Assembly: GCF_000008665.1 (NCBI RefSeq)
Contig: NC_000917.1
Coordinates: forward strand, 1,320,001-1,352,000
Reading direction: 5' to 3'
DNA length: 32,000 nucleotides
DNA from: Archaeoglobus fulgidus DSM 4304
GTDB taxonomy: Archaea > Halobacteriota > Archaeoglobi > Archaeoglobales > Archaeoglobaceae
The notes beneath the pieces were generated by a model. It saw only the letters and a list, made by a program, of their open reading frames with translations, made no database searches and was not told where the DNA came from. A program made the position numbers and the translations under genes. Below are positions 1 to 32,000 of the stretch, one piece after another; position 1 is the first letter of the stretch; each line of letters opens with the position of its first letter.

Positions 1-265
1 GAGGGGAGTTGTGGAGCACACCGCAAAAACAAAAAGAACGCTTAAAGACGAGCAGGAATACATAGTTTCGGCAATCTCGAACGTTGGTAACGTAATAGCC
101 AGAAATCTTCTGGATTACTTCCAGACGATAGAGAACATTGCAACGGCAGACGAGGAGGAGCTGGCGAAGGTGCCGAAGGTTGGGAAGAAAATTGCAAAGA
201 GGATAAGGCGTGTTATGACCACACCCTACAGTGAGGCGGGTTTTTACGATAGCGAAAGCTTTTAA
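1..265 (+). CDS. 3' end of an XPF/Hef-type (ERCC4 family) nuclease, consisting of the C-terminal tandem helix-hairpin-helix domain. The gene is open to the window edge.
   Basis: The frame is open from nt 2. VGNVIARNLLDYFQTIENIATADEEELAKVPKVGKKIAKRIRRV reads as two HhH motifs, as found at the C-termini of archaeal XPF/Hef. The stop is at 263-265. Confidence 0.55.
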   Translation, partial: RGVVEHTAKTKRTLKDEQEYIVSAISNVGNVIARNLLDYFQTIENIATADEEELAKVPKVGKKIAKRIRRVMTTPYSEAGFYDSESF

Positions 266-291
266 TTCACTTTTTGGTTAAAGCATTTCAG

Positions 292-364
292 GCCACGGTA
301 GCTCAGCAGGAAGAGCGCGTGCTTGGTAAGCACGAGGTCCCGGGTTCAAATCCCGGCCGTGGCT
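292..364 (+). tRNA. tRNA-Thr (anticodon GGU)
   Basis: Canonical 73-nt cloverleaf read by hand: acceptor GCCACGG/CCGTGGC, D stem GCTC/GAGC, anticodon stem CGTGC/GCACG with loop TTGGTAA, T arm CCGGG-TTCAAAT-CCCGG, discriminator T. A T-rich tract follows. No CCA is encoded. Confidence 0.9.
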
Positions 365-425
365 TGCTTTATTTTCAGTTCGCTGGATTTATCTCTCAGG
401 CAGGATAAACCTGCTTTAAAGCCTA

Positions 426-698
426 TCAAAGCCCGAACTCCTCTATGAACTCCCTTATCTTCTGATACTTCTCCAGAAACCTGAAGCCTTTATCGGTGAG
501 GGAGTAATACCTCCTCCCGCTTTCGTCCTGAATCTCCCTGACAAGCCCTTTCTTAACCAATTCGTCCATGTAGCGGTTGAAGTTCTGCGTTGAGAGGTTT
601 GAGAATCGCAGCAAAGGTGTAGGGAGGATGGAGTTGCCGTGCTTCCTTATGATTGAGAGAATGTCGTATATGATTTCCAGCCTGTCTCTCCTCGTCAT
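426..698 (-). CDS. Small winged-helix DNA-binding protein, a putative transcriptional regulator of COG3432/HTH_45-like type.
   Basis: 90 aa. The pattern LSIIRKHGN..TPLLRFSNLSTQNFNRYMDELVKKGLVREI....RRYYSLTDKGFRFLEKY is a helix-turn-helix plus beta-wing. The start lies 9 nt after the stop of the upstream 7-TM gene, so the two are probably co-transcribed. Confidence 0.65.
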   Translation of the reverse strand: MTRRDRLEIIYDILSIIRKHGNSILPTPLLRFSNLSTQNFNRYMDELVKKGLVREIQDESGRRYYSLTDKGFRFLEKYQKIREFIEEFGL

Positions 699-707
699 TT
701 GACCACC

Positions 708-1391
708 TCAGAGCTTTCTGAGCACTCTGTATGCGATTATGAGGATTACCGCAACTGAGAGAGTGTAGATGGCAAATCTGAACTCCAATGGCAGGAATCT
801 GAAGGTCAGGGAGATGTTGAGCAGCCAGAAGACGAAAAGCAGGATGTAGAGGGGATAAGCTCTCTTCGACCTGCTCTCATGTCGGAAATGGCTGTAATTA
901 ACGAATATCGCAGCAACAAGCAGGAAAACAAGCGCAAGCTGTGAAATCAGGAAGACGAGGGGCATCCTTGAAAGGAGCGAAGTCAGGGCGATGACCAGAG
1001 CAACTCCGTTTATCACAACCTCGCCCGGAAACCTCTCCAGCCACCTCCAGAGAAGGCTGTAAATTGTGTAAAGGATGGCAGCTGATCCTGAGTAAGCGAG
1101 AAAGGCCATGCTGAAGGCCATAATCCCCCTCAATCCTTCCAGACTGATTTCCTCAAACATTACTCCCGATGCGGAGAGCAGGAGAACAACGAATCTCAGG
1201 AAGTAGGCGAGGCCGAGGAAGAGGAAGGTGTTCGAGAAGAAATGGAATCCCCTATAGTCGGAAAGCTTGTAAACCTCCCTCAGCCTGTGGTAAATCAAAA
1301 AGCAGATTAGGAAAATTATCGAGGAGTAGAGGGCTTCAGCTGCGATGAACTCCAGCGGTGGTAGCTTGGGTGGTATCATCGGTGGTGGCAT
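708..1391 (-). CDS. Integral membrane protein of unknown function, about 7 predicted TM helices.
   Basis: 227 aa with seven hydrophobic 18-25 aa stretches separated by short charged loops. I recognise no catalytic motif. It is the first gene of a two-gene minus-strand unit with the wHTH gene. Confidence 0.6.
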   Translation of the reverse strand: MPPPMIPPKLPPLEFIAAEALYSSIIFLICFLIYHRLREVYKLSDYRGFHFFSNTFLFLGLAYFLRFVVLLLSASGVMFEEISLEGLRGIMAFSMAFLAYSGSAAILYTIYSLLWRWLERFPGEVVINGVALVIALTSLLSRMPLVFLISQLALVFLLVAAIFVNYSHFRHESRSKRAYPLYILLFVFWLLNISLTFRFLPLEFRFAIYTLSVAVILIIAYRVLRKL

Positions 1392-1412
1392 GAGCCCAAT
1401 TAGACGGGGAAG

Positions 1413-1420
1413 TTTATAAA
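1413..1420 (-). promoter_or_regulatory. Palindromic TATA box (TTTATAAA) for the minus-strand 7-TM/wHTH unit, probably giving a leaderless or very short-leader mRNA.
   Basis: TTTATAAA lies 21 nt from ATG 1391 on the minus strand, a spacing typical of archaeal leaderless transcripts. Confidence 0.4.
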
Positions 1421-1423
1421 GAG

Positions 1424-1468
1424 AATGGACTTTTGATGCACATTTTCCTTTCTTCCCGCTTTTATAGC
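1424..1468 (+). promoter_or_regulatory. Copy 1 of the conserved box AATGGAC-N5-ATGCACAT, followed by a pyrimidine-rich spacer and a TTTATA box. Promoter of the ferredoxin operon.
   Basis: AATGGAC (1424-1430) and nt 1435-1468 (34 nt) match 4124-4130 and 4135-4168 exactly; only the four spacer bases 1431-1434 differ. TTTATA is at 1461-1466. TTAGGAGGTGAT lies 7 nt before GTG 1503. Confidence 0.6.
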
Positions 1469-1478
1469 ACCTCAGCGA

Positions 1479-1712
1479 TTGCGGTTAGGAGGTGATTCAG
1501 AAGTGGTCGTGGAGCAGATAAGCGGATGCATTGGTTGCGGGACATGTGTTGAAGTGTGCCCTACCGATGTTTTCCGGCTTGAAGGTGGGAGGGCAGTAAT
1601 CAAGTATCCCGAAGACTGTCAGATTTGCCACCTATGCCGGCTTTACTGTCCGGTGGATGCAATCACAATCTCGCCAGAGAAGTCACTTCCTGTAATCGTT
1701 GCGTGGGGATGA
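1479..1712 (+). CDS. 2x[4Fe-4S] ferredoxin.
   Basis: Two CxxCxxCxxxCP motifs (CIGCGTCVEVCP and CQICHLCRLYCP). The track start at 1479 is TTG. GTG at 1503, preceded by AGGAGGTGA, is the more likely start (about 69 aa). Confidence 0.85.
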   Translation: MRLGGDSEVVVEQISGCIGCGTCVEVCPTDVFRLEGGRAVIKYPEDCQICHLCRLYCPVDAITISPEKSLPVIVAWG

Positions 1713-1767
1713 TTTATGAAAGAGCTTTTGAAAAAATACGGTTTCCTCTGGAAGAGCCTCCTGTTCG

Positions 1768-1782
1768 TTTTTTTTTTTTTTT
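1768..1782. repeat. T15 homopolymer tract between or within the ferredoxin-operon genes.
   Basis: I counted 15 consecutive T directly in the sequence. The tract separates two reading frames that would fuse with T14. Confidence 0.95.
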
Positions 1783-1848
1783 GCGGTAACAATTTACTCG
1801 CTTGACGGTTTTCCAAGGCGGACTGCGTTAAAGGAGGCTATCTCCTTT

Positions 1849-2400
1849 ATGACCGTTCTCTCCTTCACACTGATGGTCAACCAGTTTTACCTCACGAGGG
1901 GCTTTAGGCTAATCGAAGGGAAGGGAAGGATGAGCTACATCGTAAAAGCGCACAGGTTGTTCGGATACATCTCAGTCGGCTTTCTGCTATTCCATCCTCT
2001 TCTTGAGGTTCTTCCGAGGCAGTTTGAAGGAAGCATACAGCCATTCGATGCTTTCTGGAAAATAATCACCACAGACAATTCGGCCATACTGCTGGGAATC
2101 GCTGGATGGGCTGTCATGCTAACGCTGGCAGTAACATCAGTTTTGCGAAAAAGGCTTTTCAAAAATTACAGGAAATGGAGGACGTTTCACGGTATTCTCG
2201 CTGTTGTCTTGATTACAGTGGTGGGATACCACGTTTTGGTTCTGGGGAGGCACTCAAGTCTGGCTATGAAGGCGTTCTATGCCGTTTTGCTGGCTGGAGG
2301 TTATGTGACGATGATTAAAACCTATGTTTTTGACTTAAGGAGGGAAGAGAAATGGAAGAATCGAGGTTTAAAATTAGCAGAAGACAGTTCCTCGCCTTAG
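1849..2400 (+). CDS. Ferric-reductase-like (NOX/FRE/MsrQ-type) di-heme b membrane protein. As written, the N-terminal helices may be cut off by a frameshift.
   Basis: There are two H-x13-H pairs inside TM helices (AHRLFGYISVGFLLFHP and FHGILAVVLITVVGYHV), the bis-heme ligand pattern of ferric reductase domains. AGGAGG lies 11 nt upstream of ATG 1849. The upstream ORF 1716-1805 (MKELLKKYGFLWKSLLFVFFFF..) joins this frame if the T15 run were T14. Confidence 0.7.
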   Translation: MTVLSFTLMVNQFYLTRGFRLIEGKGRMSYIVKAHRLFGYISVGFLLFHPLLEVLPRQFEGSIQPFDAFWKIITTDNSAILLGIAGWAVMLTLAVTSVLRKRLFKNYRKWRTFHGILAVVLITVVGYHVLVLGRHSSLAMKAFYAVLLAGGYVTMIKTYVFDLRREEKWKNRGLKLAEDSSSP

Positions 2401-4079
2401 CGGGAGCTGCGGGGGTTGCTGCTTTGGGCGTCAGATTCTTTGCTGGTAATGAGCCATATGTTGAAAGAGATTATACCATTGACTCGGATAAGTTCAGGGA
2501 GGAGTTCATCACAACCGACGTGCTTGTGGTTGGAGGGGGAATGGCAGGGCTGTTTTCTGCGGTGAAAGCTCATGATGCAGGTGCGAAGGTTCTGATGGTC
2601 TCCAAGGGGCGATTGGGATGTTCGGGTCAGACGCCTTTTGCAAAGGGCTTCTTTGTGTTTGACTCAAAGACAAGCCCAGTCTCTCTTGACGAGTTCGTGG
2701 AGCTTGTGTCTCAATCCGCTCTTGGGTCTAACAACAGGGCATACACGAGACAGCTTGCCATGTATTCGAAGGACAGGGCTGAAGAGCTGAGGAAGTGGGG
2801 ATTCTTCGACTCCTCCCTTTACCACGAGCCTTTCCGCAGACCTATCGACGAGAGGGGGATCAGAGTCATGGAGAGAATTATGATTACGCATCTGATAAGG
2901 GAGAATGGAGTTATTGCAGGTGCAGCTGGCTTCAGCCTTGATGAGGAGAAGTTGTACTTTTTCAACGCCAAAAGCGTCGTTCTCTGCACCGGTGCAGGGG
3001 GATTCAAGCCTTACGGCTTCCCCATCCGGGATTTGACGCACGATGGAAGTGTCATGGCCTACGAGATTGGTGCGAGAATAACAGGCAAGGAGTGGAACGA
3101 CGGCCACACCACGAGTTCACAGTATCCCGCAGCCTGCTACGACAGCTGGCACGGGATATTCGAGAACAAGCCCTCAATTACGGGCGTTGAGATTCACCAC
3201 GATTTGGGAGTGGAGCTGAATTATGCTACCTACATAAGAGGCGGTCCGGTATCGATGGGGGGACAGATGGCAGAGGTGTCGGGTGGCCCATACGTTCCTG
3301 AGGAGTTTCGCAGGGCAGCGCCATCCGAAGGTCGAACGCAGGGGCCACCAGAAAGAGGTGAACGTCCACCACCAGGAGGAGGCGGTTATGTCGTCGGAGG
3401 AGCCTCTGCGGGAATGTCCATACACAAGTCTGAGGGGCTGGTGCCTATCAACGACAGATGTGCCACCGACATTCCGGGCCTTTACGCTGCCGGCGACGCT
3501 CTCGGATCCCACATGTCAGGTGGGATTTACACGCAAATCGGATCGTCCTTAGCGGGTTCAGCAGTTCAGGGGGCGATTGCGGGGGAGGAGGCTGCAAACT
3601 ACGCCAAGGACATAGACCTCCAGAGCATTCCCGAATCCACGGTTAGCAGGATAAGGGAGGAGATTCTTGCCCCTCTAAACAGGGATTCCGGCTACAGCCC
3701 GGCGTGGGTAACTCAGGTTTTGCAGGGAGTTATGGTTCCCAACTTCGTGCTCTACATCAAGAAAGCCAGCATACTCAGCGCTGCGTTGGCATACGTAGAG
3801 GAGCTTAGAGACCATCACGTTCCGATGCTCGTGGCAAGAGACCTGCACGAGCTGCGTTTAGCCCATGAAACCAAGAATATGATAGTGAATGCAGAAATGA
3901 AGCTGAGAGCATCACTTTTCAGGGAGGAAAGCCGTTTGAGCCACTACCGCCTTGACTATCCGGAAATTGACGATGAAAACTGGAGCGTTTGGGTTAACAT
4001 CTACAAGGGTTCTGACGGCAAAATGAAGCTGGAGAAACAGCCCTTTGGCTACTGGCCGAATGGGGACCCCATTGAGTGA
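2352..4079 (+). CDS. Tat-exported FAD-dependent oxidoreductase of the FrdA/SdhA/AprA flavoprotein superfamily.
   Basis: A twin-arginine signal (SRRQFLALAGAAGVAALG), the dinucleotide-binding fold DVLVVGGGMAGLFSAVKAHDAGAKVLMVSKG, and the C-terminal ESRLSHYRLDYPEIDDENW typical of this superfamily. AAGGAGGGA serves as the SD. The gene overlaps the upstream gene by 49 nt. Confidence 0.75.
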   Translation: MEESRFKISRRQFLALAGAAGVAALGVRFFAGNEPYVERDYTIDSDKFREEFITTDVLVVGGGMAGLFSAVKAHDAGAKVLMVSKGRLGCSGQTPFAKGFFVFDSKTSPVSLDEFVELVSQSALGSNNRAYTRQLAMYSKDRAEELRKWGFFDSSLYHEPFRRPIDERGIRVMERIMITHLIRENGVIAGAAGFSLDEEKLYFFNAKSVVLCTGAGGFKPYGFPIRDLTHDGSVMAYEIGARITGKEWNDGHTTSSQYPAACYDSWHGIFENKPSITGVEIHHDLGVELNYATYIRGGPVSMGGQMAEVSGGPYVPEEFRRAAPSEGRTQGPPERGERPPPGGGGYVVGGASAGMSIHKSEGLVPINDRCATDIPGLYAAGDALGSHMSGGIYTQIGSSLAGSAVQGAIAGEEAANYAKDIDLQSIPESTVSRIREEILAPLNRDSGYSPAWVTQVLQGVMVPNFVLYIKKASILSAALAYVEELRDHHVPMLVARDLHELRLAHETKNMIVNAEMKLRASLFREESRLSHYRLDYPEIDDENWSVWVNIYKGSDGKMKLEKQPFGYWPNGDPIE

Positions 4080-4123
4080 TTTTTCCATTTTTGCCGATTT
4101 CAGCTTTATCTCAACACCCAATA

Positions 4124-4168
4124 AATGGACAAAAGATGCACATTTTCCTTTCTTCCCGCTTTTATAGC
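4124..4168 (+). promoter_or_regulatory. Copy 2 of the conserved box plus TTTATA box. Promoter of the secreted-protein pair.
   Basis: AATGGAC-AAAAG-ATGCACATTTTCCTTTCTTCCCGCTTTTATAGC. TTTATA is at 4161-4166 and TAAGGAGGTGAT precedes ATG 4209. Confidence 0.6.
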
Positions 4169-4208
4169 CTGATTTCCTACAAATTATAGAGATTAAGGAG
4201 GTGATGGA

Positions 4209-4727
4209 ATGAGGAAAGTGCTGGCGGCGTTGCTGGCTCTGGTAGTGGTTGGGGTTGTTGCAGTATCTGCCCAAGGCTTTCATCCGGCAGTGCCAAAGCT
4301 GGAAATAAACGAGAGCAACTTTGAGGACGTGAAGGCGAAGATTCTGAGCCACCTTGAAGAGAGAGTAGAGGACCTGCAGAAGCTGAAGGAGGACGTTGAA
4401 AATGCAAATTCAGCTGATGAGCTGAAGAGCGTTATGGAGGAGCATGCTTTGAGCAGGGCGAAGGACATGACGCTTAGAAAAATTGACAGGGCTATTGAGA
4501 GGCTGGAGAGCAGCGGAAACAGTGATGCGGTAAGCGAGCTTGAATCGCTCAAGGAGAAGGTAAGCGGTGCTTCGAGCATGGAAGAGCTGAGACAAATCAT
4601 GGAGGAGTTCAGGGGAATAATGGAGGATGCTGGATTCATGAATGATGGAATGCCTCCGAAGATGCCGTGCGGTGGGATGCCTGAGGATGGGCCAAGAATG
4701 CCTAACGCAAACTCTGCAAATGCCTAA
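4209..4727 (+). CDS. Secreted alpha-helical protein of unknown function with a Met/Pro-rich C-terminal tail (paralog A).
   Basis: Sec-type signal MRKVLAALLALVVVGVVAVSAQG. Charged helical repeats (ADELKSVMEEH and SMEELRQIMEEFR). Tail GMPPKMPCGGMPEDGPRMP. Confidence 0.7.
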   Translation: MRKVLAALLALVVVGVVAVSAQGFHPAVPKLEINESNFEDVKAKILSHLEERVEDLQKLKEDVENANSADELKSVMEEHALSRAKDMTLRKIDRAIERLESSGNSDAVSELESLKEKVSGASSMEELRQIMEEFRGIMEDAGFMNDGMPPKMPCGGMPEDGPRMPNANSANA

Positions 4728-4731
4728 CAAC

Positions 4732-4746
4732 TTTTTTTATTTTTTT
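4732..4746 (+). terminator. Oligo-T tracts (T7-A-T7) between the two paralogs, a possible archaeal intrinsic terminator or attenuator.
   Basis: TTTTTTTATTTTTTT lies directly after the stop at 4725-4727. Archaeal RNAP terminates at oligo-T runs. Confidence 0.4.
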
Positions 4747-4760
4747 GAGGTGAAAATGAA

Positions 4761-5210
4761 ATGCCGGCAAGGAAACTGACCTTCATTTTAATAATAATGC
4801 TCTCTGGCGCAGCCATTCTTTCCGGATGCACTTCGCAAGGCGAGGACGTTAAACCTGAACCCAAGCCTGAGGTTGACGAAAAAGTGACAGTTCCGAATCC
4901 TGAAACCACATCAAACATCTCTGCACCAATGCCCCCTCTAAAGAACTCCACTTCTCCAGTACCCCCCGTAAACGACCTTGAAGGGGGCAAAGAGGCTCTC
5001 TTGGACATGATAAACCGAACCATTGACATGCTTGAGAGAGAAGGGGCAAGAAGTGACATAATTTCGGAACTCGAATCTCTGAAGGAGAAGGTAAGCAGCG
5101 CAACGAGCATGGAAGAGCTGAGAGAAATCATGGAGGAGTTCAGGGCGATACAGGACGATGCCGGAATCCCGAATCCTGAGATGCCCAAGAGCGCTCCCAG
5201 AGCGCCTTAA
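4761..5210 (+). CDS. Putative lipoprotein, paralog B of the preceding secreted protein.
   Basis: Signal peptide with a lipobox (AAILSGC), then a Pro/Thr-rich linker, then the shared block SELESLKEKVSSATSMEELREIMEEFRAIQDDAG. Confidence 0.7.
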   Translation: MPARKLTFILIIMLSGAAILSGCTSQGEDVKPEPKPEVDEKVTVPNPETTSNISAPMPPLKNSTSPVPPVNDLEGGKEALLDMINRTIDMLEREGARSDIISELESLKEKVSSATSMEELREIMEEFRAIQDDAGIPNPEMPKSAPRAP

Positions 5211-5266
5211 TTTTTCCGAATTCGGATGGAGAAGTTTTTAAACTCATTTTTTGAGGTGTCCCTGGG

Positions 5267-5849
5267 ATGAGGAGGGATTTTTTAAAGTGTATGGCTATCG
5301 GTGGGCTGACAGTCGCTGGAATGGGTTGTATCACGAGTCGGAGAGTTTTTGTTGCAGAAAAACCAGCTTTCCCGATTGTGGACACAAACCAGACAAAATG
5401 CAATTTTAAAGAAATTCCCTGCCCTGAACCCGGAGAGCCATTCTACGGGTAGGATGCGCAGTTTACAGTAAACCCGCCGGAATATGCTGATAACGGCGAT
5501 GGACGGTTACTGATAAAGCCACGGGTTTGATGTGGGTCAAGGATGACAGCGGCTACTGCATGAACTGGAAGGAGGCTCTGGAGCACGTTCAGAGGATGAA
5601 CGAGCAGAGCTATCTCGGCTACAGCGATTGTAGGCTCCAAATGCGAAGGAGCTACAATCAATTGTAGATTACACGAGGGCACTGGATGCAAGGGACCCCT
5701 CAAAGCGTGGTGCTGCGATAGACCCGATATTCAACGTGACTCCAATAATCAACGAGGGGGGCGATGTTTCCAGCTATCCGCACGCTCGTGGCCCGCAGGG
5801 GGATGTTGTAAGAATATGCAACTTCCTTAGGTTGGTTAGGGATACTTGA
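5267..5849 (+). pseudogene. Decayed gene for a Tat-signal DUF1566 (Lcl C-terminal domain-like) secreted protein.
   Basis: MRRDFLKCMAIGGLTVAG is a Tat signal. PIVDTNQTKC...CPEPGEPFYG is followed by an in-frame TAG where family members have Q (FYGQDAQ). The sequence then continues across two 1-nt frameshifts (near 5501-5506 and 5636-5640) as DAQFTVNPPEYADNGDG / TVTDKATGLMWVKDDSGYCMNWKEALEHV..YLGYSDCRL / PNAKELQSIVDYTRA...GPQGDVVRICNFLRLVRD. The family match is from memory of the DUF1566 consensus. Confidence 0.6.
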
Positions 5850-5936
5850 GTTTACGGTCAGCAGTTTTTCCCATCGACATAAGAGTACGGATAAAGGTTT
5901 AGGAGTCATCAACCTAAAATTACCTGGTGAAAGTTC

Positions 5937-6704
5937 ATGAGGAAATCAGCCTATGAAAAATACCTGAAAAAACCGCTAACACCATTGCCGTGGGAACATC
6001 GACTGATACTGGAGAAAGGAGAAGATATCCCTTTAGAAGGAGTTTTTAGCTTCTTGGAAAAGGACAAACTGCTCGATGAGGGCTATCTGCCCTACGAGAA
6101 CGGCTTCCACCACTTCCCTGACGGCAGAGCTTACGTCGCCTGTCTGACGAAGATGCCGAAGGTTAGTGCAGAGATGATTTACTGGTGGTTCAGGTGGCAT
6201 TCTGAAGATGCAATTCGCTACCAGATATGGTATCCCGGCAAACATTTTGACGTTAGAACAGATGAGACCGGCTCCACTCACTACGTAACGGAAGACGTCG
6301 GCACGGGAAAGCAAAGAATTGTCATCAGGTTCATGACTCCTGCAGAGTTCGGATTCAGCGAGGAAAAGCTTGAAATGATTGATCTGAAGAGAAATGCCAT
6401 TATATGCGCCAGAGTCGGGGCAGAGATTCCCGGACATGCAGTGTGGCACACCTGGATGTGTCACTGCGCCAGAGAGGCTGAGAAAGGAGTTGAGCTGAGG
6501 AGTAGGTTCTGGATCGGGGAAGAGATAGAGGTTAGCGGCCCTCTCACCTCGATCCTAACAAGATTGCTCAATATACTGTCAGTGAAGAAAAGAATGATTC
6601 CCGGAAATATTGGAAAGCACATGTTCCATCACTGCTCTCAGGAGTATCACAATCTGGCAGAGATTTTGCCTGAGGTTTATGAGGAATTCGGAGGTATGAG
6701 CTGA
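5937..6704 (+). CDS. Conserved hypothetical protein, rich in His/Cys/Trp. It may be a metal-dependent hydrolase (a faint resemblance to the DAPG/phloretin hydrolase family, not verified).
   Basis: A 255-aa ORF with a GGTGA SD. Motifs MIYWWFRWHSEDAIRYQIWYPGKH, HAVWHTWMCHC and HMFHHCSQEYHNL. The function call rests on weak recollection only. Confidence 0.5.
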   Translation: MRKSAYEKYLKKPLTPLPWEHRLILEKGEDIPLEGVFSFLEKDKLLDEGYLPYENGFHHFPDGRAYVACLTKMPKVSAEMIYWWFRWHSEDAIRYQIWYPGKHFDVRTDETGSTHYVTEDVGTGKQRIVIRFMTPAEFGFSEEKLEMIDLKRNAIICARVGAEIPGHAVWHTWMCHCAREAEKGVELRSRFWIGEEIEVSGPLTSILTRLLNILSVKKRMIPGNIGKHMFHHCSQEYHNLAEILPEVYEEFGGMS

Positions 6705-6710
6705 GTGCAG

Positions 6711-6751
6711 ATGGACAAAAGATGCACATTTTCTTTTCCTCTTTCTTAAAT
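6711..6751 (+). promoter_or_regulatory. Copy 3 of the conserved box with a TATA-like CTTAAAT. Promoter of the minimal histidine kinase gene.
   Basis: ATGGAC-AAAAG-ATGCACATTTTCTTTTCCTCTTTCTTAAAT, starting 7 nt after the stop of the upstream gene. ATG 6784 lies 33 nt after the TATA-like box. Confidence 0.5.
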
Positions 6752-6783
6752 GCCCTTGAACCCTTTGTTGGTTGGTGAGTGAA

Positions 6784-7443
6784 ATGAATCTGACCAGCTT
6801 CGAGGAGGCTGAGAGGAAGGTGCTGAAGTTGATCTTGCTGTCCAATCGAATGCTGAGGCATGACGTGATGAATGCCGTGACCTCTGCACTGCTTTTTCTG
6901 GAACTCTTCGAGAAGACGGGGAGGGAAGAGCACTTGGAAAGGGCGAAAGCATCCATAAACAGAGCAGTTTTTGCTGTGAGAAACTCCAAGTTCGTCGAAG
7001 AGCTTGCCATTGGAGAAGAGCCAAGATACATTAAGGTGGAGGAAATTGCGAGGGAAGTTGCGAGGAACTTCAGCATACCCGTTCTGGTTGAGGGGGAGTG
7101 CCAGGTATTTGGCGATAGGGGGATTTTCGGGGCGATATTCGAGAACCTGTTCCAGAACGCCGTCCAGCACTCAGGGACTGACAGAGTGGTGGTTAAGGTG
7201 GAGAGAAAGCGGGGGAAGTGCTTTATTAGAGTAAAGGACTACGGAAAGGGAATTCCTGACGAGATTAAGGACAAGATTTTCAGTGCAGGATTCAGCAGCG
7301 GAGACTCGGCAGGATCAGGAATGGGGCTGCACCTCGTTAAGGAGATTGTTGAAAGTATTGGAGGGAAAATATGGGTCGAGGATAACGAGCCGTGTGGGGC
7401 AGTATTCGTCATGGAGTTCCCGCGAAGGTTCTTCCTGAGTTAA
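6784..7443 (+). CDS. Minimal soluble histidine kinase with DHp and HATPase_c only. It has no sensor or TM domain.
   Basis: H-box LRHDVMNAVTSAL about 30 aa from the N-terminus. N box NLFQNAVQH, G1 DYGKGIP, G2 GSGMGLHLV. The ATG at 6784 is preferred over the TTG at 6772. Confidence 0.8.
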   Translation: MNLTSFEEAERKVLKLILLSNRMLRHDVMNAVTSALLFLELFEKTGREEHLERAKASINRAVFAVRNSKFVEELAIGEEPRYIKVEEIAREVARNFSIPVLVEGECQVFGDRGIFGAIFENLFQNAVQHSGTDRVVVKVERKRGKCFIRVKDYGKGIPDEIKDKIFSAGFSSGDSAGSGMGLHLVKEIVESIGGKIWVEDNEPCGAVFVMEFPRRFFLS

Positions 7444-7610
7444 AGCATTTTGGTTCAAACAATTCTGGTCTGTGCGGTTACGGCTTCAAGAGCTTCTCTG
7501 ACGAGAATTTCCAAGTTGCTCCTTTTCTCAGACTTCCGACAACCACAACCTTCGCCCTTTGCAGATAAAATCCTTTATTGTTTTCATCTATAATGAACTT
7601 AATCTGGAAA

Positions 7611-7653
7611 AATGGACCAAAAATGCACATCTTTCTTTCTCCCAGGTTATATA
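7611..7653 (+). promoter_or_regulatory. Copy 4 of the conserved box plus TTATATA box. Promoter of the surface-protein/ABC operon.
   Basis: AATGGAC-CAAAA-ATGCACATCTTTCTTTCTCCCAGGTTATATA. ATG 7675 lies 21 nt after the TATA, giving a near-leaderless transcript. Confidence 0.55.
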
Positions 7654-7674
7654 CTCCCCGCTGCCAGTTAAGGC

Positions 7675-9144
7675 ATGAGAGGAATTTGGATTGCTGGACT
7701 CGTAATGCTTCTCTTAATTGTCCCTTCGGTGGCGGAGGAAAACAGCAGCATTGCTATCCAGAACCTCAACGTGGAGCCGCAGAGGCTTTTCGTAGGAGAT
7801 TCCGCAATCGTTACCGTGACTCTCTACAACCCCCTCGAAAGCGCTGTTAAGGTCTCCTCAGTGAGCGTTTTGGGATCCGGTATATCCTACGACTCCTTCG
7901 AGCTCGGCTACATACCGCCGAAGTCCACTCACACCTTCAGCTTCGCCGTTAAAGCTGTAAAGGAAGGTGTGCACAACGTAGAGGTTGCGTTTTACACGGA
8001 AAGCGGTGCGGTGAGGAGCTACTTCACGCTTTTTGTTGAAAACAGGATGCCTGAAATCGCCTTTAGCGAGAACGTGAAGGTTGGGGAGGTCAACAACCTG
8101 AGCCTCATCATCTCCTCTCCCGTAGAGATAGAGAATGTCGTCATCGACCCCCTCTTCGAGTCAGAGCCCGACAGAATCATCCTTTCGTCGGTTTCGGGAA
8201 CCGCTGAAGTCCCCATCAGATTCTTCGGCGAGCGGAGCGATTACGAGTTCAGAGTCTCCTTCTACAGCGGCAACAACTACCACAGCTACACCGCTAAGCT
8301 CACACCTGCCTTTGAAGAGGGGAGTGAGCTTGCCGTGAGCGTCTCGGTTCCTCAGTCCTCGGCCTTCCTCTACGACGTGGTGGAGATTTCCGCAACAATC
8401 ACCAACCTGAAAGATGATGCTGTCAGCGCAATCAAATTCTCCGCCTCGTCGAACAACGGAAAGGTCCTGCTCTCCACCGACGAAATTGCTGAACTTGAAA
8501 GCGGCGAAAGCTCGGAAGTCACCCTCCTTTACTCCCCAGAACGGAGTGGGAGGGATGTGATAACCCTTGCAATCAGCTACAAAGACGGGATGGGAAAAGA
8601 GAGGACGCTGGAGAAGGCTGTAAACATCGATGTTCAGGACAGCTCCGCCGTCGACGTTTCGGGAGTTGAAATAGAGGCAAAGGCGACATCCTCAGCCTCC
8701 GCTCCGCCGAGGGGGATGTTTGGTCCCACATCAAGCTCGGTCTCAACGAGAGTGGAGATAACTGTAAGCGGCGAAGTTGTGAACAGGGGATTCAGCTACG
8801 CAAAGAACGTCCTCGTTTACCTTGACTTCGGAAGCGATACCGAGGAGTACTTTGTGGGAGAGGTGGAGCCCTCAGACTCGGACAGCTTCAGCATTCCCGC
8901 AAGCGGAAGTGAGAGGAGTGTTAAGGTTGTTGTGGAGTGGACCAACGAGCTTGGAGAGGTGCACAGCATTTCCAAGAGCTACCAGCTCAATCCCATAACG
9001 GTAAGCACAACATCACCACCGCAGCGCCAGAGCCTTCTGACACCTCTGAATCTGGCAGCAGTCGCAATTGCTGCCGTCGGTGGAGTTCTGGTTTTCAGAA
9101 AATGGAGGAGCAGGAGAAAGAATGAAAGTAATAGAGCTGGTTGA
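7675..9144 (+). CDS. Cell-surface protein with repeated beta-sandwich (CARDB/COG1361 S-layer-like) modules, an N-terminal signal peptide and a C-terminal TM anchor.
   Basis: Signal MRGIWIAGLVMLLLIVPSVAEE. Repeated segments of the type LFVGDSAIVTVTLYNP / YDVVEISATITNL. C-terminal LNLAAVAIAAVGGVLVF followed by RKWRSRRK. Confidence 0.7.
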   Translation: MRGIWIAGLVMLLLIVPSVAEENSSIAIQNLNVEPQRLFVGDSAIVTVTLYNPLESAVKVSSVSVLGSGISYDSFELGYIPPKSTHTFSFAVKAVKEGVHNVEVAFYTESGAVRSYFTLFVENRMPEIAFSENVKVGEVNNLSLIISSPVEIENVVIDPLFESEPDRIILSSVSGTAEVPIRFFGERSDYEFRVSFYSGNNYHSYTAKLTPAFEEGSELAVSVSVPQSSAFLYDVVEISATITNLKDDAVSAIKFSASSNNGKVLLSTDEIAELESGESSEVTLLYSPERSGRDVITLAISYKDGMGKERTLEKAVNIDVQDSSAVDVSGVEIEAKATSSASAPPRGMFGPTSSSVSTRVEITVSGEVVNRGFSYAKNVLVYLDFGSDTEEYFVGEVEPSDSDSFSIPASGSERSVKVVVEWTNELGEVHSISKSYQLNPITVSTTSPPQRQSLLTPLNLAAVAIAAVGGVLVFRKWRSRRKNESNRAG

Positions 9145-9802
9145 TGTTTACAAAATTTACAGGACTGCATACTACGAGGTCCACGCCCTCGATGGTGTGA
9201 GCATGGAGGTTGAAGCAGGGGAGTTCGTTGCGATAATGGGGCCGTCGGGCAGCGGCAAGTCAACGCTGCTCAACATGATAGGCTGCCTCGACAAACCGAC
9301 GAAGGGCGAGGTAATCATAAACGGAGTCAAAACGTCAGGGCTGAGCGACAGAGAGCTCACCAAGCTTCGCAGAGATTCGATTGGCTTCATCTTTCAGCAG
9401 TACAATTTGATACCTACTCTCACCGCCCTGGAGAATGTGGAGCTGCCGATGATTTTCCGCGGTGTTGCGAGGGCGGAGAGGGAGAGGAGGGCGAAAGAGC
9501 TTCTCAAAGTGGTGGGAATTGAGGAGCTTGCGGACAGAAGGCCAAGGGAGATGAGTGGAGGGCAGCAGCAGAGAGTGGCAATTGCAAGGGCTCTGGCAAA
9601 CAACCCGAAAATTTTGCTGTGTGATGAGCCCACTGGAAACCTCGACACCAAGTCTGGGAGGCAGGTTATGGGCATTCTCAAAAACCTGAATGAGGAGAAT
9701 GGGGTTACCGTCGTTCTCGTCACCCACGACCCATCTCTTTCGGAATACGCTGACAGAGTCATCAGAATCAGGGACGGGAAGGTGGTGGAGGATGTATATT
9801 GA
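9122..9802 (+). CDS. ABC transporter ATP-binding protein, MacB/LolD-like (COG1136).
   Basis: Walker A GPSGSGKST, Q-loop, signature MSGGQQQRVAIARAL, Walker B ILLCDEPTGNLD, H-loop VTHD. The true start is ATG 9122 (MKVIELVDVYKIY), overlapping the upstream gene by 23 nt. Confidence 0.9.
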   Translation: MKVIELVDVYKIYRTAYYEVHALDGVSMEVEAGEFVAIMGPSGSGKSTLLNMIGCLDKPTKGEVIINGVKTSGLSDRELTKLRRDSIGFIFQQYNLIPTLTALENVELPMIFRGVARAERERRAKELLKVVGIEELADRRPREMSGGQQQRVAIARALANNPKILLCDEPTGNLDTKSGRQVMGILKNLNEENGVTVVLVTHDPSLSEYADRVIRIRDGKVVEDVY

Positions 9803-10919
9803 GCTCGCCGTCAGAAACCTCGAGAGGGCGAGGGCGAGGAGTATTCTGGCCGTGGTCGGAATAATCATCGGAGTTGTGGCTGTAGCCTCCATCGGCATCT
9901 TCGGCAACGCGATGAAGCAGACCGTGCTGGAAAGGTTCGAGGATCAGGCGGATACCATAGTGATAACTCCGAGATACACAGAGGGTTATTCCGGGATAGA
10001 GGAGGACGATTTCGAGCTGATAAAGAGGGTTGAGAGAATAGAGTACGCCATTGCGGTAAAGGATGAGAGGGGGGAGGTCGAGTACGAGGACAGGAAAGCC
10101 TTCCTTACGGTTTACGGAGTGGACGGGGATGACCTTGAGCTGCTTTACGACGCCTACGAGGGCAGCATAAAGCTCAAGGGCACTGCGGTCGTGGGATACA
10201 GGCTTGCGGAGGACTTCGGGCTGGAGGTGGGGGACAAAATCTCTGTCGAGGGCAAAACGTTCAAGGTTGCAGCTATACTTGAGCAACAGGGGATGGGGGG
10301 AGGAATCAACCCGGACATGGCCGTTTTCATCTCAATGGAGGACTTCGACAGGCTCTACGATCAGGAGGGCTACACCTCGGTTATAGTGGAGGCGGAGAGT
10401 CTGGAATACATCGAAGCGATCGAGGAGGAAATTGACAGCACGCTGAACAAAAAGGATGAGAAGGTGGACATAAGAGACTTCGAATCGCTGATAGAGAGCG
10501 TTGAAGAGAGCCTGAACTCGATGACGCAGTTCCTGATGGCAATAGCCGCAGTATCGCTTCTCGTTGCTGGAGTGAGCATCCTGAACATCATGCTGATGTC
10601 AACGATCGAGAGGACGAAGGAGATTGGTGTTATGAGAGCCATAGGAGCGTTCAGAGAAAACATTATGATGATATTTCTGCTTGAAGCGCTGATTCTCGGA
10701 TTGACGGGCAGCGTTTTTGGGGCTGTTATGAGCGTTGCGGGCGGTTATGCTATAATCTCGATGATGGGTTTCTCCACAGCATACGTCCTCCATCCATCCT
10801 CCGCACTCTACATTGCAGAGGGCTTTGCGGTGGGAGTTCTTACAGCAGTTGCGAGCGGTCTTTACCCGGCATGGAAGGCGAGCAAGCTTGAGCCGATTGA
10901 GGCGCTGAGGTACGAATGA
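9792..10919 (+). CDS. ABC transporter permease of the FtsX/MacB type, with a large extracytoplasmic domain.
   Basis: TM1 (ILAVVGIIIGVVAVASIGIF), then an extracytoplasmic domain of about 220 aa, then three C-terminal TMs with the FtsX-type motif ERTKEIGVMRAIGA. ATG 9792 overlaps the ATPase gene by 11 nt. Confidence 0.85.
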   Translation: MYIELAVRNLERARARSILAVVGIIIGVVAVASIGIFGNAMKQTVLERFEDQADTIVITPRYTEGYSGIEEDDFELIKRVERIEYAIAVKDERGEVEYEDRKAFLTVYGVDGDDLELLYDAYEGSIKLKGTAVVGYRLAEDFGLEVGDKISVEGKTFKVAAILEQQGMGGGINPDMAVFISMEDFDRLYDQEGYTSVIVEAESLEYIEAIEEEIDSTLNKKDEKVDIRDFESLIESVEESLNSMTQFLMAIAAVSLLVAGVSILNIMLMSTIERTKEIGVMRAIGAFRENIMMIFLLEALILGLTGSVFGAVMSVAGGYAIISMMGFSTAYVLHPSSALYIAEGFAVGVLTAVASGLYPAWKASKLEPIEALRYE

Positions 10920-10988
10920 CCTTTGCCGGTATTTTTACCTTGAAAAGAGAGGAACTAATAAAAGCAGAGGGGGGTTGAAGACTACGGA

Positions 10989-12332
10989 ATGAAGAACGTG
11001 GAGGTTCTTACAGGAGACCCGAAAAAGGCCATTCTGAAGCTTTCGGCACCGATGGTAGTCAGCAACTTGATTTTCACTCTTTACAACCTCGTGGACGGCA
11101 TATGGGTGGCGGGACTCGGCCCGGATGCGCTCTCCGCTGTGGGCCTGTTCTTCCCCATTTTCTTCGTCTTCATCGCAATATCGTTCGGTCTGAGCGTTGG
11201 GGCAAATTCTGCGGTATCGAGAAGAATCGGCGCGAAGAGATACGATGCTGCATGCGTTGCCGCCACTCTCGCGGTGGCAATGGGGATCCTTGTATCGATT
11301 CCCATGACCCTGTCGGTAGTGTTCCTCAATGGTGTGATGGTGTTTCTCGGTGCGGACGGGGAGATTTTGAGGCTGGCCGTCGATTACGGAAGCATCATGG
11401 TTCTCGGAAGCGTTTTTCTGGTTTTCAGCAACGTTTCGGCAGGGATTCTCAACGGAGAGGGGAATGCGAGAATGGCCATGTATGCCAACGCTGCCGGAAG
11501 CCTTCTGAACATGGTTCTCGACCCCATTTTCATCTACCTGCTCGGCTACGGTATTGCGGGTGCGGCGATTGCAAGCGTAATTTCCATGGCTCTCTCCTCA
11601 ATCGTTTTCTCATTCTGGTTTTTGAGCGGGAGAAGCTACGTGAGGTTCAGGGTTGCGGGATGGAACTTGCCGACAGTGTTCGACCTTCTTAGAGTCGGCA
11701 TGCCGGCTTCTCTCTCGATGCTGACGATGTCTGTTGCCTTCATGCTGATAAACCGCGTCGTCATCGAAACGGGAGGAAGTGAGGGGCTGGCAGCATACAC
11801 GAGTGCGTGGAGGCTGATTCAGTTCGGCTTTGTCCCGCTTTTTGGAGTTAGTGCTGCTTTAACGGCAGTTTCAGGCGCAGCTTACGGGGCGAGAAATCCG
11901 AGGAAGATTGGTGAGTCCCTGAATTACACCGTGAAGCTTCTGCTGGCAGTTGATGCAGCGATACTCGCCTTAATGGTAGCTTTCGCCCCTCAGATAGCTC
12001 TGATTTTCACATACACCGAAGTTTCAGCCGTAATGTATGAGGAGATAGTCCGAACAATCAGGATTGCGGCATTCGTTCTGCTTTTCGCTCCGCTCGGAGT
12101 CTCCTCATCTGCCGTTTTTCAGGGGATGGGAAAGGGAGAGAGGAGCTTTGCGATAACCGTTTTGAGGGCGATTGTTTTTCAGGTATCGCTTTGCTACGTT
12201 CTCGCCGTGCCATTTGGATTCGACGGAGTTCTTCTTGGCTTCGTTCTGGGGGAGGCGCTTGGATGCTTTACAGGTTTCAGCTGGGTAAGATTGACTGTGA
12301 GAAGGCTCGAAAGATGTCTGCTGAGCACTTAA
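10989..12332 (+). CDS. MATE-family multidrug/oligosaccharidyl-lipid efflux transporter.
   Basis: 447 aa with about 12 TMs. The N-terminal LSAPMVVSNLIFTLYNLVDGIWVAGLGPDALSAVGL is typical of NorM/DinF-type MATE proteins. Confidence 0.8.
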   Translation: MKNVEVLTGDPKKAILKLSAPMVVSNLIFTLYNLVDGIWVAGLGPDALSAVGLFFPIFFVFIAISFGLSVGANSAVSRRIGAKRYDAACVAATLAVAMGILVSIPMTLSVVFLNGVMVFLGADGEILRLAVDYGSIMVLGSVFLVFSNVSAGILNGEGNARMAMYANAAGSLLNMVLDPIFIYLLGYGIAGAAIASVISMALSSIVFSFWFLSGRSYVRFRVAGWNLPTVFDLLRVGMPASLSMLTMSVAFMLINRVVIETGGSEGLAAYTSAWRLIQFGFVPLFGVSAALTAVSGAAYGARNPRKIGESLNYTVKLLLAVDAAILALMVAFAPQIALIFTYTEVSAVMYEEIVRTIRIAAFVLLFAPLGVSSSAVFQGMGKGERSFAITVLRAIVFQVSLCYVLAVPFGFDGVLLGFVLGEALGCFTGFSWVRLTVRRLERCLLST

Positions 12333-12421
12333 TATTCTCCCATTGCAATTACAACTCTTTTCGCAGTTGGATAGCGCTTGCAAGGCTGCGAGGGCACTTC
12401 TGGGCAAAAGCTCGATGGGGG

Positions 12422-13885
12422 CTATCTCTCCCACGTCTTCCTTAAAAACTCCCTTATCACTTCCGACTCAATCCATCCCCTGTCAAGGTCCCTGATGAGC
12501 TTCTCAATCCTCTTTACCTGCTCGATAATCTTCTTCCTGACTTTCTCGTCTTCAACCTCCATTTCTGTTATGAGCTGCAAGGCTGCGAGTGGATTGCGGA
12601 TGTGGTCAACGAGAATGGCGAACTGCTCGATGTTCCTCTCAATCTGCTCGTAGGCGAGAAACTTCTCCTCTTCGAGCTGAATGGCGTTCAGGGCAAAAGC
12701 CACGTCTGCTGAGAGCGTAGTTAGAATTTCAACCTCGTCTTCGGAGAAGGGTCTGTCCGAGTGGATTATAATGACTCCCTTAACCTTTTCATCGTAAACC
12801 ATGGGAATCGTGAGGGCATAAAAGCTGCCATGAACGCTGATGTGCTTGCAGCCCTTTATGTGCCTGTCAGGTTCAAGTCTCACGGTTCTCTTGCTTGTAA
12901 TGGCCTCCTTTACGCACTCAGAACCCTCAGCACCCTTTGGATAGAAGACCATCTCGCCATCCTTAGCCACTCCGACGAAAACTGAGGGGTAAAATTCCGA
13001 GAGCTTTTCCACTATTGCTTCAACAAGGTCGTCTGCATCCCTCTCTCTGACAAGAAGGTCGTTGATGTCGTTGACAATTCTCAAAAGCCTGTTCAGCCTT
13101 TTAATCTCCTCCTCATACTCCTTTCTCTTGGTTACATCTCTCGCTATCCCCTGAACCCCCACCAGCTTTCCATTCTCGTAAATCGGTCTTGTTTTCACTT
13201 CAAGCCACAGCAATCTTCCATCCTTGGTTTTGCATAGAACCTCGAAGGGCTCTTCATTTGGCTCGCTCTGAAGAGTTCTTTTCATTCTCTCTTTTACGAG
13301 TTCAGCAGAATCGCCTACCAGCACATCCCAGATGGTAAGCTTTCCAAGGTCTTCAAGAGAGTAGCCGAATCCCTCTATTGCTGCTCTGTTTACGGCTGTG
13401 AACCTCCCCTCAAGGTCGTGGACATAAAGAAAGTCATTGGCGTTTTCCCATAAGTCTCTATACCTTCTTTCACTTTCCTCAAGCTTTCTGTAGGCTTCTT
13501 CTATCTCTTTCTCCCTTTTCTTCTTCTCAATAGCGTTTTTCACAGCCAGCGGGAGGCGGCGAATGTGCTTGGGCGATTTTAGAACGTAGTCGTCGAATCC
13601 CTCTTTCATCGCCTCAACAGCAATTTCCTCATCGCCTGTCAGTGTGAGCATAATCACTGGCGTAAAGGGCGAAACCTGCTTTACAGCCTTTAAAACGTCG
13701 AAGCCTGTCCCCCACCTCAGCCTGTAGTCGGTGATGACAGCATCAAAGTTGAAGTTTTCGAGAGCTTTCTCCAGATCCTCTTTTGAGAGTATTTCAACCA
13801 CTTCCAAATCCGCAAACTCTTTTTTAAGCTCTCTCACAGCCAGAATTCTGTCATCCGGGTTGTCATCGGCTATAAGTATTCTCAT
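12422..13885 (-). CDS. Response-regulator receiver - PAS - GAF - DHp (H-box) protein lacking an ATPase domain.
   Basis: REC: MRILIADDNPDD, VITDYRL, MLTLTG, VLKSP. PAS: ENANDFLYVHDLEGRFTAVNRAA..GIARDVTKRK. A GAF-like region follows. The C-terminal H-box FAILVDHIRNPLAAL is followed by only about 55 aa. ATG 13885 (GGAGGT SD) is preferred over 13906. Confidence 0.8.
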   Translation of the reverse strand: MRILIADDNPDDRILAVRELKKEFADLEVVEILSKEDLEKALENFNFDAVITDYRLRWGTGFDVLKAVKQVSPFTPVIMLTLTGDEEIAVEAMKEGFDDYVLKSPKHIRRLPLAVKNAIEKKKREKEIEEAYRKLEESERRYRDLWENANDFLYVHDLEGRFTAVNRAAIEGFGYSLEDLGKLTIWDVLVGDSAELVKERMKRTLQSEPNEEPFEVLCKTKDGRLLWLEVKTRPIYENGKLVGVQGIARDVTKRKEYEEEIKRLNRLLRIVNDINDLLVRERDADDLVEAIVEKLSEFYPSVFVGVAKDGEMVFYPKGAEGSECVKEAITSKRTVRLEPDRHIKGCKHISVHGSFYALTIPMVYDEKVKGVIIIHSDRPFSEDEVEILTTLSADVAFALNAIQLEEEKFLAYEQIERNIEQFAILVDHIRNPLAALQLITEMEVEDEKVRKKIIEQVKRIEKLIRDLDRGWIESEVIREFLRKTWER

Positions 13886-13886
13886 C

Positions 13887-14288
13887 TCAAACCTCCGGTT
13901 TCTCATTAAGAATTAGCCAGTAAATATTCATATGTTTGGTGAGATTCAGTAAATCCTCAAAGCGGACAGGCTTCACAAGGTAGGAGTTTGCTCCGAGGTC
14001 GTAAGCTCTGTTTATGTCCTCTCCATTTCTTGATGAAGTTAAAACAACCACGGGAATCCTCTTCAGCCTTTCCTTCGATTTAACCCACTTCAGAACTTCA
14101 AAACCCGAAACCTTTGGAAGCTTTAAGTCAAGGAGAATCAGCACGGGCTTGTTTTCTTGCAGGTAGCTTATCGCCTCCTCCCCATCCTTCGCCACATCAA
14201 GGGGATTGATTATCTTGGCCTTCTCAAAAGCCCTCTTAATCATGAAAACATCGTCTGGATTATCCTCAACCAGCAGGATTCTGTCCAT
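13887..14288 (-). CDS. Single-domain CheY-like response regulator (Rcp1-like subfamily).
   Basis: MDRILLVEDNPDDVFMIKRAF...LILLDLKLPKVSGFEVL...RIPVVVLTSS...YLVKP...IYWLILNEKP. The track ORF extends 41 codons upstream, but MDRILLVED (ATG 14288) with an A/T-rich box about 45 nt upstream is the plausible start. Confidence 0.85.
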   Translation of the reverse strand: MDRILLVEDNPDDVFMIKRAFEKAKIINPLDVAKDGEEAISYLQENKPVLILLDLKLPKVSGFEVLKWVKSKERLKRIPVVVLTSSRNGEDINRAYDLGANSYLVKPVRFEDLLNLTKHMNIYWLILNEKPEV

Positions 14289-14386
14289 CTTCACACCTCT
14301 GATTATCCTGCGATTGACACTATCCCATTCAAAATTAAATATTTTTCGTGTGATTACCGCTGCTCCGCCAACATAATCAAAAACTT

Positions 14387-15733
14387 TCAGACGACAAAGT
14401 AAACCCACCACTCCCTTTTCGCTCTGACATCAAAGCTTCCTTCAGCGACTCTGAACTCGCATCCAATTCTGAACTTCCCCCTGGCCTTCTTCAAAGCCCT
14501 CTCCACCTCCACAGCATTGCTCTCAACAATAATTTTCCTTTCCCTGATGTCGAAGAATATCCTGCCATCGTAAATCTCGGCAATGGCATTCCTGATTTCG
14601 TAGCTGTTCAAAATCTCACACCCCTCTCTCCAGTATCCTCCAGCGTAAATTTCTCTTCCTCTATCTTCGCCAACCTTTATGGGCATCCTCAGAATCTCTC
14701 TGTAAAGAGTTGGGGGATTTTTGCTCTCCAGAATCACCGCATCTCCCGTTTCAATGTTTATTCTTTCAGCATTGCACACCAGCAACTCCCCATAATACCT
14801 TTTGGTTCTCGTTAAGGGCTTGAAGTCCTCTCTGAAAACTGGAATGTTCAGCGGAAAGACGAAGAGGTTATCGCCTAAGCACAGACTGCTTGCAAAAGGC
14901 CCAATCTCACTGGAAACGTAGAGGTTGCACTTTTTCTTCACAAACCTGTTTATGAGCTCCCACCTCTTTTTTGTCAGGGATGAGAAGCTGAAGATGAAGG
15001 TCGCATTTTTGATTTTGTCCCAGAGCATGGCGTGTATTTCCTTTACAGCCTTCTCAAAGGTTAGTTTCAGAATTCTTCGCAAATCCTCGCCAATCTCACT
15101 TCTCACTGCTAAACTCGCCTTTAATCCCTTTGCCAGCAGATTTATGTCAGCCCACCTCGCTATGGTTGAGGCCGGAGCTGAAACCACATCAACTCTCTCC
15201 ATCTCAAGGATGGCGGAAAGAACATCGAGTCTCCTTGAATTCGGATATGTGGAGATTACGTAGTCGGCATCAAACATGGCCAAAGCCAGCCTTTGCGAGA
15301 ATTCCGATGACAGCAACGCGACGTTTCCATTCTCATCAACTCCATCCCCCTCCCTTCTCCCGGCAACAAATATCACCGTCCCTCCTCCTCCCTTCTCAAG
15401 CCCTGCAGAGTTGAAAATCGCATACATGCCCGGCATCCAGTTTTTAACAAGCATATCTCGGCTGAGAAGGTAATACTTTGGGCTTCCGGACGTTCCAGAG
15501 GTGTGGAGTATAACCGAGTTCTCAACGCCCTCCAGTGACTTCAGGGCGAAGCTGGCTGGATTTGCTGTCGTATTCGGGACTTCATCGAAATCCCTGCCCG
15601 TGTTTTTCCCAGCGAGCTCTTCAAACTCCTCTGCCGATAAATGGGGCCATTCACGCCACTCTGGCCTTTTAAAACTCACTGCATGGGCTATCTCTCTTAT
15701 TCTCTCCTGAACTTTACGGTCAAAGTCCATCAT
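14387..15733 (-). CDS. Adenylate-forming enzyme of the ANL superfamily, PaaK/coenzyme F390 synthetase-like.
   Basis: HTSGTSGSPKY matches the [ST]SG[ST][ST]GxPK adenylation motif. Its size (448 aa) and the later IETGDAV motif fit the PaaK/F390-synthetase branch. The start overlaps the tspO stop (ATGA). Confidence 0.65.
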   Translation of the reverse strand: MMDFDRKVQERIREIAHAVSFKRPEWREWPHLSAEEFEELAGKNTGRDFDEVPNTTANPASFALKSLEGVENSVILHTSGTSGSPKYYLLSRDMLVKNWMPGMYAIFNSAGLEKGGGGTVIFVAGRREGDGVDENGNVALLSSEFSQRLALAMFDADYVISTYPNSRRLDVLSAILEMERVDVVSAPASTIARWADINLLAKGLKASLAVRSEIGEDLRRILKLTFEKAVKEIHAMLWDKIKNATFIFSFSSLTKKRWELINRFVKKKCNLYVSSEIGPFASSLCLGDNLFVFPLNIPVFREDFKPLTRTKRYYGELLVCNAERINIETGDAVILESKNPPTLYREILRMPIKVGEDRGREIYAGGYWREGCEILNSYEIRNAIAEIYDGRIFFDIRERKIIVESNAVEVERALKKARGKFRIGCEFRVAEGSFDVRAKREWWVYFVV

Positions 15734-16191
15734 GCGTTCAGAAGATAGATGGCGAAGTTCAGGGCACTTGCAAACAGTATCCAGCCGAGATAGGGCAGGA
15801 GAAGCAATGAAGCCTTGGAGTGATGATAGATGTAAACAATCGTCAGTATTACGGCGATGTCCAGAGCGATAATGTCCACCAATCCGGCGAGAGGATTCTG
15901 GAGACCAAAGAAGAGGATAGACCAGAGGAAGTTGAGTCCGAGCTGCGTGAAGAATGTGGCTTTCACTCTGGAATCATTCCAGAACCCATTTTCCCATGCG
16001 ATGTAAAGAACTATCCCAATCAGGAAGTAGAGCAATGTCCAAGCTGGACCGAAAAGCCAGTTGGGGGGAGTGAAAAAGGGCTTTTCAACTCCTGCATACC
16101 AAGTCTGCACAGATTGAGCTGTGAAAAAGGAGCCAGCGAAACCTATTGCCAGAACTGCTAAGATGGATGCCACAAGCTTCAGTATGTTCAT
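15730..16191 (-). CDS. tspO: TspO/MBR family tryptophan-rich sensory protein (tetrapyrrole-binding membrane protein).
   Basis: 153 aa with 5 TMs and a Trp-rich sequence (WYAGVEKPFFTPPNWLFGPAWTLLY, WNDS.., LWSILFF), characteristic of TspO. Confidence 0.85.
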   Translation of the reverse strand: MNILKLVASILAVLAIGFAGSFFTAQSVQTWYAGVEKPFFTPPNWLFGPAWTLLYFLIGIVLYIAWENGFWNDSRVKATFFTQLGLNFLWSILFFGLQNPLAGLVDIIALDIAVILTIVYIYHHSKASLLLLPYLGWILFASALNFAIYLLNA

Positions 16192-16444
16192 GGGTATAGT
16201 TAAATTTAAAGTATAAAAGATTTGGCGAGGTTTTAAATTTACGAGTGCTTTTTAAAAAAGAAAAATCGCTTTCAATCGAGCTTAAAAGCCACTTTGCTTA
16301 ATGGAGGATAAGCTTTCGGGCTATAAGCTCGCTCAAAGCCAACTTCAAACTTTTTTACCTGAAAAGCCAAATGAAATTTCGGCCCTCGCTGTTCCAGAAA
16401 CCATAATATTCACGAAGCTACAAACTCATCAGAGGGGGTTTAAA

Positions 16445-16834
16445 ATGAAAATAAAAATGGTTAGCATTTACGTGGATGACGTCGAAAAAGCCTTTAGATT
16501 CTACACTGAGGTTTTAGGTTTTAAGGAAAAACTCCACACGCCAGAATACGGGCTTGCAATCGTTGTTTCCCCAGAAGATCCAGATGGGACTGCCCTTTTA
16601 CTCGAACCAAATGAAAATTCGATTGCAAAGAATTATCAGACCTCTCTCTTCAGGGCAGGGATACCGGTTATGGTTTTCGGGACAGATGACATTTACAGAG
16701 ATTACGAGAGGTTAAAGCAGAAGGGGGTTAAATTCAGAGGAGAGCCCCAGAAAACCGAGTGGGGATTGCAGGTTGATTTTGAGGACACATGCGGTAATTT
16801 AATAAGATTTCATCAGGATTTACAGGCTCGATAA
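16445..16834 (+). CDS. Glyoxalase/bleomycin-resistance/dioxygenase (VOC) family protein.
   Basis: MKIKMVSIYVDDVEKAFRFYTEVLGFKE...GVKFRGEPQKTEWGLQVDFEDTCGNLIRF. The start at ATG 16445 follows a G-rich SD, and the 48-codon upstream extension in the track looks non-coding. Confidence 0.8.
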   Translation: MKIKMVSIYVDDVEKAFRFYTEVLGFKEKLHTPEYGLAIVVSPEDPDGTALLLEPNENSIAKNYQTSLFRAGIPVMVFGTDDIYRDYERLKQKGVKFRGEPQKTEWGLQVDFEDTCGNLIRFHQDLQAR

Positions 16835-16866
16835 TGATTTAACTCGACGGGATTTACACCTCTATA

Positions 16867-17253
16867 ATGAAACTCCAAAACTACTTCAAAAATGGCAGGG
16901 TTTATGTCTGGAAAGAAACTTTTGCAATCGTAAAATCAAAGAAAGCCTGCCCCAATGCCTTTGCGAATATTGTTGATAAAAACGAAATAACTGTGATTAT
17001 AGAGCAGCCAAAAGTTAACGAAGATGATGTTATCGAAATTGAAAGGGGCTGGAAAATACTGACATTTGATATGGTGCTGCCCTTTGGACTGGTTGGATTT
17101 TTAGCGAAAATTTCTCAGGCTCTTGCGGATGAAAAAATTCCCATCTTTGTTATTTCCGCTTATTCAACAGACCACATTCTTGTGAGAGAAGAGGATTTAG
17201 CGAAGGCGGTGAAGAAACTTGAAAGTCTGGGTTTTGAGGTTGCGGAAAAATGA
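16867..17253 (+). CDS. ACT-domain protein (ACT_7/COG3603-like small-molecule binding protein).
   Basis: 128 aa. WKILTFDMVLPFGLVGFLAKISQALADEKIPIFVISAYSTDHILVREEDLAKAV is the typical C-terminal ACT fold signature. Confidence 0.65.
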   Translation: MKLQNYFKNGRVYVWKETFAIVKSKKACPNAFANIVDKNEITVIIEQPKVNEDDVIEIERGWKILTFDMVLPFGLVGFLAKISQALADEKIPIFVISAYSTDHILVREEDLAKAVKKLESLGFEVAEK

Positions 17254-17304
17254 AGCGAGTTAGGAAGTGGAAAACATTATAAACATAAACGTAAACATAC
17301 ACTT

Positions 17305-17520
17305 ATGCCAACCAAAACGATAACCATAACTCTCGAAGCCTACGAAAGATTGAAAAGAGAAAAAAGAGAGGGAGAGAGCTTCAGCGACGTTATAATCAGG
17401 CTCACAGAGAAAAGGAGAGATTTGCTTGAATTTGCCGGTAAATGGAAAGATTCTGGAGAGGAAATCGAGAAGATAATCTTAGAAGGCAGGAAGGAGTTCG
17501 ATAAACATGTTCTGTCTTGA
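17305..17520 (+). CDS. vapB: VapB-type antitoxin (type II TA).
   Basis: 71 aa. TITITLEAYERLKREKREGESFSDVIIRL. It overlaps the downstream PIN gene by 14 nt. An ATTATAAAC box lies 22-30 nt upstream (leaderless), followed by the direct repeats AAACAT-AAACGT-AAACAT. Confidence 0.75.
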   Translation: MPTKTITITLEAYERLKREKREGESFSDVIIRLTEKRRDLLEFAGKWKDSGEEIEKIILEGRKEFDKHVLS

Positions 17521-17899
17521 AACCACGTTTCTAATTGATCTGCTGAGAGGGAGAGATGAGGCATTGAAGTTCTACGCAAAAATTAGAGATTCGAAGCTAT
17601 ACACCACGTCCATTTCAGCGTGGGAGCTCCTAAGAGGGCCAAAGCTCATTGGGAAAGATAAAGAATTTGAAGTGGCTGTTGAGCTGCTTGAGAGTCTTGA
17701 TGTTCTTCCGTTCTCTTTCAATTCGGCAAAAATTGCCGTAGAAATTGAAAAAGATTTGAGAGAGAAAGGCATGGAAGTTAATCTAATAGACGTGCTCATT
17801 GCATCTGTTGCAATGGAACACAGTCTTAAACTTGTAACGAGAGATGAGCACTTCAGCAGGATAAAGGGGCTTGAAGTTGAAAGGTATCGCCCCGAATAA
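17507..17899 (+). CDS. vapC: PIN-domain ribonuclease toxin VapC.
   Basis: 130 aa. The N-terminal MFCLETTFLIDLLRG carries E in the place of the first acidic residue, followed by the later acidic residues (SAWELLRG, NLIDVLIASVA, LVTRDEHF), as expected for a PIN fold. Confidence 0.8.
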   Translation: MFCLETTFLIDLLRGRDEALKFYAKIRDSKLYTTSISAWELLRGPKLIGKDKEFEVAVELLESLDVLPFSFNSAKIAVEIEKDLREKGMEVNLIDVLIASVAMEHSLKLVTRDEHFSRIKGLEVERYRPE

Positions 17900-18014
17900 T
17901 TTGCGAACAGTTAATGGTGGTTACTGCAATTTCACTTTCTTCATCAATCAAGTTGTAAGTGGTTTCAACGCCTCTGAAGTAATCTATGATGATGCTCGTG
18001 TCAAGAACAATCAT
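17853..18014 (-). pseudogene. Truncated vapC. Only the N-terminal ~40 aa of a PIN domain remain, and the frame then runs antisense into the 3' end of the convergent vapC.
   Basis: ATG 18014 overlaps the TGA of the vapB gene 18011-18220 (ATGA). The ORF reads MIVLDTSIIIDYFRGVETTYNLIDEESEIAVTTI.., and recognisable PIN sequence ends about where the + strand vapC ends (17899). It is a 53-codon ORF and is absent from the 60-aa track. Confidence 0.6.
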
Positions 18015-18220
18015 ACCCTGAACCTCGCTGATTTCCTTGCGTTTAAGCTCTTTTCAATTTCATCGAGGACTTCACTGTCCTTCAAAACCCCGAAATACCT
18101 TCTAATGTCTGTTTTCTTTCTTTTCAATAGTTTTTCTATCACATCGCTGAAGCTATCCTCTTCGTCTTTCATTTCAAGAAGCTTCCTGTAAACATCGTCT
18201 CTTATCGAAATAGTTTTCAT
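18011..18220 (-). CDS. vapB: VapB-type antitoxin, a paralog of 17305-17520. It is now orphaned beside a truncated toxin.
   Basis: MKTISIRDDVYRKLLEMKDEEDSFSDVIEKLL shares the ..SFSDVI..L core with the other VapB. A TATA-like ATATATATTTATT box and an ATGCAT palindrome lie just upstream. Confidence 0.7.
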   Translation of the reverse strand: MKTISIRDDVYRKLLEMKDEEDSFSDVIEKLLKRKKTDIRRYFGVLKDSEVLDEIEKSLNARKSARFRV

Positions 18221-18675
18221 GCATTAATATATGCATACACGAATAAATATATATCTTTTCTGATGTTGGACAAAACCATTGAGTAGAGAGAGTACTTTAA
18301 TAAAACTTTGCCAAGTCACCCACAGGAATTCTGGAATCTTTGCCCCTTTCGACGATCTTCTGAACCTTTGAATGCCAAGAAATGCAAGAACAACTACGCC
18401 TGCATCAAGGGAGTAGGAGGTCGAAAAAGTTACAACACTTAAGCAAATTTTGGCTCTCCTTTCAAGTTCGCTCGTGTCCACATCCTGACGCTGGTATCAA
18501 GGCATATCATCCGAGTTCCTCCGCAATTTTCCTGTTAATCTAATTGAGATAACCGCCTCAGCAGTTTCCTTACTGAATTTTCCTGAAAACTCCTTTAATG
18601 ATTTCCCGGCTTTCATAACTTCACCGGAAATAAATCCCGATAAAGAGTGCAAATACCTTCCACCATCCCATAAAC

Positions 18676-21405
18676 TCAGCCCCTCTCAAGCTCAATCCAG
18701 AAAATGCTGCCTTCTCCCGGCTTCGACCTCACCCCATATCTGCCTCCCATAACCTCCATGGCCTTTTTGACAATCGCCAAACCAACTCCAGTTCCGGGAT
18801 AAACCTCCTCGCCATGAAGCCTTTCGAAGATGTTGAAGATTTTCTCGTGATACTCTTCAGGAATGCCTATGCCGTTGTCCTTAACGTAAACTCTCACCTT
18901 CCCGTTGACATCTTCAGCCCACACCTTAACCTCTGGCCTCACCCCCTCCTCAACAAACTTGATGGCATTGCTTATCAGGTTGAGCATTACCGTAAAGAGG
19001 AGCTTCCTGTCCCCCTTCACCGCTGGAAGCTTTTCAATTTCAATAACAGCGGACTTCCCCCTTATCTCATCCTTAAGGTAATCGAGCACGTCCTCAACAA
19101 TCAGATTGAGGTCAACCCTTCTAACCTCAGCCTTTGCCTTGGAAACCCTCGCATACTCAAGCAGGTCGTTGATGAGGCCATCCATCTTTTCCGTTAGAGC
19201 TTTAAGCCTCGAAAGGTAGAACCTCGCATCCTCTTCAAGCTTCTCCCCGTAATCCTCAACAAGTGCTGAAACATACCCCTGCAAATTCCTCAATGGAGCC
19301 CTCAAATCGTGTGAAATTGCATGGACATAAGCCTCAAGCTCTTCGTTGGCTTTCCTAAGCTCCTCAAGAGTTTGCTTAAGCTTCTCCTCAGCCATCTTCC
19401 TGTCGGTTATGTCAATCATCGCCCCAACAATCCTCACAAGGTTCCCCTTCTCGTCGTAAATGGGTGCTGGAGAGACGAGAACATGGAACCTCGACCCATC
19501 CTTTTTCACAAGCTCGGCCTCAACAACATCCCCATAGAGCTTGTGCTCTTTATGCAGTCTTATCCTCTCAGCCAGCCATTCCCTTTGTTCGGGAGCAATC
19601 GGGTCGAACATCGTCATCTTTCCAACAACCTCATCTCTCGAATAACCTGACATTTCAAGAAGGCGGTCGTTGACGAATCTGAAGACACCATTGCTATCAG
19701 CCTCCCAGAAGGCAACGATTGGCGACTCAACAAGCAGTCTGTATCTTTTTTCGCTTTCCGCAAGCTGTTTCGTTCTCTCCTCGACAAGTTTTTCCAGTTC
19801 CTGAGTGTATTTTTCGAGTTCCTGTCTCATTTTTTCTCTTTCTGTAATATCAACCGATACCCCGACAATTGCGGGTTTACCCCTCAGTATGACTCTTGAG
19901 CCATAGGCGTCGATAATTCTCACTTCACCACTCTTAGTCAGAACTCTGAGTCTGTAATTGACATGATTCTTTTCACCAAGAATTCTGGCTCTGTAATTCC
20001 TTTCAAATTTTTCCCTGTCATCCGGGTGGATGAAATCTACTGGACTCTTTCCTATCAGTTCCTCCCTTTCATAGCCCAATATTTCTGCAAACTTTTCGTT
20101 GACATAGACAAAAACCCCCTCTTGAATTATGTCAATGCCCACCTGAGAATGTTCTGCAAGCTTCCTGAACTTTTCCTCACTCTCCTCAAGCTCCTCCCTC
20201 ATCCTCGCACTCCTTATTGCGAGGGCAACAGAATGAGCAACCTCCATCAGAATCTGAATTGTTTCCTCATCAAAGGCATCCTCTTCTTCAGAAGGAACGT
20301 TTATTGAGCCAAGAAGGGAATCTGAAACTATAGGAATGAGGGCGTAGGATTTAATTCCAAGCTCCATCAGCCTCCTCTCTCCCTCCCCCCTGCCTTCAAC
20401 TCTTTTCACCCACGGCTTTCCCTGTGAGAGCGTTTGCATCACCTTTGCCACGTCCTCTCCCGCTATCATCTCACCCTCTCTGAATCCGGGCATCTTTTTG
20501 TCAGTCACAGCCACAACCCTCGCTCTGCCATTCTCGAAAACTGTTATTCCCACCCCCCTTACTGGAAGCATCTCAGCCAGCTTTTCAGCAGTCATCTTCA
20601 GAATCTCTTCAGTTTCATCAGCAGAGAGAATTGCCCTCTCGACCTCATGCAGAAGCAGGTTGGCTTTGTAAAGCCTTTCCAGCCTTCTCTCCATTCTCTT
20701 GAAGTCTGTTATGTCAAATGCGAGATGCACAACCTTTCTCAGCTCTCCGTCAATGAAAATTGGCGTGGTGCTGACCGCATACATTCTGCCAAAAATCTCA
20801 ATCTCCCTCGTCTCTGGTTTATGGTTCCTGAACGTTGCAACACATGGGCAGTTCTCCGCTGGCTCCTCCCTGCCGTGGAAAACTTTATAGCATTTTTTAC
20901 CGATGGCATTCTCTATGCCCTGCTCCCTGAAGATTTTCTGAGCATATCTGTTCGCATGCAAAATCTCAAACTCTGGAGAAATCACCACGATGGGATGGGC
21001 GATTGTCTCGAAGAGGGTGCCAAGCTCGATCTCCATAATCCTTGCGTGCTCTTCAAGCTGTAGTGCTTGCTTTCTCGCCCTCAGAAGAATCTCTATTCTT
21101 GCAAGAAGCTCAAGCTTATCTACTGGCTCAATAATTAGCTCGTCAACTCTCTTCCAGAGGTGTTTCTCCGCAATTTTCAAATCCTTCCTTGTCGTAACAA
21201 GCAGAACTGGCAGAAAAGCTCTGCTTTCAGCCTTAATTCTCTCTATCTCCCTCCACTTCCGCTTAAGCGTAACTCCATCAATAATCAGCAAGTCAAAGTT
21301 ATCCTCCGCTATCTCGTATCTTTTGCCCAGAAAGTCAACGAGCATCTTTCTGTTCTGCTCGTTTGAAATGTCAATTCGAATCCTCATCTCTTCCAACACC
21401 ATCAA
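18676..21405 (-). CDS. Multi-domain sensor histidine kinase: degenerate N-terminal receiver, several PAS domains, a GAF domain, HisKA and HATPase_c.
   Basis: REC-like N-terminus ([19 protein letters not shown]). The first PAS carries a Cys/His cluster ([18 protein letters not shown]). At least two further PAS domains end in DITERE/DITDRK. H-box [12 protein letters not shown] box [10 protein letters not shown] boxes DNGIGIP and GTGVGLAIV. Confidence 0.9.
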
Positions 21406-21532
21406 TCAAAAAATGCAGTCCAAGGGTTGTTTTCCCGCAGCCCGGCTCTCCCCTTATCAGGTAAGCTCTCCCCTTAACATATCCACCATTGAGAATTTCA
21501 TCAAGGCCGTCAACACCGGATGAAACTCTCAT
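21371..21532 (-). pseudogene. 53-codon remnant of a KaiC/RadA-like (RecA-superfamily) ATPase: the N-terminus with Walker A only.
   Basis: Hand translation gives [53 protein letters not shown]. This is the canonical KaiC-domain start (GxxGLDexLgGGxxxGxxxLixGxPGxGKTt). It overlaps the kinase start out of frame and is absent from the track because it is under 60 aa. Confidence 0.55.
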
Positions 21533-21619
21533 CGTTTATTGTTGCTATTTGAAAATAAAAGATTTTGTGAGGTCACCGAAAGGGAATAATCTTTTAAGTT
21601 TTCTGTCAATTTAGTTCGA

Positions 21620-22831
21620 ATGCCTCTGAAATTCAGGATAAAGCACACTCTCGACAGAATGCGAGTCGGGAAGGTGAAGACGAGGCACGGCAGCTTTGAA
21701 ACTCCCGTCTTCATTCCCGTTGCCACTCTCGCGGCAATAAGGGGTCTGGACAACAGGGACTTGAAGGACATGGGGGTTGAGGTCATTCTGGCCAACACCT
21801 ACCACCTCCACCTCAGGCCGGGTGATGAGCTGATCAAGGAACTTGGAGGGCTGCATAAGTTCATGAACTTTGATGGAGTCATTGTGACCGACTCAGGAGG
21901 ATTTCAGGCCTTCTCCCTCGGCTTTGGAATGGAGCACGGAGTGGGGAAGATTGCAAACAACATCTTCCTTGAGGAGTTGAGGGAGGAAAGGTTGAGGGAA
22001 GCGGAGAACGAGAGGAAAAAGCTTGCAGTTGTTACTGACAGAGGTGTGAGGTTCAAAGACCCCAAGTCTGGCAGGATAGTTGAGCTTACGCCAAAAAAAT
22101 CCATGGAAATTCAGTCCAACCTCGGCTCCGACATAATCTTCGCCTTCGACGAGTGCACTTCCCCGCTCTCAGACAGAGATTATACAGAGAAGGCTCTGGA
22201 ACGCACGCACCGCTGGGCTGAGGAGTGTTTGCAGCACTACGACAGGAGACAGGCTCTCTTCGGCGTTGTGCAGGGAGGAGAGTACAGGGATTTGAGAGAG
22301 AAGTCGGCGAGGTTCATGGCCGAGAGGGACTTTGCGGGCTACGGCATTGGCGGTTCTCTTGGCAAGAGCAAGCAGGATATGCTGAACATCCTCGACTGGG
22401 TTATTCCTCTTCTGCCAGAAGAGAAGCCGAGGCACCTGCTGGGAATTGGGGCCATTGAAGACCTCTTCAACTGCACTGAAAAAGGAGTGGACATGTACGA
22501 CTGCGTAGCTCCAGCAAGATGGGCGAGGAGGGGGCACCTCTACGTCTCTCCAGCAGAAGGAGGGAATGTCAGGAACAAGTTCAGGATTCACATCAAGAAC
22601 GCAGCCTTCAGGATAGACAACAGGCCAGTTGACAGAACCTGCGACTGCCTTGTCTGCCAGAACTACTCCAGAGCCTATCTCAGGCATCTCTACAAGGCAA
22701 ATGAGCTTCTTTACTTCCGCTTGGCAACCTACCACAACATCTACTTTGTCGTTAAGCTGATGGAGAGGATAAGGGAGTCCATTGCAGATGGGAGCTTTTA
22801 TGAGCTGAAGAGAGAGTGGCTTGGATTTTAG
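21620..22831 (+). CDS. tgt: tRNA-guanine transglycosylase family enzyme of bacterial/eukaryotic (Tgt/QTRT) architecture. It has no PUA domain and carries a ~30-aa charged insertion.
   Basis: TDSGGFQAFSLG, SMEIQ..LGSDI..FDEC, LFGVVQGGEY, KPRHLLGIGAIEDL..GVDMYDCVAP and the zinc site CDCLVCQNYSRAYLRHL align colinearly with E. coli Tgt as I recall it. The insertion is GFGMEHGVGKIANNIFLEELREERLREAENERKKLAVVTD. Confidence 0.8.
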   Translation: MPLKFRIKHTLDRMRVGKVKTRHGSFETPVFIPVATLAAIRGLDNRDLKDMGVEVILANTYHLHLRPGDELIKELGGLHKFMNFDGVIVTDSGGFQAFSLGFGMEHGVGKIANNIFLEELREERLREAENERKKLAVVTDRGVRFKDPKSGRIVELTPKKSMEIQSNLGSDIIFAFDECTSPLSDRDYTEKALERTHRWAEECLQHYDRRQALFGVVQGGEYRDLREKSARFMAERDFAGYGIGGSLGKSKQDMLNILDWVIPLLPEEKPRHLLGIGAIEDLFNCTEKGVDMYDCVAPARWARRGHLYVSPAEGGNVRNKFRIHIKNAAFRIDNRPVDRTCDCLVCQNYSRAYLRHLYKANELLYFRLATYHNIYFVVKLMERIRESIADGSFYELKREWLGF

Positions 22832-22832
22832 G

Positions 22833-24248
22833 CTATCCCAGAAATCCTCTCAAAATCCCTGCCTCGACAACCAGATTCTTAATATCTCCATCAATTTGCT
22901 TTATTATCTCGTTTGTCTTTTCCAGATGTCTTTCATCAGGCTCATAGCCGAAAAGCTCCTTTGCTCTCTCAAAGTCCATCGAGAGGTCAACAATTTTCAG
23001 GCTCTCAGGATTGAAAAGGCTCATTGCGGATTCCATCATTCCGTCGAAGTTCTTGAAGACCTCGCATACTGCTTCGTAATCCTTGTCGCTCATCTCCGCA
23101 ATTCCGATTATCTCAGACGGCAGGCCGATGGAGTAAAGGCTCGCGCAGAAGGTTATGGCTCTTGGCAACTTAATTTCCTCTCCCCTTGAATATCCGAAAA
23201 GGCCAACGTGAAGCTTTCTCATTCTCCTTCTCGGAATTCTGGAAGAAATCCTGTTGACGATTTCCGCAATCTTGGCGATTCTTCTTCTGTAACCATCTTT
23301 CAGCTTTTCGGCCACCTGAAGGTGTTCCTCGTCAACATAGTCTGACTTCCTCCTTGCTGCTTCCTTAGCCCTCTTTATCGCCCTTCTCACGTCCCCAAAC
23401 TCGTAGTCGTATTTAAAGGCAGATTGGACGGTGAAGGTGTAAACGGACGGGAATTCATCCAGCACACTCAGGTTCTTCGGAGAAAACCCTCCCCTGAAGG
23501 GACACGAGCCAACACCCAAAATAGGATACGTGGAAATCCCGAGCTGTGAAAGGTCGTAAAGAGCCTTTTTGACGTAGATTGTCGCAGCAACAAATCCATA
23601 GTTCATTGCCGGGTCCGACCTCGCAAGAAAAACTCTGAGCTCGTCAAGCTCAGCCCACTCTGCATACCTCTCCGATATTTCTGCTGCTCTCATCAGCGAA
23701 TCCCTGTCTTCAAAGAGCGGAATGACTTTTATCTCCTCCGGCAAAAAATCCCCCAGCCAGTCTGAAACTTTCTCACCCAACAGCTCAAATCGACCCTTAC
23801 CTGCAACAAAATCTCTGTAAAAGGCGTGAACCTTCATAACCTCCTCAGCACTTCTCGTCATCGGCAAAATAACCTCGAAAATAGGTGGATGCTCGATCCC
23901 CAAGCTTCTGACGTAGTCGTAACTGCGAGGAATCATTTCGAGAGTTTCTGCAAGAAGCTTGGCTTCTCCCTTCTCAATCTCGGGATTAGGAACTCTCATC
24001 GTGAGCCTGAAATCTTTGCCAAGTGGTCTGGAGCTGAAAAAGTCGTAGTAGCTGGAAAGAAGTTTTCTCACAATGTGTGCATCTGCCTCCTTCCCCTCGA
24101 AGTCCCACATCTGCTCGTCGCACTTAAAGTGAGAAAAAACGTAGTAAGCCTCTCTTACCTCATCCTCGCCGTTCAACACCTCAGATGCTGCGAAGAAGGG
24201 AATTCTGGCGTTGTCTGGGTGCTGCGTGCTCATCACCCTCGGAACCAT
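22833..24248 (-). CDS. ppcA: Archaeal-type phosphoenolpyruvate carboxylase (PpcA, PEPcase_2 family).
   Basis: About 471 aa. The N-terminal [11 protein letters not shown] motif is characteristic of archaeal-type PEPC. ATG 24248 is preferred over TTG 24260. Confidence 0.8.
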
Positions 24249-24602
24249 GATACGTGCCAATACGTTTTGATTAAAATACTTACGATTGAAAAAGTATGTA
24301 TCTTAATGATTTTTTAGAGCAAAACACCTCATCTGTCGGCACTGCAATATCCCTCTTTTTCTGCAGTTCCAGGTGAAAGCCCAACGCACCAATTAGATCG
24401 CTCAGGGGTCTGATGACGTCCTTAACGTAAATTTCAGCCTTTTCAGCAATGCTGCCAATTTTTTCTCCTGCAACAGTAAACAGTCTTTCTCTAGCTTTTC
24501 CTCAAGCCTTTTAAGCGGCTCTTTTCTGCTTATTTCGTCGAACAAGTCAAGGGAAAAGCTCTATTCCAAACTCTGGCCAATAAAATAAAATAAGGAGCTT
24601 AA

Positions 24603-25262
24603 TCACCCCTTAACTCTCCCAAAAAGAAGTCCTGCAGCCAGCAGTCCTACTATCGCTAAGGCGGCTTCAAATCCCGGAATTCCGGGAACTTCGCTCTTTG
24701 CATAAATTCTTGTATTAAAAGCACTCGCACCGGTTAAATGCCACTCCGCCTTGTTGTCCTTTACGACATTGGCATTTGACTCCACAATTTTGCCCGGCAT
24801 CTCCAGGTAGTAGTGGAGCGAGAATGAGCTGAGAAGAGCATTACCCAGTTCATTCGAGCTCGTTTGGTTGTTCTCTGAGGCAAAAGACAGGTCCTCGTAA
24901 ATAAGGAAGCCGTTCTCCTTCCTGATTTTAACCTTGTCGTCATCTGCGGGAACGTAATCTCTTGCCTCGATAATTATCGAAACCTGATCCCCAGACCACA
25001 CCTCGTCGTAAGATACTTTATCCCTCATCTCTTCAGGTATTTCACTAAGGAAGGACTCTCTCAGCGACTCATAACCCTCCTTTTTTGCACCTTCAGCCAG
25101 CAGTCCGTAAACAAAGGAGCTCGTGTTGATAACCAGTTTGTAGCTCTCAACGCTTCCGTCCTTGTTTACCTTGGAATGAACACTTAGCGTTGCGCAACCG
25201 CTAAGAACCACTGCCAATCCTACAAGCAAGAATAGAATCATCAGCCTCCTCATATCGCTCAT
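24603..25262 (-). CDS. Cell-surface protein with an N-terminal lipobox signal and a C-terminal PGF-CTERM sorting signal.
   Basis: MSDMRRLMILFLLVGLAVVLSGC is a signal peptide with a lipobox. The C-terminus PGIPGFEAALAIVGLLAAGLLFGRVKG has a PGF motif, a TM helix and a basic tail. The upstream 13 codons of the track ORF are probably not translated. Confidence 0.7.
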   Translation of the reverse strand: MSDMRRLMILFLLVGLAVVLSGCATLSVHSKVNKDGSVESYKLVINTSSFVYGLLAEGAKKEGYESLRESFLSEIPEEMRDKVSYDEVWSGDQVSIIIEARDYVPADDDKVKIRKENGFLIYEDLSFASENNQTSSNELGNALLSSFSLHYYLEMPGKIVESNANVVKDNKAEWHLTGASAFNTRIYAKSEVPGIPGFEAALAIVGLLAAGLLFGRVKG

Positions 25263-25308
25263 TTTACCTTGAAAAATTAAACTTTGCGATTTAAGGAACA
25301 ATATTGCA

Positions 25309-25381
25309 AGCCGCCGGCGGGATTTGAACCCGCGACCTGGTGATTACGAATCACCCGCTCTGCCAGCTGAGCCACGGCGGC
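25309..25381 (-). tRNA. tRNA-Thr (anticodon CGU)
   Basis: The reverse complement folds as a canonical 73-nt cloverleaf: acceptor GCCGCCG/CGGCGGC, D stem GCTC/GAGC, anticodon stem GGTGA/TCACC with loop TTCGTAA, T arm GCGGG-TTCAAAT-CCCGC, discriminator T. Confidence 0.9.
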
Positions 25382-25417
25382 TCATCAGCCTTTAAACCGC
25401 TGGTATTAAAAATTTTG

Positions 25418-25942
25418 CTAATCCCTGCTAGCAGCCTTTTTCAGCCTTTCCACTCCGCCTATCTCGTCGATTATTGCTGCAACCTTTTTGGGGACGAGCT
25501 CTCTCCAGTTCCCATCTTCGAGCATGAGTTTTCTGATGTAGCTGCCCCTGTAGAGGTTTCTGTCAAATTCGGGGGGAGCAATAACCTCCAGTCCAGCGTC
25601 GTGGAAAACCTGAGCTATAACGGGATTTCTCGTTATTATCGAATCCACTTTCGGAACGAGGTTTATTATGTAAAAAGCGTGGCCAACGTACACGCTCATC
25701 GTTGGAACAGTCGCGGTTATAATTCTGCTTAAATCAACTCCCTCATCTTTCAAAGCCTCTCTCATCATCCAGATTCTCTCTCCTGCCGTGAATGGATTGA
25801 GGACTGTGTGACTTTCATTGGCCATACCAACCAGCAGAACCAGCTCATCGAACTTTTCAAGTGCCCATTTCGTGACCTTAAGATGGCCGAGGTGGAAGGG
25901 CTGAAACCTGCCAAATATCAGGGCCCTCAATGGTCTGGCCAT
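25418..25942 (-). CDS. nadM: Nicotinamide-nucleotide adenylyltransferase (archaeal NMNAT).
   Basis: RALIFGRFQPFHLGHL is the (H/T)xGH nucleotidyltransferase motif in the archaeal NMNAT context. At 174 aa it has the same size as characterised archaeal NMNATs. Confidence 0.8.
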   Translation of the reverse strand: MARPLRALIFGRFQPFHLGHLKVTKWALEKFDELVLLVGMANESHTVLNPFTAGERIWMMREALKDEGVDLSRIITATVPTMSVYVGHAFYIINLVPKVDSIITRNPVIAQVFHDAGLEVIAPPEFDRNLYRGSYIRKLMLEDGNWRELVPKKVAAIIDEIGGVERLKKAASRD

Positions 25943-25962
25943 GAAATAAATAGGTAGAAAGT

Positions 25963-27834
25963 TTAATTACTTTTTGCAGGCTTAATCGCTCTGTTCGGAC
26001 AGATTTTCGCGCAGACAGCACATCCCACGCAGAGGGACTGGTCAATGCTGACCTTTTCACCGTCAAAAATCAGTGCCGGACAGGCGAAGGTGTTGACACA
26101 CTCCATGCAGAGAGTGCAGTCCTCTGTAACCTTGTAAGTTACAATCTTACCCTCCCTTCTCCTCGCCCTCGACCAAAGTATCGCGCAGGGCTGCCTCGCA
26201 ATAACCACCGCAACTCCATCGTGATTCAAAGCCCTCCTCAGCACGTCAACCATCTTTCTGACATTGTAGGGGTTCACCACCTCAACAAACTCAACACCGC
26301 ATCCCCTCACAATGTCCTCAATCCTGACAGCCTTTCCTGCCTCTCCGCATCCCCTGAAGCCCGTCCCCGGATGTGGCTGATGTCCCGTCATTCCTGTGGT
26401 GGAGTTGTCGAGGATTACCAGCACGAAATCAGCGTGGTTGTACACGGCATTTATCAGCGGTGGAATGCCAGCGTGGATGAAGGTAGAATCCCCAATCGTT
26501 GCTATGATTTTGTTGTTAAGAACATGAGCAAGGCCATTTGAGACTCCAACGCTTGCACCCATGCAGATTGTTATGTCCACCCCCTCAAGGGGCTTATTTA
26601 TCCCGAGAGTGTAGCAGCCGATGTCGCTGGGCAAAGCTGCATCTCCAAGCTCGTCAACAACTCTCCGTATCGCATAGAAGGAGGCCGAGTGGGGACAGCC
26701 GGGACAGAGAACTGGAGGTCTTGGCGGAGCTTTTGCGGCAAGCTTTTGCGATTCTGCAACAATGCCCTCATAATCTCTGCTCGGTTTAATTCCAAGAGCC
26801 TTGGCAATCCCCGTCTCAACTCTCCCCACGTTGTATTCATAGTTCATGGGCATGTAGCCGTTCATCTTGCCGTAAACCTCGGCCAGTCCCATCGCTCTAA
26901 CATGAAGCTCCACAAATGGGTCAACCTCCTCAACGACTATGACCTTCTTCATCTGGGATACAAAATTCTCAATAAGCCTCTCTGGCAGAGGGTGCATTGA
27001 CGAGAGCTTCAAAACGGGCAGGTTTAGATTCAGGTTCTCGAGAGCCTCCTTGGTGTAGGCGTAGCTCAGACCGCAGGCAATAATGCCAACATCCCCATCC
27101 CCCTCATCAACCCAGTTCATCTCAGAGCTGTTGAAATACCTCTCAATCTTCTCCAGCTTCTCCAGCAAAATTGGCTTCAACTTTCTCGCATGAGCGGGCA
27201 AAACCACATCGGTTTCGGGATGCCTCTCCCACTCAACCCTGCTGAACTCCTTCTCAGGGATTTTTCCAAGCTCAACGACACCGCTTGCATGGCTCAGCCT
27301 CGTGTAGCTCCTCAAAATCATTGGCAGGCCGAATTTTTCGGAAAGGTCAAAGCAGAGCTTTGCATAGTCCTTAGCCTCCTGCACGCTTGACGGTTCAACA
27401 ACAGGAAGCTTTGCAGCTTTTCCGTACCACCTGTTGTCCTGCTCGTTCTGGCTGCTGTGCATTGATGGGTCGTCTGCGGTGACAAGCACAAACCCACCTC
27501 TCGCACCAACGTAGGCAAAGCTGAAGAGAGGGTCAGCAGCAACATTAACTCCAACGTGCTTCATCGTTGCCATTGCTCTTTTTCCAGCAAGAGAAGCTCC
27601 AACGGCAACCTCAAAGGCAACCTTTTCGTTTGCAGAGTACTCCATGTAAAAATCCATCTTTCCTCTCAGAAGCCTGCAAGCATCGCTCAGAGTATCGGCA
27701 ATTTCAGATGAGGGGGTGCCGGGATAAGCGGCAAAAACGTCAATTCCAGCCTCTATTGCTCCTCTCGCAATGGCTTCATTGCCGAGCAGAAATACCTTTT
27801 CACCCTCTGCGTCTCTGACAACATCGTTGAGCAT
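25963..27834 (-). CDS. iorA: Indolepyruvate:ferredoxin oxidoreductase alpha subunit.
   Basis: 623 aa. N-terminal LLGNEAIARGAIEAGIDVFAAYPGTPSSEI, the TPP-binding region GDSTFIHAGIPPLINAVYN, and a C-terminal 2x[4Fe-4S] module (CTLCMECVNTFACP, CVGCAVCAKICP). Confidence 0.85.
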   Translation of the reverse strand: MLNDVVRDAEGEKVFLLGNEAIARGAIEAGIDVFAAYPGTPSSEIADTLSDACRLLRGKMDFYMEYSANEKVAFEVAVGASLAGKRAMATMKHVGVNVAADPLFSFAYVGARGGFVLVTADDPSMHSSQNEQDNRWYGKAAKLPVVEPSSVQEAKDYAKLCFDLSEKFGLPMILRSYTRLSHASGVVELGKIPEKEFSRVEWERHPETDVVLPAHARKLKPILLEKLEKIERYFNSSEMNWVDEGDGDVGIIACGLSYAYTKEALENLNLNLPVLKLSSMHPLPERLIENFVSQMKKVIVVEEVDPFVELHVRAMGLAEVYGKMNGYMPMNYEYNVGRVETGIAKALGIKPSRDYEGIVAESQKLAAKAPPRPPVLCPGCPHSASFYAIRRVVDELGDAALPSDIGCYTLGINKPLEGVDITICMGASVGVSNGLAHVLNNKIIATIGDSTFIHAGIPPLINAVYNHADFVLVILDNSTTGMTGHQPHPGTGFRGCGEAGKAVRIEDIVRGCGVEFVEVVNPYNVRKMVDVLRRALNHDGVAVVIARQPCAILWSRARRREGKIVTYKVTEDCTLCMECVNTFACPALIFDGEKVSIDQSLCVGCAVCAKICPNRAIKPAKSN

Positions 27835-28000
27835 GGCGGCAGTTTATAAGAGGAATTAAAACGTTTCCCCTTCTGTCTGTGCTTTTTAATTTTGAAATTT
27901 TATCTGCCCATTTCAGAGAACCGATAACTTAAAATACCTCTCCACTACTCCCTAAGGAGTCCGTAGGAGGCTACGGCCGCTGGGACTACGGGGTGGTAAG

Positions 28001-28648
28001 ATGATAGTGGATAAGGATAAACTTGTCAAGTCGATAGAGGAAGCTATTAAGAACGGAAAGAAAAGGAGATTTGTAGAAACGGTTGAGATGGCAGTTAACC
28101 TCAGAAATGTGGACATGAAGAAGCCTGAGAACAGAATTGACACTGTCGTAAACCTACCTCATGGCTTGGGGAAGCCAAGGAAAATCGGCGTTTTTGCGAA
28201 GGGTGACACAGCCCTGAAGGCTAAGGAGGCGGGTGCAGACGTTGTTATTACTCCAGAGGAGATCGATGAGCTTGCGAAGGACAAGAGAAGAGCGAAGAAG
28301 CTTGCGAATTCAATCGACTTCTTCATTGCCGAGGCTCCGCTGATGCCCGAAATCGGTAGAAAGCTCGGCCCTGTTTTGGGGCCGAGGGGCAAGATTCCGC
28401 AGCCGATTCCCCCGCTCGCTGACCCAAAGCCCTTCATTGACAGACTGAGAAACTCTGTGAAGATAAGGACGAGAGATAAGACAACTTTCCACGCACCCAT
28501 CGGCAGCGAGAACATGGACGTCGAGAAGATAGCGGAGAATGCTATGGAAATTTTAAAAGTCGTGGAAAACAAGTATGAGAATCCCACGCAGGTTGTCAAG
28601 TCAGTGTATGTGAAGAAAACAATGGGTCCTGCAGTGAGGGTGGTGTAA
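28001..28648 (+). CDS. rpl1: 50S ribosomal protein L1 (uL1).
   Basis: 215 aa. FVETVEMAVNLRNVD...PHGLGK...VFAKGD...AKEAGADVV is typical of archaeal L1. It is the first gene of an L1-P0-P1 operon. Confidence 0.95.
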   Translation: MIVDKDKLVKSIEEAIKNGKKRRFVETVEMAVNLRNVDMKKPENRIDTVVNLPHGLGKPRKIGVFAKGDTALKAKEAGADVVITPEEIDELAKDKRRAKKLANSIDFFIAEAPLMPEIGRKLGPVLGPRGKIPQPIPPLADPKPFIDRLRNSVKIRTRDKTTFHAPIGSENMDVEKIAENAMEILKVVENKYENPTQVVKSVYVKKTMGPAVRVV

Positions 28649-29668
28649 ATGGCCGCAGTTAGAGGCTCTCCTCCAGAGTATAAGGTTAGGGCTGTCGAGG
28701 AAATCAAGAGGATGATTTCGTCAAAGCCAGTTGTGGCTATAGTAAGCTTCAGAAACGTACCTGCTGGCCAGATGCAAAAAATAAGGAGGGAGTTTAGGGG
28801 TAAAGCCGAGATAAAGGTCGTTAAGAACACCCTTCTTGAAAGGGCGCTTGATGCCCTCGGAGGGGACTACCTCAAGCTTAAAGATTATCTGGGAGACCAG
28901 ATTGCCATAATTACTGCGGACGAAAATCCTTTCAGGCTTTTCAGAATGATTGAGGATACTAAGGTTCCCTCTCCGCTCAAGCCGAATCAGGTTTCTCCTG
29001 TCGATGTCGTCGTCAACGAGGGGCCAACGCCAATACCTCCCGGCCCGCTGATGGCTGAGCTTCAGATGGCAGGATTGCCCGTTGCCATTGAGAAGGGCAA
29101 AGTTGTCGTTAAGGCCACCACAACCGTCGTAAAGGCCGGAGAGGTCGTTAGGCCGGAAGTTGCCAGAGCGTTAGAAAGGCTCGACATTAAGCCAATCAAA
29201 ATAGGGCTTGATGTTAAGGCAATGCTTGATTCCGGAGTCATTCTCACACCTGAGACGCTGGCCATAGATACTGAGAAGGTGCTTGAAGACTTCCAGAGAG
29301 CGTACCAGATGGCGCTCAACCTTGCCGTTAACTCCGCTTACGTCACTGAAGAGACTGCCGAGATACTCATAATGAAGGCTGTGATGGATGCCAGAAACCT
29401 TGCAATCAACGCAGGAATCTTCGAGAAGGGAGTGATGGAAGACATACTTATGAAGGCCCATGCGGAGATGCTCTCCCTCGCATCACTGCTACCAGACGAG
29501 GCCTTGGACGAGGAGCTCAAGTCAATGCTTTCCGGAATCGCAGAAGCTGCGGCTCAGGCTACTCCGTCAGTAGAGGAAAGGGAAGAGGAAGAAAAACCTG
29601 AAGAGGAGGAAGAAGAAGAGGAGAAGGAAGAGGAGGCAATTGAAGGTTTAGGTGCATTATTTGGTTAA
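28649..29668 (+). CDS. rplP0: Ribosomal stalk protein P0 (uL10).
   Basis: The ATG directly follows the L1 stop (TAAATG). 339 aa, with an acidic C-terminal tail ending [13 protein letters not shown]. Confidence 0.95.
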   Translation: MAAVRGSPPEYKVRAVEEIKRMISSKPVVAIVSFRNVPAGQMQKIRREFRGKAEIKVVKNTLLERALDALGGDYLKLKDYLGDQIAIITADENPFRLFRMIEDTKVPSPLKPNQVSPVDVVVNEGPTPIPPGPLMAELQMAGLPVAIEKGKVVVKATTTVVKAGEVVRPEVARALERLDIKPIKIGLDVKAMLDSGVILTPETLAIDTEKVLEDFQRAYQMALNLAVNSAYVTEETAEILIMKAVMDARNLAINAGIFEKGVMEDILMKAHAEMLSLASLLPDEALDEELKSMLSGIAEAAAQATPSVEEREEEEKPEEEEEEEEKEEEAIEGLGALFG

Positions 29669-29683
29669 AAGGAGGTGTTGAGA

Positions 29684-30004
29684 ATGGAGTATGTGTATGC
29701 GGCTCTCCTGCTGCACTCCGCTGGTAAGGAGATAACCGAGGACAACGTAAAGGCAGTTCTTGAAGCTGCGGGCGTGGAAGTGGATGAGGCCAGAGTCAAG
29801 GCCCTTGTTGCCGCGCTTGAGGGTGTGAACATCGACGAGGCCATCCAGAAGGCAGCAATGCCGATGGCAGTGGCAGCAGCGCCAGCAGCTGCAGCGGCAG
29901 CACCGGCGGAGGAAGCGAAAGAAGAGGCCAAAGAGGAGGAAGAGGAGGAAGAGGAAGTCAAGGAAGAAGAGGCCATCGAGGGGCTCGGAGCCCTCTTTGG
30001 TTAA
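29684..30004 (+). CDS. rpl12: Ribosomal stalk protein P1 (archaeal L12).
   Basis: [30 protein letters not shown], an Ala-rich hinge and the acidic tail [22 protein letters not shown] precedes ATG 29684, which is preferred over the track start at 29675. Confidence 0.95.
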
Positions 30005-30030
30005 TTTTTTGTAAAAATTTAAAATTTTTA
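30005..30030 (+). terminator. T-rich tract after the stalk operon, a likely intrinsic terminator.
   Basis: TTTTTTGTAAAAATTTAAAATTTTTA lies immediately after the stop at 30002-30004. Confidence 0.45.
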
Positions 30031-30164
30031 GATATATTTCTTTTCTGCGATTTTCATTTTTCCCTCATCCCAACATTGCATCAACATCTTAACTTCGTTC
30101 CCATTTAGGGGCTTGCAGACATCACATGTTTGAGAAAATATTGTTCTGATGGAAGTTCGATAGA

Positions 30165-30178
30165 AAAGTATATATATA
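30165..30178 (+). promoter_or_regulatory. TATA box of the histone gene.
   Basis: AAGTATATATATAC lies about 46 nt upstream of ATG 30224, with a TAGGAGGTG SD at 30210-30218. Confidence 0.5.
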
Positions 30179-30223
30179 CCTAATACTAAATTTTGTATCG
30201 AAAAGAGATAGGAGGTGTGTTGG

Positions 30224-30427
30224 ATGGCTGAGTTGCCGATGGCACCGGTTGACAGATTGATTAGGAAGGCTGGGGCTGAGAGAGTAAGTGCAGATGCAGT
30301 GGAAAAGATGGTCGAAGTGCTTGAGGACTACGCAATTACCGTTGCTAAGAAAGCTGTGGAAATTGCGAAGCACTCTGGCAGAAAGACCGTCACTGCGGAC
30401 GACATTAAGCTCGCTCTCTCGATGTAA
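30224..30427 (+). CDS. Archaeal histone (HMf family).
   Basis: The 67-aa sequence [64 protein letters not shown] is a histone fold of the classic archaeal type. Confidence 0.95.
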
Positions 30428-30452
30428 AAATTTTAAATTTACCTTAAATTTT

Positions 30453-31160
30453 TTAGACGACTTCAAAAGCGTTTTCGAAGATTTCCTGATGCTCGTGGGG
30501 CTTGACCAGAAATTCTAGCTTTTCTATGGTGTAAACGAGGTCGTACATGTCCCCCTTAACATCCAGCACGTTTTTGGGTTTCGCAAACCTTATTTCTGGA
30601 GCATCATCGTAGTTCCTGTTTCTGACCCACTCCCCGTTGATGTAGTAGTAGCAAGCGCCCCTCCTCTTCGTGTAGGGTTCGTAGATGGAGCTGAAGTTCC
30701 TGCACACCCAGTTTGCGGTGATTAAATCGCTCTCAGTCGGGTTAATGGTCACGTGACCGTAGTTTGGTGGAATTATTACTGTGTCCCACTTCTTCCCCTC
30801 AACGACTATCACATCCTCGATTTTTCCGTTTGAAGGCTTTTGCAGTATGAAAAGGGCCTCTCCCTCAAGCACCTGGTAAACTTCAGGATAGGTAAAGCCC
30901 CTTACAACTTCCGGATGATAGTGGCCGTAAGTTTTAATGCTCTCTCCACCTATGTTGTTTGGCGGTATAACCGTGTAGTCGTATCTCAGCCCTGCATTTC
31001 TGATAATCTCCGCCTCCTCGTCTGTTTTGAAGGAATCCCTGAACATGTAGTAAGCGTCAAAATCTTCCTTAAGTGCTTCGGGAAAAGCAAGAACGGGTTT
31101 TAAATCAGAGGCTTTTCTAACCTCTGACTGAAAAACCTTCTTTCCGAAAACAAACTCCAT
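30453..31160 (-). CDS. pgi: Cupin-type glucose-6-phosphate isomerase (cPGI).
   Basis: 235 aa. The cupin motifs TYGHYHP....EVYQVLEGEA and IIPPNYGHVTINP match the euryarchaeal cPGI signatures. Confidence 0.8.
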   Translation of the reverse strand: MEFVFGKKVFQSEVRKASDLKPVLAFPEALKEDFDAYYMFRDSFKTDEEAEIIRNAGLRYDYTVIPPNNIGGESIKTYGHYHPEVVRGFTYPEVYQVLEGEALFILQKPSNGKIEDVIVVEGKKWDTVIIPPNYGHVTINPTESDLITANWVCRNFSSIYEPYTKRRGACYYYINGEWVRNRNYDDAPEIRFAKPKNVLDVKGDMYDLVYTIEKLEFLVKPHEHQEIFENAFEVV

Positions 31161-31233
31161 GATTAAAAAAAGAGCCGGATGTATTTAAAGCTTGTTCAGA
31201 AAGGTATTATAGCAGGTTGTGTGAAGAATTAAC

Positions 31234-31647
31234 ATGAAATACAGATTCATAGACCACACCGCAGACATAGCCTTCGAGGTTTACGGTTCAAACTTGAGGG
31301 AGTTATTCGAGAATGCTGCTCTCGCCTTTTATGATGCTTTTGTTGACACATCAGGAATTGGAATAGAAAGGGAAGTTGGGGTTGAGTGCGAGGGGGAGGA
31401 TGTGGAGATCACGCTTTACAGATGGCTGAACGAGCTGCTCTACCTCTTTGACACCGAATTCTTCGCCGCAAAGGATGTGGAGGTTGAGGTTGAGGAGGGT
31501 GATGGGGTCAAGGCGTCGGGAAAGCTCAGGGGAGGGAGGTTCAGCGCCGAAATGGTCAAGGTTGAGCCCAAGGCGATAACTCTGCACAAGTTCAGAGTGG
31601 AGAAAACAGATAAGGGATACGTTGCTTTCGTCGTTGTGGACATATGA
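31234..31647 (+). CDS. Archease (RtcB-ligase cofactor family).
   Basis: MKYRFIDHTADIAFEVYGSNLRELFENAALAF...AITLHKFRVEK. The N-terminal DHTAD motif and the size (137 aa) are diagnostic. Confidence 0.9.
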   Translation: MKYRFIDHTADIAFEVYGSNLRELFENAALAFYDAFVDTSGIGIEREVGVECEGEDVEITLYRWLNELLYLFDTEFFAAKDVEVEVEEGDGVKASGKLRGGRFSAEMVKVEPKAITLHKFRVEKTDKGYVAFVVVDI

Positions 31648-32000
31648 AGGAAATCTATCTTCCCCTGCACCACGGAAAGGCACCTCACTGGCTGCTCAGC
31701 AGAATGAAAAAGCTGGCAAAGCCCATAGTCAAGCTAATAGTCCTCGAATACGGAGAAAGGGAGTTTCTCGAAAGGCTTTCCAATCCTATATTCTTCCAGT
31801 CTCTTTCAAACGTCCTCGGATTTGATTGGAATTCAAGTGGTGTTACGACGGTCCTTACAGGAGTTCTGAAAGCGGTAATCAACAACGAGGAATTCGACAT
31901 AAGGATTGCAGGGGGCAAGGGAGGCAATGCTCTCAAAACACCAGAGGAGATTATGAATTACTCTGAGCAGATCGGGGCTGATGGGGAAAAGCTGGTTGAG
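31644..32000 (+). CDS. DUF763-family protein. Only the 5' part is present and the gene continues beyond the window.
   Basis: ATG 31644 overlaps the archease stop (ATGA). The hand translation MKEIYLPLHHGKAPHWLLSRMKKLAKPIVKLIVLEYGEREFLERLSNPIFFQSLSNVLGFDWNSSGVTTVLTGVLK matches the conserved DUF763 N-terminus. The frame is open to nt 32000 and is not in the ORF track. Confidence 0.7.
   Translation, partial: MKEIYLPLHHGKAPHWLLSRMKKLAKPIVKLIVLEYGEREFLERLSNPIFFQSLSNVLGFDWNSSGVTTVLTGVLKAVINNEEFDIRIAGGKGGNALKTPEEIMNYSEQIGADGEKLVE

Follow-up and report, generated by a model that had tools for sequence, protein, structure and literature searches.

A conserved 45-nt archaeal promoter module associated with a divergent winged-helix and seven-helix membrane protein gene pair

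Four copies of a gap-free 45-nt promoter module are present in the window, i.e. the whole 32-kb stretch of Archaeoglobus fulgidus DNA that was analysed, and the first of them adjoins a divergent gene pair that encodes a winged helix-turn-helix (wHTH) protein and a seven-helix membrane (7TM) protein. This pair is kept in about ten other lineages, including Archaeoglobi and DPANN archaea, where it lies beside the same module and before the same gene families. The module, the wHTH protein and the 7TM protein very probably form an undescribed transcription-control system, and our literature search found no published description of the module or of its regulon. From its sequence and distribution, the box at the upstream end of the module is highly likely to be a conserved cis-regulatory protein-binding site that defines a regulon. 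This is in line with the sequence-only reading, which had proposed a local, undescribed cell-envelope regulon governed by a box upstream of BRE/TATA, where local refers to the DNA scanned (the 32-kb window and 188 kb).

The module and the genes around it

In each module a 19-bp box is followed by a 16-nt pyrimidine block, TTTnTTTCTTC, and this in turn by a TATA box. The 32-kb window contains the pattern ATGGAC-N5-ATGCACAT at four places and no more, 1425, 4125, 6711 and 7612, always on the + strand and always between genes, where the sequence-only reading had placed the four copies. Exact matches to ATGGACNNNNNATGCACAT span 1425-1443, 4125-4143, 6711-6729 and 7612-7630; no fifth match with up to two mismatches was found in the window, and the octamer ATGCACAT is likewise confined to the four boxes. 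Chance would be expected to produce none, with 0 matches over 100 dinucleotide shuffles. The box contains two ATG-S-AC hexamers whose starts are 11 bp apart, as first noticed, and the gap to the TATA-like octamer, also described as fixed, is exactly 16 nt in all four copies (octamers at 1460, 4160, 6746 and 7647; TATA boxes were assigned from sequence only). An imperfect inverted repeat, ATGnnC-N7-GnnCAT, can also be read in the box, the sequences favouring neither reading. Start codons on the + strand follow 22-41 nt downstream of the module ends, at 1503, 4209, 6784 and 7675. A search of Rfam returned no family at the four boxes.

A repeat search unites the four modules in a single family of 45 nt. 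Within it, copies 1 and 2 have 91% identity and 34 identical bases in common, (G)ATGCACAT...TATAGC, while identity to copy 1 is 69-71% for copies 3 and 4. When the modules are aligned together with their flanks, the likeness ends at the module edges, so that they are not part of a longer repeat. At the BRE position the module promoters are pyrimidine-rich (CTTCCCGC and similar) whereas other promoters of the window are purine-rich, e.g. GGAAAACA/TTATAAAC, in a small sample of a handful of promoters from the window.

Copy 1 (1424-1468, +; box 1425-1443, pyrimidine block 1444-1459, TATA box 1460-1467) precedes a unit of three + strand genes (1503-4079) that encode a 2x[4Fe-4S] ferredoxin (1503-1712), a Ferric_reduct membrane protein (1717-2400) whose gene is frameshifted in a run of 15 T, and a fumarate-reductase-type FAD flavoprotein with a Tat signal (2352-4079). 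An orthologous module stands ahead of the same operon in locus L025. Copy 2 (4124-4168, +; box 4125-4143, TATA box 4160-4167) precedes the gene of a 172-aa secreted helical protein (4209-4727, +), which is the most widely conserved target family, with homologues that are 30-69% identical behind boxes in L023, L027 and L031. This gene was mapped by gene order to AF1464, which is down-regulated on CO plus sulfate (PMC4543118); no other published expression mention of box-associated genes was found. The sequence-only reading had described a pair of secreted proteins here, of which one gene is real. Its partner is a chimeric 149-aa lipoprotein ORF (4761-5210) that belongs to a rearranged region (4761-5900, +) together with an Lcl_C pseudogene remnant (about 5267-5900); the strains that we call type B carry one intact 224-aa Lcl_C gene at this place.

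Copy 3 (6710-6754, +; box 6711-6729, TATA box 6746-6753), with an orthologue in L037 at 1799, precedes the gene of a 219-aa soluble minimal histidine kinase with an H-box and HATPase_c (6784-7443, +). Copy 4 (7611-7655, +; box 7612-7630, TATA box 7647-7654) has orthologues in L027 at 5413 and in L037 at 2671, and precedes a surface-protein/ABC unit (7675-10919, +) made of a CARDB/S-layer-type surface protein (7675-9144), an ABC ATPase (to 9802) and a MacB/FtsX-type permease (to 10919). Several of these products are located in the envelope, as had been suggested for nearly all of them, but the ferredoxin and the histidine kinase are cytoplasmic.

On the other side of copy 1, the gene of the 7TM protein (708-1391, - strand; 227 aa) is followed after 9 nt by that of the 90-aa wHTH protein (426-698, - strand). 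Searches of Pfam and NCBIfam revealed no family for the 7TM protein. Its AF2 model (pLDDT 86) has seven helices and matches only generic 7TM/GPCR-like folds. The protein family is present in Archaeoglobi and DPANN and, when clustered at 50% identity, falls into at least 512 groups that range from Archaeoglobi to Woesearchaeota and Nanoarchaeota. The AF2 model of the wHTH protein (pLDDT 94.8) is predicted to contain helices 3-19, 26-33 and 37-49, a beta hairpin and a helix 69-87. HTH_45 scores 65 bits on this protein and matches 24 of the 24 members of its subfamily; judged from such profiles, HTH_45 is its real family, and EarA is not. Between the TATA box of the gene pair (TTTATAAA, 1413-1420, - strand) and the ATGGAC end of box 1 there are 4-5 nt, according to where the limits of the A/T run are set; for the comparison across lineages it was read as TTTATAA + 5 nt. 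As this TATA box is only about 21 nt ahead of the ATG at 1391, a leaderless mRNA is probable.

Conservation of the box and of the gene pair

The consensus of the box is ATGGAY-N5-ATGCACAT (19 bp). The alignment of 17 promoters from about ten lineages contains no insertion or deletion between box and TATA box, the box ending 16 nt before the TATA-like octamer in 17/17. The information content is 25.8 bits in the box, 16.3 bits in the pyrimidine block and 8.7 bits in the TATA box. Orthologous sites were found in L023, L025, L027, L031, L034, L036, L037, L007 and L019, with variant boxes in L031, L034 and L036, and with exact boxes in a Woesearchaeota MAG (L007) and a metagenome contig (L019). 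The system extends beyond Archaeoglobales. The box is kept at orthologous promoters where the proteins of the relatives are just 31-71% identical, and it is always intergenic and always oriented toward the downstream gene; on both of these points the comparison with relatives bears out the sequence-only reading.

The pattern derived from A. fulgidus, with one mismatch allowed, has six matches in 143 kb of non-fulgidus loci where 0.046 are expected, and all six lie at promoters of homologous target genes. A PWM scan of 188 kb (both strands, threshold at least 11 bits) placed all sites in promoter position beside the 7TM/wHTH pair and detected zero off-target sites. The motif therefore shows the marks of a regulon, being found at four promoters, with an orientation bias, between genes, and conserved at orthologous promoters.

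The wHTH and 7TM genes are the sole genes that accompany the box in all compared loci. They do so even in L019, which packs both genes, the box and a secreted protein into 1.5 kb. The units that adjoin the pair differ: a secreted protein (L023), the ferredoxin operon (L025), CARDB-ABC (L027, L029, L034) or ABC-CARDB (L036). In L031 and L032 the box is retained at the pair's own promoter without a divergent target, and the spacing of TATA box, 5 nt and box is repeated in L023, L025, L027, L031, L032, L034, L007 and L019. The wHTH protein is 55-99% identical across phyla, with a nearly invariant region at helix 37-49 (SNLSTQNFNRYM), and the most divergent helix (L034, SNLSSNSFSEYY) pairs with an altered box, GTGGAC-N5-GTGTACAT. 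In L035, where the wHTH gene is a pseudogene and the MacB gene is split, the scan found no box. L029 and L032 have degenerate boxes despite an intact wHTH gene.

Proposed regulation and its alternatives

The explanation that we favour, and consider reasonably probable as a whole, is a composite factor-dependent promoter that is bound by the wHTH protein with the 7TM protein as its sensor, with activation of four units and with autoregulation. The four copies would be instances of one composite archaeal promoter, made of a recognition box, a pyrimidine block at the BRE position and a TATA box. The protein encoded at 426-698, a Sso10a-like wHTH of 90 aa that the sequence-only reading had already named for a binding test, is the likely binder of the box. 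A point against it is that a symmetric wHTH dimer would be expected on an inverted repeat instead of a direct one. The protein would be co-transcribed with the 7TM protein (708-1391), which is taken as the sensor that controls it. Archaeal activators typically bind upstream of BRE/TATA and accompany non-consensus BRE or TATA elements (PMC5512572). Here the BRE and the TATA box stay free, because the box ends 16 nt before the latter, and a factor bound just upstream of a putatively poor BRE could aid the recruitment of TFB/TBP. This would switch on the ferredoxin/haem-membrane/periplasmic flavoprotein unit, the secreted helical protein with the Lcl_C lipoprotein, the minimal histidine kinase, and the surface protein with its MacB-type ABC exporter. 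The sign of the regulation, which we infer from geometry only, leans slightly toward activation. Autoregulation is proposed because box 1 also sits, on its other side, 5 nt from the TATA box of the regulator operon, a geometry that would favour self-repression.

The same binder and the same sites may also act with the opposite sign, the wHTH protein repressing at the boxes until a signal from the membrane protein releases it and de-represses all units. We regard this as rather unlikely, although repressors are the more frequent kind among small wHTH proteins of the MarR and PadR types, and many MarR-type repressors are among the closest structural relatives of the present protein. The distance of 5 nt to the TATA box of its own operon is classic repressor geometry, and the conserved phasing of box and TATA box would also fit repression by DNA bending or by the blocking of TFB. 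Against this, the position of the box in 17/17 target promoters leaves BRE, TATA box and start site uncovered, and pyrimidine-rich BRE positions that are non-consensus in comparison with other promoters of the window are expected of activator-dependent promoters (PMC5512572).

That the operator, itself real, has another binder is improbable, be it the response regulator of the box-controlled kinase or an alternative TFB/TBP that reads the pyrimidine block, with the wHTH/7TM pair as a mere target. The 11-bp offset of the direct repeats and their A/T-rich spacer do recall boxes of the OmpR/PhoB type, a histidine kinase gene follows copy 3, and positions 12422-14411 encode REC-domain proteins. 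The pyrimidine block beside the TATA box, as conserved as the box, would be left unexplained by a simple operator of two half-sites. However, only the lineages of A. fulgidus and L037 have the kinase, none of the loci encodes a REC protein that carries a DNA-binding domain, and it is the wHTH and 7TM genes alone that follow the box everywhere, down to L019 and to the promoters without a divergent target in L031 and L032. A response-regulator box of the OmpR/PhoB type was rejected in particular, as the REC proteins of the window are without DNA-binding domains and a kinase/REC gene is absent near the boxes in most lineages.

Copies 1 and 2 bound an exact 2700-bp presence/absence polymorphism, and most related strains are without the ferredoxin/flavoprotein unit. 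In type-B strains (L005, L008-L011, L013-L016), from which this unit is missing, a single hybrid copy begins as the left part of copy 1 and continues into the right flank of copy 2. This 2.7-kb indel between strains, with which the near-identity of the two copies goes together, had been missed by the sequence-only reading. The sequence from 4135 to 7482 is about 95% identical to that of strain DSM 8774, compared with 99.5% in the flanks, and the region adjoins a tRNA-Thr gene at which DSM 8774 has an integrase-bearing element. These observations would suit 45-nt blocks that are primarily scars of recombination or of a mobile element, marking cassette boundaries and copied along with the mobile genes of a variable region, but this is highly improbable given that the likeness does not reach beyond 45 nt, that neither terminal inverted repeats nor target duplications are present, that viral contigs and the remainder of the 188 kb contain no copies, and that the promoter positions are fixed across lineages 30-70% diverged in protein, including DPANN. 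The ferredoxin operon appears to be an old resident, because that of L025 is as diverged as its flanks (64-84% versus 65-91% amino-acid identity). The best reading of the indel is a deletion brought about when two promoter copies recombined, which would make it a result of the repeats and not their purpose. A MITE-like mobile element or dispersed repeat was discarded on similar grounds, all copies being at the promoters of one gene set; the sequence-only reading had itself raised a longer or mobile repeat as a concern.

On the factor-dependent promoter, a wider reading is tentatively offered. The 7TM receptor, the soluble wHTH protein and the near-invariant operator may be an unrecognised, widely distributed archaeal signal-transduction module in which the receptor controls a small soluble factor that turns on exporters as well as secreted and surface proteins; a sequence-specific activator would in that case have its place in a family that is now classed with "chromatin proteins". 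The repeated modules might double as portable recombination sites, through which target cassettes, e.g. the 2.7-kb ferredoxin/flavoprotein unit, would be lost and gained. To our knowledge, few archaeal transcription activators have been described, fewer still with a defined operator and regulon, and none for Archaeoglobus envelope genes or for DPANN archaea. The present data provide a testable package of a 19-bp operator rigidly spaced to the TATA box, a candidate 90-aa regulator with a high-confidence fold, a candidate membrane sensor and four to five target families. If the assignment is true, it would offer a portable inducible promoter for hyperthermophiles, and would show how an operator can remain almost constant across distant archaeal phyla.

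Comparison with known systems

The box is comparable to those of the OmpR/PhoB type, such as the Pho box, in which two direct hexamer or heptamer repeats recur every 11 bp around an A/T-rich spacer and keep a constant distance to the core promoter downstream. Unlike these, the present system has no receiver or OmpR-type domain, and its promoter is of the archaeal BRE/TATA type. Activation from archaeal upstream sites by Ptr2 and Lrp-type proteins involves a tandem site upstream of the BRE, requires stereospecific spacing to the TATA box and is accompanied by a weak BRE or TATA box (PMC5512572). The present box resembles such sites as a tandem pair upstream of the BRE with a fixed TATA spacing, next to a BRE or TATA box that may be weak; it lies upstream of BRE/TATA without overlap in 17/17 promoters. 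The protein family is not Lrp/AsnC, and TBP/TFB recruitment is here only proposed.

EarA, the archaellum regulator of Methanococcus maripaludis and Pyrococcus furiosus, is a small winged-helix activator whose target operon carries four TACATA sites directly ahead of its BRE/TATA (PMC5512572, PMC10665913). A similar sequence, (A/G)T(G/A)(C/T)ACAT, forms the second half of the present box, the protein encoded at 426-698 scores 24.2 bits on Pfam EarA (PF07381; cut-off 22), and some homologues are automatically named "EarA family". Membership of this family was rejected, as only residues 45-76 align (profile 57-88 of 90) and 6/24 subfamily members match. EarA-type archaellum control was dismissed as well: archaellum (fla/arl) genes are absent from every compared locus and the box differs from TACATA. 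In the present system the targets belong to the envelope and to redox functions, the site combines a bipartite box of 19 bp with fixed phasing and a pyrimidine block, and the regulator has a 7TM membrane protein as its partner.

A DNA-binding domain functionally coupled to a membrane sensor controls surface or envelope genes in the case of ArnR from Sulfolobus (PMC6396743), and the likeness extends to ArnR1, to bacterial pairs of PadR with a membrane protein, and to BcrR. In the present system the DNA-binding and membrane parts are separate polypeptides whose coupling we infer from synteny only, and the membrane part is a seven-helix bundle without known family.

The known proteins closest to the wHTH protein itself include Sso10a and Sso10a-2 of Sulfolobus, AspA of pNOB8 and F93 of STIV, which combine a wHTH with a long helix. 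The best match in a phmmer search of the PDB was 4hw0 (E 6e-4), and Foldseek ranked 4hw0 (E 3e-5, TM 0.68) and 1r7j (TM 0.73) highest. The predicted model has the three-helix wHTH, the beta wing and the C-terminal helix, and the NCBIfam Sso10a_fam profile (NF053610) scores 59.0 bits, just under its cut-off of 60. Sso10a proteins are described as abundant architectural/chromatin proteins of Crenarchaeota with little sequence specificity, and not as specific regulators (PMC4941522). By comparison, the present subfamily appears to be bound up with one specific operator and one gene neighbourhood. Sso10a-type proteins would thus, if the assignment is true, include specific regulators.

Four promoter modules and the genes behind them

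The 32-kb window contains four exact matches to ATGGAC-N5-ATGCACAT, in which N5 is a variable spacer, at positions 1425, 4125, 6711 and 7612, all on the + strand. No exact match was found in any dinucleotide shuffle of the window, and the octamer ATGCACAT is confined to the four boxes. A repeat finder groups the copies as a single 45-nt family (1424-1468, 4124-4168, 6710-6754 and 7611-7655), of which copies 1 and 2 have 34 identical bases in common. Each comprises the 19-nt box, a 16-nt pyrimidine-rich block and then TTTTATAG, TTAAATGC or TTATATAC, with a + strand start codon 22-41 nt beyond the module in 4/4 copies. The sequence-only reading, which saw in these boxes a local and apparently undescribed envelope regulon, had described them accurately, as exact positions, strand, layout and downstream starts were all confirmed. 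Alignment with 85-nt flanks places the module edges at (A/G)ATGGAC and just past the TATA-like octamer, with no likeness beyond the 45 nt. The similarity being confined between these edges, the copies do not belong to a longer repeat. Viral contigs, when scanned, gave 0 matches, and the mobile or longer dispersed element against which the earlier reading had cautioned was rejected.

Behind copy 1 lie genes for a ferredoxin, for a membrane protein of the Ferric_reduct type and for a fumarate-reductase-type flavoprotein with a Tat signal. Copy 2 precedes a secreted helical protein of 172 aa, copy 3 a soluble histidine kinase of 219 aa, and copy 4 a unit of CARDB surface protein, ABC ATPase and MacB/FtsX permease. 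The proposed regulon has a cell-envelope flavour. An operon of two genes runs divergently from copy 1 and encodes a 227-aa membrane protein without known family (7TM, 708-1391, - strand) and a 90-aa winged-helix protein (wHTH, Pfam HTH_45, 426-698, - strand). The TATA box of this operon (TTTATAA) is separated by 5 nt from the ATGGAC end of box 1.

The Ferric_reduct gene is frameshifted in the window (ORFs starting at 1717 and spanning 1849-2400). Its T homopolymer (1768-1786) has 15 T, and 13 T in the near-identical contig L012, which encodes an intact 229-aa protein; the window gene could be a pseudogene or undergo phase variation by slippage, or the sequence could be in error. The 149-aa "second secreted protein" (4761-5900 region) is a chimera. 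Its N-terminus is that of an intact 224-aa Lcl_C lipoprotein from type-B strains, which lack the ferredoxin/flavoprotein unit, and its C-terminus duplicates that of the 172-aa protein (119-nt repeat, 4536-4654 and 5067-5185). The rest of this Lcl_C gene (about 5267-5900) survives in the window as a pseudogene. The minimal histidine kinase behind copy 3 (6784-7443, + strand; 6337-6996 in the DSM 8774 locus L008) is intact at 219 aa in the window and L012, and is broken into ORFs of 176 and 40 aa in all type-B strains. It harbors an H-box and HATPase_c without a sensor domain. A REC-PAS-GAF-HisKA protein (12422-13906, - strand) stops directly after its HisKA domain, without an ATPase domain, and the two may be components of a split phosphorelay.

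Strain variation and the 2.7-kb polymorphism

The flanking regions of the window are 99.5% identical to strain DSM 8774 (CP006577), and identity to one metagenome contig is 99.97%. We collected contigs encoding the wHTH protein, which yielded 10 loci from A. fulgidus-like strains; the box 19-mers are invariant in 10/10. Loci with the type A architecture (the window, L012 and L017) contain four copies. Type B (L005, L008-L011 and L013-L016) is devoid of the ferredoxin/flavoprotein unit and has one hybrid promoter, which begins as the left side of copy 1 and continues into the right flank of copy 2. When type A and type B were compared by BLAST, the two aligned blocks overlapped by exactly the common 34 nt, which gives an indel of 2700 bp with copies 1 and 2 as its exact boundaries. 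The ferredoxin/ferric-reductase/flavoprotein unit in this polymorphic segment (window 1424-4168; around 9274 in L008 and 666 in L005) is missing from most related strains and MAGs, DSM 8774 included. The same ferredoxin operon occupies the same place in a more distant lineage (L025), with a divergence equal to that of its flanks, so the unit is old. Type B is thus best explained by a deletion through recombination between two promoter copies. Such recombination accounts for part of the identity of copies 1 and 2; it explains neither copies 3 and 4 nor the wider conservation.

The comparison with DSM 8774 is mosaic. Identity is about 95% within 4135-7482 (copy 2 to 130 nt before copy 4) and 99.5% to either side of it, and a 60-nt indel lies at 7482/7483. 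The pattern suggests allelic replacement of this segment by recombination. The wHTH gene is followed immediately by a tRNA-Thr(GGT) gene (291-365). DSM 8774 has additional DNA here (L008 10410-16000), absent from the window, which encodes a tyrosine integrase, an IS240-type transposase and a Cdc6-like ATPase; it is probably an element integrated at the tRNA gene. The tRNA-Thr genes GGT and CGT (292-373 and 25300-25381) form an 82-nt inverted repeat of 80% identity, 25 kb apart. A VapB antitoxin/PIN-domain VapC toxin pair is present at 17305-17899.

The gene pair and the box in other lineages

A word-indexed search revealed 18 homologues of the membrane protein, 31-68% identical, and all the taxon-labelled ones belong to Archaeoglobi. 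In every lineage fetched, a wHTH gene (90-92 aa) comes next after the membrane-protein gene, being present but uncalled in L027 and a pseudogene in L035. The pair adjoins the same target set throughout, with the member differing by lineage: a secreted protein in L023, the ferredoxin operon in L025, a secreted protein and CARDB-ABC-MacB in L027, CARDB-ABC-MacB in L029, a secreted protein and an ABC-CARDB-MacB/FtsX unit in L034, and ABC-ABC2-CARDB in L032 and L036. Boxes were found as ATGGACTTAAGATGCACAT in L023, where a further copy with 2 mismatches precedes an Lcl_C lipoprotein gene, as ATGGATCAAAGATGCACAT in L025, as ATGGATTTGTGATGCACAT and ATGGATCTCAAATGCACAT in L027, and as variants in L031, L034 and L036. 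In a prediction test, the contig of a 71%-identical CARDB homologue (L037) was found to have two exact ATGGAY-N5-ATGCACAT boxes, which precede a small histidine kinase and the CARDB operon and are orthologous to copies 3 and 4. The box is hence conserved at orthologous promoters in relatives, as the sequence-only reading expected of a regulon. Allowing at most 1 mismatch, 143 kb of non-fulgidus DNA contain 6 boxes versus 0.046 expected, all at target-type promoters, and scanning 188 kb with a PWM at a threshold of 11 bits gave no site outside such promoters.

In L029 (9968-10112), the 7TM start has been called too early by about 37 codons, and the true intergenic region harbors two degenerate boxes, ATGGAACTTTGGTATAT and GTGGACTTCTGGTTCACAC, the latter at an unusual spacing of 2 nt from the TATA box. 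In L035 (4901-8960), an in-frame stop interrupts the wHTH gene and the MacB/FtsX gene is in two pieces. No box could be detected there, and the system seems to be decaying as a whole.

Genome and metagenome collections searched with the strict pattern gave 12 loci, mostly bacterial coding matches (Coprococcus, Oribacterium, Saccharibacteria), and 3 real sites, L005, L007 and L019. The window's own genome was not among the yield of these collections, and the count of four copies refers to the 32-kb window. An exact ATGGAC-N5-ATGCACAT box is divergent from a 7TM gene in L007, a Woesearchaeota MAG, and from 7TM and wHTH genes in L019, a 1.5-kb metagenome contig. In both loci the box leads into the pyrimidine block and a TATA box, and then into a gene for a small, helical secreted protein. 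When the membrane-protein alignment was used as a profile, the search returned 512 cluster representatives, of which 80 reach E <= 1e-30; those that are named come from Nanoarchaeota and Woesearchaeota MAGs. Members of the wHTH subfamily from Archaeoglobi, Woese-, Nano- and Altiarchaeota, and Diapherotrites share 55-99% identity.

Promoter architecture and the candidate regulator

Seventeen promoters align with zero indels, with the consensus ATGGAY-N5-ATGCACAT, TTTnTTTCTTC, 4 variable bases and TTAWATA. The information content of the pyrimidine block is 16 bits versus 26 bits for the box. The block is localized at the BRE position, without the purine-rich BRE of other window promoters. The sequence of the box itself allows two readings, one as direct repeats ATGGAC/ATGCAC set 11 bp apart and the other as ATGnnC-N7-GnnCAT, an imperfect inverted repeat. 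Archaeal activators bind directly upstream of the BRE and accompany weak BRE or TATA elements (PMC5512572). From its sequence, the box is a predicted transcription-factor site inside a factor-dependent promoter. Its position and the seemingly weak BRE favour activation as the sign of regulation; repression via the same box is a serious rival.

In the wHTH model (pLDDT 94.8), three helices and a wing precede a long C-terminal helix. By fold and by sequence, the protein matches Sso10a-2 and Sso10a best; AspA, F93 and MarR proteins come next. It scores 59 against NCBIfam Sso10a_fam, for which the cut-off is 60, and partially matches Pfam EarA. Archaeoglobi show no variation in the helix 37-49 region; it is most different in L034, where both half-sites start with G, not A. 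This is one case and suggestive only. The membrane protein is modelled as a 7-helix bundle (pLDDT 86) with generic GPCR-like fold matches only. The regulator at the box is most probably the adjacent Sso10a-like protein, which the earlier reading had named as a candidate binder, and the 7TM protein is likely its sensor. At the regulator's own promoter, the arrangement of TATA, 5 nt and box is kept in nine lineages, two of them without a divergent target gene, which points to autoregulation of the 7TM/wHTH operon.

Histidine kinase or REC proteins as binders of the box were dropped as the main model because they are missing from most lineages. Firing of the TATA boxes in the minus direction was rejected because the orientation of the box to the downstream gene is constant in all lineages. 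A structured RNA was rejected, as Rfam at E <= 1 over 1-9000 gave a tRNA and two sub-threshold chance matches, none at the boxes, and so was a minus-strand small ORF from the ATG of ATGTGCAT, whose 9-10-aa peptides are not conserved because the N5 spacer varies.

In the literature searched, we found no mention of these genes as a regulon (AF1459-AF1470 included), of this motif or of the 7TM/HTH_45 pair. The kind of system, an operator and regulon with a one-component-like regulator, is already known; apparently new are the instance, the breadth and the membrane partner of the box/wHTH system.

Follow-up and report, generated by a model that had tools for sequence, protein, structure and literature searches.

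In the 32,000-nucleotide stretch of Archaeoglobus fulgidus DSM 4304 analysed here (NC_000917.1, positions 1,320,001 to 1,352,000; hereafter the window, whose numbering is used throughout), genes for a ferredoxin, a ferric-reductase-domain (FRD) membrane protein and a flavoprotein follow one another on the + strand, and all three genes described in the initial annotation are indeed present. They lie downstream of copy 1 of a regulatory box, ATGGAC-N5-ATGCACAT (1425..1443, + strand), of which the window holds four exact copies against 0.18 expected by chance. The copies align with TATA-like elements downstream of them, and the same box is kept upstream of the orthologous operon in an Archaeoglobi MAG (L006). 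For the operon itself, a sequence scan assigned the promoter to the element TTTATA at 1461..1466 (+), and the stretch from the box to the start of the flavoprotein gene has no other TATA-like hexamer; no internal promoter-like or TATA-like site was found in 1783-2352. The A. fulgidus operon is probably part of a small regulon in which envelope and efflux genes have this promoter box in common. At orthologous loci, two-component regulators are the commonest neighbours in a Pfam census of 138 neighbouring genes.

The ferredoxin reading frame (1479-1712) opens at a TTG at 1479; the likely start is the GTG at 1503, preceded by GGAGGTGA. The resulting 69-residue product (1503..1712, +), with which the L001 gene call agrees, matches the Fer4 family and contains two CxxCxxCxxxCP motifs, and its sequence has no signal peptide, in keeping with its first description as a signal-less 2x[4Fe-4S] ferredoxin. 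Its orthologs are 70-71 residues long, near-identical in sequence, and end in a common C-terminus, ...PVxVSWG. A hand count of charged residues gives this ferredoxin a net charge of about -3, and the L005 ortholog one of about +3. Of the small, stand-alone partner subunits that the PDB contains, the one matching this ferredoxin best is the beta subunit of PAPS reductase (5.5e-8).

The membrane-protein gene had been read from a 183-codon ORF (1849-2400) that begins in the middle of TM2 and lacks TM1 and half of TM2. This ORF is a truncated reading of a longer, frameshifted gene. Three-frame translation and alignment of the N-terminus with L005 and L006 place the FRD gene at 1716..2400 (+): the ancestral start is the ATG at 1716 (MKELLKKYGFLWKSLLFV...), in agreement with both orthologs, the 5' part (1716-1805) lies in frame 0, and the 3' part, to 2400, lies in frame 1. 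The frameshift site is a T15 run within TM1 (1768..1782, +), the sole homopolymer of at least 8 nucleotides in the window. The protein matches PF01794 (Ferric_reduct; E = 3.3e-13, 50.2 bits against a curated cut-off of 28) and has six hydrophobic TM segments with a positive-inside topology of N-in/C-in. In the ortholog alignment, the two H-x13-H pairs pointed out earlier do fall in predicted membrane helices, one in TM3 (1951..1995, +; codons 1951-1953 and 1993-1995) and one in TM5 (2188..2232, +; codons 2188-2190 and 2230-2232), and all four His residues are invariant across 19 orthologs. The FRD protein is thus a predicted two-heme, b-type membrane protein. Its outer loops are conserved at 0.72-0.77, with nine invariant positions, and its cytoplasmic segments at 0.47-0.65, the cytoplasmic loops being short and poorly conserved.

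Of the proposed resemblance to NOX, FRE and MsrQ, only part stands. Like NOX and FRE, the protein has six TM segments, with a pair of His at 13-residue spacing in each of TM3 and TM5, implying two stacked b hemes and outward movement of electrons. Unlike them, it has no FAD/NADPH dehydrogenase domain, and it is proposed to hand its electrons to a protein complex, not to O2 or a metal ion. The MsrQ part does not hold. In YedZ and STEAP proteins an Arg takes the place of the first heme His, and MsrQ/YedZ has a single, surface-proximal heme (PMC3591440), binding one heme plus flavin or quinone (PMC3591440, PMC12525009). The MsrQ/YedZ type was rejected here because the first His (codon 1951) is invariant and the partner genes encode a ferredoxin and a flavoprotein in place of MsrP/YedY. 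The protein matches none of the NCBIfam families, MsrQ among them, and its sequence similarity to solved members of the superfamily is marginal (STEAP4, E = 0.07).

The T15 run bears on the state of the operon in this species. The run is T15, T13, T13 and T12 in the four A. fulgidus assemblies, and the FRD frame is broken in every one; the Archaeoglobi relative has no such run. Oligo-T tracts terminate transcription in archaea (PMC2253867, PMC8716108), and this one is a probable terminator. Since it lies on the sense strand, transcription should end before the flavoprotein gene, and since it disrupts the FRD gene, the conduit may be silent or slippage-dependent in the sequenced strain. It is conceivable, although we think it doubtful, that the A. 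fulgidus operon is a decaying remnant with an FRD pseudogene and an unexpressed flavoprotein, the module being functional elsewhere. The failure of all four assemblies to restore the ancestral frame, the loss of TM1 and half of TM2 from the surviving ORF, the expected transcriptional stop with no TATA-like site found beyond it, and a query in which the FRD ORF yielded no protein record at NCBI all point that way. However, most sequencing methods miscount long homopolymers, and T14, which would be in frame, is bracketed by the observed T12-T15. Moreover, the rest of the FRD codons and the complete flavoprotein gene are undamaged, the promoter box has been conserved, and some transcripts could regain the frame by transcriptional slippage at U15. 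Given the interruption, the A. fulgidus copy may be the wrong one to study.

The third gene (2352..4079, +), which overlaps the FRD gene by 49 nt, encodes a 575-residue flavoprotein of the AprA/FrdA/SdhA fold, as judged from Pfam and NCBIfam matches, an AlphaFold2 model (pLDDT 91) and Foldseek. The Pfam domains, FAD_binding_2 and Succ_DH_flav_C, and the top structural matches, namely PAPS reductase alpha, AprA, FrdA and SdhA (E = 1e-25 to 1e-27 and TM 0.66-0.69 for FrdA/SdhA), agree with the original assignment to the fumarate-reductase/AprA superfamily. None of the NCBIfam family cut-offs is reached: PRK08275, the best, scores 162 of 587 bits, TfrA 148 of 718, MFR_Fp 51.7 of 1100 and aprA 89 of 642. 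In E. coli FrdA, the dicarboxylate-binding and catalytic residues are His232, Arg287, His355 and Arg390. The two His residues are kept, as H252 and H358; the position of R390 is occupied by Thr394 within an invariant YTQ, and the capping-domain region around Arg287 is unalignable. The position of the His that holds FAD covalently (8-alpha-histidyl) is Gln93, and with this replacement the FAD is predicted to be held non-covalently. With regard to AprA, its Asn74 corresponds to Phe101, an invariant residue, and residues 217-373, which make up the central domain, are unalignable. Neither the fumarate nor the APS residue set is conserved, and the active site matches no characterised enzyme. In the ortholog alignment, a variable, disordered Gly/Pro-rich loop (3303..3386, +) stands just before a conserved VGGxSAGxxxHKxEG motif, and residues 328-335 have low pLDDT. 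A Gly/Pro-rich loop is present in paralogs too.

The flavoprotein begins with a twin-arginine signal peptide (2352..2444, +), in which SRRQFL (RR codons 2379-2384) is followed by the uncharged h-region LALAGAAGVAALGV and a basic c-region, the pattern of Tat substrates. The signal had been called clear from its motif, and R10, R11 and F13 prove to be invariant in 30/30 orthologs; the Pfam TAT_signal match is weak (18.3 bits against a curated 22.7). The next Met, M64, falls within the Rossmann motif, which means that the N-terminus has to be translated. Genes for TatC and TatA lie directly downstream in four loci and in Ilyobacter (adjoining tatC/tatA genes in L007, L011, L024, L027 and L039). 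Tat motifs were found in paralogs as well, and many remoter relatives are without the RR motif. A. fulgidus is known to have a system that recognises Tat signals (Coulthurst 2012, as cited in PMC3387779).

The trio is a real conserved module. At informative loci, the ferredoxin gene is directly upstream of the flavoprotein gene in 23/23 cases and the FRD gene stands between them, in the same order as here, in 20/23; carriers of the trio comprise one other Archaeoglobi genome and members of more than 12 bacterial phyla. Flavoprotein identity across A. fulgidus and these phyla is 59-82%, which points to horizontal transfer, and the module, present in two Archaeoglobi, is a bacterial and not an archaeal feature, probably a mobile unit that they acquired. 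It is common in marine microbes, its carriers include sulfate and sulfur reducers, and one copy of the trio is carried by a mobilizable Paracoccus megaplasmid, where its genes are labelled 4Fe-4S protein, ferric reductase-like protein and FAD-binding protein. The three loci that have no FRD gene (L012, L015 and L027) still have the ferredoxin beside the flavoprotein. In L012 and L027 a NapH-like membrane Fe-S protein (PF12801) takes the place of the FRD, and the small ferredoxin is kept even though these substitutes have a cytoplasmic Fe-S domain of their own. Likewise, paralogous Tat-flavoproteins (39-47% identity; L036, L037, L039) adjoin ferredoxins of 71-79 residues and no FRD. An FMN-binding protein was seen in the Ilyobacter paralog cluster only, and neither ApbE nor FMN_bind is among the 25 Pfam families that occur most often around the orthologous loci (138 neighbours counted). 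The membrane component thus appears to be a swappable electron-input module, with FRD, NapH-like and FMN-binding proteins interchangeable.

We consider it probable, though well short of certain, that the trio encodes the parts of a single membrane-bound enzyme with its catalytic portion on the outer side. The FAD subunit and the 69-residue 2x[4Fe-4S] subunit would fold and load their cofactors in the cytoplasm and would be exported together by Tat, the ferredoxin hitchhiking on the twin-arginine signal of the flavoprotein. The pair would then dock on the conserved outer loops of the six-helix, four-His FRD protein, with its two predicted b hemes. Electrons might pass from membrane quinol or another inner-face donor through the inner and then the outer heme to the two [4Fe-4S] clusters, the FAD and an extracytoplasmic substrate. 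The function is probably that of an inducible reductase in respiration or detoxification. The coupling of a membrane-spanning two-heme FRD protein to a Tat-exported flavoprotein, as first proposed, agrees with the gene order, the invariant Tat motif and the intramembrane His residues. The role first given to the ferredoxin, that of cytoplasmic donor, fits poorly with its constant adjacency to the flavoprotein, FRD-less loci included; the alternative then offered, a co-exported partner, fits better. Most likely, the ferredoxin is a putative co-exported, AprB-like small subunit. Its persistence in FRD-less loci and paralog clusters, and the feeding of all the nearest flavoprotein folds by a bound Fe-S subunit, argue that it belongs to the flavoprotein, and the concentration of FRD conservation on the outer rather than the cytoplasmic loops favours co-export.

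Closest in fold are AprAB and the AprAB-like PAPS reductase from Methanothermococcus thermolithotrophicus (8a8o), with Foldseek E = 7e-30 and ~1e-27 and TM ~0.7. In each of these the flavoprotein is joined by a small ferredoxin-type 2x[4Fe-4S] subunit, as is proposed here, and the upstream position of the ferredoxin gene is that of aprBA (L030-L035). In contrast to the trio, they are cytoplasmic and have neither a Tat signal nor an FRD-kind membrane partner; sequence identity is ~20%, in addition to the Asn74 replacement and the unalignable central domain. In MsrPQ (YedYZ), as here, a stand-alone, short-form FRD protein feeds a Tat-exported soluble reductase outside the membrane. However, MsrQ/YedZ has Arg for the first of the four His invariant in the A. 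fulgidus type, MsrP/YedY is a molybdoenzyme rather than a flavoprotein, and MsrPQ has no ferredoxin subunit. In Mfr, a signal-less Fe-S subunit of the SdhB type, with three clusters, is co-exported and attached to a non-heme membrane anchor of the SdhE type. The likeness to Mfr (MfrABE, the methylmenaquinol:fumarate reductase of Campylobacter and Wolinella) lies in a Tat-exported FrdA-type flavoprotein on the outer membrane face (PMC4148689). The differences are the ferredoxin and predicted-heme FRD found here in place of the Mfr Fe-S subunit and anchor, the large shortfall against the Mfr flavoprotein model (51.7 bits against 1100) and the loss of the fumarate-binding Arg. In MsrQ-like/NapH-like modules (Meheust et al. 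2021, PMC8238504) and secreted PF00890 "flavin reductases" (bioRxiv 10.1101/2022.12.26.521950), modular membrane components likewise feed extracytosolic reductases, which are inducible and have adjoining regulators. The Meheust-type systems are defined by ApbE flavinylation and FMN-binding domains, absent from the commonest neighbour families here, whereas the relay of the trio is a [4Fe-4S] ferredoxin and its flavoprotein has Succ_DH_flav_C. The earlier statement that this is not a described system is right for the specific combination, no description of the ferredoxin/FRD/Tat-flavoprotein trio having been found in a full-text literature search, but not for the principle, of which MsrPQ, Mfr and the MsrQ-like/NapH-like modules are described examples (PMC8238504, PMC4148689).

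The direction of electron flow is not fixed by sequence, and the trio could instead act as an outside dehydrogenase that oxidises an external substrate and, by way of the ferredoxin and the two hemes, reduces menaquinone at the inner face in an energy-conserving redox loop like that of formate dehydrogenase-N. In Fdn-N-type enzymes, a di-heme membrane subunit does carry electrons inward from an outside dehydrogenase, and carriers of the trio include sulfate and sulfur reducers, which depend on quinone-linked dehydrogenases. We nevertheless regard this reversal as unlikely. The characterised FRD-superfamily proteins all move electrons outward (PMC3591440, PMC8238504), those secreted PF00890 enzymes that have been characterised are reductases (bioRxiv 10.1101/2022.12.26.521950), and the FAD is predicted to be non-covalent, with Gln93 for His, as in reductase-type relatives.

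Somewhat less likely still is a ferredoxin that stays in the cytoplasm and gives low-potential electrons to the inner heme, the two hemes then feeding the exported flavoprotein directly. The missing signal peptide and the tight coupling of the ferredoxin stop to the FRD start would suit such a role, and a four-His FRD protein with an inner and an outer heme, having no dehydrogenase domain, needs some inner-face donor (PMC3591440). Yet the ferredoxin remains beside the flavoprotein in L012, L015 and L027 and in the paralog clusters L036, L037 and L039, where there is no FRD to reduce, and beside NapH-like substitutes already equipped with a cytoplasmic Fe-S domain. Moreover, the FRD offers only short, poorly conserved cytoplasmic loops, flavoproteins of the same fold are fed by a bound Fe-S subunit, and the ferredoxin, on the hand-counted charges, is not strongly acidic like diffusible ferredoxins. 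That the RR motif is a non-working export signal, with a cytoplasmic flavoprotein-ferredoxin pair and the FRD an unrelated neighbour, is very improbable: the TAT_signal score under its cut-off and the RR-less remoter relatives are outweighed by the invariant RR-x-F and uncharged h-region, the translated N-terminus, the dedicated TatC/TatA genes adjoining in several genomes, and an FRD gene tightly coupled to both neighbours and found with them in 20/23 loci.

If the co-exported enzyme is the right model, it would add a new route for powering extracellular chemistry, from heme b through [4Fe-4S] to FAD, and would give the rare four-histidine, short-form FRD proteins a physiological partner. It would also provide a defined target in the search for a new extracellular electron acceptor or toxin in marine sediments and among hydrothermal sulfate reducers. 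More tentatively, the trio may represent an unrecognised, widespread class: an "inside-out" AprAB/complex-II-like enzyme, Tat-exported whole with a ferredoxin hitchhiker, wired by a two-heme FRD to an extracellular substrate, and one branch of a larger Tat-flavoprotein/ferredoxin family with interchangeable inputs (FRD, NapH-like, FMN-binding). Its chemistry could possibly be new for the fold, since neither fumarate nor APS active-site residues are kept. Despite flavoprotein identity this high across an archaeon and over 12 bacterial phyla, and a place on a mobilizable megaplasmid, the module carries only generic database names such as "FAD-binding protein".

The trio of a 2x[4Fe-4S] ferredoxin, a ferric reductase domain (FRD) membrane protein and a Tat-signal flavoprotein is a widespread, sharply conserved and uncharacterised enzyme system. 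The flavoprotein has at least 120 close relatives, the best 120 matches being 60-78% identical. Orthologous loci were collected from a genome scan (24 loci, L006-L029), a contig look-up (L005) and a plasmid search (L038); counting the window, and setting aside three loci that lacked upstream DNA as well as a truncated remnant, 23 were informative. In 20 of these 23, our neighbourhood survey found the FRD gene between the other two, and the three-gene association proposed in the initial annotation therefore recurs elsewhere. Carriers are found in an Archaeoglobi MAG, Deferribacteres, Desulfobacterota, Spirochaetes, Omnitrophota, Campylobacterota, Krumholzibacteria, Fibrobacteres, Acidobacteriota and others. 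This wide bacterial spread, against two Archaeoglobi, fits acquisition by the Archaeoglobi from bacteria, and agrees with an earlier study that traced archaeal FRD genes to horizontal transfer (PMC3591440). A complete trio (L038, 3599-8614) also lies on p599725, a mobilizable (MOBP) 600-kb plasmid of Paracoccus seriniphilus and a possible vehicle of this spread. There it lies next to a response regulator/sensor kinase pair in divergent orientation, and NCBI names its products "4Fe-4S dicluster domain-containing protein", [quoted passage not shown] and "FAD-binding protein". The truncated remnant, L024 (2005-3603), was rejected as a locus lacking both FRD and ferredoxin: its flavoprotein homolog has lost some 100 N-terminal residues (the Tat signal and the beginning of the Rossmann motif), with an OmpR-type regulator before it and tatC after it, and it is a decayed copy.

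The flavoprotein gene (2352-4079, + strand) encodes 575 residues with FAD_binding_2 and Succ_DH_flav_C domains, and its N-terminus reads SRRQFL and then LALAGAAGVAALGV. Conservation supports the earlier prediction of a twin-arginine signal here: R10, R11 and F13 are invariant in 30/30 orthologs. A true start further downstream is opposed by the position of the next Met, M64, which falls within the Rossmann GxGxxG strand, so that translation has to include the signal region. In four loci TatC (1.2e-45) is encoded immediately 3' of the flavoprotein, joined in two by a TatA-like gene, and tatA-tatC-tatA follows a paralog cluster in Ilyobacter. A. fulgidus is reported to have a Tat signal-recognition system (PMC3387779).

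AlphaFold2 gave an unusable flavoprotein model from the 30 close orthologs alone (pLDDT 52), and one of pLDDT 91 when 93 distant representatives were added. The predicted fold is closest to PAPS reductase alpha (7e-30), followed by AprA, FrdA and SdhA. The His pair common to the superfamily is retained (H252, H358). The fumarate-binding Arg position is occupied by Thr394, within an invariant YTQ, the covalent-FAD His position by Gln93, and the position of AprA Asn74 by Phe101. Residue and score tests rule out both fumarate reductase and APS reductase identities. The central domain (~residues 217-373) aligned to nothing solved, and the protein fell far under every NCBIfam cut-off. Its database names are all generic, the 100% identical A. 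fulgidus record being called "FAD-dependent oxidoreductase". All orthologs, and paralogs too, carry a Gly/Pro/charged, low-complexity loop (3303-3386, residues about 318-345), varying in length (about 20-70 aa) and predicted to be disordered, directly before a conserved VGGxSAGxxxHKxEG motif.

The membrane ORF was initially drawn at 1849-2400 (183 aa, + strand). Its FRD assignment holds, with an above-threshold match to Pfam Ferric_reduct PF01794 (3.3e-13), as do its two H-x13-H pairs (codons 1951/1993 and 2188/2230), whose four heme-ligand His residues are invariant among FRD orthologs. Its extent does not hold, since the ORF begins partway through transmembrane helix 2. In YedZ/MsrQ and STEAP proteins the first His is replaced by Arg and only the outer heme is kept, and four-His short forms are rare (PMC3591440); having kept all four, the FRD protein is NOX/FRE-like in its heme sites and resembles MsrQ only as a stand-alone module. 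MsrQ identity was ruled out by residue and score tests. NCBIfam has no family for the protein; a PDB sequence search found no match, and a profile search only a marginal one, to STEAP4. Because a word-indexed search with the 183-aa form returned just three proteins, FRD orthologs were instead collected from the fetched loci. Among them the predicted outer loops have a mean conservation of 0.72-0.77 and nine invariant residues, and include FPRR...LKE, HP..V.PR.FE.G..P..AF and LGRH; conservation is lower in the basic cytoplasmic loops (0.47-0.65).

The ferredoxin ORF (1479-1712, + strand) has its likely start at GTG 1503, preceded by GGAGGTGA, in agreement with the gene call of an identical contig, and encodes two CxxCxxCxxxCP motifs and no signal peptide. 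The initial annotation had made this protein the cytoplasmic donor to the conduit, with co-export as a partner subunit as its second option; several lines of evidence now favor the second. Ferredoxin genes (69-73 aa) lie directly 5' of the flavoprotein gene in 23/23 informative loci, including all three that lack FRD, and adjacent ferredoxins (71-79 aa) without FRD accompany paralogous Tat-flavoproteins of 39-47% identity. In two of the FRD-less loci, both in spirochaete genomes (L012, 8812-9486; L027, 9018-9725), a NapH-like protein is encoded 3' of the ferredoxin-flavoprotein pair, with a PF12801 match (4.7e-15), the motif GGAWFCGWLCPFG and its own C-terminal cytoplasmic 2x[4Fe-4S] domain. 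This gene is a non-orthologous replacement of the membrane module, which makes the membrane component a swappable input while the ferredoxin remains with the enzyme. Moreover, the nearest folds of the flavoprotein (PAPS reductase alpha, AprA, FrdA and SdhA) are all supplied with electrons by an Fe-S subunit bound to them. The ferredoxin itself, compared with small partner subunits in the PDB, best matches the PAPS reductase beta chain (5.5e-8), and the ferredoxin-then-flavoprotein gene order is that of aprBA. Finally, the conserved face of the FRD protein is that of its predicted outer loops. Taken together, these observations argue, indirectly, that the ferredoxin is probably exported as a flavoprotein subunit, hitchhiking on the flavoprotein's Tat signal. 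Natural ferredoxin-flavoprotein fusions were absent from the 150 best representatives examined. The simplest guess for the electron donor at the inner face of the FRD protein is menaquinol; flow in the reverse direction, which would make the trio a dehydrogenase feeding quinone, is a less likely possibility.

Paralog clusters (L036, L037 and L039) together indicate a larger family of Tat-flavoprotein/ferredoxin enzymes. In Ilyobacter polytropus (pILYOP01; L039, 419-8714), one ferredoxin, three tandem flavoproteins and an FMN-binding protein accompany the dedicated tat genes, and a metagenome contig has flavoprotein/ferredoxin pairs in tandem, accompanied by MFS, amidohydrolase and lactamase_B genes.

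The A. fulgidus copy of the module is interrupted, which is a caveat on its interest. An ATG at 1716, just past the ferredoxin stop, opens a frame (MKELLKKYGFLWKSLLFVFFFF...) that ends at a stop at 1805, and the N-terminus so encoded matches those of the Archaeoglobi MAG (MKKLVEKYGFLWKSLLFVFVALMIY...) and of a Deferribacteraceae genome (MKAFVNKYNYLTKLIFFM...). The two frames meet at a T15 run (1768-1782) inside the FRD gene, the sole homopolymer of at least 8 nt within the 32-kb window. The ancestral frame requires T14 (or T11 or T17). Three other A. fulgidus assemblies, which differ from the window across their shared length by no mismatch and just one or two indels, have T13, T13 and T12, none of which gives that frame; the 229-aa gene call in one assembly relies on another start, which is not the ancestral one. 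The run is absent from the Archaeoglobi relative (TTTGTTTTTGTTGCT), and the tract is therefore an expansion at the species level, one by which three Phe codons are added. Its true length may be 14, obscured by sequencing error, or it may vary, or the gene may be dead. The run could reflect noise in sequencing, it could be hypermutable or phase-variable, or it could act as an oligo-T terminator or attenuator within the operon. In archaea, five to six sense-strand T residues are already enough for efficient termination at high temperature (PMC2253867), and stronger U-tracts terminate with greater efficacy (PMC8716108). Since, in addition, no TATA-like element was found from the run to the flavoprotein gene, the A. 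fulgidus conduit may be silent, attenuated or slippage-dependent.

The defining tests exclude the trio from every named family. The initial annotation considered it not a described system, and this stands for the specific wiring: we found no description of a four-His FRD combined with a 2x[4Fe-4S] ferredoxin and with a flavoprotein that has the AprA/FrdA fold and a new active site, and a search on AF1461-1463 (guessed locus tags) returned unrelated papers only. The principle of a membrane redox module supplying a Tat-exported reductase is already known, from MsrPQ, from the periplasm-facing Mfr fumarate reductase (PMC4148689) and from flavinylation-associated systems with their MsrQ-like and NapH-like modules (PMC8238504).

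Regulators are frequent neighbours of the trio. Among 138 flanking proteins of the orthologous loci we counted 10 response regulators, seven OmpR-type output domains, five histidine kinases, four TatC and four Lcl_C; conserved transporters, catabolic enzymes, ApbE, FMN-binding proteins and cytochromes c are all missing from the 25 most frequent families. An ECF sigma factor is encoded at the Deferribacteraceae locus. Small secreted proteins, CpxP/Spy-like by eye and without a Pfam match, flank the same locus, and a Desulfobacteraceae locus (L018) has a weak LTXXQ match.

In the window, the box ATGGAC-N5-ATGCACAT occurs in four exact copies (1425-1443, 4125-4143, 6711-6729 and 7612-7630) against 0.18 expected, about 20 nt upstream of TATA-like elements. 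It precedes the trio, two paralogous secreted proteins (172 and 149 aa), a histidine-kinase-like ATPase, and a CARDB protein with a MacB-type ABC exporter, and would define a four-promoter regulon. The Archaeoglobi MAG (L006) also carries the box, at 6056-6074 and 8765-8783, and has it conserved upstream of its trio. Divergent from the trio, on the - strand, are genes for an HTH_45 winged-helix regulator (426-698) and a 227-aa polytopic membrane protein without a Pfam match (708-1391), both syntenic in L006 (5066-5338 and 5348-6064) and candidates for the regulator and sensor of the box regulon. Genes for a DAPG-hydrolase (PhlG-like) homolog (5937-6704; 3.4e-72) and a MATE efflux pump (10989-12332) flank the regulon, and the 1.4-12.3 kb stretch has the look of a detoxification/efflux island. 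This context of regulators, box regulon and efflux genes suggests that the trio serves an inducible envelope or detoxification function or is a respiratory reductase, also inducible, in which case it would parallel the secreted PF00890 reductases induced by their own substrates (bioRxiv 10.1101/2022.12.26.521950).

The two paralogous secreted proteins (4209-4727 and 4761-5210) are helical, have Met/Pro-rich tails (...GMPPKMPCGGMPEDGPRMP) and match no family. Their genes share a 119-nt repeat (4536-4654 and 5067-5185, 82% identical), and in the A. fulgidus contig L001 a 1-nt deletion (G at 5147) alters the C-terminus of the second.

Follow-up and report, generated by a model that had tools for sequence, protein, structure and literature searches.

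Four neighbouring genes on the minus strand of Archaeoglobus fulgidus DNA probably make up two independent transcription units, which have become neighbours through a lineage-specific rearrangement. The first comprises tspO and a gene for a 448-aa protein of the ANL superfamily, the second a stand-alone receiver and a REC-PAS-GAF-HisKA-like protein; all lie in the 32,000-nucleotide stretch that was analysed (the window). An earlier note, whose readings of the sequence are confirmed apart from a qualification on the H-box, had joined the four genes into a single ligand-sensing His-Asp relay. Since the two units appear to be independent, and the receiver module is kept beside a nearby kinase in relatives, a combined relay of this kind is not supported.

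The tspO gene and its junction with the 448-aa gene

The tspO gene (15730..16191, minus strand) encodes a 153-aa membrane protein of the TspO/MBR family, to which Rhodobacter TspO, Bacillus cereus TspO and mammalian TSPO belong. It matches Pfam TspO_MBR (PF03073, E 3.1e-45) over profile positions 2-145 of 145, that is, over its full length, and is clearly similar in sequence to solved structures: mouse TSPO 2mgy (1.8e-21), RsTspO 4uc1 and BcTspO 4ryi. Its score of 91.7 bits lies below the cut-off of 180 bits for the NCBIfam alphaproteobacterial TspO equivalog.

Unlike known TspO/MBR genes, tspO in the window appears to be translationally coupled to an adenylating-enzyme gene. Its stop codon and the start of the 448-aa gene (14387..15733, minus strand) overlap in ATGA at 15733-15730 (gcATGAtgg), an overlap already noted before and read directly in the sequence. 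Because orthologues of the 448-aa protein begin with M-x-DFD in alignment, the first ATG is taken as the real start. The same 4-nt overlap is found in two further lineages, L005 (TspO 91% and ANL 86% identical to the window proteins) and L002 (65% and 57%), which strengthens the earlier view of the genes as a coupled pair. In a neighbour-joining tree the TspO-linked ANL genes form a paraphyletic group inside the short-form clade, so that linkage to tspO is probably ancestral there. No description of tspO paired with an adenylating-enzyme gene was found in the literature.

An A/T-rich TATA-like box (16201..16218, minus strand), read directly, precedes the tspO ATG by 10-27 nt. L005 has a near-identical box and L002 an A/T-rich box upstream of tspO. 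In the window it may serve as promoter for a tspO-ANL transcript that is leaderless or has a short leader, and the two genes would thus form a bicistronic, translationally coupled operon.

The receiver pair and a nearby histidine kinase

The 133-aa stand-alone receiver (13887..14288, minus strand; Pfam Response_reg, E 3e-24) resembles the Rcp1/RcpA type, as had been claimed. Rcp1, RcpA, RcpB and bacteriophytochrome response regulators, all single-domain and CheY-like, are among its best PDB sequence matches, which include 5brj (1e-32), 5ic5, 6xvu, 8avv, RcpA 1k68 and Rcp1 1i3c; 8avv is a bacteriophytochrome-response regulator fusion, while 5brj, 5ic5 and 6xvu are deposited simply as response regulators. 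Judged by eye against canonical receiver positions, the phospho-acceptor residues (E8/D9, D53, T/S and K) look intact. Unlike in Rcp1-type systems, no phytochrome (PAS_2-GAF-PHY) is encoded near the receiver, and the kinase that probably acts on it is of the GAF-PAS-PAS HisKA type.

A single nucleotide separates the receiver stop codon (13889-13887) from ATG 13885 of the 487-aa gene (12422..13885, minus strand), a spacing read directly from the sequence and as previously described; alignment of orthologues favours this start over the upstream ATG 13906. By Pfam the product is a REC-PAS-GAF-HisKA-like protein lacking HATPase_c, which is also absent from all of its orthologues (about 488 aa). 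The earlier note had described a REC-PAS-GAF protein ending in an H-box, and had compared the receiver with regulators that partner phytochrome-class PAS-GAF sensors. Pfam finds neither a PAS_2 nor a PHY domain in the protein, which is thus not of the phytochrome class. A HisKA domain is detected, but the H-box is nominal: the His of VDHIRNPL is replaced by Q, R, K or G in six of six full-length orthologues, whereas the adjacent Asp is invariant and, in the canonical H-box register, it is this Asp that takes the place of the His. As the A. fulgidus protein has a His where its orthologues do not, it could have gained a phospho-acceptor. Most likely the HisKA-like domain, with no ATPase partner and no conserved His, would serve in dimerisation, partner binding or phosphatase activity and not as a relay histidine.

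HATPase-less archaeal response regulators of the REC-(PAS/GAF)-HisKA type have been described, with AF_1472 as an example; no member of the class had been studied and their partners were unknown (Galperin et al. 2018, PMC5847659). Architecture and organism are identical to those of the 487-aa protein, whose gene we take to be AF_1472 on these grounds and not by accession. Two features can be added to the class here: orthologues do not conserve the His of the HisKA-like motif, and in three lineages the gene keeps synteny with one particular kinase of about 900 aa.

This kinase (GAF-PAS-PAS-HisKA-HATPase by Pfam, about 903 aa; 18676..21387, minus strand) lies about 4.4 kb upstream of the receiver genes. 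In L085, a close Archaeoglobus relative, synteny with the window extends at the DNA level over the kinase, an ACT gene, REC and REC-PAS-GAF-HisKA; its kinase, 86% identical, stands upstream of the two receiver genes, and its REC is 93% identical to the receiver. In L086/L087 and L175/L176 an orthologue of the large kinase, with 48-53% identity, stands immediately before the REC-PAS-GAF-HisKA gene. Thus three relative lineages keep the kinase neighbour, and in no relative examined does the receiver pair, or the REC-PAS-GAF-HisKA gene, adjoin tspO-ANL. Synteny therefore points to this kinase as the likely cognate of both receiver proteins, which would supply the downstream partners in a conserved two-component module, with the kinase probably phosphorylating both receiver domains. 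The comparative data essentially indicate receiver genes regulated independently of tspO-ANL, with their cognate kinase encoded outside the four-gene cluster.

The 2.1-kb segment and putative expression signals

Blastn of L085 against the window shows that the putative tspO promoter, tspO, the ANL gene and most of the gap before the receiver constitute a 2.1-kb indel (14279..16383). The flanks align (16526-16384 at 78.5%, 14278-12606 at 71%), and exactly in place of the segment L085 carries 333 unrelated nucleotides. No flanking repeats of the segment were found. Where the pair recurs in L002 it is followed by RNase HII and no receivers; L002, with tspO-ANL, and L085, with kinase-REC, share a sample and could belong to a single organism, their GC being 0.41 and 0.43. 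The earlier interpretation is partly supported: the tspO-ANL pair recurs in L002 and L005, and the receiver genes never accompany it in relatives.

Between the ANL stop (14387) and the receiver ATG (14288) lies a gap of 98 nt. As the earlier note had observed, it contains an A/T box, AAAAATATTTAATTTT (14346-14331, minus strand), which lies 43-58 nt upstream of the ATG and is the putative BRE/TATA of the receiver operon. Nearer the start is a Shine-Dalgarno-like GAGGTG (14294..14299, minus strand). L085, which has no ANL gene at this position, possesses an analogous A/T-rich box at a similar distance upstream of REC, so the receiver pair appears to keep its own signals. Oligo-T runs act as terminators in archaeal transcription, and a T5 run 4 nt past the ANL stop codon (14379..14383, minus strand) is a possible terminator of this kind. 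All three elements were read directly.

Two other explanations can be weighed against these data. Insertion of tspO-ANL upstream of the receivers might have led to partial read-through or co-regulation, and so to co-expression in A. fulgidus only, without biochemical coupling. The genes share a strand across the 98-nt gap, in which the short T5 run is the sole candidate terminator, and the arrangement is kept in the A. fulgidus strains or MAGs P0001 and P0091 at 98-99% identity. Nevertheless, the box and Shine-Dalgarno-like sequence before REC, with the matching box in L085, make such recruitment unlikely.

The other explanation is the relay itself: TspO would bind a ligand that the ANL enzyme adenylates or conjugates, the PAS/GAF protein would sense it, and the signal would pass through the H-box of that protein and the Rcp1-like receiver. 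The four genes are indeed co-directional and tightly packed, known partners of tetrapyrrole-binding phytochromes occur in the Rcp1-like receiver family, and the A. fulgidus protein carries a His in VDHIRNPL. However, the tspO-ANL cassette is missing from the otherwise syntenic L085 locus, the sensor has no PAS_2 or PHY domain, the putative phospho-acceptor is unconserved, and the receivers have a promoter-like box and a Shine-Dalgarno-like sequence of their own and follow the kinase elsewhere. Collectively, these observations render the single relay very improbable.

Identity and partners of the 448-aa protein family

The 448-aa protein has no Pfam match and no NCBIfam family membership. Its AlphaFold (AF2) model (pLDDT 78) gives top Foldseek matches to PaaK-family AMP ligases, 6siy and 2y27, at E about 1e-8 (best 1.7e-8, prob 1.0). 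The P-loop HTSGTSGSPK, YVSSE, TGD and R349 are invariant in 49 diverse family members; there is a weak FadD P-loop match, and some members give weak Pfam GH3 and AMP-binding matches. HMM profiles built from 12 and 49 family sequences retrieved neither a PDB relative nor any canonical ANL protein. A C-terminal PKG Lys is near-invariant in long forms and not obviously kept in the short Archaeoglobus form. Predicted fold and motifs together are consistent with the ANL-superfamily assignment made before, and suggest a highly divergent PaaK/GH3-like adenylate-forming enzyme.

The proteins returned as top Foldseek matches, PaaK1/2 (phenylacetate-CoA ligase), NatL2, AjiA1, ClxA and GH3 acyl-acid amido synthetases, have the two-domain fold in common with the 448-aa protein. 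Also shared between the PaaK-family ligases/GH3 and the family are the TSGTSGxPK P-loop, the YxxSE and TGD motifs and a size of about 430-550 aa. The family differs in its own N-terminal M-x-DFD...W..W helical region, in its invariant EFSQR and WxPGM motifs and in its habitual membrane-protein gene partner.

The family comprises just 82 representative clusters among 1.84 billion, and its range is limited to Asgard archaea (the majority), Archaeoglobaceae, Theionarchaea and a few others. Immediately upstream of the family gene, and on its strand, 37 genome loci and 25 of 63 metagenome loci carry a gene for the small membrane protein DUF6512, a pairing that recurs across several differing flanking contexts; in long-form Archaeoglobaceae a Cys-rich 4-TM protein is encoded upstream instead. 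The modestly novel finding here is an ANL-like family, so far without annotation, whose genes habitually accompany those of small membrane proteins.

These distributions bear on whether the adjacency of tspO is fortuitous, in which case two unrelated genes would happen to share a 4-nt overlap within a small clade and the ANL-like protein would act alone in the cytoplasm. Among 163 other family loci only 2 have TspO next to the family gene, and in the L001/L004/L008/L095 lineage the enzyme occurs without TspO. The nearest TspO orthologues in other Archaeoglobaceae have SdhABCD, thiolase/acyl-CoA dehydrogenase or a glycosyltransferase as neighbours. On the other hand, the overlap survives down to 57-65% protein identity, the pair is present or absent as a unit at a locus and has a different context in L002, and a co-directional small membrane-protein gene recurs immediately upstream of the family; chance adjacency thus seems quite unlikely.

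The enzyme would convert ATP and a carboxylate to an acyl-adenylate, to be handed to an acceptor. Its habitual position beside a small polytopic membrane protein suggests that its substrate, or the factor that recruits it, is most likely a hydrophobic ligand held by the membrane partner. With TspO as that partner, a tetrapyrrole propionate would be an attractive candidate ligand. At Asgard family loci with DUF6512, heliorhodopsin, UvdE and peroxiredoxin-like genes are often nearby.

Gene layout and synteny

Four co-directional open reading frames lie on the minus strand between 12422 and 16191: tspO (15730-16191), a gene encoding a 448-aa ANL-like protein (14387-15733), a 133-aa receiver (13887-14288) and a 487-aa REC-PAS-GAF-HisKA protein (12422-13885). 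An earlier note, made from the sequence alone, had read the junctions between them correctly. The tspO stop codon and the start of the following gene share ATGA at 15733-15730, and the first ATG is taken as the true start of the 448-aa gene because its orthologues all begin M-x-DFD. The 98-nt gap that follows (14386-14289) does contain an A/T-rich box, AAAAATATTTAATTTT at 14346-14331, as well as a T5 run 3' of the ANL stop (14383-14379, minus strand) and, before the receiver gene, GAGGTG (14299-14294, minus strand). The receiver ends in TGA and a single nucleotide separates it from the ATG at 13885, a start that orthologue alignment favours in preference to the upstream ATG (13906) of the mechanical call. 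Gene structure, domains, fold, synteny and the indel described below are observed; the promoters and the terminator are putative, as are the chemistry and ligand of the enzyme and the pairing of kinase and receivers. A search of positions 11000-19000 for Rfam elements found none.

The same note proposed that the four genes form one phosphorelay sensing a ligand, perhaps a tetrapyrrole. This proposal is not upheld by the gene contexts of relatives. When the surroundings of the ANL-like protein (163 loci), TspO (7 loci) and the REC-PAS-GAF-HisKA protein (8 loci) were compared, no locus held both tspO-ANL and the receiver pair, and tspO-ANL is absent from L085, the syntenic locus of a close Archaeoglobus relative. 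Nor is there support for tying the receiver genes to tspO-ANL, and good evidence speaks against it; it is instead a histidine kinase gene that adjoins the REC-PAS-GAF-HisKA gene in relatives. The suggested coupling of tspO to the ANL-like gene, in contrast, is borne out, as the same 4-nt overlap is kept in two other loci, L005 from an Archaeoglobus sp. (TspO 91% identical, ANL 86%) and L002 (65% and 57%).

The kinase encoded at the L085 locus has 903 aa and is 86% identical to that of the window (18676-21405, minus strand). The locus also carries an ACT-domain gene, a receiver (93% identity) and a REC-PAS-GAF-HisKA protein (60%). At the DNA level the kinase (84%) and the ACT gene (86%) align, with a VapB remnant of 76 nt between them, and the match continues into 149 nt from the 5' region of the glyoxalase gene. 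It then stops and is taken up again at the receiver pair (71%). What it skips in the window is exactly 14279-16383, with the putative tspO promoter, tspO, the ANL-like gene and the greater part of the 98-nt gap; in L085 this place is taken by 333 nucleotides of unrelated sequence. The 2.1-kb cassette is not flanked by meaningful direct or inverted repeats. In L085 the stop/start spacing of the receiver pair is likewise 1 nt, and an A/T-rich box lies upstream of the pair, with no ANL gene before it. The tspO-ANL pair of L002, on a contig from DRR461309, the sample that also gave L085, has a MarR-type gene on one side and RNase HII on the other; the two contigs are similar in GC content (0.41 vs 0.43), which falls short of proof of a common origin.

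In the loci L086/L087 and L175/L176, kinase orthologues (48-53% identity) are found directly upstream of the REC-PAS-GAF-HisKA gene, and among the loci carrying that gene only L177 is without the kinase. Taken with the L085 alignment, this arrangement identifies the conserved module as the kinase, an optional stand-alone receiver and the REC-PAS-GAF-HisKA protein. In A. fulgidus the interval between the kinase and its probable partners holds an orphan VapB (18011-18220, minus strand), a VapB-VapC pair (17305-17899, plus strand), the ACT-domain gene (16867-17253, plus strand), a glyoxalase/VOC gene (16301-16834, plus strand) and tspO-ANL. As L085 keeps only the VapB remnant, the ACT gene and the 5' part of the glyoxalase gene, the interval 16301-18481 is prone to indels. 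The mechanical glyoxalase frame is 177 aa long with its Pfam domain beginning at residue 50, and translation probably begins at an internal Met near residues 48-52 instead. A start there would leave some 250 nt of divergent intergenic DNA before tspO.

TspO and the ANL-like protein

TspO is an ancient and well-studied protein, yet what it does biochemically in prokaryotes is a matter of continuing debate. We know of no role for archaeal TspO, and a literature search on TspO in Archaeoglobus found nothing relevant. The window protein matches Pfam family PF03073 at 153.9 bits against a cut-off of 24 (E 3e-45; profile positions 2-145 of 145), and in a PDB sequence search its residues 15-152 match the solved structures 2mgy (1.8e-21), 4uc1 and 4ryi. 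A crude hydropathy count gives four to five transmembrane segments in the L002 and L005 orthologues, consistent with the five helices of the TspO family. The closest orthologues in other Archaeoglobaceae (L088-L094) are 61-66% identical. Their gene context is fluid: three (L092-L094) sit immediately downstream of SdhABCD, three (L088, L089, L091) lie between thiolase and acyl-CoA dehydrogenase genes, and that of L090 comes after a GT4 glycosyltransferase gene.

The 448-aa protein belongs to no Pfam family, AMP-binding PF00501 and GH3 PF03321 not being reached at gathering score, and its sole NCBIfam match is a weak one to FadD over the P-loop (residues 49-101). Some members of its family give sub-threshold Pfam matches to GH3 (best 0.0023) and AMP-binding (0.08). 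The A3 P-loop pattern [ST]SG[ST][ST]GxPK is present as HTSGTSGSPK at residues 77-86. An alignment of 49 diverse members shows no variation at H77, S79, G80 and K86 within it, nor at Y272, V273, S275, E276, D331 and R349 elsewhere; these last residues were tentatively equated by eye with A5 (YxxSE), A7 (TGD) and the A8 hinge Arg. An AF2 model (pLDDT 77.8, pTM 0.80) has the two-domain fold of adenylate-forming enzymes. When it was searched with Foldseek, 129 PDB matches were obtained at E<=1e-3, headed by the PaaK family (E 1.7e-8, probability 1.0); TM is only about 0.4. The best 50 of the 129 are all adenylate-forming or related enzymes.

Family profiles built from 12 and from 49 sequences found no ANL relative among PDB sequences, and an exhaustive search of 1.84 billion proteins recovered only the family itself (82 representative clusters) and no canonical ANL protein. 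Fold and motifs are therefore the basis of the assignment. On these grounds the ANL-superfamily call of the earlier note stands, and the protein is a very divergent PaaK/GH3-like member from a small family that lacks annotation. The Archaeoglobus short form (448-453 aa) has some 60-100 residues fewer than the long forms of Asgard archaea. It lacks their near-invariant VRxGxxPKGxLKKW segment, which may hold the A10-type lysine, and has RAKREWW instead.

In a neighbour-joining tree the TspO-linked ANL-like genes are paraphyletic inside the short-form clade. The linkage with tspO is thus probably ancestral there and was probably lost in the lineage of L001, L004, L008 and L095. Conserved synteny of the pair, which had been put forward as a check, holds in L002 and L005 and is gone beyond the short-form clade: TspO was found by tblastn and HMM search in the flanks of none of the other 161 ANL-family loci (80 genome, 80 metagenome and L003).

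In the most likely mechanism, tspO and the ANL-like gene would be expressed from a leaderless or short-leader mRNA starting from an A/T box at 16218-16201, and their translation would be coupled. The enzyme would activate a carboxylate as an acyl-adenylate; its membrane partner would either provide or retain the hydrophobic substrate, or else serve as its anchor. Where that partner is TspO, a porphyrin propionate would be a reasonable candidate substrate. A conserved, translationally coupled enzyme partner would offer a concrete handle on TspO, by allowing substrates to be screened and an interaction to be tested.

Membrane-protein neighbours of the ANL-like family

The ANL-like family is found mostly in Asgard archaea (Promethearchaeota lineages), and also in Theionarchaea, Archaeoglobaceae and a Methylarchaceae MAG. 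The metagenome loci came from a scan with an alignment query, which returned 80 loci, none with TspO; a single-protein query had returned nothing. In 37 genome loci and 25 of the 63 evaluable metagenome loci, a gene for DUF6512, a polytopic membrane protein of about 180 aa, lies directly upstream on the same strand, at gaps of 47-144 nt. This pairing spans several flanking contexts (e.g. L014, L042, L063 and L067). A literature search on DUF6512 found none. In long-form Archaeoglobaceae (L003:7436-10321, L006, L007, L009 and L010) the upstream divergent gene encodes a Cys-rich 4-TM protein of about 160 aa with no Pfam match, a 1-Cys peroxiredoxin gene is immediately downstream of the ANL-like gene, and HSP20 is nearby.

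As a small membrane-protein gene recurs next to the enzyme gene, such a partner is a habit of the family, with TspO filling the slot in the Archaeoglobus clade. Homology among DUF6512, the Cys-rich 4-TM protein and TspO was considered and rejected, hhalign probabilities being 1% or less. What remains of interest is thus an unannotated ANL-like family with a recurrent small-membrane-protein partner, which in one archaeal clade is TspO.

A recurrent Asgard block (L011-L083 and L096-L174, e.g. L011:5326-10708) runs from a CxxCxxCC protein, membrane hexapeptide-repeat proteins and a Zn-ADH to DUF6512 and the ANL-like gene, and continues with heliorhodopsin, DUF1761, AhpC/TSA-like, PNPOx-like, UvdE and CN-hydrolase genes. 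The presence of UvdE and photoprotective genes near heliorhodopsins has been noted earlier in other phyla (PMC8612252). The neighbours of the ANL-like family give a weak indication of a theme of light or oxidative stress. The family goes undetected by Pfam and NCBIfam. Because it is concentrated in Asgard archaea, beside DUF6512 and often near heliorhodopsin and UV/oxidative-stress genes, it may mark an unexplored membrane-linked stress pathway.

A joint reading can be framed, which as a whole we hold to be unlikely. Each member of a new archaeal PaaK/GH3-like family of adenylating enzymes would have a small polytopic membrane protein as its obligate partner. This would be DUF6512 in Asgard archaea and the Cys-rich 4-TM protein in Archaeoglobaceae outside the Archaeoglobus clade, while inside that clade a non-homologous displacement would have brought in TspO. 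The family would serve a light or oxidative-stress response, in line with its heliorhodopsin, UvdE, PNPOx/FDOR-like and peroxiredoxin neighbours, and in A. fulgidus the group adenylated would be a carboxylate bound by TspO, for instance a porphyrin propionate. If true, a prokaryotic TspO would for the first time have an enzyme as partner and a biochemical output that can be tested.

The kinase and the receiver pair

The ten best PDB matches of the 133-aa receiver (E 1e-32 to 3e-20) include 8avv, a bacteriophytochrome-response regulator fusion, as well as RcpA, Rcp1 and RcpB, so that its description as Rcp1-like is a fair one. Others among the best matches (5brj, 5ic5 and 6xvu) were deposited as response regulators only. 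The acceptor residues of the receiver are intact as judged by eye. No phytochrome was found among the scanned window genes, and the syntenic kinase has the architecture GAF-PAS-PAS-HisKA-HATPase. In the 487-aa protein, Pfam detects REC, generic PAS (PF00989 and related), GAF and HisKA domains. Neither PAS_2 (PF08446) nor PHY (PF00360) was found in it at E<=0.01; it is therefore not phytochrome-class.

HATPase_c is absent from the 487-aa protein in the Pfam search, and none is recorded in its orthologues of about 488 aa. Since all six full-length orthologues are of this length and without HATPase, the gene is not a truncation; its frame ends 89 nt before a convergent MatE gene. REC-PAS/GAF-HisKA proteins without HATPase were described by Galperin et al. 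(2018; PMC5847659), with A. fulgidus AF_1472 as an example and none studied. The receiver module is thus of an already described class, and from its architecture and organism the window protein is presumably AF_1472 itself.

In the most likely mechanism, the cytoplasmic kinase of about 903 aa would sense through its GAF and PAS domains and phosphorylate two targets, the single-domain receiver and the REC domain at hand in the 487-aa protein. The 487-aa protein would combine this signal with what its own PAS/GAF domains detect and exert its effect via protein-protein contacts. A specific kinase is nominated for the AF_1472-type class. The first PAS domain of this kinase contains a 17-residue motif (residues about 172-188) whose Cys and His are kept in the L085 (86%) and L086 (48%) orthologues, which suggests a site for a metal or cofactor, or a redox site. 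At its N-terminus the kinase has ~110 aa that look receiver-like, yet give no Pfam Response_reg match.

The terminal H-box ascribed to the 487-aa protein is one in name only. A His, H428, is present in VDHIRNPL; it is not conserved, the orthologues having VDQ, VDR, IDK or IDG before IRNPL, so that His is replaced by Q, R, K or G, while the Asp preceding it, D427 in the window protein, is invariant. Counting back without gaps from the RxPL of the canonical H-D/E-L-R-x-P-L places this Asp at the phospho-acceptor position. When the HisKA-like tail was aligned to kinase DHp segments by hmmalign, HMMER placed the window His there only via a one-residue gap. A phmmer search of the tail against the PDB returned coiled-coil noise only. 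As the His is replaced in orthologues, a relay histidine is not a conserved feature of the protein, and one should not be assumed for the AF_1472-type class. A role of the HisKA-like domain in dimerisation, partner binding or phosphatase-type activity is more likely; such roles were also suggested for the HATPase-less HisKA class by Galperin et al. (PMC5847659). The HATPase-less Archaeoglobus proteins (P0093-P0120, and window 12422-12700) share the motif NIEQFAxLVDxIRNPL, and among them the His following the Asp occurs only in the window protein and in P0112.
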